Assembly (NCBI GenBank): GCA_965240325.2
Contig: OZ251222.1
Location: 3,162,001 to 3,226,000 of the forward strand
Reading direction: 5' to 3'
From: Rebecca billardiae RCC1528
Lineage: Eukaryota; Protista; Haptophyta
DNA length: 64,000 nt
The notes under the pieces are model-generated. The model was not told where the DNA came from and did not search any database. It worked only from the letters and a program-made list of their open reading frames with translations. The translations under genes and the position numbers were made by a program. Of the stretch, positions 1 through 64,000 are shown piece after piece (the first letter of the stretch is position 1; the number at the start of each line of letters is the position of its first letter).

Positions 1-700
1 CCCCGGCCGCGCCGCCGCCGCCGCCGCGCAGGCATGCTCTCGTAGGAGGAGACGGCGGAGCTGCACGCACACATGGCCGCGCGCGGCTCTCGGTCGGACG
101 GTCGGCGATCACGGGCGCGCTGCCGGCCCGGCGCGCCGCTGAACGACGAGTAGGCCGCGCTGGAGGAGTACGTCCGCCGCCGCGCTCCGCCTGCGCGAGC
201 AGCGCTCCGCCGCGCCCGACCCGCTGGCCGAGCAGCTGCGCAGCGACCGCGCCATCGATCGCAGAGCAGCTGCAGGCGCGAGGAGATGGCGGCACGCGCG
301 GGCGGCGCGCCCGTGACGCTGCACTCGGCCGAGGTCGACGAGGACGCGCAGATGGCGCTGGCGCTGCTGCTCGTGTGCGAAGCGTGCGACCAGGACACAC
401 GCGCGCTGCGCAACGCTGAGCGCCGGATCCGTTTTCGGCGCCGTAAGGTACGCAAGGCGCTGGCAGCGGAGCGCACCGGGGCGGCGGCGCATGCGCGCAC
501 GCGGCGCGCTCGCGGTCGATGCGCGGCAACTCCAACCGCCTCGGCAAGCGCAAGCAGCGGGACGAGGGCGGCGCCGCGGCGGCGGGTGCGATGAACAAAT
601 CGGACGAGCGCGCCAAGTCCCGACGCATCGCCAACGCCGCCAAGCTGTTCGAGGACATGGACGGCGACGAGATCGCGGCCGCGGCGCACGCGGCGCCGGC
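1..700 (+). pseudogene. Degenerate coding-like remnant upstream of the hairpin repeat end at 845-861
   Basis: Protein-like fragments in shifting frames (EVDEDAQMALALLLVCEAC; MNKSDERAKSRRIANAAKLFEDMD) with stops between them. Confidence 0.3.
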
Positions 701-1053
701 AACTGCTGCTGGACTGCCAACTTGCCTCGCAGACTGCCACTGCCACTGGGCCTGGCCCATTATAAATCTTCATACGACATTGAGCAGCCGAGCAGCCGAC
801 GGAGGGTGCACCGCGGGCCCCTAACTGCGTTGGTTCTACGGAAGGACCGCGGAACGCGGTCATATTCGTCACGGACGCCAGCGCTGACGGTATTACTATA
901 TTGCTGAGACATGTGTAATATCTGTTATTGTGTTACTGTCTTGAGCCCTAGCTCTGTGACTCAGATGTGAATAAGCGTCTGCTCTTAGTTAGGCCGGACT
1001 CGTCCAGGCGTCCGTCACGGTCTCCCCGAGGCACATCCATGATTGGATTTGGA

Positions 1054-2016
1054 TCATCCCTGACTCTGAGGCTTCGCGGCCGGGCCATCTGTGGCAGCAG
1101 GATCAGGGAGGTCGAGGATGCCTGCATCATCTGGCAGGGGAGTCGCCCAGCCCGAGCGCATCCCCTCGCACGCATACCACAGCTGGGTGACCAGCCGCGT
1201 GCCATTCAGGATGGGCAGTGCTGCGTGCATGTTCTCGACTCCCGACGAGAAGACGAGCAGGCGACCCCGCGACGGCTCAATGCGCAGGCCGCGCGAAACG
1301 AGCCTGTCCGCGCCCACCTCGTCCCCAATGCCGGTCTCACCGCCCTCGAGGCCGTCCTCTCCGTGAGTGCAGAGGTAGAGGATCGCGGTGTACACGAAGA
1401 GCATATCCGTGAGGAAGTCGCCGTGCAGGCCGACAGGCTTCCACGGTTGCGGGTGCGGCTGGTTGTGGTAGTATGGCGGGCTGTGCTTCGTGTTCGCCCG
1501 GATGATGTTAGTCCTGTAGAACTTGACTGACGGTGGGACATCGTGCTTCTCGATCAAGAGCTGCCTAACATCCTCGGCGAGCGCGTTCCACGCATGGTAC
1601 CCCAGTGGGATAGACCAAGTCCACATCTTGATCTCATACCCGTGCGGCGAGTTCTCGATCGAGGGTGCGTTTGCCTCAATCTCCGCGATTGCCCCTTCAG
1701 AGGCGAAATGGTCGTAGACGGCGCGAAAGCACGGCCCCTTGCTGTAGCACGAAAGGCCCTCGCGTCGTCGAAACTTGCCCTTGCGACTGACGTTCCCTGT
1801 GTAGTTCACCATTTTCACGTGCTCAGCCTTCTTGTCGATGCAGGGCACATCCTCGTGGAACGCCATGCGCATCGGTCCCCGCGGCTGACCCGCCAGCGAC
1901 GCGAGCTGCACCACGCCATCAGGATCGATCCGCTCGGGTGCTCCGTCGGGACCGACGGCGAAGGTCTCCGACGCCGCAGATTGCAGCGCAGGCAGGATGC
2001 ACAGCCAAAGGTTCAT
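1054..2016 (-). CDS. Secreted/organellar 2OG-Fe(II) oxygenase, prolyl-4-hydroxylase-like
   Basis: HGDF (HxD) ... ILYL ... LEGGET ... GRLLVFSSG.ENMH ... GTRLVTQLW: the double-stranded beta-helix 2OG motifs. Start placed at hydrophobic MNLWLCIL (ATG 2016); the ORF extension upstream overlaps the COMMD gene. Confidence 0.7.
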   Translation of the reverse strand: MNLWLCILPALQSAASETFAVGPDGAPERIDPDGVVQLASLAGQPRGPMRMAFHEDVPCIDKKAEHVKMVNYTGNVSRKGKFRRREGLSCYSKGPCFRAVYDHFASEGAIAEIEANAPSIENSPHGYEIKMWTWSIPLGYHAWNALAEDVRQLLIEKHDVPPSVKFYRTNIIRANTKHSPPYYHNQPHPQPWKPVGLHGDFLTDMLFVYTAILYLCTHGEDGLEGGETGIGDEVGADRLVSRGLRIEPSRGRLLVFSSGVENMHAALPILNGTRLVTQLWYACEGMRSGWATPLPDDAGILDLPDPAATDGPAAKPQSQG

Positions 2017-2125
2017 CGCGAGCCTCGAGAGCGCCAGGGCGGAGTGGACCGAGACCGACGAGCGGACGAGCGGGAGCGTCCCGAGCGCCGACGCCGGCTG
2101 GGCGCGCCTGCCGTGGACGATCAGC

Positions 2126-2886
2126 ATGGCGGACGCTCTGCGTGCGCTCAACCACCTCGACGCCAGTGCGGTGACGGCAATATGCGAGGCTGCGATCCAG
2201 ATTGAGCGATCGGGCGGCGGCCTGGGTGCTGCCCAACACCTGCCTCCAGCATCACCACACGATGAAGCATCAGCTGCGGCGAGCATGCTCTCGCATGCCA
2301 TGTTTGAGTGTGCCCGAGAGTCGGTGGCGCCCGCAGATCGACTGCAGGAGTGGCTCCACGCCGCAGTGCGCGCAGGCGCGAGCCCCTGCGTCGCGAACGC
2401 CATGCATCTTGTCCATGCGCTCTCTGCACGCCGCGTTCAATACTTGTAACGCCCTGCCCTCCGCCTGCGACGTGTGCATGCGCCCCTCCCCAGGGCGTGC
2501 ACCCAGGCGTGATTGAGACCATCCGGCTGTTCTTCGTCGAGAACGAGGCGACCCTGGCTCAACGGGCCGCGTCCCTCGACCCAGGGCAGCCAACATATGC
2601 TGGACTGGATTGGCGGCTGGACGTGCAGATTGCGTCCAGGTGGCGTGGGAGGCACACTGCGCAGCCGATCTACTTGCTGCAGCTCCACACATGCACTGAT
2701 GGGCAACAGTGCACGCACGCGCTGCAAGCGGAGGCCTCATCGCTGCGCTATGTGGCGGATGAGCTCGAGGCGGCTCTACAGGCCGGCGGCGCCACGCACT
2801 CCCAGAGAGTCCGTCGCGCCGCGGAAAGCGCAATCCGTAACGAAGCTGACAGTGGTGGCGGCAGCGGGATCGGCGGCAACCGGTAA
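2126..2886 (+). CDS. COMM domain protein (COMMD2-like), 2 exons: 2126-2365 and 2494-2886
   Basis: PTYAGLDWRLDVQIASR...QPIYLLQL COMM signature. A GT..CAG intron at 2366-2493 joins the two ORF frames in phase. Confidence 0.75.
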
Positions 2887-2928
2887 CAGCAGTGCTGATA
2901 TGAGTAGTGAGTGCTTGACGAATTTAAG

Positions 2929-3128
<200 letters not shown>

Positions 3129-3631
3129 CGGACTCGGAGACGGGTCTGAATCACGGGAGAGAGAGACGCCGAGAGACGTGGTCTGTGGCATGGCAATCAC
3201 AATATATATACTAATAACGGGCTCGGGCGTCAGTGGCGTCTTCGGACTGAGGCGGGCATACGACATGCGCATAAGGTATTTACGTCGTTAAGTCGTTAGT
3301 AACGTCTCGCGTCGTCCGGAGTCCGCCCGGCGGCTACTGATTGAATAAGTCGTTTAATACGTATGATAGATGGTAAGATGCATGCCATTATATAATAAAT
3401 CACTTCATAATGCGCAGGCGTCTGATTCCGGAGACGAGCTACAGGCGGAACTACAGCCATGCTGACGATGACGATGATGAGTCGTAGAATCAATGATAAC
3501 TATAACGACATTGCCTTTCATTCACACGCACAGCTACTTAACTCCCCTATAACCCTGCACCGTGCGCGCGGGACCCAAACGGCGGCCGGGCATTGCCGCG
3601 CAACAGGATCGTGGGGACGTGGGGCCCGCCG

Positions 3632-3746
<115 letters not shown>

Positions 3747-3868
3747 ACGAAGTCAGTGACACCGCGCGCAGCCTCGCCTCGCCGTTCGGGATCATGCATT
3801 CGTCGCCTGTTTCGCAGGAATCATTGCACACACCCTGAACAATATTGCATGGTCAGGATGATCAGGAC

Positions 3869-4960
3869 TCAGGTGTTCGAGGTTGTCGTCCGCGCCGCCG
3901 CCATGTCCTCGCCTTGCGGACCGGCCGAAGCCAGCGCCTGCTGCTTGTGTTGGTGGTGCCACTGCTTGATGGCCCACAAGTGTCCTCGAGCGATGCCACG
4001 TCCGATGGTATTCGGATAGACGCCCCGTAGCTCGAAGCTGTCGATCGAGCGCTCCTCGCCTGCGGCGGTCGTGTACTGCCCAGTGCCCGCTGTGTCCTGG
4101 ACCGCATCCGGCTCGACGTGCTCGCACCACCGGCAGATGTCGGCGATCGGCACCCAGCAGGCGCTATCGCACTCGACGGACTGAAGCGTGACCGGCATCG
4201 CCGAGCTTGCCCGCAGCTCAACGAAGGCCACGAGGTGGTGCCTCGGGCGCTTGCCATTGCCCGAGGCACGCAGCTCGGCCCACTCCGAGAGCTGGGTTGG
4301 ATAGCACGACTCCCACAGCGCGCACACCTTGTTGCTCGACGAGGGGGCGGCCGCGGAACTCAGTGCGAGGCTCGTCTCTTCGCGAAGCTCGCGAATCGCC
4401 GTGTGGACGATGCATTCGTCGTCGGACTCGACGCCCCCGCCGGGCAGCACCCATGCGCCGGGGAAGGTGCGCATACTTGCTGGCCGCCGGGTGAGGAGAA
4501 CGCGGTCGAGATCATCAATCACGAGGGCCACAGCCGCCATTCGCAGGGCTGCCCACGACTCAGACGGTGTGGTCTCGTCTGCGCACGCCGGGCACGTGTC
4601 CAGCCCCGTCGACGTGCGCTGGTGCCCGAGGACCATCACGTCGTCGCCATGCTCGGCCAGCTGCGCACTGCTTGGCCATAGCTCGACGAGAGGCCCAGTC
4701 GAGGTGGCCCTCTCGATGAAGCGCACCAGCCCGTGCTGCGCACCGACCGCTGCGTCATAGAGCACACCTTCGTCAACTTTGAGCGCGCGATACAAGCATG
4801 GGTGGTCCACCCCGTGAATGAGAGGTGCCGGCGGACGCACGACGTCGTGCATGGCGAGCGGGATGGAGTTGGCGCCTTGCCGCTCGACAAGCGCGCTCGC
4901 CAAGTTGGGCAGTCCTGCACTCCTGCTCAAGAACTGCTCACCAGGACCGTGATCACTCAT
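3869..4960 (-). CDS. Nudix hydrolase (NUDT17-like)
   Basis: VLLTRRPASMRTFPGAWVLPGGGVE...AIRELREETSL Nudix box, followed by LWESCYP and RHHLV motifs resembling NUDT17. Start at ATG 4960 (4852 also possible). Confidence 0.85.
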   Translation of the reverse strand: MSDHGPGEQFLSRSAGLPNLASALVERQGANSIPLAMHDVVRPPAPLIHGVDHPCLYRALKVDEGVLYDAAVGAQHGLVRFIERATSTGPLVELWPSSAQLAEHGDDVMVLGHQRTSTGLDTCPACADETTPSESWAALRMAAVALVIDDLDRVLLTRRPASMRTFPGAWVLPGGGVESDDECIVHTAIRELREETSLALSSAAAPSSSNKVCALWESCYPTQLSEWAELRASGNGKRPRHHLVAFVELRASSAMPVTLQSVECDSACWVPIADICRWCEHVEPDAVQDTAGTGQYTTAAGEERSIDSFELRGVYPNTIGRGIARGHLWAIKQWHHQHKQQALASAGPQGEDMAAARTTTSNT

Positions 4961-5054
4961 CAGTTGCTTATTGGAGACGCGACGGGTTTCGTCGCGGCAG
5001 CCTTGGCCGGCTTGTGTGGAGCGCTTCCCGCGCAGAGGAGTCCACACAAACGCC

Positions 5055-5993
5055 ATGGCGATGCAGGACCCAGCCGCGTCGCCCGCAACGATGGATTCCG
5101 GCCTCAACGAGATCGACATTCTGAGCCTGCTGGACTCGTGGGACGCGGCCGAGCCGTCCGGCGCAAAGATGATCAAGCTGTCCGCATCGCTCTCGAAGTC
5201 ACAGCGGCTTCGGCTGAACAAGCCCACGGGTGACAACTCTGCGCTCTCGTGGATGCTTGGCTCGAGCGCAGACACCGCCGAGGACCTCCGCGAGATGGGC
5301 CTCCACGGGATGAGAGGCGGGCCTGCCGTGGATTCGGCAGAGCTCGATACCGTCCTTACGGAGCTGTGCATGGACACGGAGGCGATCAGCTCCCTGATGC
5401 ACACAATGGACACGCTCTCAGGACAGATGCATGCGACAGTGGTGAATGTATGTGCAGGCGGCAGCGCCGAGCTGAACTCGCCCGAGTCTGCCCGGGCTCC
5501 CTCCGAGAAAGCGCCCGCCGTGAACGCGCTCGTGCCTTTGGGCTTGCCGCATTCCTTCAACAACCTCTCCTGCGCGGACACGCTTGCCAAGAACACGGCC
5601 GAGGGCGGTGGTGAGAGTGGCTGCCTGCAATTCGCTCTCACATCAGGGGCTGATTCGGCGCCGTCGATCGACGAGCTTCGCTCCCACTTCTGCAAGCAGT
5701 TTGCCTCGGAAGTTGACGTGCAAGTGAAGAAGGTGCACAAGCGGCGGCGTCTCAATCTCCCCCAAGAGGCGACGGACATCCTGACCAACTTTGTGCAGAC
5801 GCACATCGACAACCCGTATGCGACGCCCGAGAAAAAAGAACAGCTCGCGCTGGAATGCGGCATCAACGTCGAGCAGGTCTCCAACTGGCTCACCAACTAC
5901 CGCAAGCGCCATTGGCAGCCACCATCAGTCGTACAGGTGATTATCCCTCAGGAGAACGCAAAGCAGCATGTTGCTCATGCAGGCATGGGTTGA
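5055..5993 (+). CDS. TALE-class homeodomain transcription factor
   Basis: RRRLNLPQEATDILTNFVQTHIDNPYATPEKKEQLA...QVSNWLTNYRKR: three-residue loop extension homeodomain. Confidence 0.85.
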   Translation: MAMQDPAASPATMDSGLNEIDILSLLDSWDAAEPSGAKMIKLSASLSKSQRLRLNKPTGDNSALSWMLGSSADTAEDLREMGLHGMRGGPAVDSAELDTVLTELCMDTEAISSLMHTMDTLSGQMHATVVNVCAGGSAELNSPESARAPSEKAPAVNALVPLGLPHSFNNLSCADTLAKNTAEGGGESGCLQFALTSGADSAPSIDELRSHFCKQFASEVDVQVKKVHKRRRLNLPQEATDILTNFVQTHIDNPYATPEKKEQLALECGINVEQVSNWLTNYRKRHWQPPSVVQVIIPQENAKQHVAHAGMG

Positions 5994-6319
5994 GCTCATC
6001 TCGACCACGACGACACAGGTGGGAGGCGGTAGAGTACAGGGCTGGGAGTACTACAAGTACGCTACGTCTCGTGAGGCTGAGTCTAGGCTACATCAGCGCG
6101 GTAGTGCTGCACAGTTGGTCTAGTGACCAGAGCGCACAAGGAGCCCGCTTGTCTAACTGGCACAGCCAGGACATGGCCGCTCGGGAAATCGGCGTAGACC
6201 TGCTATAGGCGGCTGACACACACACAGGCGGGACCGCACCGTAGAGTGCCAGCAGCGCCGCACCTAACTAATAACATCACAGCCTGCCTCGGCCGACGCG
6301 ACCGCTTCTTGCTAGCATA

Positions 6320-6382
6320 CTACAGTTTATTTGTTTTAACGTGCGTAAGGCTCACGGTGGCAGGTTGCCGCGCCATCCTTCA
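6320..6382 (+). repeat. Dispersed 63-bp repeat A; identical copy at 62692-62754, inverted degenerate copy at ~12133-12205
   Basis: CTACAGTTTATTTGTTTTAACGTGCGTAAGGCTCACGGTGGCAGGTTGCCGCGCCATCCTTCA matched by eye. Confidence 0.9.
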
Positions 6383-6598
6383 TCGCACGCTCTCCGAAGA
6401 GAGACCTGGTAAAGTAGTAGTATGCTAGTCGTAATAATGATCTTTGAGATATTTGAGCAGATTCCTGTATCTTTACAAGGCGGCTGAGAGTTAGTTTATT
6501 ATAATAATTATTATTATTAGACGAGTCTGACTGAATTATGAGCTAAATGCATGATCAGATAGCTGAGCGCGCGTGTACATCAGAGCGCCTGATGCGGA

Positions 6599-7093
6599 CT
6601 ACAGCGTGCAGACGCTCGAATCCCGCCGTTGTGAGGCGCACATTGCGAGCAAGACCTCGCAGGCCTCCTCACATGTAGGGTTCGCCGCCAGGACACTCTC
6701 TATCACGGAGTGGGGGAGTTGAGGGAAGGCCGACATGAGCTCCTCCATGCTCGCGAGTCCCTCGTTCGGAGGCCCCAGGCTCGCCGTTTGTGCGGAAGAA
6801 GGATTTTCTGCAGATGCTGCAAGCGCGCTCTGGGTCTCGTCGTAGGCGTCGCCGTCATCTGGCATGCTGTTTGTGGTGTCGACGTCATCCGATGAGATCA
6901 ATCGTGTGAAGTCATCGCGCGGCTCCATGAAGGAGCGCAAGCTCGAGAAGATGCGGCGTGGAGAGAAGACTCCGCCACTAGCACTGTGTTCCTTTCTGGA
7001 AAAGGACGCGACGTCACCCCATCGTGTCGTCGGGTCAGGGAGGTTCGTGTCGCCCTGCCTTGGCCAATGCGCGGCGGCAGCGGTGGTCATCAT
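6599..7093 (-). CDS. CUE (ubiquitin-binding) domain protein
   Basis: C-terminal MEELMSAFPQLPHSVIESVLAAN...EEACEVLLAM matches the CUE FP...LL pattern. Confidence 0.65.
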   Translation of the reverse strand: MMTTAAAAHWPRQGDTNLPDPTTRWGDVASFSRKEHSASGGVFSPRRIFSSLRSFMEPRDDFTRLISSDDVDTTNSMPDDGDAYDETQSALAASAENPSSAQTASLGPPNEGLASMEELMSAFPQLPHSVIESVLAANPTCEEACEVLLAMCASQRRDSSVCTL

Positions 7094-7318
7094 CGTGCGG
7101 ATGGAAGGGTGAAGGGTGGAATGGTGCATCGACGGGGCAACTTCGATTCTTTGTCAAATTCGGCGCGAAGTTCGGCGGCCAAGGAGGCCACCGGTTCGAG
7201 TCCGGGCCTCCGGACGGCCCTTGCTCAGCAGCCGGGGCCGCCCGAGCCCGCCACGGCAAGGGTGGTCGCACGGGAGGACCAAGACACCACGTCGTCCCTG
7301 ACCAATTCAGCAGTCAGC

Positions 7319-8755
7319 ATGGAGACCGCCCCCCTGCCTGCTACGGACCATGCGCCGGCAGCTGCGCCCTCTACCAGGCCGGAGATGGCGCACTCGCGCA
7401 AGGTACTCGTGCGCGAGCAGCATAGACGCGAGCTCGCCGAGCGAGCCGCGCGCGGGGAGCCCTTGTCCAAGTCTGCGACCAAGAGGCTGCACAAGCAGCA
7501 GCGGCTCGAGGAGAACCGAGCGGCCGTGAAGGCGCAGCGGCGCACCCGGCGGGAGCGGCGGCGCGCACTCGACCAGGCGGACGAGAAGGCCGTCAGCGTG
7601 CCGTCCTCTGTTGCCGCGACCTTCTCGATCGCGCCGGCTGCAGCTGCGGCACGTGCGTACGCCTTTTGGAAGCGGATCGGCGAGCCGCGTGCAATGCTCG
7701 CACCGATGGTGAACCAGTCCGAGCTGGCCTTCCGCATGCTCGCGCGCCGGCATGGCGCACCGATCTGCTTCACGCAGATGTTCCCGGCCGCAACCTTTGC
7801 GGGCCACCCCTCCGTGCGCCTCGACATGTTCGAGCAGCACGCCGCCGACCGTCCGCTCATCGCTCAGTTTTGCGGCGATGACCCGCAGGCGCTTGTGCGT
7901 GCCGCCTCCTTTGTCGCACCGCACGTCGACGCGGTCGACCTGAACTGCGGCTGTCCGCAGGGCATCGCGCGACGCGGGCACTATGGCGCCTTCCTGCTCG
8001 ACGAGCCCGACCTCATCGTCGACATCGTCCGCCAGCTCACCTCCGCCCTGAGCGTGCCCGTCACGGTCAAGCTGCGCATCCAGCCGAGCGAGGAGGCGAC
8101 GCTGGCGCTCGCGCGCCGCCTGCAGGAGGCGGGCTGCGTGATGCTCACGGTGCACGGGCGCACGCGCGAGCAGAAGTCGCGGGGCGAGGCCGACTGGGCG
8201 GCGATCGCGCGCGTGAAGGCTGCGCTTGACATCCCTGTCGTCGCGAATGGCGCCATCGAGGCACACGAGGACATCGCGCGCTGCCTCGCCGCGACCGGGT
8301 GCGACAGCGTGATGACGTCCGAGGCGGCGCTTGAGAACCCCGCCATCTTCGACGGGCAGCCGTGCACGCGCGGCTCGCAGCTGCGGCTGGCGGAGGAGTA
8401 CATTGAGCTCGTCCGCGCGCACCCTCCGCCCAACATCGCCATCGTCAAGTCGCACCTCTTCCGGCTGCTGCACATGTCGCTCACCGAGCACGTGGACATG
8501 CGCGCGGCCATGGCCGTCCTCAAGACGACGGGCGAGCTGTGCGCGGCCGCGGCCGAGGTGATCGCGCGCGACAAGGCGCGCGCCGCGTCCGATCCAGCGT
8601 TCGCCGCACGATGCGACACAGCGAGCGCGCCCTTCGTCACGTGGTACCGCCGCCATCGGCAAGGCGCAGACGATAAGGAGCACGCTGCTCCTGCCGAGGC
8701 AGCTGCTGGGACCGCTCGTGATGATGAGGCGCCATGCGATCAGTGCGAAAGCTGA
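7319..8755 (+). CDS. DUS1: tRNA-dihydrouridine synthase (DUS1-like)
   Basis: LAPMVNQSELAFR, DRPLIAQFCG, VDLNCGCPQGIARRGHYGAFL, LTVHGRT, PVVANG motifs. Confidence 0.9.
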   Translation: METAPLPATDHAPAAAPSTRPEMAHSRKVLVREQHRRELAERAARGEPLSKSATKRLHKQQRLEENRAAVKAQRRTRRERRRALDQADEKAVSVPSSVAATFSIAPAAAAARAYAFWKRIGEPRAMLAPMVNQSELAFRMLARRHGAPICFTQMFPAATFAGHPSVRLDMFEQHAADRPLIAQFCGDDPQALVRAASFVAPHVDAVDLNCGCPQGIARRGHYGAFLLDEPDLIVDIVRQLTSALSVPVTVKLRIQPSEEATLALARRLQEAGCVMLTVHGRTREQKSRGEADWAAIARVKAALDIPVVANGAIEAHEDIARCLAATGCDSVMTSEAALENPAIFDGQPCTRGSQLRLAEEYIELVRAHPPPNIAIVKSHLFRLLHMSLTEHVDMRAAMAVLKTTGELCAAAAEVIARDKARAASDPAFAARCDTASAPFVTWYRRHRQGADDKEHAAPAEAAAGTARDDEAPCDQCES

Positions 8756-9015
8756 CAATGTCAGTCCCGGACCCGGGGCTCAGTGCTGATCAGCTGCTTA
8801 TATACTATCAGTGTCAGCGTCTGCGCAGCAGGCCGGACTACGACTCAGATGCGTCGACCGCCCGGCCACACACGGTCGCCTGCCCTCTGCTGCGGCCCGC
8901 AGAGACTGAGTGACTCCGGCAGAGAGGGCAGGCTACCGGGCTGCTAACACTCAGTAACAGCTAAGGCTGGCTGAGCATGGTTCCGCCCTCATCATAATTT
9001 GACATCGTCCTTTCA

Positions 9016-10962
9016 TCAGCAGGTCTCGTTCGCAGCGGGCGGCGTAGGTGGCAACGTCTTCTCGGTGGGAGTCGTGGGCGTAGCCTCGGCGGGTCCGTCG
9101 TCTGCCCGACCCGACGTGCCATGACGCGCATCATCGGTGCGCTCACCCGCGCGTGGTTGACCAGACGTCGGCGCGTGCGGCTCGCCGCCGTTCTCGAGCT
9201 TCGATGCGTCCGGAGCCGCGGCCTGAGCGCCCTTTGGGTGCGCGGGCTCGGTCACGGGCGGCACGCTCGCCTCCACGCTGTCGTCTCGCATGAACTCCAC
9301 GTAGGTCGACCCCTGGGTGTTGGAGCCGTGCCCACGACTACCCCAGGCGCAGCAGCGCGCGCGCGGAGCGTCGTTCCCAAAGAGTGCCACCACCTCCTCG
9401 AGCGACTTGCCCTTGGTCTCGGGTAGAAGCGTAAAAATGAAGACCCAGCCGACCACGCCGATGGCTGCGTACAGCGAGAAAGCGCCCGCCTCGGTGAGCA
9501 GCTCGCACAGGTCGAGGAAGGTGAGTGAGATGACGAGGTTGCCCGTCCAGTTGAGCGCAGACGAGACCGAGGTGCCGAGAGAGCGGTCCTCCTGCGCGTA
9601 GATCTCAGAGTTGATCGTCCACGGCATCGTGCCCATGCCGGGAGAGAAGCCCGCAATGTACGCGACGAGGGCGACGAGCGTCACGATGCCCGCGTGTGCA
9701 GTTGGCACGGCGTCGCGGCGCAGGAGGTCAAAGGCGAGCGCGAGCATCATCAGCGCCGCGATCACGACCGCCAGGCTTGTGAGCACGAGCGCGCGCCGTC
9801 CCGAGGACTCGACGAGCCGCACGCCCACCCACGCACCGAGCGCGTTGGTCAGGCCGATCACGGCGGCGCCCCAGATGGCGACGGCGTCCGCGTGGCTCGA
9901 CGCCTCCGCCTCCGCGCCTGCGCCGCCGTCGACGTCCTCGTCGCCCTCCGACGCGCCGAGCCCGCCCATCTGCAGGATGGTCGCGCTGTAATACATGACC
10001 GTGTTGATCCCAACGGACTGCTGCAGCAGCTGCAAGCCGCCCCCGACCAGCAGGGCGCGCTTGAACGCGGGCGAGCGATTGGCGCAGCCGCTCACGGCCG
10101 GTCCCGAGCGCTCCTCCTCCTTCGCGGCGGCGGCCAGCGCGGCGACCTCCTCGGTCACCACTCGGTCCGTCGAGGACAAGTCGCGCAAGTACCCAAGCGC
10201 CATGGCCGCCTCGGCCGTGCGCCCGTGGCTCGCCAGCCATCGCGGCGACTCGGGCAGCACGGTGAAAGCGACGAGCTGCAGCGCTGAGGGCAGCGCGCCG
10301 AGGCCGAGCATCCAGCGCCAGCCGCCAGGCACGTCGGCTAGGACGCCAGCGAGCACGCAGGCGATGAACTGGCCCACGGGGATGGTCAGCGCGTTCGAGG
10401 TCACCATCTTGCCGCGCTCGGCCGGAAGGCACGCCTCCGCCACGTACATCGGCACGGACGCCGTCGAGAGGCCGATCGCCAGGCCGAGGACCATGCGGCC
10501 GATCAGCAGGCATGCGAGGCCAGTGGCACGCGACTGAGCGATCGCGTTGGCATCCGGGCCCTGCATCGGCGGGGCCACCGCCATGACCAGCGCGCCGACG
10601 GTGAAGACGAGCGACGCCGCATGGATCACTGGCCGCCGCCCAAAGCGCGAGGTGAGCCGGCCGCCAATGGAGGACCCAACCACGGCGAGACCGATGGTGG
10701 CAGAGACGACGAGCTCATGCTCGAAGGGTCGCAGCCGGTACGCCTTCCCGATCTTGAGCATCGCCCCACTCACAATGCCCGTGTCGTAGCCAAAGAGGAA
10801 GAATGACACGGACGAGATCATCGAGAGCATCCGCGTGCCTCGAATCCACGGGGTGCGCTGCGCTGCGCCGGGGTCGGGCGAATCGGGCGACATCCCGCCT
10901 TGAGCGCTGCCATTGGCCGCCGGCAGCTCCACCTCCACCGCAGTCGCCACGCCAGCCACCAT
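9016..10962 (-). CDS. MFS sugar porter, H+/myo-inositol transporter-like
   Basis: FLFGYDTGIVSGA, FGRR, PMYVAE, WRWMLG, LPESPRWL, QQSVGINTVMYY, PWTINSEIY, LPETKGKSLEE. Confidence 0.92.
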   Translation of the reverse strand: MVAGVATAVEVELPAANGSAQGGMSPDSPDPGAAQRTPWIRGTRMLSMISSVSFFLFGYDTGIVSGAMLKIGKAYRLRPFEHELVVSATIGLAVVGSSIGGRLTSRFGRRPVIHAASLVFTVGALVMAVAPPMQGPDANAIAQSRATGLACLLIGRMVLGLAIGLSTASVPMYVAEACLPAERGKMVTSNALTIPVGQFIACVLAGVLADVPGGWRWMLGLGALPSALQLVAFTVLPESPRWLASHGRTAEAAMALGYLRDLSSTDRVVTEEVAALAAAAKEEERSGPAVSGCANRSPAFKRALLVGGGLQLLQQSVGINTVMYYSATILQMGGLGASEGDEDVDGGAGAEAEASSHADAVAIWGAAVIGLTNALGAWVGVRLVESSGRRALVLTSLAVVIAALMMLALAFDLLRRDAVPTAHAGIVTLVALVAYIAGFSPGMGTMPWTINSEIYAQEDRSLGTSVSSALNWTGNLVISLTFLDLCELLTEAGAFSLYAAIGVVGWVFIFTLLPETKGKSLEEVVALFGNDAPRARCCAWGSRGHGSNTQGSTYVEFMRDDSVEASVPPVTEPAHPKGAQAAAPDASKLENGGEPHAPTSGQPRAGERTDDARHGTSGRADDGPAEATPTTPTEKTLPPTPPAANETC

Positions 10963-11376
10963 CTGCCCGTCGTCCCGTACCCGCCGGGCAGAATCTTGCT
11001 GCTGCCTGATGGATGCCGGAGCTCCAGAGCTCTGTTCATCTTCCACCGTTGGCACGCAAAGCTGAGGCCGCCCTGCTGAGCAAGCCAACCGACCGAGGGC
11101 GTGCGGTAGTTTCCAGGTGCTCACGAGCGGAGGCGGACGCACGGGGCACGGCCAAGGGGACCCCTTGGCACGGCTGATCGGTGGCTCCGGAAGGGCGGGG
11201 GAGGGTCCGCGCTGCTCCGGACTGGCGCGAGCCAACCGCTGCTTTGCTCTTGCGCATTGGCTGATCAAAACTAAGCAGGGCTGCAGGGCTGCCCAGGCCG
11301 GGCTGGAGACTGCTTGCTTTTCGAAACGCGATCCCCGCGGAGCTCGCGGCCGGTGTGGCCTCGAGGCACGCCGGAG

Positions 11377-12009
11377 ATGCGCCGCACATCCCGCCCGAAT
11401 GCGCCAACACAGGCTACCGAGGACGCGCCGCATCAGCAGCTCCTGGCCGCTTTGCGGGTGTTAGCCGACGCGCACGAGCAGCTATGCCGGGCGTTCGACC
11501 TGATCAGCGTGCCCCTGGCGGCAGTCTCAGGCCAACCGCTCGATGGGATCGATGCGCAGACCTCCCGGAGATTGGCCGCGCACACGAGTGAGCTCGCGAC
11601 TCTGTCAAAGGACGCCGCGACTGCAATCCAAGACGTCGACCTCTCGAGTGTGGATGCGAGCATCCACGCGCTCAACGCCTCGCGCGAGCAGCAGGAAGCG
11701 GCTCGCGCCAACTTGGCTAAGCTGCAAGATGCGCTCGCCAAAAAGAAGAAAGGGGATGCCAAGCTCGAGGCGGAGATCAAGACCGCGACTGAGCAGCACG
11801 AGCGGGCCCAGCAAGCGACGCAGCTGAGCGAGGCCAGGGCTGCGGCCGTCGCTGCAACGGCCATCCCCATGTTGCTCAAGCAGCTCGCACATACTGAGCT
11901 CACGTGCCAAGCACGCTCGCTGGAGATACTCACATCCTCGAACGCCCTGATACCCGAGCCTGCACCCTACGCAGAGCCACAGCTGGCTGCTGCTGGTCCT
12001 GCCCCTTGA
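11377..12009 (+). CDS. Coiled-coil protein, possibly BAR/FAM92 (CIBAR)-like
   Basis: All-helical ORF with coding-like codon usage; C-terminal LLKQLAHTELTCQARSLEILT is reminiscent of the last FAM92 helix. Family call is weak. Confidence 0.45.
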   Translation: MRRTSRPNAPTQATEDAPHQQLLAALRVLADAHEQLCRAFDLISVPLAAVSGQPLDGIDAQTSRRLAAHTSELATLSKDAATAIQDVDLSSVDASIHALNASREQQEAARANLAKLQDALAKKKKGDAKLEAEIKTATEQHERAQQATQLSEARAAAVAATAIPMLLKQLAHTELTCQARSLEILTSSNALIPEPAPYAEPQLAAAGPAP

Positions 12010-12313
12010 AAGTTGAATGATTGGCCGTCCCAGCCACGCAGTGTCGGTGACTGGTGAGTGTGCAGACTGAGCCCGAGCGGGATGGCGCGGATTGACTACT
12101 GACTACCCGGAGTGACGTGAGTCGTGACTACTGCGTGCGATGAAGGATGGCGCGGCAACCTGCCAGGCTGCCACCGTGAGCCTTAGATGCCACGTTAAAA
12201 CAAATCTGACCGTGATTCGTGCCACCTACGGAGCCGGGGTCACGGAGCCCCACTGGGCGGGGTGCGTGGCCCAAAATCCAACTTCCTGTCGTCTTGAGAT
12301 GAGGCTCTCAAAC

Positions 12314-12589
12314 CAAGGGGCTTACAAAATACCACTGGGGGCGAAACACAGCTGTCGGATGCGAGGCTCCTGAGACGGACAGTGTCCGGTCAGTGGAAAA
12401 CACTGTGGAGTGTGGGCGAAGTTTGAATCCGGGAAAGCGGGTAATCTGTCGAGCCATCTCGTATTCTTTCAAGGCATTCCGGTCTTTTTTTCATACGAGC
12501 TCCCGGACACTATCCGTCTCAGGAGCCTCGCATCCGACGGGGCTCCTCACTGGCGCTTTCGCCCCCAGTGGTATTTTGTAAGCCCCTTG
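12314..12589. repeat. Fold-back inverted repeat inside a lower-GC, transposon-like island (~12.2-12.93 kb)
   Basis: 12314-12346 is the perfect reverse complement of 12557-12589 (33 bp); 12354-12389 pairs with 12503-12538 (36 bp, 1 mismatch). Confidence 0.9.
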
Positions 12590-13983
12590 CTCAAACTTCG
12601 GGATGTCAATATTCGCCTGAAATGAGCTGGGGTCACGCTGACAAGTTTTTGCGAAAAAATGTCACATACTGGAGATATACGATCTCAATCTCGACGCGAT
12701 CTCGGCAACATTAGTAGGGGAGATACGCGATCTCCAAGGTGATCTCGCTATTTGCACCAGAATCGCACCGTCTAGATCACATTTTGGCAGTCTGAAATTG
12801 GCACAGGCGGATTCTACACCCTGGAATTAAGCCTAAACGAACTTAAACGGACTCAAACAGTTACAAACCGAGGAGATATTTCATATTTCGAGATTTCGGG
12901 AGATTGTGTCACTCGGGAGTGTAACGGTCGGAGCTCTGACCCCACTATGACGTGAACCGTACGTAGTCTCGGTAGCTACTGGCCGCGTGCCCCGAAGTGA
13001 CCGAGTACTACTGACTCCGGAGTCGGGCCGCGGCCGGCACCGCTGGCCGCTGGGCCCGCTGGCCCTGTCAGGCCTGCGTGTATCAGCCATCATCCTTACC
13101 CTGTCGGCTCAGTCCGCGCTTGCGGCTTGGCCCGTTATTGGGCGGTGCGGGTCGGCCAGTCCGGGGGCTGATCAGTTAGATTGGCGTCAGGTCGGACCCT
13201 CACTTTAATTAACGGACTGCGCCGCGCGGTGCGCGGTAACTAACTATACCAGCGAACTTCCAGTTCCATCACAGGTCCATCACTTGATAATGAGATGCCG
13301 GCAGCCTGCAGCTGACAGCTGTTATTTATGTAACTATAGACAGTGTCAATGATGGAATAACTCGGAGTCGGTGTCTACTGTCTGACACGCGGTCGCACAG
13401 CAGAAAGTGACTAGTCAGCAGTAGCTTATTAGTTATAATTAATTTAATCAAGCCGCCGAGCAGGTGTTAGGCGGACTACGACTACGCCGCCCGACTCACA
13501 CAGACCGTAGTAGCCTCTTAGAACGTCCGCGGCGGACGGACCGCCAGCCGGGATGTCAGGGATGGCGCGTCAGTGGCGTCCGTGCGTCCGGTCCTGGGAC
13601 GTACTTTCCGCGGACGTTCATCAATGATCAATCGGGCCGGGGCCTGAGCCGTGAGAATCATGTCCGATGATCTCGACTGAGTCTCAATAATAGTGGCTGA
13701 GACTGCTGAGACGGCTCGTGACACGAGCTGACTCTGACTTCTGAGTCGGGCGTCGGCGGTCATCGGTCCACAGCGCGGAGTCGCCCGTCGCGACCGTCCT
13801 ATGCTCGGGCCGTGATGCCAGCACTCGTCGTAATCCGACTCTGGCAACGGTGTTGCCAGTGAGTGAGCGGTCGGCACTCGGCGGTACCAGGCGACGATGC
13901 TCCGAGGAGTCCGACGAGACACTGCCCACACCATCACAGGCGCGGCCATTGGCCCGGACCGCTGCGGCAACACGCGCACGGCC

Positions 13984-14505
13984 TCAATCGTTCTTACTCA
14001 TCGACGCCTTCGCCGTGGCTCGTGCCGACCTGCTCTGCTTCAGCTCGGCTCGCTTAACCTGCACGAGCAGGCCAGCCGACGTGCGGAGCGCGAATATGAT
14101 GATCAGGAACGCATCCCCCAACAAGGGTGCGCTCCACAGCACCGAGATGAAGACGCCATGCTTGTCAAAGTAATCCTGGCCTGCGAAGGCACGCCAGTGC
14201 TCTGCGCCCAGATGGTTCAGCCGCTCGGATGCGTACACCGCCGCGAGGATGATAAGGAAGAGCACGGTCTGCACATTCATGTTGTTCCGCGATGCGACGA
14301 CAGTCACCCATGCAGCAACGTGGAATGCGGCGAGAGCTTTGAACCAAGGCTCGGAGAAGTCGACGGCGTGGATGAAGCCCATCGCATCGTTGTATAGGGA
14401 CGACTTCGCCTCACCGAGCTTGCTCGCGACCTCGCTTGCGACTGCATCGAGCAGATGCACGGGCGCTTCCGCCAACGACGGCGCCCCATCGGCTGAGGAC
14501 GCCAT
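13984..14505 (-). CDS. TMEM18: Transmembrane protein 18
   Basis: FIHAVDFSEPW...SERLNHLGAEHWRAFAGQDYFDKHGVFISVLWSAPLL signature. Confidence 0.9.
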   Translation of the reverse strand: MASSADGAPSLAEAPVHLLDAVASEVASKLGEAKSSLYNDAMGFIHAVDFSEPWFKALAAFHVAAWVTVVASRNNMNVQTVLFLIILAAVYASERLNHLGAEHWRAFAGQDYFDKHGVFISVLWSAPLLGDAFLIIIFALRTSAGLLVQVKRAELKQSRSARATAKASMSKND

Positions 14506-14637
14506 CGTGACTTTCTGGACGCGTCGGCGAGACCGGCTCACCGCCGCACCGGCACTGGGCAGACGCTGGCTTTCGTGCTCGTGACCCAGTGCGGGCGCGC
14601 CGCCGCTCGCCAGCCGGGGGCGGCGGCGACGACAACG

Positions 14638-17245
14638 ATGGCGGGCCACGGCCCTCAGCTGAATGCGTGGTCGTGTCAGGTGGTGCTCGTCGCGAGCAAG
14701 GTGCTGCGCGTGCTCGCCATCGGCAATGCGGCGGAGCTGCTTCGTGGCGTGATGAGCCTCCGCCTCTTCGTCTTCGTCACGTATGCAGTCGCGGGCATCA
14801 GCTTTGCGCTGACGCACCGCCCGTGGCGCTCGCGACGGCCCCTCGCACGCTGGAGGCTCGTGCGCGTGGGTGCGCACGCGGTGGCGCTGGTGGGGTCGTT
14901 CGCATTGTGGAGCCTGGGGCTGCAACGTGTGGGCGTCCTGCACACCGTGCTCTTCGACCACGCCGAGCTGTGGACGGTTTGCGCGGTCGCCCTCTGCACT
15001 CGGCCGGGACCGATGCGCGAGCAGCGCGCAAAGGGCACGGCTCTGGTGGGTTTGGGATACGCGCTTCTGGCGGCTGGCGCATTTGTCTGGCCGTGGCAGC
15101 CGCAGCAGCAGAGTGCTACCGGGGCGCCTACGAGCGGCGCTGCTTTCGGCATCGCCGCGCTGCTGCTCTCAGCTCTCGTCAACGTCGCGCGAGCGCACTC
15201 GGTGCGCAAGCTCGTGTCCGAGGTGGGCGGGCACAAGCGGCTGCACGCGCTGGGCACGTGCGCAGGGGCGGTGCTATGGCCAGCGCTCTGCCTGCTGCCG
15301 CCGCCTTGGCCCTCCGTCGGCCTCGACAGCGATGGTGGCGGCGGCGGCGGCGGCAGCCGGCAGCTTGGCGCATCATCGCTGCTCGGCGCGTGCGCGGGCG
15401 CGCTGGTGATGGTGGTGGGCAGCTACTACGCCGACGCCCTCGCGCACACGCGCATGCCGCCCGCGCAGCCCGAACGGAACAGCCTATACACCTCCGTTAC
15501 CGCCGCGCTCGCCCTCGACGCCCTGGGCGAGTGCCGGGCGTGGCGGTCGCCGTGCGCGCTCGGCGCGACCGCGCTCGTGCTGAGCGGTGCGCACACGCTG
15601 CTGCGGGGCGAGGTGCCCGCCGCCGAGCTCGGGCCGCTCTCCGGCGTGCTGAGCGCGGCCAGCGGCGGCGGGAGCATCCGGCTGCCGCTGCACGCGCGCG
15701 TGAGCACCGCCGCCGGCGTCGACCTCGCCACGCTCTCCGCGCAGCTGCGCCAGCTGTGGGCGCGCCGCACGACGCGCCGGCTGCTCGTGTATCTGTGCAT
15801 CAACTTTGCATTCACGCTCGTGGAGGCGTCGCTCGGCCGCTCGAGCCACTCGCTCTCGCTGGTCTCGGACGCGTGCCACATGCTGCTCGACTGCGCCGCG
15901 CTGGCCATCGGCCTCTTCGGCGAGGTCGCCTCGCGCTGGCAGCCGTCGGGCGAGCACACGTTTGGCTACGCCCGGTTCGAGGTGGTGTGCGCACTCGCCA
16001 ACGCGGCGCTGCTGCTGCTCACCGCGCTCGCGCTGGCGCGGGAGGCGTGCGCGCGGGTGCTGCTCCGCGCACCCGCCGTCGACTCGTCTCGGCTGCTCCC
16101 CGTCGCCGTCACCGGGCTCGGCGTCAACCTCCTCGGCATCTTCTTCTTCTCGGAGCACCACGTGCACTTGACGGCGGCCGACGCGTGTGGCGTGTGCACG
16201 ACGGCTGGGGACGCGGCGCGAGCGCACTCGGCCAACATGGCGGCGGTGCTGCTGCACGTGGCGGCGGATGCGCTCGGCTCGATCGGGGTGATCATCTCCA
16301 GCCTGCTCATCCGCACGCTCGGCTGGACGCTTGTGGTACCGAGCGCGCCCGCGAGCCCACGCGCCCTGCCGCCACTGCTCGGCAGCGCAGGGGCCTGCCT
16401 CACCAGCGCGCCGCGCCGCGCGCTCCCCCGCTCGCCCGGCCGCGGTGCGCAGGACCCACTCTGCTCGATGCTCATCTCCGCGCTCATCTTTGCCTCGGCA
16501 TGGCCGCTCTTTGCGCAGTCCGCGGCCGTGCTCATGCAGCGCACGCCGTACATGCTCGAGGGCCCACGGCTGGACGCCTGCCTGTCAGCTGTGCGCGCCG
16601 TTGACGGCGTCGAGGTGCGCACGCGGGGCGGCGCGCGGCGCACCACGGTTGCGCTCTCCGCGCGCGCGCGGAGAGCGCCGCGCATGCGCGCTCCGCGCGC
16701 GTGTTTGACGCGCATCCCCCGCGCGCGCGTCCGCGCGTGCGCAGGCGGTGGCCGACCACGCCTTCTGGATGCTCACGCTGAGCCATAACGTGGGCACGGT
16801 CACCGTGCGCGCGTGCGACGGCGTGCGCTCCGGAGAGCACATCGTCGCTGGTGTGAAGGCGGCTGTGAAGCGATTCGGCATCGATGCACTCACTGTGCAG
16901 GTCAACTTTGCGGATGAGCGTGGTGGCGCCGCGGGGGAGGGCGCAATGGAAGGCGCAGCGGTCTGCGCCGGCCTCCAGCACGTGTCACTCGGGGAGAGCG
17001 GCGTCGCGCCGAAGACGCCCGCTCGTCAGCGTGCCACGCCGATCGGGGCGGGCGGACCGCCATCTGCGGGCGGGGTGGCGGCTTCCTGCACCACGGGCGG
17101 TCGTCCGCAGCGCAGCCCGGCTGTGCTGGATGCGTCAGACCGTGTGTCTAACGCCTCTAACGGGCCCGCGGCGAGGACGGCGAGAGACAGCGGTGCCGTC
17201 GCCGACTTGGCAACACTGCCCTCGTCATCTCCCAAGGACCAATGA
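14638..17245 (+). CDS. Cation diffusion facilitator zinc transporter (ZnT5/ZnT7/Msc2-like); introns 16336-16452 and 16615-16744
   Basis: N-terminal multi-TM region, then SLVSDACHMLLD, TFGYARFEV, NMAAVLLHVAADALGSIGVIIS, DPLCS, LMQRTP, HAFWML. GT-AG introns restore the frame. Confidence 0.88.
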
Positions 17246-17467
17246 CGCCGCGCGCAGCGCCGCGCGGTGATGATGCAGCGGCTGCAGGTGACCGACTGCC
17301 ACTCCCACTGGCGGCGGCATCGATATCATCGACGACTACAATCGAACTACATCAGCGCGCATCAGCAATCATCACATCGTATCAGGCGCTGCGCGTTATA
17401 TTGGTCACGCGCGCGCAATGTTATATCGTCATGTTCATCGTATCATCATGTTAAAATTATTATGCCG

Positions 17468-17470
<3 letters not shown>

Positions 17471-17543
<73 letters not shown>
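17471..17543. repeat. (TA)n microsatellite abutting the left edge of the mobile-element region
   Basis: Directly visible. Confidence 0.97.
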
Positions 17544-17550
<7 letters not shown>

Positions 17551-18979
17551 GCACGGCCCCCCCCGAAAGGTCTGAGCGTGAGCGAAAGCCGGGGGGGGGC
17601 GGCGCACGTGCTCCGCAAAATCAAAAAGAGGATGCGCGCAGGATTTTGGGGATTTTTGTGGGTGGCCTTACCGTACGTATGAGTGGATTTCGCTGCCAAT
17701 GATTGCGTTTGTAGTAGATGCTAATTTTAACGATAGTAACACTTAGGGGAATGCCGGGTGGAATAGCATATAACACCAGCCGTGTGTTCGAACATTCCGT
17801 CATAGTAAGATGCTTGAATTGTAAGAGCCTGAAACAGCTCGCCAACCATAGAAAAGAGAGGTTGAGTCAGATTTTATGTCGCTTGAAGTAAAGAATTATT
17901 ATGCCGGCATCTGCACAGTGCCGGAAAACTGCTCAGGGTGACGTTTTAAGTTGTCCGCACCACTAGTCGAATCATCGGACAATTCTGAAGCGGTGCGCCT
18001 AAATTCGGCGCACCATAGGCGCGTCGAATCGTGGCACAGACCTTGGTAGCAGGCCACACCTGAGCGCGCTGCGCGCGCCGACGCGCGCTCGGCGCGGGCA
18101 AAAAATCATGCGCCGTTGGCATTACGCAGCCCCGCGCAGCGCTGTGCTCGAGCTCGGCGGCGGCGAAAGCGGGCGGGCGCACACGGCGGTGCCCGTGCGC
18201 GCTGCTCCGAGCGCAGCTGCGGCCACCCCGGCGGCATACCGCCGGTCGAGGGCACGAAAACCGATTTTTCGGGAAAATGCAGAGCAGCGGCGCCCGAGCG
18301 CGCCCGAGCTCGTCGCAGCACAGTCTCCTGGTGGCTGCGCCCCGTGAAGCCACGCCACGCGGGGCGCTGGCGTGCGCGTGGCCTGCGCCCACCGTGCGCT
18401 GCCCGATCATGGCCGTCGACCGCTCCGAGCGCCTCACCACGCGTGCTCGAGCCCACCGATACTGACGCCCGAGCACGGTGCCGGCAGCGCTCGCAGGTGG
18501 GCGTCGGAGAAAACACGCCGGCCGAACGAGCTTGAAGCGTCCGCCGCGATGCCAACGGCAGCGGACGACGTGCGCGCCACCTCGGCGCCAGTCGCCCAGC
18601 CCTTGCGCGGCGGTGCGGGCTCGCTCGTTCGCCGCCATCAGCTGCGCGCGCGCAGCCCGATCACTGCCCGCTGGTTCTGTTGTCGAGCAGCTGCGGCCTG
18701 CCACGCGCACTGCCGGACATTGAGCCACAGCGCGAGCACGCGCCTCGTCTGGCACGCGCGAGCACTCAGCATCGTGCGTGGCCACCATGACGCGCCCATC
18801 TGCGCCAGCAGCGATGAGCACGCCGCCGTTCAGCTCGCATCGGGCTCGCTCGCGACGCAGCAACGCGCGGCCGTAGCGGCAGCAGCGGCGCCGTCGAGCA
18901 CGCGCAGCAAACAAATATGCAGCGCGGGCGAGTCGACGGTCTGGAAAATGCGCGATCACGCCACAGCAGGCTGGCAGAG

Positions 18980-19660
18980 CCCGCCCGAGCTGCAGCATGC
19001 CGTAGGTGCTGCCCCAAGCTCTCGACTGCCCGTAAGCGGCGGCATGTGCGGCGGCGCCGGCGGCGGCCATGCTGCCACGCCGTTGCGCGCCGCGGGGCGC
19101 CGTCGGCACCTCTGTGGTGAAGCGCACAGAGCTCGAGCCCACGGGGGCTGGCGACCGTCAAACCGACACCCCATGACGCGGGGCTGCGTGCGCCAGCTGC
19201 GCGCACTCCGTGGGCCCACCTAGCCCGCTCGAGCAGCTCGCCTTGGGTGCGCGCAGCGGCTCGAGCACACTGGTATGGGACGCCTGCCTGCGGTGCCGCC
19301 GAGCACATGCGGCCGACGGTCACTCAGCACGGGCGACTCGACGGCGGCGAGCAGGCGCGACGGCCTCGCCGCGCCGCGGAAAAGCCTGCCCGGGCTGCAG
19401 CACGCCGTAGGAGCAGCCCAGCGCCCTCCTCCGCCCTCCAGCTTCGGCGCGCGCAGCAGGCCCGGCGGCGGCCATGCTGGCGTGCCCAAGCATGAAGATG
19501 GGCGCGGCCGGCCGCGCCGTCGCAAAGCGCGCAGAACTCGAGCTCGGGGGGGCGGACGGCCGCCAAACTGGCGCGGCAGGACGTGGCACTGCGTGCGCCA
19601 GCTACGCGCACCCGCTGCGCCCGCGTGGCCCGTGCGAGCGCCGCGCCTCGAGCACACGCA
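18980..19660 (+). repeat. Diverged tandem duplication, ~405-bp period (18980-19270 / 19385-19660)
   Basis: Collinear anchors in both copies: GCTGCAGCAyGCCGTAGG, GGCGGCGGCCATGCTG, CTGCGTGCGCCAGCTrCGCGCAC, CTCGAGCACAC. Confidence 0.75.
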
Positions 19661-19967
19661 GCTGCTCGACACAGCCACGGCAGTGTGGCTTGTGCGCGTG
19701 CACGTGATCAGTCTCAGCTCTGAGGCGCGCGCTCAGGAGGGCTGCGGCCGGGCCGAGCGCGATCTGCGCGGACGGTACAGCCTGGCGGCTCATGCCAGCC
19801 AGCCCAAAGCCCGCTCCGCCATCCGCGTCATGGCGCTCCAGCCTCTCGCGTGCTGCGCTGCAGCCGCGCTCGGCAAAGACGTCGCCCAGCCCGCCTTGCA
19901 CGCGGCTGAGCAGTGGCAGCCAGGCGAAGCGTCGTCGCGGGCGAGGCTGCGCTGGGTGATGCGGCTC
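19585..19967 (+). repeat. Left arm of a long degenerate inverted repeat; right arm at ~31908-32365
   Basis: GTGATCAGTCTCAGCTCTGAGGCGCGCGCTCAGGAGGGCTGCGGCCG (from ~19704) is the reverse complement of the sequence ending ~32223; similarity continues on both sides. Confidence 0.85.
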
Positions 19968-22073
19968 GGGTCGGTGGGCAAGTCGCACCCCGCCGTCGGT
20001 CGCCTCCACGCCTCAGGCTCGCTCGAGGTCAAAGACAACTGCGCGGCGCGGCGTTTGCGCGGGCGGGCCGCGGGCGTGGCGGGGTGTACGCGTGCAATGT
20101 CACAGCCTCCCACACAATTTCAGGAGGGTGAGACGCACCGCCAGCGGCACCCGCACACAATCCCACCCTGCGCGAGCCACCTGCCGTGTCGACTGAAGCA
20201 TCAGGCTCGGGCGCAACCGCGGGCGGTGCATGCAAGAAGCTCGCGAAACGCACCGCGCGCGCCGTGAGGGCGAAAGGAGAGCACCCGTCAGGGCGGCGAG
20301 GAACTTGCCCAGCGCCACGCGGAAGACGACCCCAGCCCGCGTCGACGCATAGTCGGGCCCGCGAGCAGCCTCGTCGGTCTTCGCCGAGTAGATCGCGCCG
20401 CGAGCCGAGGCACCGCTCGTTTGAGGCTCCGTCCGCCGCGAAGTCGCGGCTTCCACCCGAGTTCCACTGTCCGGCCGAGACCGGATTCGCTGACTCGAGC
20501 TGCGGACCGTCCGAAGCGTCACGGAAAATTCCAATCCTGCACTGTGTGAAGTCATGATTCATGAACCGTCGCTTCTCAGTGGCGGATATCATCAGGTTAA
20601 GGCCGTTATTAACTCGTTAAGCCCCTTGTTAAAAGCCCCTTGATTACCCTTGATTCATACACGGGTAATATCTTTTAAAGCCGAAAGGCGCTCAAAATAC
20701 CCAAGTGGGCACTGGGTGCCGGGTGGCCCGCGAAGTAAAGTACAGTTTACTATTCTGGAAACCCACGAGAACAAAGGCACGACTTCACGCTGGGGACCAG
20801 CCCGTCGCGGGCCTTTATTTGACGCCCACTCACGTGTCGGTCACATAAGCGCAATTCGCGTACCCGCTTACGCGCGCGATAGGGCAAAAGCCGCTCGTCG
20901 TTCGGTCAAAAACCGCTCGTCGTTCGGCGCTTTGCGTGCTCACATTCGCGCGAATCGCATCGGCCCATTATTCGTCGTGTCGCGAGTTCACACATGTCAC
21001 GAGCGAAAGGGCGCGTTGATAGAGGCACGCGGGTATCATCTTGCATTGGACTACGAGCATCGGAGCAACCTCGCGCGGCCTCGCGTCGACGACGTCCCGT
21101 GAAGGACGCCACGACGACAGGCGGGTGAGCCCACTGCGGCGCCAAGCGAGCGACGCGGGGCGCGCGGCGGGCGCACGCGCGAGGCTGCCCACCACGCGCA
21201 CGCGCGCGAACCCGCCGGCTCGGGCGACACGCGCCGCCTCAGCTCGAGCACGAGCGCGAGGCGTGGCGCCGGCTCGCCGTGGCGGCGGAGGGCTCGACCT
21301 GCATTGCGCGCGACGAGCGGCTCGCCTGCGGTGCCAGCGGATGAAGCGGCAAGCCCGGCGGGCGCATACGCGCAGGTCCGCCCTCCACGCGCGAGCGCGC
21401 GACTGCGTGTTCCACGAGCTGCAGCAGGCGGCCGCGGGCTGGTCGGCGGCCGGCGAGGTCGGCGGAGTGCCGCCCGGCCCGCGTTCTCGCTTGGGCGCGG
21501 GCCACACTCTCACTCACAGCGCGGGGCGTGGTGCTGCAGACGGGCCGGTCATTGCAGCGCGCACTCCGTGGTCAGACGTGCACACGCGCGCGCGTCGTCA
21601 GCCCCGCCGCTGCGCCCCTGTGGCGCCCTTGGCAGCGTCGGAATTCCGAGCTCGAGCCACCGGCCGCGAGCTGCCATCGTGCGTTTCAGAAACAGGTTTC
21701 CAGCCCAAGTTGACGCGCAGCGCCAACCCATATGGCGGGCCGTTGGCGGGCCGTAGGTCCGCCCCTTGTAGTGCCCGGGAAAAAGATAAGAAAAAGAAAA
21801 TGAAAAAAGAAAATCGCCTCGCAAAGAAAAGAAAATCGCCTCGCTCACTGCCGGGTCGCTTCGCTCACTACCGGGCGCCCTCGCAGCTCCCACTGGGGAC
21901 GCTCGGCCGAAAACCATATGGCGCCTGGCGCGGAGCGCGTGGGCCGCGCGCGCCGAATCCAACGCCGGCGCGGACATCGCGCGAGGATTCCCTAGACGGG
22001 TTTTCGCCCGATTCGCGATTGCTGCCCTCGTCGTCTCGCGTGCAGTCGAACGGGGCCCAAATCGACCCGTTTG

Positions 22074-25000
22074 ATGCGGTACGCTCGGCGCGTTGACACG
22101 ATCGTGCGACTTGGGGCGATCCTCGCCCGACGTGCACGTCGAAAGCTCGCACCGGCCATAGCATCATGCGCTGCGCACGATGACCGCCTCGCGCGATCCA
22201 CCGTCGCGCGTCGGGCTCGGTGCGAGAAAGCCCTGATCACGAGGCGTCTCGCGGGCGGGAAGCGCCATCGCACGCGACGCAAGATTTGGCGCGGCCTTCT
22301 GAACACCATAACCGGAATCCACACACCGGACTGTCGCGTGCCCCGGTTGGGCAAGGTCGGGCGCATGCAAATCCGTTTGCTACGGTCGGTTGTGTTCCAG
22401 AGCGAGCGCTCATCATTCGCGCTCGCGAGCTCGCGGCCAAAGCCCAAAGATCGCTCGGCGCTCGGGGGCCCACGTCCGGCCTGCATGGCGTCGACGGTGG
22501 CCAATGCGACGGAGGGGCAGCGCAAAGCGACGTACGACGCGCACCGCACGCACCTGCTGGGTCTGCCGCCGTGGCAGGAACCGTATCTTGGCGAGTCGGC
22601 GACCCAGGCGACAACGCGCTATCGCCGATCCCAGACGAGCATCCGCAACGAGATGATACGCCGAGCGTGCAACATCGCCGCGCCATCCTCCACCATGGCA
22701 CGGGCGCTGCGGGACGAGGCCAACGTCGTGAAGCCGGTGACGCATGCGCTGCGCTTCGTGTGCCTGCTCGAGCAGCGCGTGCCCACCGTCGATCGCGAGT
22801 GGCACACGCTCTCGCACTGCGCGCGCGTACACCGCCAACAGCTCCTGATACCGCCGAACGTGCGAGTGCCGGACCTGTCGCGCGGAGCGGCGAGCGCCGA
22901 CGAGCGCTTGGACCTGGACGCGCTGTTGCGCAGCGTGGCGGCCGTGCACGACGCCGACGCGACCTTCGCCGAGCCCATCGTGCCCGGAGCGGACATTGGC
23001 ATCCTCGCGACACACGATCTCAGCTGGCGCCACGAGGAGATGCTCACGATCTCCTCTGGCGGATTCGTCGGCGGCGAGGCGCTCGACTACGTCATCGCCG
23101 TCGAGATGCGGCACATGCAGCGCGTACGCGCGCTCGCGCGGAGCCACGGGCTGCCCGCCCCGCCCCGCGTGCTGCACGTTCCCTCGTGGGTGTGGACCTT
23201 GCTCATGGGCGCGGGCGTGTACGCGTGGGAGAAGGTGGCCGACATCTTTGCGCTCTTCGACCTGAACGAGTACGACGTGCTCTCCTTCGTCATCAACCAG
23301 GACGGCAACCACTGGGCGCAGGGGCTCGTCGACTTGCGCCGCGAGATCATCGAGTACCGCGAGCCCCTGGGCGGAGGCGACATGATCGGGTTCGTCTCGA
23401 ACGTGCAGCTGCTGCTCGCCGACGCGCACGAGGCTCAGCAGCAGCGCACACCGCGCACACGCGCGCAGCGCGACCCCTCCACGTGGCGCGTGTTCGAGCG
23501 CGCGCGCGTGCGGCCGTTGACGATGGCGCGGCAGGTGCCGGGCACGGTGCACTGCGCGGTGCTCGTCTTCGCGTACGTCCTCGACACCGTGCGAGGCCAC
23601 GCGCCGTGCGGCATGAGCCAGCCCTTCGACCCCAAGGAGTGGCGGCGCTTGATGCTGCTCACGGCGCTCACGGGCAAGTCTTTTGCCGACGTGGCAGGGA
23701 CGTGCGCGCAGCCCGACGCGATGGCGACGTGTGTCGAAGGCGCACGCGAGTCGGCGCGCTCGCATCCGTCGCCGCATATCGCGCAGCGCGCCTGCGACCC
23801 CGCGCTCGCCGCGGAGACCAACGCCGCGGACGCGACAGCGAGCCCAGCCGCCCCCATCGCCGGGCTCCCAGCCGTTGCCGACGCCATGCGCGTGGACATG
23901 GAGGAGTCGTGCGACGCGCTCGGTGACGCCGCCGCGCCGAACCGCGGCACGGCGCCGCCGCGGCACTCGCGCGTGCTACGCTCGCAGGCGCCAGCGCACG
24001 GCTCGGCGCCATCCGCCCCGCATCCCACGCCGAGCGGCGCAGCGCCCGTGGGCGCCTTGCAGCCGGGCGCGCCGCCGCGCGCCGACGACCACGTCGCCGA
24101 GGAGCCGCTGAGCGACGACCAGGCCGATGCCACCGGCGTGACCAGCATGGCGGCGCCGCGACACTCGCGCGTGCTGCGCTCGCAGACGTCGGCGCGCGAC
24201 TCGGCGCTTTCCAGACCGCACCCCACGCCGAGCGGCGCCGCCCTCTTGGCCGCCTCGCAGCCCGGCGCGCCGCCGCCCACCGACGGCCAGCTGGTCGGCG
24301 ACCCGATGAGCGACGACGAGGCCGACGCCACCGGCGCGACGGGCATCCCGCCGCCGACTCCGGACTTCGACCCGCCGGAGCACGTGCAGGGGAGGATCCA
24401 CGCGAACACGCACTCGTGCGCAGCGATGCTCACCTTCAGCCGCGGCGAGGAGAAGCACGCCGTTGGCATGTGCACCGTGTGCCTGCAGGTGCGCAACATT
24501 GGCCACGACTCCGGCGCCGATCTGAGCGCACGCCCAGGGTTCAACACGGTCATCGCCGCGCCGTGGGACTGCCAGCCGCGCGCGCAGCGCTATCCGGGCG
24601 CGCCCAAGTCGCGCGTGATGTGCAAGATCTGCATGGCGCTGAACACCAGCGCGGCGCGGCGCCGCACGCCGGACAACAACGAGCTCAAGGCACACCCCTA
24701 CTCGGGCTTCTCCAGCCCCGCCGGCGACATGTCCAGCGACCTCCACCACAACAACATGCACTTCCTGCCCGTGTCCGAGTACCTGCTGCCGTGCACCGAG
24801 TTCGAGCTGCAGCTGCTGGGCAAGTACGCGTGCGCCGCCACCCTGCACGCGCTCCAGGGCGGCGCCGGCCTCGAGCAGCGCGGCTGCATCACCTTCCTCA
24901 TCGACGACGTGAAGGTGAGCCGCTGGCTGCCGCGCCTGCCGACGGACGTGGACTACGTCGTCGTCGTGCCCACCACCGCGAGCGGCGAGCGGCGGCTGCG

Positions 25001-28000
25001 CAAGCGCTACGTCGTGTCGCGCTCGCGGCTGGCGCTCGCCATCCGCTCGCTGTGCGTCGGCGTGCCGCAGGGGGGGCACGCCGCCGTGCCGCTCGGCGAG
25101 GCCGCAGCCAACTACGTGCGCTACCCTTACAACGACCACAACGGCGTGCTGACCGACACGGGCTCGGCGGCGCACACGCCCCTGCGCGGGCGCTTCTTCC
25201 GCCGCGACCGAATGCCCAATCCCGCGTTTCACGACGTGAACGTGCGCCACGAGAGCCTCGCCAGCCTCCCCGAGGGCGCCGTGCCCAACGACCTCTTCGT
25301 CGTGCGCGTGCCGCCGGGCCACCCGGACGCCGGCGCAGCCGACGCAGACGTGAACGGGCGCCCTCGGTGGACGCGCGCCGGCGACGACGCCGAGGTGGAC
25401 GCCGACGAGGTCGCGGGCTTCGTGCAGATCCCAGCGGACGTGGACGTGCACGAGGCCCTGATGCAGTCGCTCGCCGACTCCGTGGGCGAGGCCGCGCGCG
25501 ACGCCTACGTGCGCTCCGGCCGCGGCGTCGCCGCCGCCGCGCTGCAGCGCCGACGCGCAGCGCTCGTCGACCCGTGGAAGACCCCCGGCTTCTGGAGCGG
25601 CCTCTTCGTGCGCGTCTTCTCCGGCGGCGGCGGCGACGGCACGCTGTCCACCGAGAAGACGCTCGACGCGCTGCACTGGATCGAGCACGTCACGTGGGCG
25701 GCGCCCGGCCGCGTCGCCGCGCACCCGCTCGTCGGCATCGTGCTCCAACGGCTGCGCATGCAGAAGCAGGCGAGCGGCCAGGCGGCGTTTGGCATCAACG
25801 CGCACCTGAACGAGCCCGATCTGCCCGTCGAGACGATGCGCGAGCGCATGGAGGCCGGCGACGAGACGATCTTCAACGCGCTGTACGGCCTCACGGGCAA
25901 CGTCCCGGGCACCTCGTCCTCGACCAAGACCAAGATGAAGGAGATGCTGGCCATGTACCACGAGCGCACGTTCACCGAGGTGGAGAACATGGAGTGCATG
26001 CCGCCGTCGTTCGTCTTCTTCTCGCGCGCGTGCGCCGAGTACTGGTGGCTGCCGCTCGCGCGCGCGCTGCGCGACGCGGCCGCCGAGCACGCCACCGCCG
26101 CCGCCGCCGCGATGGGCAACGACGCCGCCGCGGCGCGCCGCACCACGCTCGAGCTCTGGGAGCACAAGCCGCGCGCGCAGCTGCGCGACGCCATCCGCTC
26201 GATGCCACAGATCGTCACAGCGTACTTCGACTGGCGCTGCGTGAACTTTCATAACACCGTCGGCATCCACGCGGACCACATGAACGACGCGATGTGGAAG
26301 TACGAGTACGCCGAGCTGCGCAGCTTCATCCACAGCCACGGGTGCGGCGTTTCGCACGCCGCCTCGCGCGCGGTCAACGGCGCGCGCGACAAGGCCGAGC
26401 GCGCGACGCGCGACGAGAAGGGCGAGGGTCGGCCGCCCGAGGAGCCCATCGACGCCGATGACGACGGCGCCCCCGCAGAGCGCGCCAAGAGCGTGCGCGA
26501 GTGGGACGAGACCTTCCGACGCCACTTTGCGACGCAGCTGCACGCCGTGCTGCACACGACCGCCGCCGACGAGTACGTGCACGACGACGAGCTGGGCTGC
26601 GAGGTGCGCCGCGCGGACGGTTGGTCGACCTGGCAGGTGGACTCCTACCACCCGGCCGGCACGACGTGGAACGACGACACCGAAGCGCACGAGCCCAACA
26701 CGGCGGAGTGGGGCAAGCCGGCGGGCACGGCGCGCGTGCCGCGCGGCGCGGCCCACCCGTGCGCGCGCACGCTGCCCGAGATGTACGGCTCGGAGGCCAA
26801 GCTCTTCCGGTGGCGCATCGACTCGTGCAACGCGTCGTGCATGCACACGTGCATGTGCTCGTACTGCCTGCACAAGGTGAAGGAGGCGATCCGCTCGGAC
26901 GAGGACGGCGAGACGCATTGGAAGTGCCGCTTCGGCATCGCCACGTTCGACAAGCGGCTCGTGGTCGCCGAGACGCGCGCCATCGACTCGGGCGACGGCC
27001 ACTTCGTGCAGCACGGCCGGCACTACCGGTACGAGAGCCCCACGGACTGTTGGCCACGGCTCGCACAGCCGCGCAGCGGAACGTCGTGGCAGGGCAACAA
27101 CGACACGAAGCTGATCATCGCGGTGGAGACGCGCGATTCGGCCGGCGACCTCATCTTCGAGCACGTGCACTACGTGTGCGACTACGCGTTCAAGACGCAC
27201 GACACGGAGGATCAGTGCCGGCGGCTGTACCGCAGCTTGCTCGAGCCGCCTGCCCTGCCGCCGCCGCCCACAGATGCCAACCAGCCGCGCGCATTGGCGC
27301 CGCCGACGACGGACGCGGACGCGAGCGACCCCACGGCCGCGACGGCGCACGCGACGACCGACGCGACGCCCCCGGCCGCCGAGCCCGGCCACGCTCTCGA
27401 CAGCGCACCGCCCGGCGCACCGGCCGCCGCGTCGCTCGGCGCGCCTAACGCAGGCGCCGCGCACGACGCGCCGGCCGCCGCCGCCGCCGAGCCGCCGCCG
27501 GCCGGCGACGTGCGCACCGCCGCCAACATCGCATACAGCTTTGCGCTGCGCGCCGTGGGCCTCGTGCCGCTCCGCCACCAGCAGGCGAACCACCTCAACT
27601 CGGGCACGCCGATCACGCGGCAGACGGCGCGGCCGGTGCGCGTCGGCATGGGCGGCGGCCGCGTGCTGCGCGCGCGCCCGACGGCACTGATGCCCAACGG
27701 CGAGCCCGCGCCGCGCCCGCCGACGTCGATGTGGCCAGCGTCGCGCGTCGAGGCCAAGAAGCCCGTCATGCAGCAGTACATCGACTACCGCGAGGAGCGC
27801 ATCGACGAGGGCTACTCCGAGTGGCTGAGCCTGCACGAGTGGCTCGTGCGTTGCCAGTGCGCACGCAACACGTCGCCGCCAGAGACGTGCCCGTGCCAGC
27901 GCAACCTGTTCGTGCAGGCGACGGGCGTCACGTACATGGTGAGCTGGCCGATGCAGCAAGGGTGGGCGACGATGCAGCTGCTGCTCCACTCGCGCAGGCG

Positions 28001-30617
28001 GTGGTTCACCGAGGCCGACGTGCTCGTCATGCTCGACGGCCAGCCGGCGGCGTCCGCGCACGACGCGCTGCTCGACGCGTGCTGGCTCGACGAGAACGAC
28101 GACGGCGAGCTCCGTCGGTCCGTCGAGTCGTGCGACACGCATGCGAACGAGCTGCCGTGCTCGCACGTGCCGCACGCGCGGGGCGCGCGCTGGGCGTCGG
28201 GCGAGTTCCCGCCGGGCGTCGTGGAGCTCATCAAGCACGCGCACACCGCGAGCACCTTCCGCGGGCGCCGGCGCGCCGCGCAGGCCGCTTGCGCGAGGCA
28301 GCGCGCCATGGAGCGGCGGCAACGCGAACAGGAGGAGCGCGCGCCAGCTGCCGACGCGCGCGACGCGGACGGCGAGACGGACGCCTCCGACAGCGAGCGC
28401 GACGACGGCGCCGATCGCGCGCGCACCGCCAACGATCTCGAGGCGCTCGCATCGGCGGCGCGCGTCGCGCCGGCGCTCGCCGGCGGCGCCGACGACGGCG
28501 TGGGCACGTACACAGTGCGACCCGCGCCGCCGGGCTTCAACTGGCACGCGGCGGGTCGCGAAGCGCTCGCGCGCGGTCTCGCCGCTTACGACTGTGACGC
28601 CCCGACGGCGCTCGCCGCGCTGGGCGCCGATGTCGAGCGCGCGCTGGCCGACCATCTGCCGCGCCAGCTCGCCTCGCGCGCGCACAGCGCACTCGCCAAC
28701 GTCGCCGGCCAGACGAGGCCGGGCGCGACGGCGAACGCCGCCGTGCGCACGGACGCGACAGTTCGGTCCTTCGAGCTCGCGCCTTTAGACGTGCCGCTGC
28801 TGCGAGCGTCGCCGAGCCAGCGCGCGGCCATCGCCGTGACATTGCTCTCCATGCTCCGACGGGCGACGAGTCCGACGACGAGCGGCGCCGCGCCGGACTT
28901 TCAGTATTCGCGGCTGCTGCTGCACGGCGAGGCGGGCACGGGTAAGAGCGTCGTTCTGCGCGGACAAGAGCGCTGCGCGCACCGCCTCTTCGGCGCGCGC
29001 CCCGCCGGCGAGCGCTGCGCCGGGGGACTCGCGCCCACGGGCGCCGCCGCGGTTTCGATGTCGCCGCGCGCGCGCACGGTCGCAAGCACGTGCCCGGAGC
29101 GCCTCGACCGGAAGAACGGCGCCGACGACGCGGGCAGCTTGAGCCTCGAGCGCGTCAACGCGCTGCGCGCGCTCGCGTGCGTCGACCAGGCGAGTGGCGA
29201 TCTGCGCTCGGCGCTCGAGCTGGTGCAAATCGACGAGTCGTCGATGCTCACGGCGCGCCAGTTCGAGAGCGTCGTGATGGACTTTGCGCAGGCGCTCGGC
29301 ATGCCCGTGCCGGCGGCGGCGCCCGGCGCGCGCCTCACGCGCATGCTGCCCTTCGATCAGACGGTAGCCGGCGACCCGTCGCAGCTCGACCCCGTCGGCA
29401 AGAACAACCTCGACTGGCCGCTCGCCCGGCTGCAGGGGCTGCAGCGGCTGGGCGGCGTGCGCTATCGCCAGGAGTTCGTGGACGCCATCGTGCTCACCGA
29501 GCAGAAGCGGCTGCAGCTCGTCGACGACGACGATCGCGCGCTGCAGCGGCTCCAACGCCACATGAAGCACGGGCTGCTCGACCGGCAAGACTTTGACTGG
29601 GCGCAGACGCGCGTGCTCGGCAACATGTCGGAGGAGGAGCGCGAGCTGTTCGAGCGCGTCGACGAGGTGATGCACGTGTGGGGGCGGCGCGCCGACGTGA
29701 ACGACGGCAACGTGCGCTGCGTCGACGCGCTGGCCGCCGTGCGCGACGAGCCGGCCGCCACAGTGCGCGCCACGACGAGCGTCGGCCGATGCCGCGCCTC
29801 GCGCGACCCGAACAAGCAGGTCGGGCAGCTGCCGATGTACACGCACCTCGCGCCCTCGTCCGTGCTCGTGTGCTGCGCGAACGGCGGCGGCTACCCCGAG
29901 CTGTGCGCGCCGTGCGGCATCGCCAACGCCACGCGCGGGACGTGCGTCGCCGCCATGTACGCGCCGGGCGAGGGCGCGCCCGAGCACCAGCCGGCGGCGG
30001 TCGTCGTGCACCACCCGACGTACAAGGGCGAGCCGATTGCCGCGGGCTGGCCGCCGACGTGGGTGGCGTACGCGCCCGTCGCCAAGGACTGCGACGCCCA
30101 CTGCTGCTCGCGCACGATGGTGCCGCTCGAGCCCGGCATGCACGTGACGTTCTTCAAGGTGCAGGGCATCACCGTGGGCGAGAAGGAGATGATCAAGCGC
30201 ATTGTCGTGCACCTCGACTTCAGCAGCGGCCTGAACACCGAGGCGCTCTGGCCCAGGTCGACGTACGTCGCCTTCACGCGCCCGCGCCGCGCGCGCGACT
30301 TTGCGCTCGCCGCCTCGCTCACGCTCGAGAACTTCATGGCGATCAACAACGCCGCGTGGCGCGCGGACGCCGAGATCGAGCGCCAGCGCGTCGCCGAGCT
30401 CGACGCCGCGACGCGCGCGCGCATGGCGCCGCACATGAGCGATGAGGGCTGGGTGGCGCTGCTCGCGCGACTCGACGCGGCCTGCGACGACGGCGTGCGC
30501 GACGCCGCGTGCGCTGCCGCCGCCGCCGACGACGACGACGATCGGCTCGCGTGCGCGCTCGACGGCTGCGCCTCGTGCGCAATCTGGCGCGTGGCGCGCG
30601 CCGACGGGCACGAGTAG
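22074..30617 (+). CDS. Ulp1-like protease - CxxC/DUF6570-like - HUH(Y2) Rep - Pif1 helicase polyprotein
   Basis: Protease: INQDGNHW..YREPL..RQVPGTVHC. Rep: FFSRACAE, KYEYAELRSFIHSHG, WQGNND..HYVCDYAFK. Helicase: LHGEAGTGKS, APTGAAA, IDESSM, GDPSQLDPV, LTEQKR, TFFKVQGIT, YVAFTRPR. No stops or frameshifts over 8.5 kb. True start may be ATG 22365 or 22485. Confidence 0.9.
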   Translation: MRYARRVDTIVRLGAILARRARRKLAPAIASCAAHDDRLARSTVARRARCEKALITRRLAGGKRHRTRRKIWRGLLNTITGIHTPDCRVPRLGKVGRMQIRLLRSVVFQSERSSFALASSRPKPKDRSALGGPRPACMASTVANATEGQRKATYDAHRTHLLGLPPWQEPYLGESATQATTRYRRSQTSIRNEMIRRACNIAAPSSTMARALRDEANVVKPVTHALRFVCLLEQRVPTVDREWHTLSHCARVHRQQLLIPPNVRVPDLSRGAASADERLDLDALLRSVAAVHDADATFAEPIVPGADIGILATHDLSWRHEEMLTISSGGFVGGEALDYVIAVEMRHMQRVRALARSHGLPAPPRVLHVPSWVWTLLMGAGVYAWEKVADIFALFDLNEYDVLSFVINQDGNHWAQGLVDLRREIIEYREPLGGGDMIGFVSNVQLLLADAHEAQQQRTPRTRAQRDPSTWRVFERARVRPLTMARQVPGTVHCAVLVFAYVLDTVRGHAPCGMSQPFDPKEWRRLMLLTALTGKSFADVAGTCAQPDAMATCVEGARESARSHPSPHIAQRACDPALAAETNAADATASPAAPIAGLPAVADAMRVDMEESCDALGDAAAPNRGTAPPRHSRVLRSQAPAHGSAPSAPHPTPSGAAPVGALQPGAPPRADDHVAEEPLSDDQADATGVTSMAAPRHSRVLRSQTSARDSALSRPHPTPSGAALLAASQPGAPPPTDGQLVGDPMSDDEADATGATGIPPPTPDFDPPEHVQGRIHANTHSCAAMLTFSRGEEKHAVGMCTVCLQVRNIGHDSGADLSARPGFNTVIAAPWDCQPRAQRYPGAPKSRVMCKICMALNTSAARRRTPDNNELKAHPYSGFSSPAGDMSSDLHHNNMHFLPVSEYLLPCTEFELQLLGKYACAATLHALQGGAGLEQRGCITFLIDDVKVSRWLPRLPTDVDYVVVVPTTASGERRLRKRYVVSRSRLALAIRSLCVGVPQGGHAAVPLGEAAANYVRYPYNDHNGVLTDTGSAAHTPLRGRFFRRDRMPNPAFHDVNVRHESLASLPEGAVPNDLFVVRVPPGHPDAGAADADVNGRPRWTRAGDDAEVDADEVAGFVQIPADVDVHEALMQSLADSVGEAARDAYVRSGRGVAAAALQRRRAALVDPWKTPGFWSGLFVRVFSGGGGDGTLSTEKTLDALHWIEHVTWAAPGRVAAHPLVGIVLQRLRMQKQASGQAAFGINAHLNEPDLPVETMRERMEAGDETIFNALYGLTGNVPGTSSSTKTKMKEMLAMYHERTFTEVENMECMPPSFVFFSRACAEYWWLPLARALRDAAAEHATAAAAAMGNDAAAARRTTLELWEHKPRAQLRDAIRSMPQIVTAYFDWRCVNFHNTVGIHADHMNDAMWKYEYAELRSFIHSHGCGVSHAASRAVNGARDKAERATRDEKGEGRPPEEPIDADDDGAPAERAKSVREWDETFRRHFATQLHAVLHTTAADEYVHDDELGCEVRRADGWSTWQVDSYHPAGTTWNDDTEAHEPNTAEWGKPAGTARVPRGAAHPCARTLPEMYGSEAKLFRWRIDSCNASCMHTCMCSYCLHKVKEAIRSDEDGETHWKCRFGIATFDKRLVVAETRAIDSGDGHFVQHGRHYRYESPTDCWPRLAQPRSGTSWQGNNDTKLIIAVETRDSAGDLIFEHVHYVCDYAFKTHDTEDQCRRLYRSLLEPPALPPPPTDANQPRALAPPTTDADASDPTAATAHATTDATPPAAEPGHALDSAPPGAPAAASLGAPNAGAAHDAPAAAAAEPPPAGDVRTAANIAYSFALRAVGLVPLRHQQANHLNSGTPITRQTARPVRVGMGGGRVLRARPTALMPNGEPAPRPPTSMWPASRVEAKKPVMQQYIDYREERIDEGYSEWLSLHEWLVRCQCARNTSPPETCPCQRNLFVQATGVTYMVSWPMQQGWATMQLLLHSRRRWFTEADVLVMLDGQPAASAHDALLDACWLDENDDGELRRSVESCDTHANELPCSHVPHARGARWASGEFPPGVVELIKHAHTASTFRGRRRAAQAACARQRAMERRQREQEERAPAADARDADGETDASDSERDDGADRARTANDLEALASAARVAPALAGGADDGVGTYTVRPAPPGFNWHAAGREALARGLAAYDCDAPTALAALGADVERALADHLPRQLASRAHSALANVAGQTRPGATANAAVRTDATVRSFELAPLDVPLLRASPSQRAAIAVTLLSMLRRATSPTTSGAAPDFQYSRLLLHGEAGTGKSVVLRGQERCAHRLFGARPAGERCAGGLAPTGAAAVSMSPRARTVASTCPERLDRKNGADDAGSLSLERVNALRALACVDQASGDLRSALELVQIDESSMLTARQFESVVMDFAQALGMPVPAAAPGARLTRMLPFDQTVAGDPSQLDPVGKNNLDWPLARLQGLQRLGGVRYRQEFVDAIVLTEQKRLQLVDDDDRALQRLQRHMKHGLLDRQDFDWAQTRVLGNMSEEERELFERVDEVMHVWGRRADVNDGNVRCVDALAAVRDEPAATVRATTSVGRCRASRDPNKQVGQLPMYTHLAPSSVLVCCANGGGYPELCAPCGIANATRGTCVAAMYAPGEGAPEHQPAAVVVHHPTYKGEPIAAGWPPTWVAYAPVAKDCDAHCCSRTMVPLEPGMHVTFFKVQGITVGEKEMIKRIVVHLDFSSGLNTEALWPRSTYVAFTRPRRARDFALAASLTLENFMAINNAAWRADAEIERQRVAELDAATRARMAPHMSDEGWVALLARLDAACDDGVRDAACAAAAADDDDDRLACALDGCASCAIWRVARADGHE

Positions 30618-30685
30618 CGTCGTTTTGTGGTGATCACAGCTTTAAACAATTTCAATTCGTGGCTTATTCGTCACGAATTCACGTC

Positions 30686-30725
30686 GCGTTCAGGTCGTCC
30701 ATCGCCGTCCAGACGACCTGAACGC
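30686..30725 (+). other. Perfect 14-bp stem-loop downstream of the RepHel ORF (candidate rolling-circle termination hairpin)
   Basis: GCGTTCAGGTCGTC-catcgccgtcca-GACGACCTGAACGC. Confidence 0.8.
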
Positions 30726-31191
30726 AAATGAATCATGACATCACACTCCGCCACCAGCACTGATGTTTAGCTCCGAGGACAAACCGTCACCGTCAGGCGG
30801 CGACGGCGTCACTCACTCACCGCGTCACGAGCACGCCGCCGTCGCACGCCTGATCAGTTGGCAGTGCGTGCGCGCAGTCGACGGCTCGGCACGATGACGA
30901 GTAGCACAGTGGGTGCAGGAATACACGCGCAATCACACTGTCGCTGAGCTCGCACCAGAGTCATCTGTCGCGTTAGTATTCGTCAGTGAGTCGGGTAGCT
31001 CACAATCATCTCGGTATGATGTCGCATTGTTATTCGTAGTCATCCTGCCCGTCAAACCGCTATTATAAATAAAAGGCGCGAACCCGCTGGGGAAATATTG
31101 CGACAGCACTGGCACGGCCCGCCGACCCCCCCGCCCGCCAGGGCTGAGTTTTATTAACGTGCACACTTGGTTAACATTTTACTAAGAATAA

Positions 31192-31222
31192 GAGACGCAC
31201 ACAGCTCAGGCAGGCGAGATTG
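31192..31222 (+). repeat. Dispersed repeat B; identical 31-bp copy at 61963-61993
   Basis: GAGACGCACACAGCTCAGGCAGGCGAGATTG at both sites, each preceded by an ACTAAG..AATAA-like sequence. Confidence 0.85.
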
Positions 31223-31907
31223 CAGTATCATAATATCTCCCTTGATGATGAGTACCGGTCGCGCGGGCAGGCAGTGGCAGGCCGGAGGAGTTGAGAGTGC
31301 TGAACCGAGGCAGCTCGGAGGGTGTCCACCGCCCACGCAGGCCGCTGCCGCACGATCGTTCAATCCGACAGACTCAGCGCAGGTGCGCGCAGCTGCGGCG
31401 GGTCCCAACGGCCGTCGGCATCGCATTCGTGCCTCGCTCACCCCGCGCGCCCCGCCCTGCCGACCCGCGTCCACGCGCGTGCGCGCCCGCGTCGCGCAGC
31501 CTTTTCGGTGCAAGCTCCGTTCTGCTGGTGTTCGAGACTGTGGCTGGCGCAGGCGCACGAGGAGAGGGCAGCGCGAGTGTCTGCGTGCTCGCTGCATCTT
31601 GCTGCGCGATGGTCCGCTCGTCTGCTCCCACGATCTCGACCGATCTCGTCTGGGAGCGGCGAGCGCACGATCAGCTTGCAGCTGCCAACACAGCGCTCGG
31701 CGTGAGCAGCCCGCGGGAGCGGTGGCAGTGACCGAGCTGCGCCGCACCGCCGGCCGCACGCGCGTGCGCCAGTTGGGTGGCGTCGTGGTCTCGCCTTTCA
31801 GCCGTTTCATCCGCCGCTCAGGCCGATTTTACGCCGTCAGCAGCCATTTGTCGACGCGCTACGCGTCAGACGGCTGACGAGCCGGGTGAGCCGCCTGTGG
31901 GCCGTCA

Positions 31908-32365
31908 AGCCGCATCACCCAGCGCAGCTTCGCCCGCGACGACGGCTTCGCCTGGCTACCACTGCTCATCAGCCGCGTGCTCGGCGGGCTCGGCGGGCGT
32001 CGTTCGGCCGAGCACGGCTGCCAGCGCAGCACGCGTAAGTAAGAGGCCGTGGAGCCTGGAGCGCCCCGACTGTGACGCGGATGGCGGAGGCGCTGGGCTT
32101 TGCGGGAATTGGGCTCGGGCTGCCATGAGCCGCCACGGGCTCGGGGCTGTACCGTCTGCGCAGATCGCGCTCGGCTCGGCCGCAGCCCTCCTGAGCGCGC
32201 GCCTCAGAGCTGAGACTGATCACGGGCCGAGGCGCACGAGCGACACTGCCATGCGGCTCGGTGTCGCCAGCCGCGCCCGCTGCGTGTGAGGCTCGAGGCG
32301 CGGCGCTCGCACGGGCTCAACGCGGGCGCAGCGGGTGCGCGCAGCTGGCGCACGCAGCCACGCGC
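31908..32365 (-). repeat. Right arm of the long inverted repeat (partner 19585-19967), carrying many small insertions
   Basis: Reverse-complement alignment by eye. Confidence 0.8.
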
Positions 32366-32787
32366 GGAACTAGCTAGGGCCGTGCGCCCTCAACTTCGTT
32401 GTTTACTACCCGAAGATCGGCGTAGCCGATCATGTTATTACGTCGTCGACGTTACGTCGTTACGAGGCCCGCCTGGCGGATGCCCGGATGGGATTGGGCG
32501 GATGGATCACTATTCACTCGGCGGATGTGCATCATGAGTAGCGGAATGTCCCCGCCGGGGCGGGGGCTAGACTAGTGGCCAACACGGGAAGCGGGCAGTC
32601 CCGGCGGCCCGCCCGCGGCGGCCGGCTCAATGCTGTCACTCACACGGACGGTGACACTCACAGTCACACTACGTCACGCGGCAGTCGCGGCACGCCACGC
32701 CCGCGGCCGTCCACGTCCGTCCTGCGTCCACTCGGCAGGCCCGCACAGCCCACACGATCACTGCAGACTGCTCGCCGTCGCTGATGA

Positions 32788-33699
32788 TCAGAGGCGAGCA
32801 CGAGGTCGAGACGCGGTGGAGGATGATGGCGTAGACGGCGAACCGACTTGCCCCGCATCGCTCTCAGACTGCTGCGAGGACCAAAACCGCGCCTGCAGCC
32901 GCTGCATCACCTGCACCCAGCGGTCAGGCTCGGCCGTCATGCGCTCCACGTACGAGGAGACCGACGGGTGCGGCAGGATGAGGAAGCGGCCGGAGCGCAT
33001 GCCTTCGAGGATGGCGTCGGCCACTTCTTCGGCGCTGAGCACGCCATCCGCGCCGGCCAGCGCGGACGCGGCGTGCAGCTGCCGGCTGGGGTCGGCGTTC
33101 GCCGTCATTCCGGTGCGCACCGCCTGCGGGCACACGCAGTGCGTGCTGATCCGACCGGCCGACTCACCGCCGTGAGACACGGCCAGCCAGCGGGCGACTG
33201 CCACTGCGGCCGCTTTCGAGACAGCGTATGGCAGCGCGCCGTGCTGCGTGAGCAGGCCCGCAGCCGAGGCGACGATCACGATGGAGCCGCCGCCCCGTTT
33301 CGCCATGCGCGGCACGAGGGCGCGAGCTGCCCACACAGGCTGCAAAGTGTTCACGCGCAGGGCGCGATCCCACGCCACAGCGTCCGCCTCGAGGCCGCCG
33401 ACGACGAGTATGCCTGCGTTCGCCACAAAGAGCTCCACGCCCGCGCGACCAATGCCGCGAGCCCAGGCCTCCGCCTGCTCGACGGCACCGAGCACGCTCG
33501 CCTCCAAGCCTGCATCGAAGGCGATTGCGAGCGTGTGTGGGGCGCCCTGAGTTTGACACGAAGCCGCAGTGGCGTCCGCCGAGCCAGCACTAAGGTCTGC
33601 GCACACTATGGGCCACCCACGCCTCGCAAGGGCGAGGCAGAGCGCCTTGCCGATGCCCGAGCCCCCACCCGTCACTAGTGCGACGCCGCTGACCGCCAT
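32788..33699 (-). CDS. Short-chain dehydrogenase/reductase
   Basis: VALVTGGGSGIG, ANAG, VASAAG, YAVSK (YxxxK), CPQAVRT. Confidence 0.92.
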   Translation of the reverse strand: MAVSGVALVTGGGSGIGKALCLALARRGWPIVCADLSAGSADATAASCQTQGAPHTLAIAFDAGLEASVLGAVEQAEAWARGIGRAGVELFVANAGILVVGGLEADAVAWDRALRVNTLQPVWAARALVPRMAKRGGGSIVIVASAAGLLTQHGALPYAVSKAAAVAVARWLAVSHGGESAGRISTHCVCPQAVRTGMTANADPSRQLHAASALAGADGVLSAEEVADAILEGMRSGRFLILPHPSVSSYVERMTAEPDRWVQVMQRLQARFWSSQQSESDAGQVGSPSTPSSSTASRPRARL

Positions 33700-33802
33700 C
33701 GCCGGCGGAGGATTGCGTTTCCGGAAGTCCGGATGACCCGGACACCCTGCACCGCCAATCCGCCATCGTTGTTCGACCTGTTTGCAGTTTGAGCGAGCTC
33801 GA

Positions 33803-35677
33803 ATGGGCGTCATCATGAGCGCGCGCGTCATGGCGGTGATCGGCATCGTGCTTGGCGCGTCGTCGGCGCTCGCCGCGCACCGTGCCGATGGGCGTGCGCG
33901 CGTGCGCCCATTAGCGCGCACCCGCTCGTACTCGGCCAGGCGACCGCGCTCCTCGGTCGTCGCGGCAGCGCAGCCGTCGCTATCGTACACGCCGTCAGAG
34001 AGCGAGAGGGCAGCGAGCGACGTGATCGACGTGCTCTTCGGCCGCGAGAACTCGAAGCGCGCATTCAACCGACAGCGCATGTCCATGAACGAGATCGAGA
34101 CCAGCCATCACGACGAGATCGACAACCGGCTGACGTACGGTGAGTTTGATCTCAACTTCTTCTTCTCGCTCGTGCGCGCGGCCGAGCCCAAGCCGGGCGA
34201 GGTGTTCTGCGACCTGGGCTCGGGGTGCGGCCGCCTGGTGCTCGCCGCCGCGCTCGCCGACTACGAGTGGAGCTGCGCCGTCGGCGTCGAGCTGCTCGAG
34301 GACCTCGACCGCCTCGCGCGCGGCGCCCACGAGACGCTCGTGCCACTCGCCGCCGGCGCGGACGACCTGACGCTCTCGCCGTGCGAGTTTGTGCACGGCG
34401 ACGCGGAGGAGGAGCTGCTGCGGCTGGCGAAGGGCGGGTTGGGCGGGGGCGCCGTCGAGCCGGACACGCCGTGGGTGCTCTTCTCGTACACCACGTGCAT
34501 GCCCTCGGTCGGGCCGTACCTGTGCCAGCTGAGCGCCATCCTCGGGCGCGCGCTGCCGCTCGGCTCGCGCGTGATCACGACGGACAAGCAGCTCGTCTCG
34601 GACGAGGAGGGCGCGCGCTGGACGTTCCGGGAGCTGTACGTGGACGAGGCGCCGAACTACAACACGATGACCTCGCACGGGTACGTGTACGAGCTCGTCG
34701 CCAAGGACCTGGCGAAGATCGAGGCGGCGGACCGCGGCGACGCGGCGGGGACGGTCAGCGGCGGCGGCGGTGCGGTGCCCGCCAACCCGGGTCGGATGCT
34801 CACGCGGCGCGCGATGGCGGGGATCGCGGGGATTGGCGCGCCGCTCCTGCTCGCGCGCCGCGTGGGCGCGGCCGAGCCGGCGGTGGCCGACGCCCCCGCG
34901 CAGCCCTCGGCGCCAGCCGCCGCCGCCGGCCGCGACGGCGTGCGCTCGGTGGAGGTGGCCTTCAAGGAGAAGGCGCTCGGCTTTGCCCTTGCCGACAAGC
35001 CGGACGACGCGGGCGCGCCGTGCGTGACCGTCACGCGCGTGGAGCCCGGCACCGAGGCGGACGCGAGCCCCGTGCCGGTCGGCGCGCGGCTGCGCGCTCT
35101 GGGCGGGCGCGAGCTGCCCGCAGGCACGCGCGCGGCCGACGTGCGCCGGCTGCTGGCCGATGCGCCGCGGCCGGTCACGCTGCGCTTCGAGGTGGCGGAA
35201 CGCTCCGCGGTCGTGCTCGAGCGCGCCGCCAAGACTGTCGGCGTCGAGACGGAGCGCTTCAAGATCGACCGCCTCACCGAGCCGCCCGCGTCGTGCGCCA
35301 CGCGCTCGAGGCGCGGTGACACCGTCGAGATCCACTACGAGGCGCGCATCGCCGACTCGGGCCGCGTCTTCGACTCGTCGTACGAGCGCGGCATCGGCGG
35401 GCCGTTTGCGCTGCAGCTGGGCAACGGCGACGTGCCAAAGGCGCTCGAGCTCGGCATCTTCGAGATGTGCGTCGGCGAGGCGCGGCGCATCGTCGCGCCG
35501 CCGCGGCTTGCGTACGGCGTGGGCGGGAACCGCGCGCTCGGCGTGCCGGCCAACGCGACGATCCAGTGGGACGTCTCGATGGAGAGCATCAACTTCCAGA
35601 CGGACCCGGCGGTGCGGCGCGAGGACACGGGAATGGCGTTCGTGCCGTGGTCGCCGACGGAGCCGCTCGGCGAGTGA
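33803..35677 (+). CDS. Fusion: signal/transit peptide - DOT1-like SAM methyltransferase - Tat-like signal - PDZ-like - FKBP PPIase
   Basis: LTYGEF..FCDLGSGCGRLVLAAA..GVELL (methyltransferase). KALGFAL..VTRVEPG..RPVTLRF (PDZ). GDTVEIHY..FDSSYER..LGNGDVPKALELGIFEMCVGEARRIVAPPRLAYG (FKBP). Confidence 0.82.
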   Translation: MGVIMSARVMAVIGIVLGASSALAAHRADGRARVRPLARTRSYSARRPRSSVVAAAQPSLSYTPSESERAASDVIDVLFGRENSKRAFNRQRMSMNEIETSHHDEIDNRLTYGEFDLNFFFSLVRAAEPKPGEVFCDLGSGCGRLVLAAALADYEWSCAVGVELLEDLDRLARGAHETLVPLAAGADDLTLSPCEFVHGDAEEELLRLAKGGLGGGAVEPDTPWVLFSYTTCMPSVGPYLCQLSAILGRALPLGSRVITTDKQLVSDEEGARWTFRELYVDEAPNYNTMTSHGYVYELVAKDLAKIEAADRGDAAGTVSGGGGAVPANPGRMLTRRAMAGIAGIGAPLLLARRVGAAEPAVADAPAQPSAPAAAAGRDGVRSVEVAFKEKALGFALADKPDDAGAPCVTVTRVEPGTEADASPVPVGARLRALGGRELPAGTRAADVRRLLADAPRPVTLRFEVAERSAVVLERAAKTVGVETERFKIDRLTEPPASCATRSRRGDTVEIHYEARIADSGRVFDSSYERGIGGPFALQLGNGDVPKALELGIFEMCVGEARRIVAPPRLAYGVGGNRALGVPANATIQWDVSMESINFQTDPAVRREDTGMAFVPWSPTEPLGE

Positions 35678-36217
35678 GGCTGCCTGGGCCTGGGGCCCCA
35701 TGATGCCCGGGCGGTACGTGCGCGAAGGGCACGTGCCGAGACTCGTGACGCCTGCCTGGTGCGGGCGTCGATCCAGCGAATGGTGTCACTAGTTAGGCTC
35801 CCGGAGCCCGCACATTCCTTCATAGTAGACTAGTAGAGCGTCACGTGACGCAAGGGCGATAACTATGGCGTGACGATTCACCCGACTGACTGCGTAGCAG
35901 CAGTGGTTCCGGACCTCAGCGCCGGACTTTTTGAGCGCCATGACGCCATCGCTCCGACGCCACTGCGCGAGCGCAAAAGCCCACACTCCGGCCTGACTAC
36001 GGCGCTTCGTGACAACGGTCTGCCCTGCTGCGAACACCGACTTCGAACGAACCGCGTGTGCGTGCCGCGCCGCGTTCGGGCCCCGTCGCAGCGCGCGGGC
36101 GCGCGGGCGCGGTGCGCTGGGCGGCGGCGCTGGGCGGCGCGCGCGTCTGGGTCGTTGCCCCATGCCTGCTCACCCCCTCCCCGCCTCCGCGCTGCGCTGC
36201 TGCGGATTGTGCAGGAG

Positions 36218-36980
36218 ATGGCACCAAAGACGACGACCGCTGCGGCGAAGCCGACCGGCCCCAAGTACTCTGATCTCGTGAAGGAGGTGCGTCTAGCGCG
36301 GCGTACTCGGGGCGCGCGACGGTCGCCGCACCGTTCCACCTCTGCCCGCACGTCTGCTCACGCGCCGGCCCCGCGTGCCATTGCGCGCGCGAACGCGCGC
36401 AGGCGCTGCTTGCGCTCAAGGAGCGCAACGGCTCCTCGCTGCACGCGATCAAGAAGTGGCTCGCGACGAACCACCCAGCGGCGACGAACGCGACCGCGCT
36501 CAAGATGGCGCTCAAGGCGGGGACTGCCAAGGGCACGCTGCTCAAGGTCAAGGCCTCGTACAAGCTGTCGGCTGAGGCGAAGAAGCCGGTCAAGGCGAAG
36601 AAGCCCGTGAAGAAGGCGACCAAGCCGAAGAAGAAGACGACGAAGAAGCGCGCGCCGAAGAAGGCGGCCGAGGGCGCTGAGGGCGCCGAGGGCGAGAAGC
36701 CCAAGGCCAAGCCCAAGGCCAAGAAGACGACGAAGAAGAAGGTGGGATCTTGCGCGCGCGCGCACGACCCCAGCGATCTCTTTCTCACGCCTGTGCGGCG
36801 CGTACCGCGATCCTCCGGTTCGCGCGCGCGCAGGCGACGACGAAGAAGCCGGCGACGAAGAAGCCCGCGGCGAAGAAGCCGGCGGCCAAGAAGACCGCGA
36901 AGCCCGCGGCCAAGAAGACGGCCGCCAAGAAGAAGCCCGCGGCCAAGCCGAAGAAGGCGATCGCGAAGAAGACCAAGTAA
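36218..36980 (+). CDS. Linker histone H1; exons 36218-36286, 36403-36741, 36834-36980 (184 aa)
   Basis: PKYSDLVKE|ALLALKERNGSSLHAIKKW..LLKVKASYKL globular domain plus Lys/Ala/Pro-rich tail; two GT-AG introns in phase 0. Confidence 0.93.
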
Positions 36981-37328
36981 ACTCGTGGTCTTCCGAGCGG
37001 CCGCGTTCTCGCGTGCTTGCCAGCGCTCTGCTGTTTGAGGCTCTACGCCTCCAGAGCTCCCAACCCTCGGTGTCTTTCGACACCCTTTCAATTCTCTCGA
37101 TCAGCGACGCTCGCGCGACTCGCGCCCGTGGCAGGCCGCGACCGCACCGGGCGCACGGCCGACCTGGCGGCGGCGCGGCGCGCGCTGCGCGCGCGCCGCC
37201 CGACAAACAAGTTCCGGTCCCGCGCCTTTGTTTGCGCGCTGCGCGCGCCCTTGCGCGCCACAACCGGCCTGACGCATCGCGCCCACCTGGTAGCCCCTCC
37301 TCCTGAATCTATATGCATGTATATATAT

Positions 37329-37396
37329 GACCGCGTTCCGCGGTCCCGTTTTCTGCATAGAATCCGAACGCAGTTGGGGGCCCGCGGTGGCCGTGC
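37329..37396 (-). repeat. Hairpin-terminated repeat end next to a TA run; homologous to 808-865 (+)
   Basis: The reverse complement reads CACCGCGGGCCCCCAACTGCGTT..TTCTA..GGACCGCGGAACGCGGTCATAT, which is also present at 809-865. Confidence 0.8.
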
Positions 37397-37602
37397 AATC
37401 GCGGCTCTCCGCCGTAGTTGCAGTTCGCCAGTTGAAGTCGGTTCTGAGATGACTGAATATAAGCTATTACTAGTCCGACCGTCGCCCTGCCTGCGCGACC
37501 GCGAGACTCATTCACACTTCACACAATCACAGCAGCGGACCTGAGACCGCACCCGGCACCGGTCGTCAAATCGGACGTCCGTCTGACAACTAGCTGCCAA
37601 AT

Positions 37603-37736
37603 GTCCAACTGGCTGATCAGCTCGGATCCGACCCGTCCGCGATCGTGCCATCGGCATCGGAATTACTACTAGTAGCTGCCAAACTGTGTCCAACTCTGGC
37701 TGATCAGCTCGGATCCGACCCGTCCGCGATCGTGCC
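37603..37736 (+). repeat. Short direct duplication of ~45 bp
   Basis: CTGGCTGATCAGCTCGGATCCGACCCGTCCGCGATCGTGCC occurs twice. Confidence 0.85.
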
Positions 37737-39183
37737 GAGTGAGTCGTGCCGCGGAGCTCGGAGTACTGAAGGAGTCGGGTGTGACAGCAGGGTGCTTTAG
37801 CGCTGCGGCCCGTGCCAGCCAACGACCAGACGTACTCTGGCCACTTGACCCGTTGCACGGGTGAGTGACCGTACGCCCTGCCTAGTGCCTACCGCGCGCG
37901 CCGCGCGACCGGCGACTCGGGGTGATGGAGAGCGGATGGCGACAGCAGCAGCAGTCCTCATGAAGACGATGAAACTGGCGGCACGGGTGCACGAGGTGGC
38001 AGGCGAAAGCGCGCCGACGAGACCGCATTTGACACACCTGAGCCGCACGCGCGTGCCGTCGCCGAGCCGGCGAGCGCTGCAAACGCGCAACCGTACCGCG
38101 CGCGCCACGACGGCGCGGCACTAGCTGATGCAGGCCGTACTGCCGGCACTGCTTCTGCGATCATGCGCCACGGTCGCAGCTGACTGCGTGAGCAGCAAGC
38201 GGGAGGCGGGTCCGGAGGCACGTGCAGGCGCCGTCCCGCATATCCGCCATCGCCCATCGTGCCGGGGCACGTCACCTCCGACGATCCGGATGTGGCCCAG
38301 TCCGGACGTCACGCGATCCGGGAAGACGAGTACGATTCGCTCGTAACGAACCGTTACACTAATGTCACGGCCAGGCTCACGTCCCGTCCATCGATTACTT
38401 ATGGAATCAGCTGGGCGCGCTCTTTTTCGGCCTAATAGACCTCTCTATGCGATCTCAAAAACTCGAAACTCGGTCTCCGCCAGCCCTAAAAATCGCCCCC
38501 CGTCCCTTTTTTTCCGCCGCCCCCCGTCCCTTTTTTCTTGACGATCAAAGATCTTTTTGAAACGTGGTTCGGGCCCGCTGGTGCGGGCTCCACGCTGCGC
38601 GCTCCGCCCTGCACCGCGGGCCATGACGAATGGTGATCCGACTTACGCCATTGACCGGCGGTGCGGGCCTAACCGTCACGGGTCGGACGGATCGGGATTC
38701 CCCAGCGGCCTGGCCAGCCGGCAGCAGGAGGCAGGAGGCGGCCTCAGCAGGGACGAGGGTCACTCAGTCTGGCAGGGTCAGGGTCCGACTGGTCCGAGGG
38801 AGGAGCGGGTAACACGACCGAAATAACAGCGGAGCCTGCCGTCATATGACACTTGACAGACATGACTATACACAGTCACACTCGTCCCGGGGCCGGGACC
38901 GCGAGTCCGAGAGTCACCCAGTCTCGGCGAGTTGGCGCAGTTGCCGCGACTCGGGCCGACCGTGCAGGGCGTGCCCGTCTCCGTCTCTCTCTAGTAGTAG
39001 GAGCGCCCGTCCTCACACTCCGAGTCCGATGGGCCGATCCGCCCGATGGCCACAGGCCAGCGTGGGCTCCGGGTGCCCGCGGCCGCGGCCGCGACCGTAA
39101 CTCGCTACTACGCGGACTCTGCCGCGTCAGCGGACCGTGCAGGTGCGCGCTGCGGCTGCGCCGGACGGCGCTGCGCCGCTGCC

Positions 39184-40272
39184 TCACACATCGAAGCGAA
39201 AGCCGGCGCAGATGTGCGTGGGCCACTCGTCGCGCGGGTAGCGCTCGAGGAAGGAGCCGAGCTGCGTGGCATCAGGCGCAAACGCCTCCCCCTGCGGCAC
39301 GCCCAGCTCGGCCGCGTGTACGCCGGCGGTGATCAGCACGGCGTCCAGGCCCGCGCGCCGCGCGCCGCGGATGTCGTGCTCCATGGAGTCGCCGACGGCG
39401 ACAATGCGCTCGCGGGGGATGCCGTCCTCTGCGAGCCAGCGCGTCGCCTCGTCGTACACGCGTGCGTGTGGCTTGCCCACGTACCGCACGCTGCCGCCGC
39501 GCTTCTCGTACTCCAAGCCCAGGATGCCCGGCATCGGCGAGTCCTTGCCGTCTGGCCGGACGAGGTCGGGGTTCGCGACGATCATGGGGAGGCCACGCGC
39601 GAGCGCGGCGTCGAGCAGCGGCCCGGCGTGCGTCGTCGCGTCGTACGCCTCTGCTCCTTCCTCGCCCGCGCGCGTGCGCACCTCGAAGAGGCCGCGCGCG
39701 AGCACAAAGTCGGCGTCCTCCACGCACGCCGGCTGGCAGCCCATCGTCGCGGTGTACTCGTCGTCGTCGTCGCCGTTGCCGTATACGAGGCAACGCGGGC
39801 CGGGTACATCAAACAGCTCATCCGACGCCGGTGCGGACGGGTTGCGCAGCCGCTCGCGCACGCCGTTCCACACGAGATCGCCCGACGTCACCACCGCGAT
39901 GAGTGGAATGCCATCCGCCACAGACGCTCGGTCGAGCCACGTGCACATGCCGAGGCCAAGGGCGTGCAGCCGGTTCACCGTCTCTAGGCGGCGTTTCGAT
40001 GAATTTGAAAGGACGACCACGCGCTTGCGCTGCCCCTTCTGCAGCTCGCAAATGGCTGCCGTCGCGCCGCCGTACGCACGCTTGCCGTCGTGGAGAACGC
40101 CAAACTGGTCGAGCAGCAGCGCATCGTATGCGCCGAGGGCGTCCGCAAGCGGCACGACGGGAGGAGGGACGACTGATGATAGCAAGACGCGCGCGCGCGC
40201 GTGCGGCGACAGACCACCGCGCGCGCCACTCGCCGCGGCCGCAGCCGCCGCGAGCGCGATCATCAGCGCCAT
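39184..40272 (-). CDS. HAD-superfamily subfamily IIA hydrolase, probably plastid-targeted
   Basis: YDALLLDQFGVLHDG, LSNSS, ANPD, YVGKP, VGDSMEHDI; N-terminal MALMIALAAAA signal peptide. Confidence 0.9.
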   Translation of the reverse strand: MALMIALAAAAAAASGARGGLSPHARARVLLSSVVPPPVVPLADALGAYDALLLDQFGVLHDGKRAYGGATAAICELQKGQRKRVVVLSNSSKRRLETVNRLHALGLGMCTWLDRASVADGIPLIAVVTSGDLVWNGVRERLRNPSAPASDELFDVPGPRCLVYGNGDDDDEYTATMGCQPACVEDADFVLARGLFEVRTRAGEEGAEAYDATTHAGPLLDAALARGLPMIVANPDLVRPDGKDSPMPGILGLEYEKRGGSVRYVGKPHARVYDEATRWLAEDGIPRERIVAVGDSMEHDIRGARRAGLDAVLITAGVHAAELGVPQGEAFAPDATQLGSFLERYPRDEWPTHICAGFRFDV

Positions 40273-40709
40273 CCTCAGATTCGGTGATTCGTCGCGCGTT
40301 TTATTATTAATAGCTGCTGCGACGATTTCCTGATTTTCTCTTTTTAAAAAAAGAGGGCGCATGTCGTCTTCTCGGACGTTCGTCTGTCGCAACCGTTGGC
40401 AAAGCTTCGCGCCTTCCGCGGCTCGCTTCAACCCAAAACCGTGAACTCCTTCAACCAATGTGCGAGGAACGCCTTCTCTAAATCATTGCGGGCGTTTAAT
40501 ATGAGGGTCGTGCGGACTTAAGAACTACGCTTGGGTAGATCAGCTAGATCGAAACCTGCTCACATAGGGCGTGCCTCGGAGGTTTCGCTAGATCGGCAAG
40601 ATCGCAGTTACGCGGGTCACAAATCGGGCGGAAGGTTGCGTCATTTCCGGAAGGCGGCTGGATCTTCCGCAACCTGCCGACCCGTTCCTTCGTCACGACG
40701 TCATCGAAA

Positions 40710-41399
40710 ATGGACTTCGCCCCCGTCGCGGAGGCGCCGGCTTCCGAGCCGTCCATCACCATCCAAACACCACCGCTTACGCCTGCGCCAGCGCCAGCGG
40801 CGGAGCCACCGTGCATCATGTACCAGAGCTCGCTCTCACTGCCGCGCGCATTTCGCGATTCGAACTGCATGGCGTTCCCACCGACGAAGCGTGCAAGAAA
40901 AGTCGAGCCGGACATGTCCACGCCGCCACCGCCGCGGGACTCGGCCCACGAGCAACTCGTCGACAGGATAGCTCGGCTGACCGGGCTACCGCGATCGATC
41001 ATCGAGGTCCAGGCGCCTGACCCTCTCGGCCTGCCCCCGCGCGCGGGCATGCCCCCGAGGTATCGCATCCGCATCCGGTGCACAGCGATGCTCCAGCCAA
41101 ACGCAGAATGGCAGCAGCACCAGGCGTGGCTTGCGCGTCAGGCGGAGCTTGCTGGTGAGGTGGAGACATCTCTTCCTGTGCTGGGCGGTTGCCTGCGCCA
41201 AACCCCATCTTCGGGCGTCAAGGGCTTTCGCCCTCGCGTGACATTTGTGTGTATGCCGACCCTTGTGCTCTCGCAGCTGCGCTGGCCGAACGACTCGGAC
41301 TCCGGCGTGGCGCCGAGCACGTTAGCGGATGCGGATTACGACTGCCGACGGGATTGCGTGCCGGCAACGCAGCGTGCGGGTTACGAATGCGTCTGCTGA
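40710..41399 (+). CDS. Hypothetical protein
   Basis: 229-aa ATG-initiated ORF following an AT-richer promoter-like region and ending before an AT-rich tract; no family recognised. Confidence 0.5.
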   Translation: MDFAPVAEAPASEPSITIQTPPLTPAPAPAAEPPCIMYQSSLSLPRAFRDSNCMAFPPTKRARKVEPDMSTPPPPRDSAHEQLVDRIARLTGLPRSIIEVQAPDPLGLPPRAGMPPRYRIRIRCTAMLQPNAEWQQHQAWLARQAELAGEVETSLPVLGGCLRQTPSSGVKGFRPRVTFVCMPTLVLSQLRWPNDSDSGVAPSTLADADYDCRRDCVPATQRAGYECVC

Positions 41400-42047
41400 C
41401 CTGCTGAGGTGCCGCTTGCAAGCTGAATTCATTTGGTTTTGAAAAGAAGCAGTACTACTGAATATTAGTTTGTTTTTAAAAATTTATTTTAAATATAATA
41501 TATATATATATATTCTATGAGGGGGGGGACGACGGCGAGGAGCGCTGATCCTGGTGTTTGTCTCTGCTGCTCGATCTGCTGCTACAGCTTGCTGACTCTG
41601 ACGCCTGCCCGTTGCATACCACGTCGTTAATATATTATATATATATTCTAATAATTCAATTGCTAAATATATGACTATTTTATTTCTATTAAATTATAAT
41701 AACTAATCCCCGGCCTGAGCGGTGAGCCGCGCGGGGCGCGAGCGCGCCCGGGTGCTGTCGCTGGGCGCCCGGGCCGAGGTCGGAGGCTCGACCGGAGAGC
41801 GAGGGCACTTCGTCATCATCTGGTGCTGATGCGTCCGAGCGGAGTCGAAGTGCAACCTCGGCCCTGCCCCCGCCCGCCAACTCCGTAGAACTCGTCCCTC
41901 TCGGCATGGCGCGTGCGAGTGACATGGCAGGCAGCGAACCGTCGAGCTCAGGACGCGTGCGTCCTTGCGCAATGTCCACGACCACCAAGAGCTGCCACTC
42001 GCTGTGCGGCCGAGGACACGTGGGCGAGTGGGCCAAGCAGCGGTCGC

Positions 42048-42850
42048 TCACGCCTCGGCTGCGGCGGTGTCCGCAAAGTACTCGCCTGCACCCACCACAG
42101 AGTTGGGTATGGTGCGCTCACCGGGCGACCAGCCCGCGGGGCAGAGCTCTTCGGGGTGCGACTGCACGTACTGAATGGCTCGTAGGATGCGCAGGACCTC
42201 GTCCGGATTCCGGCCGAACGAGAGGTCATTCACCGCCATGTGCTGCACAACGCCTTCTGGGTCGATGATGAAGAGGCCGCGCAGGGAGACGCCCTCCTCC
42301 TCGATCAGCATCCCGTACGCGCGGGAGATCTCCTTCTTGAGATCTGAGACGAGTGGGAAGTGCACCTCGCCGACGCCGCCATTCCTACGCTCGGTCTGCG
42401 TCCAGGCGAGGTGCGTGTACTTTGAGTCCACAGAGATGGCAAGCAGCTGCGTGTTGAGCGCGCGAAACTGATCTTGCCTGTCGCTGAACATTGTGATCTC
42501 GGTGGGGCACACGAAGGTGAAGTCGAGGGGGTAGAAGAGGAGGATGACGTACTGGCCGCGCGTTCGCGCATAGTCGGACAGCCGGACCTGCGCCGACGCG
42601 GCGCGCTGGCGCTCTTCAGCACGCCGCCGTGTCGCGCTTCGCGCGTGCAATTAGCGCGCACCTCCATAAACTCCTGGTCATACACGGCGTCTGCCTCGAA
42701 GTCGGGCGCTTGCCGCCCGACGAGAACCTGTGCGGACATGCGCGTGGCCGCCAGACCCGGCGCACGCCCTACCGCTCGGGCGGGCTGCACGTGCAGCGGC
42801 ATGTGCACGTGCGCCACGCTCGCGAGGAGGCACCACGCGTAGGCCGCCAT
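42048..42850 (-). CDS. Plastid-type 2-Cys peroxiredoxin; intron 42588-42661
   Basis: APDFEADAVYDQEFME|VRLSDY..FYPLDFTFVCPTEI..GRNPDEVLR..LCPAGW; signal plus transit peptide. Confidence 0.93.
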
Positions 42851-42961
42851 CGCCCCAGGCGTGCGGCCGGGGGAGCGAGCCCGCACGCAACTTGCACGAC
42901 CGCGCAATTCGCCGGTCACCCGGTCGGCAGCATGGCGCGGCGCCATGACAGCCGTCGGACG

Positions 42962-43879
42962 ATGGCGGCGGTGTACATCGGCGTGCCGCAGCACTCGGCG
43001 CAGAGCAACGCGGTGCGCACGAGCAAGTACACACTGCTCACGTTCGTGCCGATCTTCCTCTTCTCGCAACTCCGCCGCGCCGCCAACTGCTACTTCCTCC
43101 TCATCGTGTTCCTCGAGAATGCAAAGGCGGCGGCACGCGCCACGGTTGCCGCCCAGCACGCGGCGGCCAAGGCCGCGGCGCACGGGCCGAAGGGGACCGG
43201 GCCTGCGGCCGCGGTGGCCGCCGCCGTCTCCGCTGGCGCAGCCGCCGTGCACGTCGGCGGCGCCATGCTCACGCCGCTGCTGATTGTGCTGCTCGTCATC
43301 GCGATGCGCGAGCTCGCAGAGGACTGGCGGCGGAGACGCGACGACGAGACGGAGAACACGCGGCCGACGTACGTGCTGCGCACGGGCGTGCGCTTCACGC
43401 CCCTCGAGTGGGGCGCGCTGCGCCCGGGCGACGTCGTCCTCCTCGCCGACGGCGACGCCGTGCCGGCAGACGTGGCCCTTCTCTCGAGCTCGGGCGCGCA
43501 CGGCGAGTGCCTGCTCGACACCTCCGGCGTGGACGGCGAGACGACGCTCAAGACGCGGCGCGCGCTGCCCGAGCTGAACGAGCTGGGCCGGCGGCCGATG
43601 GCGCTCGGCACGCTCTGCGACACCCTCCTCGAGTACGAGCGCCCGTGCGCCGAGCCCGCGCTCTTTGACGCGACAGTGTGCGCAGACGGTGGCGAGCTGA
43701 CCCTCGGCGCTGGCCAGCTGCTGCTGCGCGGCATGGTGCTGCGCTCGACGGAGTGGGTGGTGGGCGTCGTCGTGTACACGGGGCACGAGTGCGCGCTGCT
43801 CGCGGACCTGCGCACGCCTCGGCCCACCGCCGCCGAAAGCGCCGCCGCCGACGGCGCGGCGCACCCGATGGCGCGCCCG

Positions 43880-43911
<32 letters not shown>

Positions 43912-45311
43912 GTCCGCAGCGACCACCGCCGGCCCTCCGTCGAAGCGCTCGCGGCTGGAGCGCGACTTGAATCGCGCCGTGCTGCTCACGCTGCTCGCGC
44001 TCGTGTGCATCTGCTCCGCGCTCGCCGCGTGCGGCTCGCGCTGGCGCCACTCGCGCGGGGGCGGCGCGGGCGCATGGTACCTGCACATCGCGGCCGGCGA
44101 CGGCCGCGCGGTCGGCAGCGACGGCGGCGGCGGCGTCGACGACGACCAGAAGGGCGAGGCGGCGGTGGAGCGGATCGCCGAGGGCGGCAAGCCCGAGTCG
44201 TTCCCGCACCGCTTCCTCCGCTGGCTCCTCGAGCTCCACCACCTCGTGCCGATCAGCCTGTACGCCGCCGTCGAGCTCGCGCGCGCGGCACACGCCGTGC
44301 TGATCGCCGCAGAGCCGCTGGAAGGCGTGCGCGCTCGGCGCGGGGCGGCGCGCGCGCCGGCCGGCGCGGCGGCGGCGGAGGGAGCGGCGGAGGGCGGGTG
44401 GGGCGAGGCGAGTGGGTGCGCGCTGCGTGTGCGCTCCGCCGCCGTCACCGAGGACCTCGGCCGCGTCGGCCTCGTCCTCGCCGACAAGACGGGCACCCTC
44501 TCGACCCGGCGCTTCCTGCTGCGCGCCGCCTCGATCGGCGGCCGAGTCTACACGGACGGAGCCGATGGCGCGCCCGCGGCGGGCGGCGCGACGGCGCGCG
44601 CGCTGCAGGCGCACGACGCGCACGCGGACATGGTCGCCGAGTTCTGGACGCTGATCGCGCTCTGCCACTCCGCGGACCTCGCGCCGCGCGCGCACCCGGC
44701 GGACGGCGCCGACGGGGCGACGGCCGAGCGGCGCGGCGGCGCGGGCGCGCGCTGGCACGGATCCAATGGAGCGGACGCGCCGCTGCCTGCGCACCACGCG
44801 CCGCCGCAGCTCGAGTCGGAGTACGCCGGCGCCTCGGCGGAGGACGTGGCGCTCCTAAGCGCCGCGCGCGCCGTGGGGTTCGCCTTCTGCGGCCGCGCGG
44901 CCGCGGACGACGACATGGCGGCCGAGCGCGCGGCCGCGGCCGGCGGCGGCGTGGGCGCGGCCGGCGCTGGCGCGCCGCCGCCGCCGTCGCCGCCGTCGCC
45001 TCTGGGTGCGGACGCGTCGCAGGAGGTGCGGCTGTACGTGCAGGTGCCGGCCGAGGCGCACGCGGTGGGCGAGGGCGAGCTCGAGGCCGACGCCGCCGTC
45101 CCGTCCGCCCCCGCCCTCCGCTCGTACCGCCTGCTGCACACGCTGCGCGACTGGGGCGCGCGCGGCCGCTTCTCCGTGGTGGTGCGGGACGAGGCGGACG
45201 GCTGCGTGCTGCTGTACACAAAGGGGACGGCGGAGGGGCTGCTGCCCAGGCTGCGCCGCGCGCGCGCGGGCGCGGCGGGCGCGGGGGCGGGGCTCTCGTC
45301 CGCGCCGCGCC

Positions 45312-45348
<37 letters not shown>

Positions 45349-48289
45349 GCTGGCGGGCTCAGAGCACGGCGGCGGCCATGCTGATGCCGCGTGGCTCAAC
45401 TCGATCGCAGAGGACGGCCTCGGTGGCGGCACGCCCGGCCGAGGCGGCGGCGGCGGCGGCGGAGGGTCGGCCGAGTACGCGAGCGCGCTCGGCGTGGAGC
45501 GCACGTGCGCGCACGTCCGCGCCTTCGGGCACAGCGGCCTCCGCGCGGTGTGGTGCGCGGGCCGCGAGGTCGGCTCGGCTGAGTACGCGATGTGGGCGCC
45601 GTTGCTGCGCGAGGCGGCCGCGTCGGACGGATCAAGCCGCGCGCAGAAGGAGGCGGATGCGGCGGAGGTGCTCGAGTCCGGGCTGACGCTGCTCGGCGCC
45701 GCGGCGGTGGAGGAGGAGCTGCACGAGGGCGCGGCGGAGGCGGTCTCCGCGCTGCGCGCGGCGGGCCTGCGCGTGTGGCTCGCCACGGGCGACAGCGAGG
45801 AGGCGGCCCTCTGCGCCGCGCACGGCACTGGGCTCATCGACGCGCGCTCCGCACTGCTGCACCGCGTGGCGGGCCGCTCGGCCGACGACGTGCGGATCGA
45901 GCTCGGCGCGGCGGCGAGCACGCGCGCGCTCGCCGCCGGGCAGACCGCGCGGCTGCGCTCCCGCCTCGAGCTCCAGACGCAGCAGCCGCGCTCGGCAGCG
46001 GGCGCGGAGGCGGAGGCGGCGGCGGCGGCGGAGGCGGCGCGCGCGCTCAGCGCGCCGCACGGCGCGGACGGCGCGCGCGCGCCGGCGGCGCACGCCAACG
46101 GGCGCGGCGCGCGCGCGCGCGCGCTCGTGTGCCACGGCGGCGCGCTGGCGATCGCGCTGCGCTCGCCGCAGCTCACCGAGTCCTTCCAGCTCGCGTGCGC
46201 CGCGTGCGACGCCGTGCTCGTCTGCTGCGCCTCCGCGCGCCACAAGGGCCAGCTCGCAACGTTGGCGGCCGAGCGCGCGGGCGGCGCCGTGCTCGCGATC
46301 GGCGACGGCGCCAACGACGCGCCGATGCTGCGCGCCGCGACGATCGGCGTGGCCGTCGTGCCGAGCGGCGCGGCCTGCGCGGGCGGCGGCGCGCTCGCCG
46401 GCGCCGACGTGTGCGTGCGCACCTTCGCGCAGCTCCGCCCGCTCCTCCTCGTCCACGGCCACTGGGTGCGCGTGCGCGTGCGTCTGATGCTCGGGCTGCT
46501 TGGCTACGGCTCGGCGCTGAGCGCGGCGAGTGCGCTGCTGTTTGCACCGCTCTCGGGCGCGTCGGGCGCGGCGATCGTGCGGCCCGCGGCGCGCTCGGTG
46601 CTGCAGCACGCGCTGATCGCCGCGCCCGCCGTGCTGCTCGGAGCGCTCGAGCAGGACATCCAGCGCGCGCCGCTGCTCGCCCACCCCCAGCTGTACGCGC
46701 GCGCGCCACTGCGCACGCGCGCGCCTGCGCCCGGCTCGCCGCGCGCGAGCGCCGCGCGCGTGGGCGGCGGCGCGCATGGCGAGGCCGCGCCGGCTGGCGG
46801 CGCAGCGGGCGGCGGGCGTGGCGGCGGCGGCGCGGACGGCGGCACCGCGCGCGGCGGCGCCGGGGCGGGCGCGCCGCACGGCCGCGCGCGCGCGACCGCC
46901 CTCGAGCTCGCCTCCCTCGGCGCTGAGCTGAGCACCCCGGTGGCTCACGCGGCGCTCGCGCTCGGCGCGGTGCTGAGCGGCGCGGACGACGACGCGACGC
47001 CGCACGGGGCGAGCGGCTCGTCGTCGTGCCTCGAGTCGATCAGCGCCGCGCTCTTCGCCGCGCTGTGCACGCTCGCCGCCGCGCAGCTCGGCCTGCGCGT
47101 GCACCACTGGACGCGGCCGGTGGCGGGCGCGCTCGCGTGCGCGCTCGCCGGCTGCGTGGCTGAGCTCTGGCTGGCTTATGGCCCAGCGATGCGCATGCTG
47201 AGCGCGCAGCCGTGCTTCTGGCTGCGGCTGCTGCTGCTGGCGGGCGCGGCGACTGTGGCGGGGCTGAGCAGCGCGTGCGCACGCCGCGCGCTCATGCCCA
47301 CCGCGGCCGACGCGATGGAGGACGCCGACGCCGCCGCGGCCGACGGCGACGCCGATGCCGACGGCGGCGCCGGCGGCGCCGACGCGCGCGGCTCGCGGTT
47401 CGGCCGCGGGCCGTGGGCGGCGATTGCAAGCCGGCTGTACCACCCACACGGGCAGCAGCGCGCGGCCGTGCCCGCGCGCGCAAACGGCAGCGACAAGCGC
47501 GCGCGCCGTGCGAACGGCGCGCACACCGTCGGCGAGGGCGGCGACGGCGCGGCGCCACACCGCGCGCGCGCCTCCGAGCCCGCGCGCGCGCCGCGCCTCG
47601 CGCCGGGCCCACTCCTGCGGGGCGCGCGCTCGGCCTCGGACGACGAGGAGCTTGGGCTGGTGGGGCCGGCGTGCAGCGCGGACTCGGCGTCGCTCGCGTA
47701 CCTCGAGCATGGCGCGCACGCGCACTCGGCGTTCGCCTCCCGCGCCGACCTCCCCGTCGCAGAGGGCGGCGACGACGCCCTGCTGATGCACATCGACGGC
47801 GACGAGGGCGGCGCGCTCGGCGGTGCGGCCGAGGGCATGGGCGGCGCGGGCGGCCTGGACGACATGGGCGTCGGAAGCGAGGGCGAGCCCGGGTGCGACG
47901 GAGGCCGGCTCCTCTCGCCGTGCGCCGCGCTTGCGGGCTCGTTCGAGCGCATCCACATCTCGCCCGAGGCGGGCATGCGCCGGCGCAACAGCGATGGCAA
48001 CATGCGCGCGCGCGACCTGTCGGCGGCGAGCGCAGACGGCGCGCGCGGGGCGCGCTTCGGCCAGCAGGCGGGCGCGGACGGCGAGTCGTGGACCGGCTCA
48101 CCGCGCGTCAGCGTCGACGCGCAAGGCAGCCGCGGCGTGTCGGCGTCCAACCTCGCGCTCCTCGACGCGCAGCTTGGGCTCGTGCGCTCGGCGTCCGACC
48201 TCGCGCAACGCACGTCGGGCGGCGCAAACGACGACGAGGCCTCAGACGATGGCGGTGACATCATGGTGCGCTTCCCCGCGCTCGTCTGA
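42962..48289 (+). CDS. P4-type ATPase (phospholipid flippase) with long Ala/Gly insertions
   Basis: NAVRTSKYT, VPAD, DGETTLK, LLLRG, VVVYTG, VPISLY, DKTGT, TGD, IGDGAND, LLLVHGHW. Confidence 0.9.
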
Positions 48290-48681
48290 CCGCATCGTGG
48301 CGCCGCGCAGGCGACCTACGGCATGCGGCTGCGCACGCACCGTCACACAATCCTGATCATCTCTCACGTCGTCGAGCGCCGCCATCTCACGGCCGACCAG
48401 ACCCAGTCGCAGACTCGAGCCGATACCAGTCATCATCCGCTGAGACGTGACGATCTCGGCGTCAACCGATCACGGGCGGCAAGATCGACCGGCCGACGAG
48501 CTGACCGACCGCAAGACGAAAGTTCCATCTCGCTCCAGCAAAGGTCCAGCCAGGGGGCACAAGAATCAAACGGACGTTCCCGACGCACCCTCGCTGGACC
48601 GTCTGCGCCGATCGGCGACGACTCGACGCAATCGCGCAAGCCGGCAACGGAACGAACGATCGGCACGCCGACTCGCCGAGC

Positions 48682-51674
48682 ATGCTCTCGCTCCTCCTCG
48701 CGCTCGCCGTCGCGGCGGGCAAGGACAACCTCAACGGCCAGGCCGAGGTGACCAAGTACATCGTGAGCTTCGGCAAGGGCAAGCCCGGCGGCGGCTCGTC
48801 GACGGCGGTCGCCACCGCTCTGAGCGCGCTGCCCGCCGGCTCTGCGAGCGTCAAGCACGAGTTCTCGAACGTGATCGAGGGCTTCAGCGGCACGCTCACC
48901 AAGGAGGCCAAGGCGATGCTCGAGAAGATGGGCGCGACGATCGAGGAGGACCTGCCCGTGTACGCCCTCGCCAACGACGACCAGGACGAGCAGCAGCAGG
49001 GCAAGGGCAAGTACAGCGTCGGCATCCTCGAGGTGCTGCCGTGGGGCCTCGACCGCATCGACCAGACCAACCTGCCGCTCGACGGCTCGTTCGAGACGCC
49101 TGGCCTGGGCGAGGACGCGCACGTCTTTGTGCTGGACACGGGTATCAACCTGGGTCACAACGAGTGGACTGGTCGCATCGGCGAAGGCTACGACTTCATC
49201 GACAACGACGACGACCCGACGGACTGCCACGGTGGGTTGCGCTCGCGCCGCGCGCGCATGCACGCTCGCGCCCGCACCGCGGCGGCACGCGTTGACCATC
49301 CCCGCCTCCCGCGTGCCCTACTCGCCCGCGAACGCAGGCCACGGCACGCACTGCGCGGGCACCGTGCTCGGCACGCACTACGGCGTGGCGAAGGGCGCGA
49401 CGCTGCACGGCGTGCGCGTGCTCAGCTGCTCCGGCTCCGGCTCGACCTCGGGGATCATCGCCGCGCTCGAGTGGGTGGCGGGGCGCGAGGAGTCCATCAA
49501 GATCGTGTCGATGTCGCTCGGCGGCGGCTTCTCCAGCACCTTCAACAACGCCGTCGACAACCTCGTCAACGGGGGCGTGACCACCGTCGTCGCGGCGGGC
49601 AACGACAACGGCGACGCATGCACCAAGAGCCCGGCGTCCGCGCCGCTGGCGATCACCGTCGGCTCGACGACGAGCAGCGACGCGCGCTCCGGCTTCTCGA
49701 ACTACGGCAGCTGCGTGGACATCTACGCGCCAGGCAGCAGCATCCTCAGCGCGTGGATCGGCGGCCCCGACGCGACCAACACCATCTCGGGCACCTCCAT
49801 GGCGTGCCCGCACGTGACAGGCGTCGTCGCGCAGTGGGCGAGTGCGCTCGGGGCCTCCGCAACGCCGGCGCAGCTGCTCAGCTTCATCCTCGCCGAAGCC
49901 GTTCCCGACGTCATCACGGGGGTGCCCGCGCCGGAGGAGCCCAAGCTGCTCCAGGCGTACACGATGGCGCCTCCAAGCCCGCCGCCCGCACCGCCTTCGC
50001 CGCCGCCCTCGCCGCCGCCGCCCTCGCTGCCACCCTCACCGCCCTCGCCTCCGAGCCCCCCACCGCTGCCGCCCTCGCCGCCGAGCCCGCCGCCGAGCCC
50101 GGCGTGCATCAGCGGCCACATCCGCTGCGGCACGCCGCGTACTGGCACGACCGCCGGCGCTCCAAACAACTGGGGCAACCCGTCGGGCGAGGTCTTCTTC
50201 GGGATCGACGGCTGGGGCTCGGCGCTGCGCTTCGACACGTGTGGCTCGAGCTACGACACGTACCTGCGCGTGTACGACAAGTGCCCCGAGGTGGGCGGCG
50301 TGCAGCTCGCGGCGAACGACGATGGCAGCTGCGGGCTCGCCTCGCTCATCACGCTCGACGTGCCGCTCGACAGCGGGTACGTGGTGATGGTCGAGGGCTA
50401 CTCGAGCAGCGAGGGCGCGTACACGCTCGCGATGACGGGCTGCGACAACCCGAGCCCGCCGCTGCCGCCGTCTCAGCCGCCGAGCCCGCCGAGCCCGCCG
50501 ACGTCGCCGCCGGCCCCTCCGCCAAGCCCGCCGCCGCCCTCGCCGCCCTCGCCACCGCCTGCTCCGCCGCGCCCGCCGTGCACCGTCGGCACGATCACGT
50601 GCGCCGCTCCTGCCACCGGCTCGACCACTGGCGCGCCGAACAACTGGGGCAACCCGTCGGGCGAGCGCCTGTACGCGATCAGCGGGCACGGCACGCTGCG
50701 CTTCGACACGTGCGGCTCGAGCTACGACACGTACCTGCGCGTGTACGACAAGTGCCCCGACGAGGGCGGCGTGCAGCTCGCGGCGAACGACGACGGCAGC
50801 TGCGGGCTCGCCTCGCTCATCACGCTCGACGTGCCGCTCGACAGCGGGTACGTGGTGATGGTCGAGGGCTACTCGAGCAGCGAGGGCGCGTACACGCTCG
50901 CGATGACGGGCTGCGAGGTGCCGAGCCCGTCGCCCTCGCCGGGTCCCCCGCCGACACCCCCGCCGACACCCCCGCCGAGCCCCTCGCCGAGCCCCCCGCC
51001 GAGCCCCTCGCCGACGCCCTCGCCGACGCCCTCGCCGACGCCCTCGCCAACGCCCTGGCCGACTCCTTTGCCCTCGCCCTCGCCCTCGCCCTCGCCATCG
51101 CCTTCGCCTTCGCCTTCGCCGAGCCCGTCGCCATCGCCATCGCCATCGCCATCGCCATCGCCATCGCCGAGCCCGCACTGCGCGATCTTCTCGCTCGTGC
51201 CGGACCCGACGGACTCGACCTCGCTCCTGCCGGGCTCGCCGTGCGCGCGCCAGAACTCGGACGACCGCTTCGAGCTGCTCACGCTCTCGACGGGCGGCAC
51301 GAGCGACTCGATGACGATCAGCTGGCGCTTCGTGCCCAGCAGCTCCGGCTCGTTCTCCGAGAACAACGGCATCTCGCTCAAGGTCTTCGTCGCGCTCGGC
51401 GGCGGGGCCGCGCAGGAGGTGCACTCGGTCGTGTACCAGCCGTCCGAGCTCACCTTTGACGCGCCGATGACTGACTCGTTCGTGTACGCCGCGCCGGCCA
51501 GCGGGGTGTGCGCGGGCGGCGGCATCGTGCGCGTGTCGCTCGAGGACCGCGCGAACAGCGACGACGAGATCATCGGCGAGTGCGGCAGCTCGCAGAGCTA
51601 TTCGCACTTCGACAATCTCGAGGCTGCTTTCGAGTTGCTGCCCACGCTGCCGCCGAGCCCGCCGGCCGCGCCGA

Positions 51675-51713
<39 letters not shown>

Positions 51714-51715
51714 CG

Positions 51716-51748
<33 letters not shown>

Positions 51749-52546
51749 CCCAGCCCGCCGCCGCCCAGCCCGCCGCCGCCCAGCCCGCCGAGCCCGCCGC
51801 CCGCGCCGCCGCCGCCGCCCTCGCCCCCCTCGCCGCCCGCGTGCCGCGTGCTGGTCGAGCCCGACCCGTCCACGTTCAGCTCGCTGCTGCCCGGCTCGGA
51901 GTGCACGCGCCAGCCGTCCTCCGACCGCTTCGAGTCGATCACGCTCGGGAGCACGTCGGTGGGCGGGCAGCTGCACGTCACGTACGCCTTCTTCCCCTCC
52001 ACCTCCGGCTCGTTCACCGAGAACAACGGCATCAGCATCAAGTTCTTCGCGCTGGCGGACGGCGCGCCCGCCGAGGAGATCTGGTCGCGCGTGTACGTGC
52101 CGTCGGAACTCGAGCTGGACGCGATCAACCACGGCGAGTTCACGCACGACTTTGGCACGAGCCTGGAGTGCGGCGCCGACGTGGTGATCCGCGGCGCGCT
52201 CGAGGACCGCGCGTCGAGCTCGGACGAGATCACCGGCGTGTGCGGCACCTCGGCGGGCTCGAGCCACTTCGACAACATGGAGGGCCTGCTCCACCTCGGC
52301 GGTCCGCCGCGGGTCGGCTCGCCGCCGCCGCCGCCGCCGCCGCCGAGCCCGCCGCCGAGCCCGCCGCCGAGCCCGCTGCCGAGCTCACCGCCGCCACCGC
52401 CGCCTGCCCCGCCACCGAGCCCGCCGCCTGAGATGCCGCCGTCACCGCCGCCCCCGCCGCCGCCGCCTACGCCTCCGCCCACGCCACCGCCGTCGCCGCC
52501 GCCGCCGTCGCTGCCGCCGCCTCCGCCCCCGATGCCACCGCCGAGC

Positions 52547-52581
<35 letters not shown>

Positions 52582-54019
52582 CCCGCCGCCGCCGCCCCCA
52601 ACGCCCCCGCCGTCTCCGCCGCCCTCGCCGCCACCTAGCCCGCCCGAGCCCAGCCCGCCGCCCAGCCCGCCACCGCCCTCCTCGCCTCCGCCACCGCCGC
52701 CCTCGCCGCCCCCCTCGCCACCGCCGCCGCCGCCCGAGCCGTGCGCCATTGGCCGGCTCACGTGCGCCACGCCCGCCATCGGCTCGACAATCGGCCTGCC
52801 CAGTGTCTGGGGCGCGCCGAGCGGCGACGCGCTGTACCGGCTGTCGTTCGGCGAGGCCGGCGGCACGGCGAGGCTCACGACCTGCGGCAGCGACTTTGAC
52901 ACCGTCCTGCGCGTGCTCGACGGCTGCCCGGGCGCGCCTCAGGGCGCCACGGAGCTTGCGGCCAACGACGACAGCGGCGAGTGCGGCGACGCGTCCGCGC
53001 TCACGGTCGACGTGCCGCCCGGCGGCTCTGTGATTGTGCTGGTGGAGGGCTTCGTGACGAAGGAGGGGCAGTACAAGCTGACGGTGGAGGGCTGCCCCGA
53101 TGAGGACGAGGGCACGATCGCGCCGCCCTCGCCGCCGCCCTCGCCCTCGCCGCCGCCCGCGCCGTGTGTCCCTGCGGGCGCGCGGCCGCTCAGCTGCGGC
53201 ACGACTGTGCGCGGCGACACACGCGACGGCTCTGGGGACGCCAACTTTGGCAACCCGGCGCGCGAGCACTACTACACGATCAGCGTGCCCACCGCGACGA
53301 CCGTCACCCTCGACACGTGCGGCTCCGAGTACGACACCTTCCTCCGCGTGTACGACGGCTGCCCGCGCGACGCGGACGCGCAGATCGGCAGCGACGACGA
53401 CAGCGGCTGCGGCGTGATGGCGCGGCTCTCGCTCGAGCTCGAGGGCGGCGTGGAGTACCTGGTGCTGCTCGAGGGCTTCGGGGCGAACGAGGGGCCGTAC
53501 TCGCTCGAGGTGAGCTGCGACGGCGGCGGCGAGTCCTCCGTGCCCGACGACAACGGGGGCGGCGACGAGCTGCCGGGTGTCGAGCCCCCCGCCGACGCGG
53601 CGCGCATCCACTGCTCACTCGGGCTCGAGGCTGACCTCGCAGACCGGGCTGACGGCGCGCCGGGCGCGGCGGACAAGCGCGCGGCGCTCGGCGCTTCGAT
53701 CGCGCAGGTGGCCGAGGTCCCGACGTCGGACGTCCTCATCACGAGCGTGGTCGGCGGGAGCGTCACTGTCCACTTCGAGGTGGTGCGCGCGGACGAGACC
53801 GAGCAGATCGACAAGGTGATCGAGAACTTGGAGACGCGCGCCGCGCAGCTCGCGGCGAGCGTCGAGGCGAGCACGGGCGCGAGCGTGGCCTCCGGCGTGG
53901 TCGTGCAGGAGGTGGTCCACCCGCTCCAGCCCACGCCGACGCCGACGCCGGCCAGCGGTGACGAGACGGTGGGCGTTGTTGTCGACGGTGTCAAGGCGCA
54001 TGACGACGGGGCCGCTGCG

Positions 54020-54064
<45 letters not shown>

Positions 54065-54598
54065 CTCGGTTCGTCGTCGCAGGCGCGCGTCGGCGGCGCG
54101 GCCGGAGCCGCCGACACGGCAACGGGCGGCGGCGTCGGCGGCTCGTCGCTCAGCCTCGCCGCGCTCATCGGCATCATCACCGGCGCCGTCGGCGCGCTGG
54201 TGGTCGCGCTGTGCGCGTACGCCGGCTGGAAGCGCTGGAAGTACGACTCGAAGCTGTCCCACTCCGCCCGCGCGGTGTCCTACCCGGCCGCCGCAGACCA
54301 GGCGCTGCCGACGGCGGACGAGTCGGCTCCGAGCGCGGCGAGGCCTGCCGCTGAGTTCCAAGAGTTCCATGCCGTCGCGCTCAACGCAGCGCCCCAGCCG
54401 TCGACGAGCGCCGCGGGGCTGTGGACGACGGTCGTGGCTACTGCTTCGTCCTGGTTCTCCCCAAGCTCGAGCCACACGGCGGCACCGGCACGCGAGAGCG
54501 TGGCGGACGTCGACGAGCTCGGCCCCCCGCGTCGTGCGTCGCGCACGATGGCGGCGCGCCCGCCGGCCCCTGGCGCCGGCTCGGCAAACATGGCCTAA
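48682..54598 (+). CDS. Large type-I membrane subtilase (proteinase K-like S8) with repeated beta-sandwich modules and Pro-rich linkers; intron 49232-49337
   Basis: Signal peptide, I9-like prodomain, catalytic LDTG / GHGTH / GTSMA; four DTCGSxxDTxLRVxD modules, two other ~130-aa repeats, SPPP tracts, poly-Asp, TM helix [19 protein letters not shown]. Confidence 0.9.
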
Positions 54599-55366
54599 GG
54601 CGAGCATGCCCACGACTGCTGCACCTGCATCGTGCCACCGATCGGCACGCTGCTGCGCCGCTCGATCGCGCGCATGCGACGCGCTGCTGGGGCCTTTGTT
54701 TGACGACGTCGTCCTTCTCGTCGTCTCACGACGACGACTTTGTCGTCGCGTCGACTTTGCGGCGGCATTCCGGTCCCGGATGCGTTGGGGCTTGGGCGTA
54801 TCCCGCCTGTCGCCATCCGGTACGGCACGCACCCACTTCGTCTACTGTCTTGTGCCTCGTCATCGTCTACTGTCGTCGCCTGTGTCGTTCATGCAGGCTA
54901 GTGTATTATGAACATCATCAGTCTCTATCGTCGCGCGAGTCGTCTGCTCGTCACTGATATATATACTCATCACTGCTACGTCGATCGCCGAGATGACCGG
55001 TCGCGATCTGTTATATATATATTGATATACGCGCATATATTATTACCGTATATATATATTTAACGACATATCATATTACGCTCCGACCGTACTCCGTAGT
55101 CGACTGCAGGCGCTGCGCTGCGCCTGCTCAGAAGGGCGGGCGCGCTTTATTCTATAGCAGCAGTATATCTGCTGCTTGTCACATGCAGCTTGCCTGCGCT
55201 GCTGCATGCCAGGACTACCTGCTGAGTGCTGCTGCTGGTCCCAAGTATCATTGGCGCGCGATTGCCGCGCGCCCGCGCGTTGAACATGGTCGTTGTTTGT
55301 CGTATCACATACATCACGCACCCGTCACTCAGAACGTGCGCATGGCCATGCATGACGATGATCATA

Positions 55367-56492
55367 TCAGTTCTGGCGGCCGATGATGTAGTCCGCAATC
55401 GCCGCAAGCGCGGTCGCCTTGTCCCCATATGGAGCAAGCGCGCCCTTGGCGTCCGCGATCATCTCCGCCGCGACCTGGGCAAGGGCGCGGTGGGCGCATG
55501 CGGGTGTGAGTCGACGCGCTCGTCTCACGCGGAAGGGCGAGCAACAGCTGCATGGGGGCGCGCACCTGCTTCGACTTCTCCAGCCCCAGCAGCTTCGGGT
55601 ACGTCGTCTTATCAGCCTCCAGATCCTTGCCCGCCGTCTTCCCCAGCTCCTCCGACGTCTTCGTCACGTCGAGGATGTCGTCCGCCACCTGGAAGGCGAG
55701 GCCGATCTTGAGGGCGTACTCCTCCACGTTGGCCACGTCCGCGTCAGACGCGCCGCCGAGCACCGCGCCCGTCGCCGCCGCCGCCTTGAGCAAGGCGGCG
55801 GTCTTGTGCGTGTGGATCCACGTGAGCCCGTCGATATCGACGTTCGCGTCGCCCTCGCACTTCAGATCCATCGCCTGGCCACCCGCCAGCCCGATCGCAC
55901 CCACGGAGGTGCCGAGGCGGCGGAGCACGTCCACGACGCGCTCGGCGGCGACGCCTTTCGTGTGCTTGGCGACGTGCTCGAACGAGGTGGACAGCAGGGA
56001 GTCGCCGGCAAGGATGGCAAGCGCCTCGCCGTAAAGCACGTGGTTTGTCGGCTTGCCGCGCCGCAGGTCGTCGTTGTCCATCGCCGGCAGGTCATCGTGG
56101 ATGAGCGACATGGTGTGAATCATCTCCAGAGCGACGGCGGTCGGCATGGCCGCCTCGACCGCGGCCTCACCGCCGAACATCTCGGCGGCCGCCAGGCAGA
56201 GGATGGGGCGGATGCGCTTGCCACCCGCCATGAGCGAGTAGCGCATCGACTCGGTGATCTCGCGCGCATTCTCGTGCTCGACCGGCAGCGACTCGTCAAG
56301 CGCCTTCTCAACGAGCGCCTTGCGTTCTTCCAGGTATGTGGCCAGATCGAAGCCGGCGTCGACGGCCGACGCGGTCACGCGCGGGGAGCGAACGCGACTC
56401 TGCGCCACGATGCTACTCACCTTGGCCGGAGTGCCGTTCGTGGTCACGTGGCCGAGCGCCAGGAGCGCTGAGAGCGCGCAGGCAGACAGCAT
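55367..56492 (-). CDS. crtE: Plastid geranylgeranyl diphosphate synthase; intron 55475-55565
   Basis: [33 protein letters not shown] (FARM), FQVADDILD (SARM), [15 protein letters not shown]; signal peptide. Confidence 0.93.
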
Positions 56493-56785
56493 GCCGCGAT
56501 GCACGAGGCCGGCCGCACTAATGAATTTCCGCGCAGGGACCATCATCAATCGAGCAGGAAATGAGCCATCAATGAGATCGAGCAGATGAAATCTCGCGCG
56601 AGCTGATGCTATGGTACGGCCGTGACCGTGTGGCAGTGTGGCCTCGCCAGTGTGCCGGTGCGAGTGTCAGACTGTGTCTGTGACAATGTCACAGATATAT
56701 GGGGGTACGCCCCTCGTCACAGAGCTGCTGGCCCCAACCCGGCAAGGACTGAGCTCGGCAGACGAGGCAACCGTGCAGCTGGCCG

Positions 56786-58265
56786 CTAAGCGCCTCCACC
56801 TGCCTCTGTCGCCACGGCAGCCGGGGCTGCTGGCTCGGCGCAGCCACCCGCGGGGGCGGCCGCGGTGGCGCCGCCCGCACCTTGCCCGCCAGGCTCTGCG
56901 CGAGCGCTCGCTCGCCGCGCAGGCATGCGCTTGGCAGCCGTACGGTACCACAGGACGAGAGGCGACTTGTTGGCCCGGTGCTGGCTCTCGAGGTGGTGCA
57001 GCGCGTCCCTGAGCATCACGCGCTCTTTGAGGGTGACGGACGCGGCCTGCAGTGCGTGCGCGTCGCGCATCCCCCTAGCGTCGCCGGCTGGAACCAGCGC
57101 GCCAGGCCCGACGCGCGCGCCAGGCGGCGGCGCCGCTGGTCTGGGCGGCTCGGCGGATGGCGGGTCGCGCTCGAGCTGCGCCTCGGCCGCGGCCGTCTCG
57201 CGTCGGCGCTGCGACGCGTCGCAGATGCCGCAGAGCGCGCGGCGGATGCGCTCGGCCAGCGCCTCATCCAGCAGCTCGAGCAGCGCGCTGCCCGCCTCGT
57301 CCTCGGCGGGGCCCAGCACGCCCTGCTCGGCGCATGCGCGCGCGACGCGCGGCCCGAGCCTTGCGCGCCGAGCGCTCGGCGCGTCAAGGCCTGGGGCGTC
57401 CGCATCGCCATCCGCCGTGGCCCCCGATCGCCGCGTCGCCACACCCGCGCGCGCGAGCTCCGCGCGCGGCACCAGAAGTGACGCCTGCTCGTCAGCAAGG
57501 CTCACGTCTGCAACAACCGTGGCACCGTCACCCGCCTCGTTGCCGGCGCCTGCGGCCTTGCGCCCACGCTTCTGGCCGCGCGCGGCGGGCTGCGCGGCTG
57601 CGCCCGGTGCGGGCGGCTCTGCGCTCGTGCCCGCATGCGCAGCTGCCGCGTCCGTGGACGTCCCGCCGGGGTCTGCGCGCGGACGCTTGGCGCTGCGCGC
57701 ATCGGCGCGTCGGGCGCAGTGCGCGCCGGGGCAGACGGGGCGTGAGTGCGGCCCAGTCACCGCGGAGCGAGGCGCGCCATGCGCACCTGGGGCCCATCGC
57801 CGTGTCGAGCTCATGCTTCTGACCGGTGACACCCTGACCACTCGCGATCGGCTGCATCGGCTGCGGCGCAGGCTGCTGCTGCGAGGACTGCGCGGCCGCC
57901 TCCGGGGGCAGCTGCGGGGGCGGCTGCGGCTGTGGCTGAGCCGGCGGCGGAGGCTGCGCGGTCTGCTGCGGCTGCGAGGCGGCATGTGCTTGCAGAGTCG
58001 CCGCGCTGCTCGCGGCAGCAGCCGCCGCCTGCTTCGCCTGTGCATCCTTGAGCGCCATCATCGCGTTCTGCACGCGCGGCTTGCCCACCAGCATGATCAG
58101 CCGCTTGAGCAGGTCCTTGGCGACCTCGGACGCCGTGCCGGCCTGGCTAGCGGCGTGATACTCGAGCGCCAACGGCTTCATCTGGAGCGCCTGGTCACGC
58201 GTGCACTGCCCATCGCGGAGCACGCACGCCAGCACGTGCGGAAACGCGACCTTGTTCTGCGCCAT
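56786..58265 (-). CDS. TAF4-like TFIID subunit (RST-like N-terminus, Gln-rich linker); intron ~57693-57786
   Basis: N-terminal helical domain ending LLKRLIMLVG, histone-fold-like LLELLDEALAERIRRAL, and C-terminal RVMLRDALHHLE resembling the TAF4 conserved C-terminus. Confidence 0.6.
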
Positions 58266-58530
58266 CCACTCTCGCTTGCGCTGGCGTTCGCTCCGCCTTG
58301 GCGCCCTGTGCATCCGCTTGCTTCACTTCACACTGTCATCAGCATCAGCATGGCGGCCCCGCCGGACGGCCCGCATGTCTGCCTGTCACCGACACCAAGA
58401 CACCAGACACCATTGATGAGGCAGTTGTGAGTGAGTTGAGGTTGATGACTGACTCTCTGCTAAGTCTGAGCCTACGCAGCTGTCAAGTGCTCACGCCGGG
58501 CACGATGCAGACCAGCTCATTGCTACTCGG

Positions 58531-61500
58531 CTACTCGCCTGGCGCGGCCGGATCATCGGGCGCTCCTCCCGCTTCCCCAGCGCCAGCCGCCGGCGGTGGC
58601 GGAGGTGCGCTGCTGCCGCCGCGTGCTCCGCCACCCTTGGCTGCGGATGGGAGCGGCGGCTTGCCACCGGTGGGCTTGTTGCGCGCGCCACCGGCCCCAG
58701 CACCGGTGCGCCCCTGCGCCGGCGGCTTGCCCCCCGGCGGCTTGCGCGCCTTCGGGCTCGGCTTTGGCGCCGGATTCCTCGCGACCTGCCCGGTCTGCGC
58801 GTGCCACGGCTGCTGCTGCTCTGCCGCCCACGACTCGTCTCCTAGCCCCTGCGCCGGGTGCTCGCCCGGGCCGGGTGTGCGCGCGAGCTTGTTCCGGCTC
58901 GAAAACGCGGCCTCGTCGTCCTCGAGCGCATCCAGGCCCGGATACTGCGCGGCGCGGTGTCGGCCGAGGGTGGCGCGGGCGTGGGGCATTGAACGTGAGA
59001 TGCGAGATGGTGTGCGGCCGCGGCTCACACACGCACGCGCGCTGTGAGGTCGCGCCCCGCGCACCTCGGCCTTGCTCGTGCTCACCGGTGCGGGCGCCGG
59101 CTTGTGCGTGTTCGGCGTGATGGGCCGCTGAGGAGGCTCGGCGCTCGCGTTGGCGCCGCCCGCCGCATTCCGCGTCCTGCGCACGCCGCCAGGCGGGACG
59201 CGCGCACGCGCGGGGTGGCGGTTGGCCGCGTCCGCCAGCGCCTGGCGCACACCCGAGTCCGACGGAGCCCCCCGGTGCGGTTGACGCGCGAGCGCGCCGC
59301 GCGCACCCCTTGGCTGCCGCTGCCCTCGCGCCCGGCGAGGGCCGCCGCGCCGGCGCCGCCGTCTCTAGCTGGCTCGCCTCCGCCTGCGCCGCGTACGCGC
59401 TCGCAATGTAGCGCGAGGCCAGCAGCTCCTCGCCGATCGGCACGGCCTGCGGCCGCGGGATCTCCGACTCGTCGTCGTCCTCGGGCTCGTCCTCGTCGTC
59501 GTCGTCGTCGTAGTCGTCGTCCTCCTCCTCATCGCCGTCGTCCGCCTCCTCCGCCGGCTGCGCGGGCTGCGCCTCCGGCGCGAGCAGCGGGAGGATGTAC
59601 TCGATCTGGCGCGCGTTCATCGGCTCCGAGTGCTCGAGCAGCGCCTGCGCGCGCCGAGCGCGGCCAGTTGGGGGCGCGCGGCAGGTTGGCGGGGCGGCGA
59701 GCGCGCGAGCGCGCGTGGGCGCGTGGGCGGTGTGCGCGGGGCCGGCGCTCCTCGGCCGCGCGCGACGGCGGCCGGCGCGCGCGCGCCGCCGCGTGCCGCA
59801 CCTCGAGCACGTCCGGCAGCCCCATCTCGAGCGCGCGCTCGCGCAGCGCGGGCCGCGTGAGCACCGAGTAGAGCGTGCCGTTCACGTACGTGCGCACCTG
59901 CGCATTGTCGTACTCCAGCAGGTGGTTGAGCACGCCCAGGATGTCCAGCTCGGCCGCCTCGCACCGGCGCTTCCCCGCCGCGCGGAGGGAGAGGTTCATC
60001 AGCAGCGCGGTCGCGTACTCGATGGTGTACTCCGACAGCGCGTCCGTGTCGGCGAGCACGGCCGCTAGCCAGTCGACGACGCCGCCGTCAATCATGGCCG
60101 ACTGCGGCGCGCGGCGCAGGCTCAGCTTCTGCAGCGCGCCGAGCGCGTTCTGCCGCATCGGCGTGTCCGCCTTCTCGGCGAGCATCGCGCCGCTCAGCCG
60201 GTGCAGCAGCCCCTCCTTCGCCAGGATGTACGCGCGCCCCGCCGCGAACGAGGCGAAGTGGTTCACGAGGCGCACGAGCTGCTCAGCCACGAGCGGAGCG
60301 CTGCCGTCGAGCGCGGCGTCGACCGCGCGCGCGCTCAGCAGGTCGTTCTGGATGAAGGCGGCGAGGACGAGCTGGCGCTGCCGCCCGCTCGACTTCATCA
60401 GGCGCCAGCGCAGCGCCTGCAGCAGGAGCGCGCGCTCCGCCGCGGGCAGCTCCACGAGGTCGCGCGTCACCGCCGAGTAGTCGAGCGCGGCGAACAGAGG
60501 CACGGAGCGCGGCCGCGGCGGCGGGGGCGGCCGCTCGGGCGAGAGCGGGCCGTCGCCCAGCTCGCCGCCGGCCGCACTCGCGGCAGCGACGGCCTGCGCC
60601 GGCGGTTGCGCCGGGTAGTCGGCGACGCCGCCGCCGCCGCCCAGCATGCCCGGCGGCGGCGGGCTCGCGTCGTAGCCCCCGCCGTACGGCACGGGGCCCG
60701 AAGCGGCCGCAGCCGCCCCGCCAGCCGCGCCCGCCGACCACTGCTGCTGCTGCTGCTGCTGCGGCGGCGGCGGCGAGGCGCCGAGCGCCGCAATCGCGTC
60801 TGCGGCGCGCTGGATGGCAGCGCGGTGCTCGGCCGAGCCGCGCGGGGTAGCCCCCGCCTGCGCCCCCCGCGACTGCAGCTCGCTCGCCACGCGGTGCAGC
60901 TCGGTCGCCGCGCGGTGCAGCGCCGCCTCGCGCTGCGCCGCCAGCTGCTTCGTCTCCACCAGCCTCAGCTCCGACTCGACCAGCCTCGCCTTGAGCGCGG
61001 TCAGGTCGGCGGACGCCTCGGCGACGGGGTTGCGCGGCACGCCGTGCTCGCCGTCGACCGAGAGCGACGCGTACGACGCGTAGATCGTCAGCAGCTTCGG
61101 CTCCGCCGCCAGCTGCGGCGTCGAGCGCAGGAAGTCTGCCACCCGCTGCCGCAGCGCGTGCGCCCAGCCAGGCGTGAGCAGCTCGCGGAATGCCGGGTGC
61201 TCCTCGAGCTGCGGGACGTACGGCAGCGCGTAGTACGCGAGGAACTCGGCCGTCGCGGACAGCGTCGCGCCGTTCGTCTCGAGGTACCGCCTGAAGCGCT
61301 CCATCGTCGCCGGCAGAGCGCGCGCGTCACGCTGCGGGTTGAGCGAGTGCATCGGGAAGACGGCAAAGTAGATATGCATGTAGAACTCGAGCTTCTGGCA
61401 GGTGCGATCGCGTCGCCTGACGAGAGGCGGTACGTACGACTCCCACAGGGCGAAGAGCTCGTCACCCTGACCCGCGTCGAACGCCCGCAGCGCCTGCTCG

Positions 61501-61685
61501 AAGATGCGCTGCCGCACCTTGTCGCCGATCGGACGGTGGTGCGTCGGCTGCAGCGCGCGCTGCTGCAGGTGGGTGCGGAGCGCCTGGGCCGGCGTGTCGC
61601 AGCCAGTGTGGATGAGGTATTCGAGGACCAAGAGGTCGAGCTCCTCGAGGGTGCGCCCCGCCTGCTGGACGGCCGTGGCGTCCAT
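58531..61685 (-). CDS. ARMC9: LisH/armadillo ciliary protein ARMC9-like; multi-exon (first intron 59645-59801, more downstream)
   Basis: LisH LVLEYL, KLEFYMHIYFAVFP, FLAYYALPYVP, LLQALRWRL, NALGALQKLSLRR, YTIEYATALLMNLSLR, VRTYVNGTLYS. Confidence 0.88.
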
Positions 61686-62934
61686 AGCGCTCCTAACCGT
61701 TGCTCACACGGCCGGCATGGCTCCCGATGCGTTCGCGGCCGCTCGACGGTTCTCAAGCGGCCAACTGAAATTCAAAATGCGAGCCGCGCTCGATTTCTAA
61801 TTTCTTTGCTCTCTGTCGGCTGTCGCTCGCCATTTGTTTTTTTCGTGCTTGGGCGAGCCACACCGCGCCGCCGGTGCATCGCTGCGTGTGTCACTGCACA
61901 TGACTCACTGTCAGTGTGAGTCAGAGTGTGCACGTGCAGAATACTAAGTGAATAATCTTGATGAGACGCACACAGCTCAGGCAGGCGAGATTGACGCCCG
62001 CCAACTGTCACCGCCCATGAAGCCGTCGCCGATGGTCTGATGAGCGCCGTCGCCGACTCGCCGTCGGAAGTCCGGAAGATTCGACAGTTCGTTCACTCCG
62101 GGTTCCGAGCCCCGTCCGCGTGGCGCGATGAGGGCTGCGGCCGCCTCGCGGCGCGCGCCCGCCATCGGCCGCCATGCTGCCGGCCACCGGTGTGACGGTG
62201 GCGGGCCGCGAGCGCCCAAAGGCCAAAACGGAATTACAATGATCGATGATCATGATCACTATGAAGTATGATGCGGGACGGTGATGCCTCACAGGCTCAG
62301 TGATGCCGCCGCAGCACGATTCTCACAGTCACACTAGCCGACGGACGTGTCCCGCTGCGTCACGCGGCAGGCGCTCGGGTCGTGATAACCCTTCGGAGCC
62401 CGCCGGCTCGGCCGCGCGGAGACTACGACGGCGGGGGCGATTATCGTCGTTGACGTCAATGACGAATGACGACCACCAGAAATAGAATGTCAATGCCGGG
62501 GCCAATCCGCCACAGTGGCGGGGTGACATCAGTCATCGCCATCGCCATCGCCATCACTCATGGCGGCGGCGACCCCACTCGCCCGCGGTAGCACGAACAG
62601 TCACAGTGTTAAACAGTCGGCAATCGGAATGGCATCACCAAGCTCTGCTTGCTGCGGCCGAGAGACTGCCAAGCGCCGCGCGTGCTGAGAGCTACAGTTT
62701 ATTTGTTTTAACGTGCGTAAGGCTCACGGTGGCAGGTTGCCGCGCCATCCTTCAGCCCGCGCGCCTGCAGCGATCGCGGCGATTCAGCAGCCTCCCACTG
62801 CTTCAGTGCGAGTCACCGCGTGGATACACCTCCTCCAGCCCCGTTTCACTTCATGTCGAGCTCGGCAGTGTGGCAACGTTCGTTTGGATGCCCGCTGAGC
62901 GTGGGTAAGATGTGCGCTGCTCGGCTCTGAGCCG

Positions 62935-63240
62935 TCACCTGCGCATGCATGTGTGGTAGGTGACCAGGGCACACCACCCCGTTCCGAGCGACACACCGAC
63001 AATTGCGCCCCAGAGTGGCAGCAGGCACGTCGACCAACACAGGCCCAGCTCGACGAGCGAGAAGTCCACCAGCGAGCTCACGAGGAAGATCACGCTTGGA
63101 ATCGCGACGAGTCCGCCAAGGGCGACCAGGAGAGCGCATGGAGCACTGCGCTGCGCGACACGACTTGCAGCTGCGCTCAGCCATGGGTTGAACGAGTGCT
63201 CGTGAAGAAGCGGCTCTCCTTCGCCATCGATGGCTGCCAT
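62935..63240 (-). CDS. Small membrane protein (possibly the first exon of a longer gene)
   Basis: ATG 63240, two hydrophobic segments and a W..CLLPLW motif; family not certain. Confidence 0.4.
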   Translation of the reverse strand: MAAIDGEGEPLLHEHSFNPWLSAAASRVAQRSAPCALLVALGGLVAIPSVIFLVSSLVDFSLVELGLCWSTCLLPLWGAIVGVSLGTGWCALVTYHTCMRR

Positions 63241-63537
63241 CGCGTGGGTGCTCACGAGAACCCGCGCAGACGAGCCCGAACGAGACGCGCGCCCGGTCTC
63301 GGCCCGGCGCACGGGCACCGGGCCCGGGCGTCCACGCGTTAGGGAAGGATGGCTGCCTCCCTGGGCGCCAGGCGCCAGCGAGCAGCGGGGTCGCTCGCCT
63401 CCCGCAAAGGGCCGGACCGCAGTCACCGGGATCAGAGAGGGAGGGCTGCCGGACCAGCCCGGCGGCGGAGCGGGCGTCACCGCCACGACCGCCGAGCCAA
63501 GTAGGGCGCCGCCGCGCCAGCGCGCGAAGCGCGAGCC

Positions 63538-64000
63538 ATGGCAGCATTGAACAAGGCGTCCATTGGCGTCAGGCTGCGTGACGAGTCGGGCGCTGCCGGG
63601 CTGCGCCTGGAGGCGATGGAGGACGAGGGCGAGGTGACCGTCTTCATCAAGCACGCGGGGAAGCAGTACTTTGTGAGCGGTCCGAGCGAGTGGGGCGGCA
63701 AGGAGGTGGTGGTCTTCATGCAGCGCCTTGCCTTCTACGCGTGCGCCGTCGGGACCGATGGCGAGATCAGCGCGCCCATCCCGTTCGAGGCCATGGGCGC
63801 GCACCGCGCCGCCGGCCGCTTCCCGTCGGTCGTGAAGGTCGCCTCAGGCGGGCTTCACGCGGCGCAGTCGATGATGAAGGAGCAGCAGCCCATCAACGAC
63901 GCTGGCAAGCACTGGCTCGCGTCGGCGCAAGTGGAGCGCAACGCGCTCAGCGTGGGCAACCACACCGGCCTCGACGCGCTCACCATCCAGACGCTCCGCA
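63538..64000 (+). CDS. Hypothetical protein, truncated by the window end
   Basis: GCCATG start; open frame MAALNKASIGVRLRDE... with GC3-rich codons running to the end of the window. Confidence 0.6.
   Translation, partial: MAALNKASIGVRLRDESGAAGLRLEAMEDEGEVTVFIKHAGKQYFVSGPSEWGGKEVVVFMQRLAFYACAVGTDGEISAPIPFEAMGAHRAAGRFPSVVKVASGGLHAAQSMMKEQQPINDAGKHWLASAQVERNALSVGNHTGLDALTIQTLR

Follow-up and report, generated by a model that had tools for sequence, protein, structure and literature searches.

A single open reading frame of 2848 codons with zero internal stops occupies positions 22071-30617 on the plus strand of the 64-kb window, which is the whole stretch of DNA analyzed here. All protein features described below lie on the same strand. 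From the N- to the C-terminus the predicted RepHel protein contains a Ulp1/C48-like domain, two CxxC pairs, a DUF6570-like region, an HUH/Y2 Rep and a Pif1-family helicase. An earlier sequence-only reading of this DNA had proposed an uninterrupted ORF of about 2,800 aa with this domain order, and every part that it named was found where it had been placed. Counted in 150-nt bins, GC3 of the RepHel frame stayed at 0.84-1.00 all the way from around aa 200 to the stop codon. Since GC3 just outside the frame is lower on both flanks (about 0.46-0.7), the frame is coding throughout and not an artefact of high GC. GC3 climbs between aa 50 and 200, and the probable translation start is therefore ATG 22485 (M139), which would give a product of about 2710 aa. 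From aa 761/776 to aa 2838 the ORF is collinear, in a single frame, with two of its relatives (L001 and L004). Exact-protein look-up of the RepHel ORF (two starts) and of four flanking ORFs in public assemblies returned no record, and a word-indexed protein search with the full-length RepHel protein returned no homologue. The 64-kb window contained no Rfam or tRNA matches.

The HUH Rep endonuclease domain extends over aa ~1190-1745 (25638-27305) as delimited by alignment with relatives, which it matched with E values of 1e-101 to 1e-10. The HUH motif is IHSH within RSFIHSHG (aa 1417-1424), in which H1421-S-H1423 is invariant in the relatives. The YxxxYxxK motif lies within HYVCDYAFK (aa 1700-1708), and Y1701, Y1705 and K1708 align with their counterparts. 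The two motifs are separated by about 280 aa, and the further Rep motifs SCAE, HPAG and LHxCxxYC are also kept in relatives. The Pfam family Helitron_like_N (PF14214) was matched by 38/58 sequences, comprising the window Rep and 57 relatives, with a best E value of 9e-27. The window's own Rep gave no match to PF14214, and its link to the family runs through the relatives. Modeling domain by domain with AlphaFold, a check named in the sequence-only reading, worked for the Rep (pLDDT 81.3, pTM 0.78), with the tyrosines on a helix and the HUH on a strand, and failed for the protease-like domain described below. Foldseek with the untrimmed Rep model found nothing in the PDB at E<=1e-3 and a single unnamed viral match in BFVD (E 3.8e-3). 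A search of PDB sequences with the Rep profile matched neither Helraiser nor any other HUH protein.

The SF1B Pif1-family helicase follows at aa ~2240-2790 (28788-30440), as defined by AAA_30 (E 2.8e-9) and by alignment with relatives. Its motifs are intact, including Walker A GEAGTGKS (aa 2286), DESSM, GDPSQLDP, KVQG and YVAFTR, and the alignment shows conservation of Walker A and of motifs Ia, II, III, V and VI. An alignment-based helicase profile matched PIF1 structures with E values of 4e-29 to 1e-20 and Helraiser (7lcc) with an E value of 9e-10. The ORF stops about 60 aa past motif VI, after a C-terminal tail (30441-30614) whose Cys cluster is conserved in aligned relatives. These alignments uphold the earlier description of a single-ORF rolling-circle transposase that joins a Y2 HUH Rep to a full Pif1 helicase. 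No AP endonuclease (Exo_endo_phos) was found in the RepHel protein at E<=1 to 10. The window protein reached the Pfam gathering score only with the P-loop models AAA_30 and AAA_19. Among the families that the sequence-only reading had named, Peptidase_C48 and DUF6570 fell just under threshold, while Helitron_like_N and PIF1 had no direct match from the window's own protein and were matched through relatives only.

Upstream of the Rep, two CxxC pairs (C801/C804 and C851/C854; 24471-24632) form a probable zinc finger that is kept in aligned relatives, and this region matched relative P0002 by BLASTP with an E value of 5e-10. The DUF6570-like region (aa 894-995; 24750-25055) carries invariant HNNMH and LPRLP motifs. 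PF20209 (DUF6570) matched the window at 22.1 bits against a cut-off of 24.3 (E 2.3e-4), and the homologous segment of aligned relatives matched it at up to 96.6 bits (E 2e-27).

An exhaustive search of 1.84 billion representatives identified 135 relatives at E<=1e-3. The closest is just 36% identical, which bears out the earlier proposal of a distinct lineage. The long relatives scanned carry DUF6570, Helitron_like_N and PIF1. In two of them, P0073 and P0093, a single predicted protein combines DUF6570 with a more N-terminal OTU domain that passes the Pfam gathering score, and the OTU-DUF6570 linker is similar in length to the window's protease-RepHel linker. OTU was weakly matched in P0012 and P0081. 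An OTU domain was also suspected in the closest relative, P0002, on account of a GDGSC motif and was rejected, as Pfam gave no confirmation. By Pfam, AP endonuclease is absent also from the long relatives P0009, P0016 and P0051. DUF6570 upstream of Rep is described as a marker of HLE2 in PMC11417382. Because it has DUF6570, lacks an AP endonuclease and has OTU-bearing relatives, we assign the window element to Helitron-like group 2 (HLE2), Helitron2 type. A place in HLE2 and not HLE1 is indirectly favored by the OTU- and DUF6570-bearing relatives and by a Rep profile that missed Helraiser, an HLE1 element. The absence of an AP endonuclease also means that it is not a Helentron sensu stricto.

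The sequence-only reading had placed a protease-like domain at about 23050-23680, and we located it at 22938-23705 (aa ~290-545) by profile, PDB, BLASTP and hhalign matches. Peptidase_C48 (PF02902) matched profile positions 79-150/217 with an E value of 4.6e-4 and 20.5 bits (cut-off 20.7). SENP1 chains made up 8/9 PDB matches, with E values of 0.07-0.2 and the His and Gln..Cys aligned. The third link is L008, the ORF of a metagenomic Ulp1 family protease that is itself a bona fide C48 (PF02902 E 2e-19). The window domain matched it by BLASTP (E 2e-7, 28% identity over 123 aa) and by hhalign (85.8% probability, E 5e-6), and the two share INQDGNHW. H414 (of HW), Q488 (the oxyanion Gln) and C495 are in register with C48. 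E431 takes the place of the catalytic Asp and, as in SENP1, follows the His at a spacing of +17, Ala stands where C48 has Gly after the catalytic Cys, and the Gln-Cys spacing is one residue longer than in Ulp1/SENP. The earlier assignment to Ulp1/clan CE thus stands as far as the predicted His, Gln and Cys are concerned and departs from the family at the Asp, which is replaced by Glu. Word-indexed search with the protease piece found no homologue, phmmer with the N-terminal 470 aa found no match in any of the 135 relatives, from which the N-terminal module is thus absent, and L008 as query retrieved only its own 90% cluster. On this evidence a very divergent Ulp1/C48-like cysteine protease domain is moderately supported.

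The same residues could instead belong to a non-catalytic relic, either a pseudo-protease or a binding module, or the likeness to C48 could be meaningless, leaving an HLE2 whose N-terminus carries a long, lineage-specific extension. The score below the Pfam gathering threshold, the weak PDB E values, the Glu for Asp and the Ala for Gly after the Cys are all compatible with this, as are the lack of homologues in word-indexed searches, the occurrence of the region in 0/135 relatives and a single-sequence AlphaFold model (aa 280-560, pLDDT 37.7) that is unusable as evidence of fold. We nevertheless consider a relic unlikely. Three independent sequence links lead to C48, the His, Gln and Cys are in register, and the His-to-acidic spacing is that of SENP1. 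Glu at the acidic position has a precedent in adenain, a clan CE protease that uses His-Glu-Cys catalysis. Furthermore, GC3 is 0.88-0.98 over the domain, indicating that it has been maintained as coding sequence.

A low-complexity linker (aa ~550-760) lies between the protease and RepHel parts. Repeat analysis and translation of this Pro/Ala/Ser-rich region, between the protease and the zinc finger, revealed an in-frame tandem duplication of 2 x 198 nt (2 x 66 codons, 81% identical; 23947-24342, plus strand) with GC3 of 0.90-0.96. Such a long, duplicated linker would suit two proteins that are made separately, through splicing, internal initiation or self-cleavage, so that the fusion would exist at the DNA level only. 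The HELIANO report, in its available portion, does place C48 in ORFs apart from RepHel in other elements. Against separate products, the frame is free of stops and GC3 of the linker never falls below 0.84, while in P0073 and P0093 one and the same predicted protein carries both OTU and DUF6570, joined by a linker of similar length. Separate proteins are in our judgment very unlikely.

Taken together, we estimate at roughly three in four the probability that the locus is an apparently autonomous single-ORF HLE2 of the Helitron2 type with a divergent Ulp1/C48-like isopeptidase domain fused in frame at its N-terminus, as predicted from sequence. Several observations count against this explanation. 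The window Rep and helicase are tied to Helitron_like_N and PIF1 via relatives only. The Rep profile misses the Helraiser Rep, and the Rep model has no significant PDB neighbor. The C48 match is 0.2 bits under threshold, with a pLDDT of 38 and the Glu and Ala replacements. Further points against it are the single visible copy, a hairpin placed on the inner side of the right terminal repeat, the much longer outer inverted repeat and a strain difference at 32429, all described below.

Candidate ends of the element were found on both sides of the ORF as a 19-nt inverted repeat. The left copy, GTGTGAAGTCATGATTCAT, lies at 20544-20562 with a T before it at 20543, and the right copy, ATGAATCATGACATCACAC, lies at 30728-30746 with a T after it at 30747. 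No other 18/19 inverted match links the 5' spacer (19967-22484) to the 3' spacer (30618-31907), and the pair was equaled in 0/300 shuffles. Positions 20544 and 30746 are therefore given as candidate ends. The intervening 5' leader (20563-22484, plus strand) is non-coding, with no codon-position GC periodicity in any phase and, by the same measure, no second ORF with a coding signal. The start of the leader includes an AT-richer stretch at 20560-20700. Two hairpins follow the stop codon on the plus strand, as judged by DNA folding. The first has a 10-bp stem (30654-30679). The second (30686-30725; z = -3.3) has a perfect 14-bp stem (30686-30699 / 30712-30725) and a 12-nt loop, begins 70 nt past the stop and adjoins the right 19-nt repeat on its inner side. 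The 64-kb window contains one copy only, with no further copies of the RepHel gene or of the 19-nt ends, and the relatives' contigs stop short of their own element ends.

Repeat analysis also identified a long outer inverted repeat outside the candidate element, with a left arm at 19582-19966 and a right arm at 31908-32362. The mobile unit could then be the 12.8 kb from 19582 to 32362, bounded by these ~385/455-nt arms, either as a composite or TIR element that carries RepHel or as an older TIR element hit by a Helitron-like insertion. The arms are symmetric about the ORF, related ~385-nt units form a tandem pair at 18885-19673, and a strain difference in Logan contigs maps to 32429, about 65 nt beyond the right arm, and not to 30746. 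However, no DDE-type transposase and no coding signal other than RepHel lies between the arms, which have diverged to 79% identity including indels (96% in an 83-nt core). Searches turned up neither a target-site duplication nor a left-hand counterpart of the 32429 breakpoint. HLE2 ends are described in PMC11417382 as 12-16-nt repeats, and the inner 19-nt pair fits this description. A unit bounded by the outer arms is therefore distinctly unlikely, and we rank the inner pair above the long inverted repeat as the candidate terminal repeat of the element itself.

Within the boundaries of the proposed HLE2, a further question is whether the gene still serves transposition. It might be a domesticated, immobile host gene, or a relic that has long been resident as a single copy. 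The window has one copy, whose ends have no second copy there, and GC3 of the ORF (0.92) equals that of neighboring host genes (0.91-0.93), suggesting long residence. A stop-free frame is a weak sign of youth in 70% GC DNA, where an antisense ORF reaches 1569 aa. Conversely, every Rep and helicase catalytic motif is intact, and the unique terminal inverted repeat and the hairpins are retained. The 5.7 kb and 2.1 kb around the gene are non-coding and repeat-rich, as in a transposon landing zone. Domestication or a relic state thus seems improbable. The earlier description of a young, possibly active algal element is likewise no more than tentative, given the one visible copy and a codon usage equal to that of the host genes.

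The family to which the element is assigned suggests how it would transpose. The zinc-finger/DUF6570 region and the Rep would recognize the element ends, and the HUH-Y2 Rep would nick one strand and become covalently attached to it through tyrosine. The Pif1-type helicase would unwind in the 5' to 3' direction, and the displaced strand would be rejoined, with insertion at a T-T site. The most likely role of the N-terminal protease is that of the OTU/VTD deubiquitinase modules in other HLE2 transposases. Its substrate may be ubiquitin, SUMO or NEDD8 on the transposase itself or on host chromatin, replication or repair factors, and removal of the modifier would protect or enable transposition. 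We infer mobility, the element boundaries, and the activity and substrate of the protease. The earlier suggestion of a deSUMOylase or a polyprotein processor is speculation. Our own tentative proposal, which we hold to be possible and somewhat doubtful, is that the domain is an active SUMO- or NEDD8-directed Ubl isopeptidase needed for HLE2 transposition, with an origin separate from that of the OTU, VTD and UCH modules found in other HLE2 lineages. If so, convergent recruitment of different protease families against ubiquitin-like modification would have occurred repeatedly among rolling-circle transposons, and this lineage would point to SUMO/NEDD8, not ubiquitin, as the relevant host control.

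Eukaryotic genomes have been shaped to a large extent by Helitron-like transposons, and to our knowledge the role of the ubiquitin-type proteases that these transposons carry is not known. An unrelated Ulp1-type protease appears to fill the OTU/VTD position, which makes it more plausible that the transposase depends on de-conjugation by an enzyme of one family or another. With one ORF and one protease cysteine the element offers a compact test case. It also illustrates that very divergent HLE2 lineages in high-GC genomes slip past standard Pfam-based annotation.

Compared with Helraiser, a canonical Helitron (HLE1), the element shares the RepHel organization and the helicase profile match. It differs in a Rep profile that does not match the Helraiser Rep, in the presence of DUF6570, in the absence of a 5'-TC / CTRR-3' signature by the hairpin, and in having, at its candidate ends, T/T rather than A/T flanks. 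The protease-like domain resembles Ulp1/SENP in its HW catalytic histidine motif, the acidic residue at +17 and the Gln...Cys oxyanion/nucleophile motif, and differs in its Glu for Asp, a Gln-Cys spacing that is one residue longer and a score under the Pfam threshold. Ulp1-like genes are carried by some Mutator-like elements, where they are separate genes in DDE transposons, whereas the window domain is predicted to be fused to a rolling-circle transposase.

The closest parallels are with HLE2 elements (among them Helentron, proto-Helentron and FoHeli). Like these, the window element encodes in a single long RepHel ORF a zinc finger at the N-terminal side, DUF6570, an HUH-Y2 Rep and a Pif1-like helicase. 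Its candidate ends would add short terminal inverted repeats, T/T flanks and hairpins close to the 3' end. Unlike the other HLE2 elements, it has at most 36% identity to any relative found, a Rep and a helicase that are themselves below Pfam detection, and the gap of about 280 aa between HUH and tyrosines. Its hairpin lies inside the right repeat, whereas in the canonical layout, as given in PMC11417382 and PMC4067079, it follows that repeat. Helentron ORFs are known to contain in-frame VTD modules, sometimes with OTU, that are active on Ub/NEDD8 and not on SUMO (PMC9741609). As in these OTU/VTD Helentrons (PMC4067079, PMC9741609), the ORF is predicted here to encode, ahead of its RepHel part, a papain-like cysteine isopeptidase belonging to the ubiquitin/Ubl system, and relatives of the window element hold OTU at the equivalent position. 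The module itself is C48/Ulp1-like (clan CE) and neither OTU nor VTD. The HELIANO census, in its available text (PMC11417382), counts Peptidase_C48 as one of 20 domains that are stable components of Helitron-like elements and as one of the 17 that lie in ORFs other than RepHel. In both cases a C48 domain is tied to a Helitron-like element, and the difference from the cases in that text is that the window domain is in frame with RepHel under a continuous coding signal. The sequence-only reading had treated Ulp1-like proteases as better known from other DNA transposons, a background outdated by the census listing and by the VTD/OTU modules of Helentron ORFs (PMC9741609). The architecture has thus been described in part, since in-frame OTU/VTD modules are known, while the available census text places C48 in separate ORFs (PMC11417382, PMC9741609). 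Because OTU/VTD modules are known and C48 is already listed, we regard the element as an unusual version of a known transposon habit and not as a new kind of element.

The RepHel reading frame, which encodes the Rep and Pif1 helicase transposase, runs for 2848 codons without a stop (22071..30617, + strand), as the sequence-only reading had described. Since the window is ~70% G+C, long ORFs are expected from composition alone, for example a 1569-aa ORF antisense to RepHel, and the coding signal was therefore tested as G+C at the third codon position (GC3) in 150-nt bins along the frame. Every bin between roughly codon 200 and the stop has a GC3 of 0.84–1.00; values are 0.46–0.66 immediately 3' of the stop and 0.58–0.78 5' of codon 150. 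The high GC3 extends over the protease-like part and across the low-complexity linkers, with no dip marking an intergenic gap within the ORF. Because GC3 climbs across codons 50–200, M139 (ATG 22485) is the likely start codon. The adjoining host genes are equally extreme (GC3 0.91–0.93). Codon usage so close to that of the host speaks for a long residence of the lineage, and the evidence does not support the earlier description of the element as young, possibly active and of an algal lineage.

With the window's own sequence, AAA_30 and AAA_19, both P-loop models, were the only Pfam models to pass the gathering score; neither Helitron_like_N nor PIF1 matched. When aa 880–2079 were searched exhaustively with HMMER against 1.84 billion representative proteins, 135 relatives emerged, 55 of them at E<=1e-10, the best with 36% identity. 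DUF6570 and Helitron_like_N are both present (E<=0.01) in 3/7 long relatives scanned, to which P0016 adds PIF1; the remaining 4/7 possess one or two of these three domains. P0051, a relative scanned after the seven, possesses all three. In alignment A3 (Rep segments of the window and 57 relatives), 38/58 segments match Helitron_like_N, with a best E of 9e-27; the window's own segment does not. The closest two relatives, Logan contigs L001 and L004 (44% GC), follow the window ORF collinearly and in a single frame, starting at aa 761/776 and ending at aa 2838. The core between zinc finger and C-terminus is therefore intact, with no frameshifts. Intactness of RepHel is supported by collinearity and motif conservation, not by the mere lack of stops.

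The HUH histidines H1421 and H1423 (RSFIHSHG) are invariant in Rep alignment A2, and Y1701, Y1705 and K1708 (HYVCDYAFK) match the Y..Y..K motif of the relatives. Blocks SCAE, HPAG, W.PPEG and LH.C..YC are conserved between the histidines and the tyrosines, which are ~280 residues apart. In a confident AlphaFold model of Rep from 58 sequences (pLDDT 81.3, pTM 0.78), a helix carries the tyrosine motif and a beta strand the HUH motif. Foldseek found no significant structural neighbour of the model in the PDB and a sole hit outside it, one unnamed viral structure (E 3.8e-3). The Rep sequence profile did not reach the Rep of Helraiser, a group 1 Helitron-like element. Motifs and family homology point to the divergent Y2 HUH Rep proposed earlier.

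Helicase motifs common to the relatives (alignment A4) include Walker A GEAGTGKS (aa 2286), APTG, DESSM, GDPSQLDP, KVQG.T and YVAFTR. The A4 profile matches PIF1 structures at E 4e-29 to 1e-20, Helraiser (7lcc) at E 9e-10 and RecD at E 3e-5, in agreement with the full Pif1 helicase claimed from sequence. No AP endonuclease was detected by Pfam 3' of the helicase in the window ORF or the long relatives. The C-terminal tail (30441-30614; aa ~2800-2848) has no Pfam match and carries a DG..DA.C ... C..C cluster kept in relatives from Helitron-like group 2 (HLE2; A4), possibly a small zinc-binding module. The CxxC pairs and DUF6570-like region that had been noted are likewise kept in relatives (alignment A6): C801/C804 and C851/C854, with BLASTP E 5e-10 against relative P0002, and HNNMH and LPRLP of the DUF6570-like block. 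The Pfam DUF6570 score is below threshold (22.1 bits vs 24.3, E 2.3e-4, aa 894-995).

The claim of an N-terminal Ulp1/clan CE protease was upheld in part. One metagenome scan yielded L008, a 241-aa ORF that has INQDGNHW in common with the window and is an undoubted Peptidase_C48 (E 2e-19; JGI name Ulp1 family protease). The window domain matches L008 by BLASTP (E 2e-7, 28% over 123 aa) and by hhalign (85.8% probability), and H414, Q488 and C495 are in register with C48 catalytic positions. The whole ORF gives nine sequence hits in the PDB; eight are SENP1 chains, at E values of only 0.07–0.2, and their HW histidine and Gln...Cys motif line up with the window. E431 occupies the catalytic Asp position, +17 from the His, a spacing as in SENP1; in the adenovirus protease, a clan CE enzyme, the catalytic residues are His-Glu-Cys. 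Against the claim, Peptidase_C48 scores just below threshold (20.5 bits vs 20.7, E 4.6e-4, aa 397-468), Ala rather than Gly directly follows C495, and a single-sequence AlphaFold model (pLDDT 37.7) is too poor for a fold. Searches with the protease piece and with L008 gathered no homologues for an alignment. Taken together, the domain probably has a clan CE fold.

No counterpart of aa 150–620 was found among the 135 relatives, and L001 and L004 match the window from aa 761 onward only. Two relatives, P0073 and P0093, possess an N-terminal OTU domain above the Pfam threshold, with DUF6570 following several hundred residues later in the same protein; P0012 and P0081 have OTU hits below the threshold. 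The window ORF has the layout of these relatives, with the C48-like domain replacing OTU. In the Pro/Ala/Ser-rich linker from protease to zinc finger, 66 codons are duplicated in tandem and in frame, with 81% identity (23947-24342, +).

Two hairpins lie within 110 nt 3' of the RepHel stop, one with a perfect 14-bp stem in the DNA fold (30686-30725). Directly adjoining the latter is the right member of a candidate terminal inverted repeat pair (20544-20562 / 30728-30746; reverse complement, 18/19). The 5' and 3' spacers share no second pair of this kind, and shuffling produced none (0/300). The bases immediately outside the 19-nt repeats are T and T, and no further coding signal was observed between them and the ORF. 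[quoted passage not shown] The repeats, hairpins and T/T flanks appear to fit this pattern, although the hairpin follows the right repeat in the published layout and lies inside it here. Since it is defined from one copy, the element (20544-30746, 10.2 kb) remains a candidate.

A long outer inverted repeat (19582-19966 vs 31908-32362; ~385 and 455 nt) is 79% identical with indels, and 96% in an 83-nt core. Its arms bracket RepHel 0.6 and 1.2 kb beyond the candidate ends and have no coding signal. Two related units of ~385 nt stand in tandem on the left (18885-19269 / 19290-19673; 70% identical). The outer repeat may represent an older TIR element that received the RepHel insertion; alternatively, it may be the sign of a composite unit. 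Logan assemblies ERR14847148 and ERR14847151 contribute contigs L011 and L012, whose match to the window (99.8% identity) begins at 32429 and extends rightwards only; before this point they carry an unrelated 31-mer with an (AT)8 palindrome, which occurs nowhere in the window. Because the match stops there, strains differ structurally near the outer repeat, with a breakpoint at 32429 (within 32398-32431), 65 nt beyond the right arm. A second indel between strains, 37323-38622 (1.3 kb), is missing from L011; its left junction lies in a TA-rich tract, tatatgcatgtatatatatg, and its ends are unlike those of the RepHel element.

The adjoining host gene (33803-35677) encodes a 624-aa fusion of a DOT1-like methyltransferase and an FKBP-type isomerase (Pfam, Logan record), and a short-chain dehydrogenase gene lies on the opposite strand (32788-34086, -). 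Both have a GC3 of about 0.9 and are seemingly intron-free. An exact direct repeat of 31 nt, gagacgcacacagctcaggcaggcgagattg, at 31192-31222 and 61963-61993, could be a common regulatory motif or a piece of another repeat; a similar AT-rich 'tactaag..aataa' stretch stands just before both copies. Upstream of the element, a 5.7-kb non-coding, partly AT-rich region (16500-22200) holds a perfect palindromic (AT)n microsatellite of ~80 nt with a short inverted sequence at its flanks (17466-17551). Highly repetitive GCC/GAGCCC-rich coding-like arrays at 49900-53200 (9-15-nt sub-repeats, higher-order periods of ~470 and ~660 nt) probably encode, on the minus strand, a repeat protein rich in Gly and Ala; ORF 50869-51597 within them has GC3 0.93. 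A Lys/Ala/Pro-rich, KKPAAKK-type coding repeat (36300-36980) looks like the tail of a basic nuclear protein, histone H1-like or otherwise, and 2891-3177 is a long (AG)n / GAGAGGGA microsatellite array.

The evidence is best read as an HLE2 element of Helitron2 type, apparently autonomous and with a single ORF. By analogy with its family, Rep would nick DNA by the HUH-Y2 mechanism, the Pif1 helicase would drive 5'->3' unwinding, and the strand would be transferred into T-T sites. The C48-like domain most plausibly plays the part of OTU and VTD modules in other HLE2 transposases. VTD domains within Helentron ORFs act on ubiquitin and NEDD8, not on SUMO, and the authors argue that de-conjugation from different protease classes benefits Helitrons (PMC9741609). 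Candidate substrates here are SUMO, NEDD8 or ubiquitin, and candidate targets the transposase, host factors or the polyprotein. Overall, the earlier observations on the sequence were confirmed and their interpretation only in part. What appears new is a very divergent HLE2 lineage with an in-frame C48 module absent from every relative found. Protease modules on Helitron-like transposases are already established, and Peptidase_C48 is listed as one of 20 domains that Helitron-like elements stably include, and as one of the 17 reported to be encoded outside the RepHel ORF (PMC11417382). No description of an in-frame Ulp1-RepHel fusion was found in the full-text literature. The fusion is therefore a variant of an established Helitron-like habit: in the published elements C48 is reported in ORFs separate from RepHel, whereas here it is in frame with RepHel.
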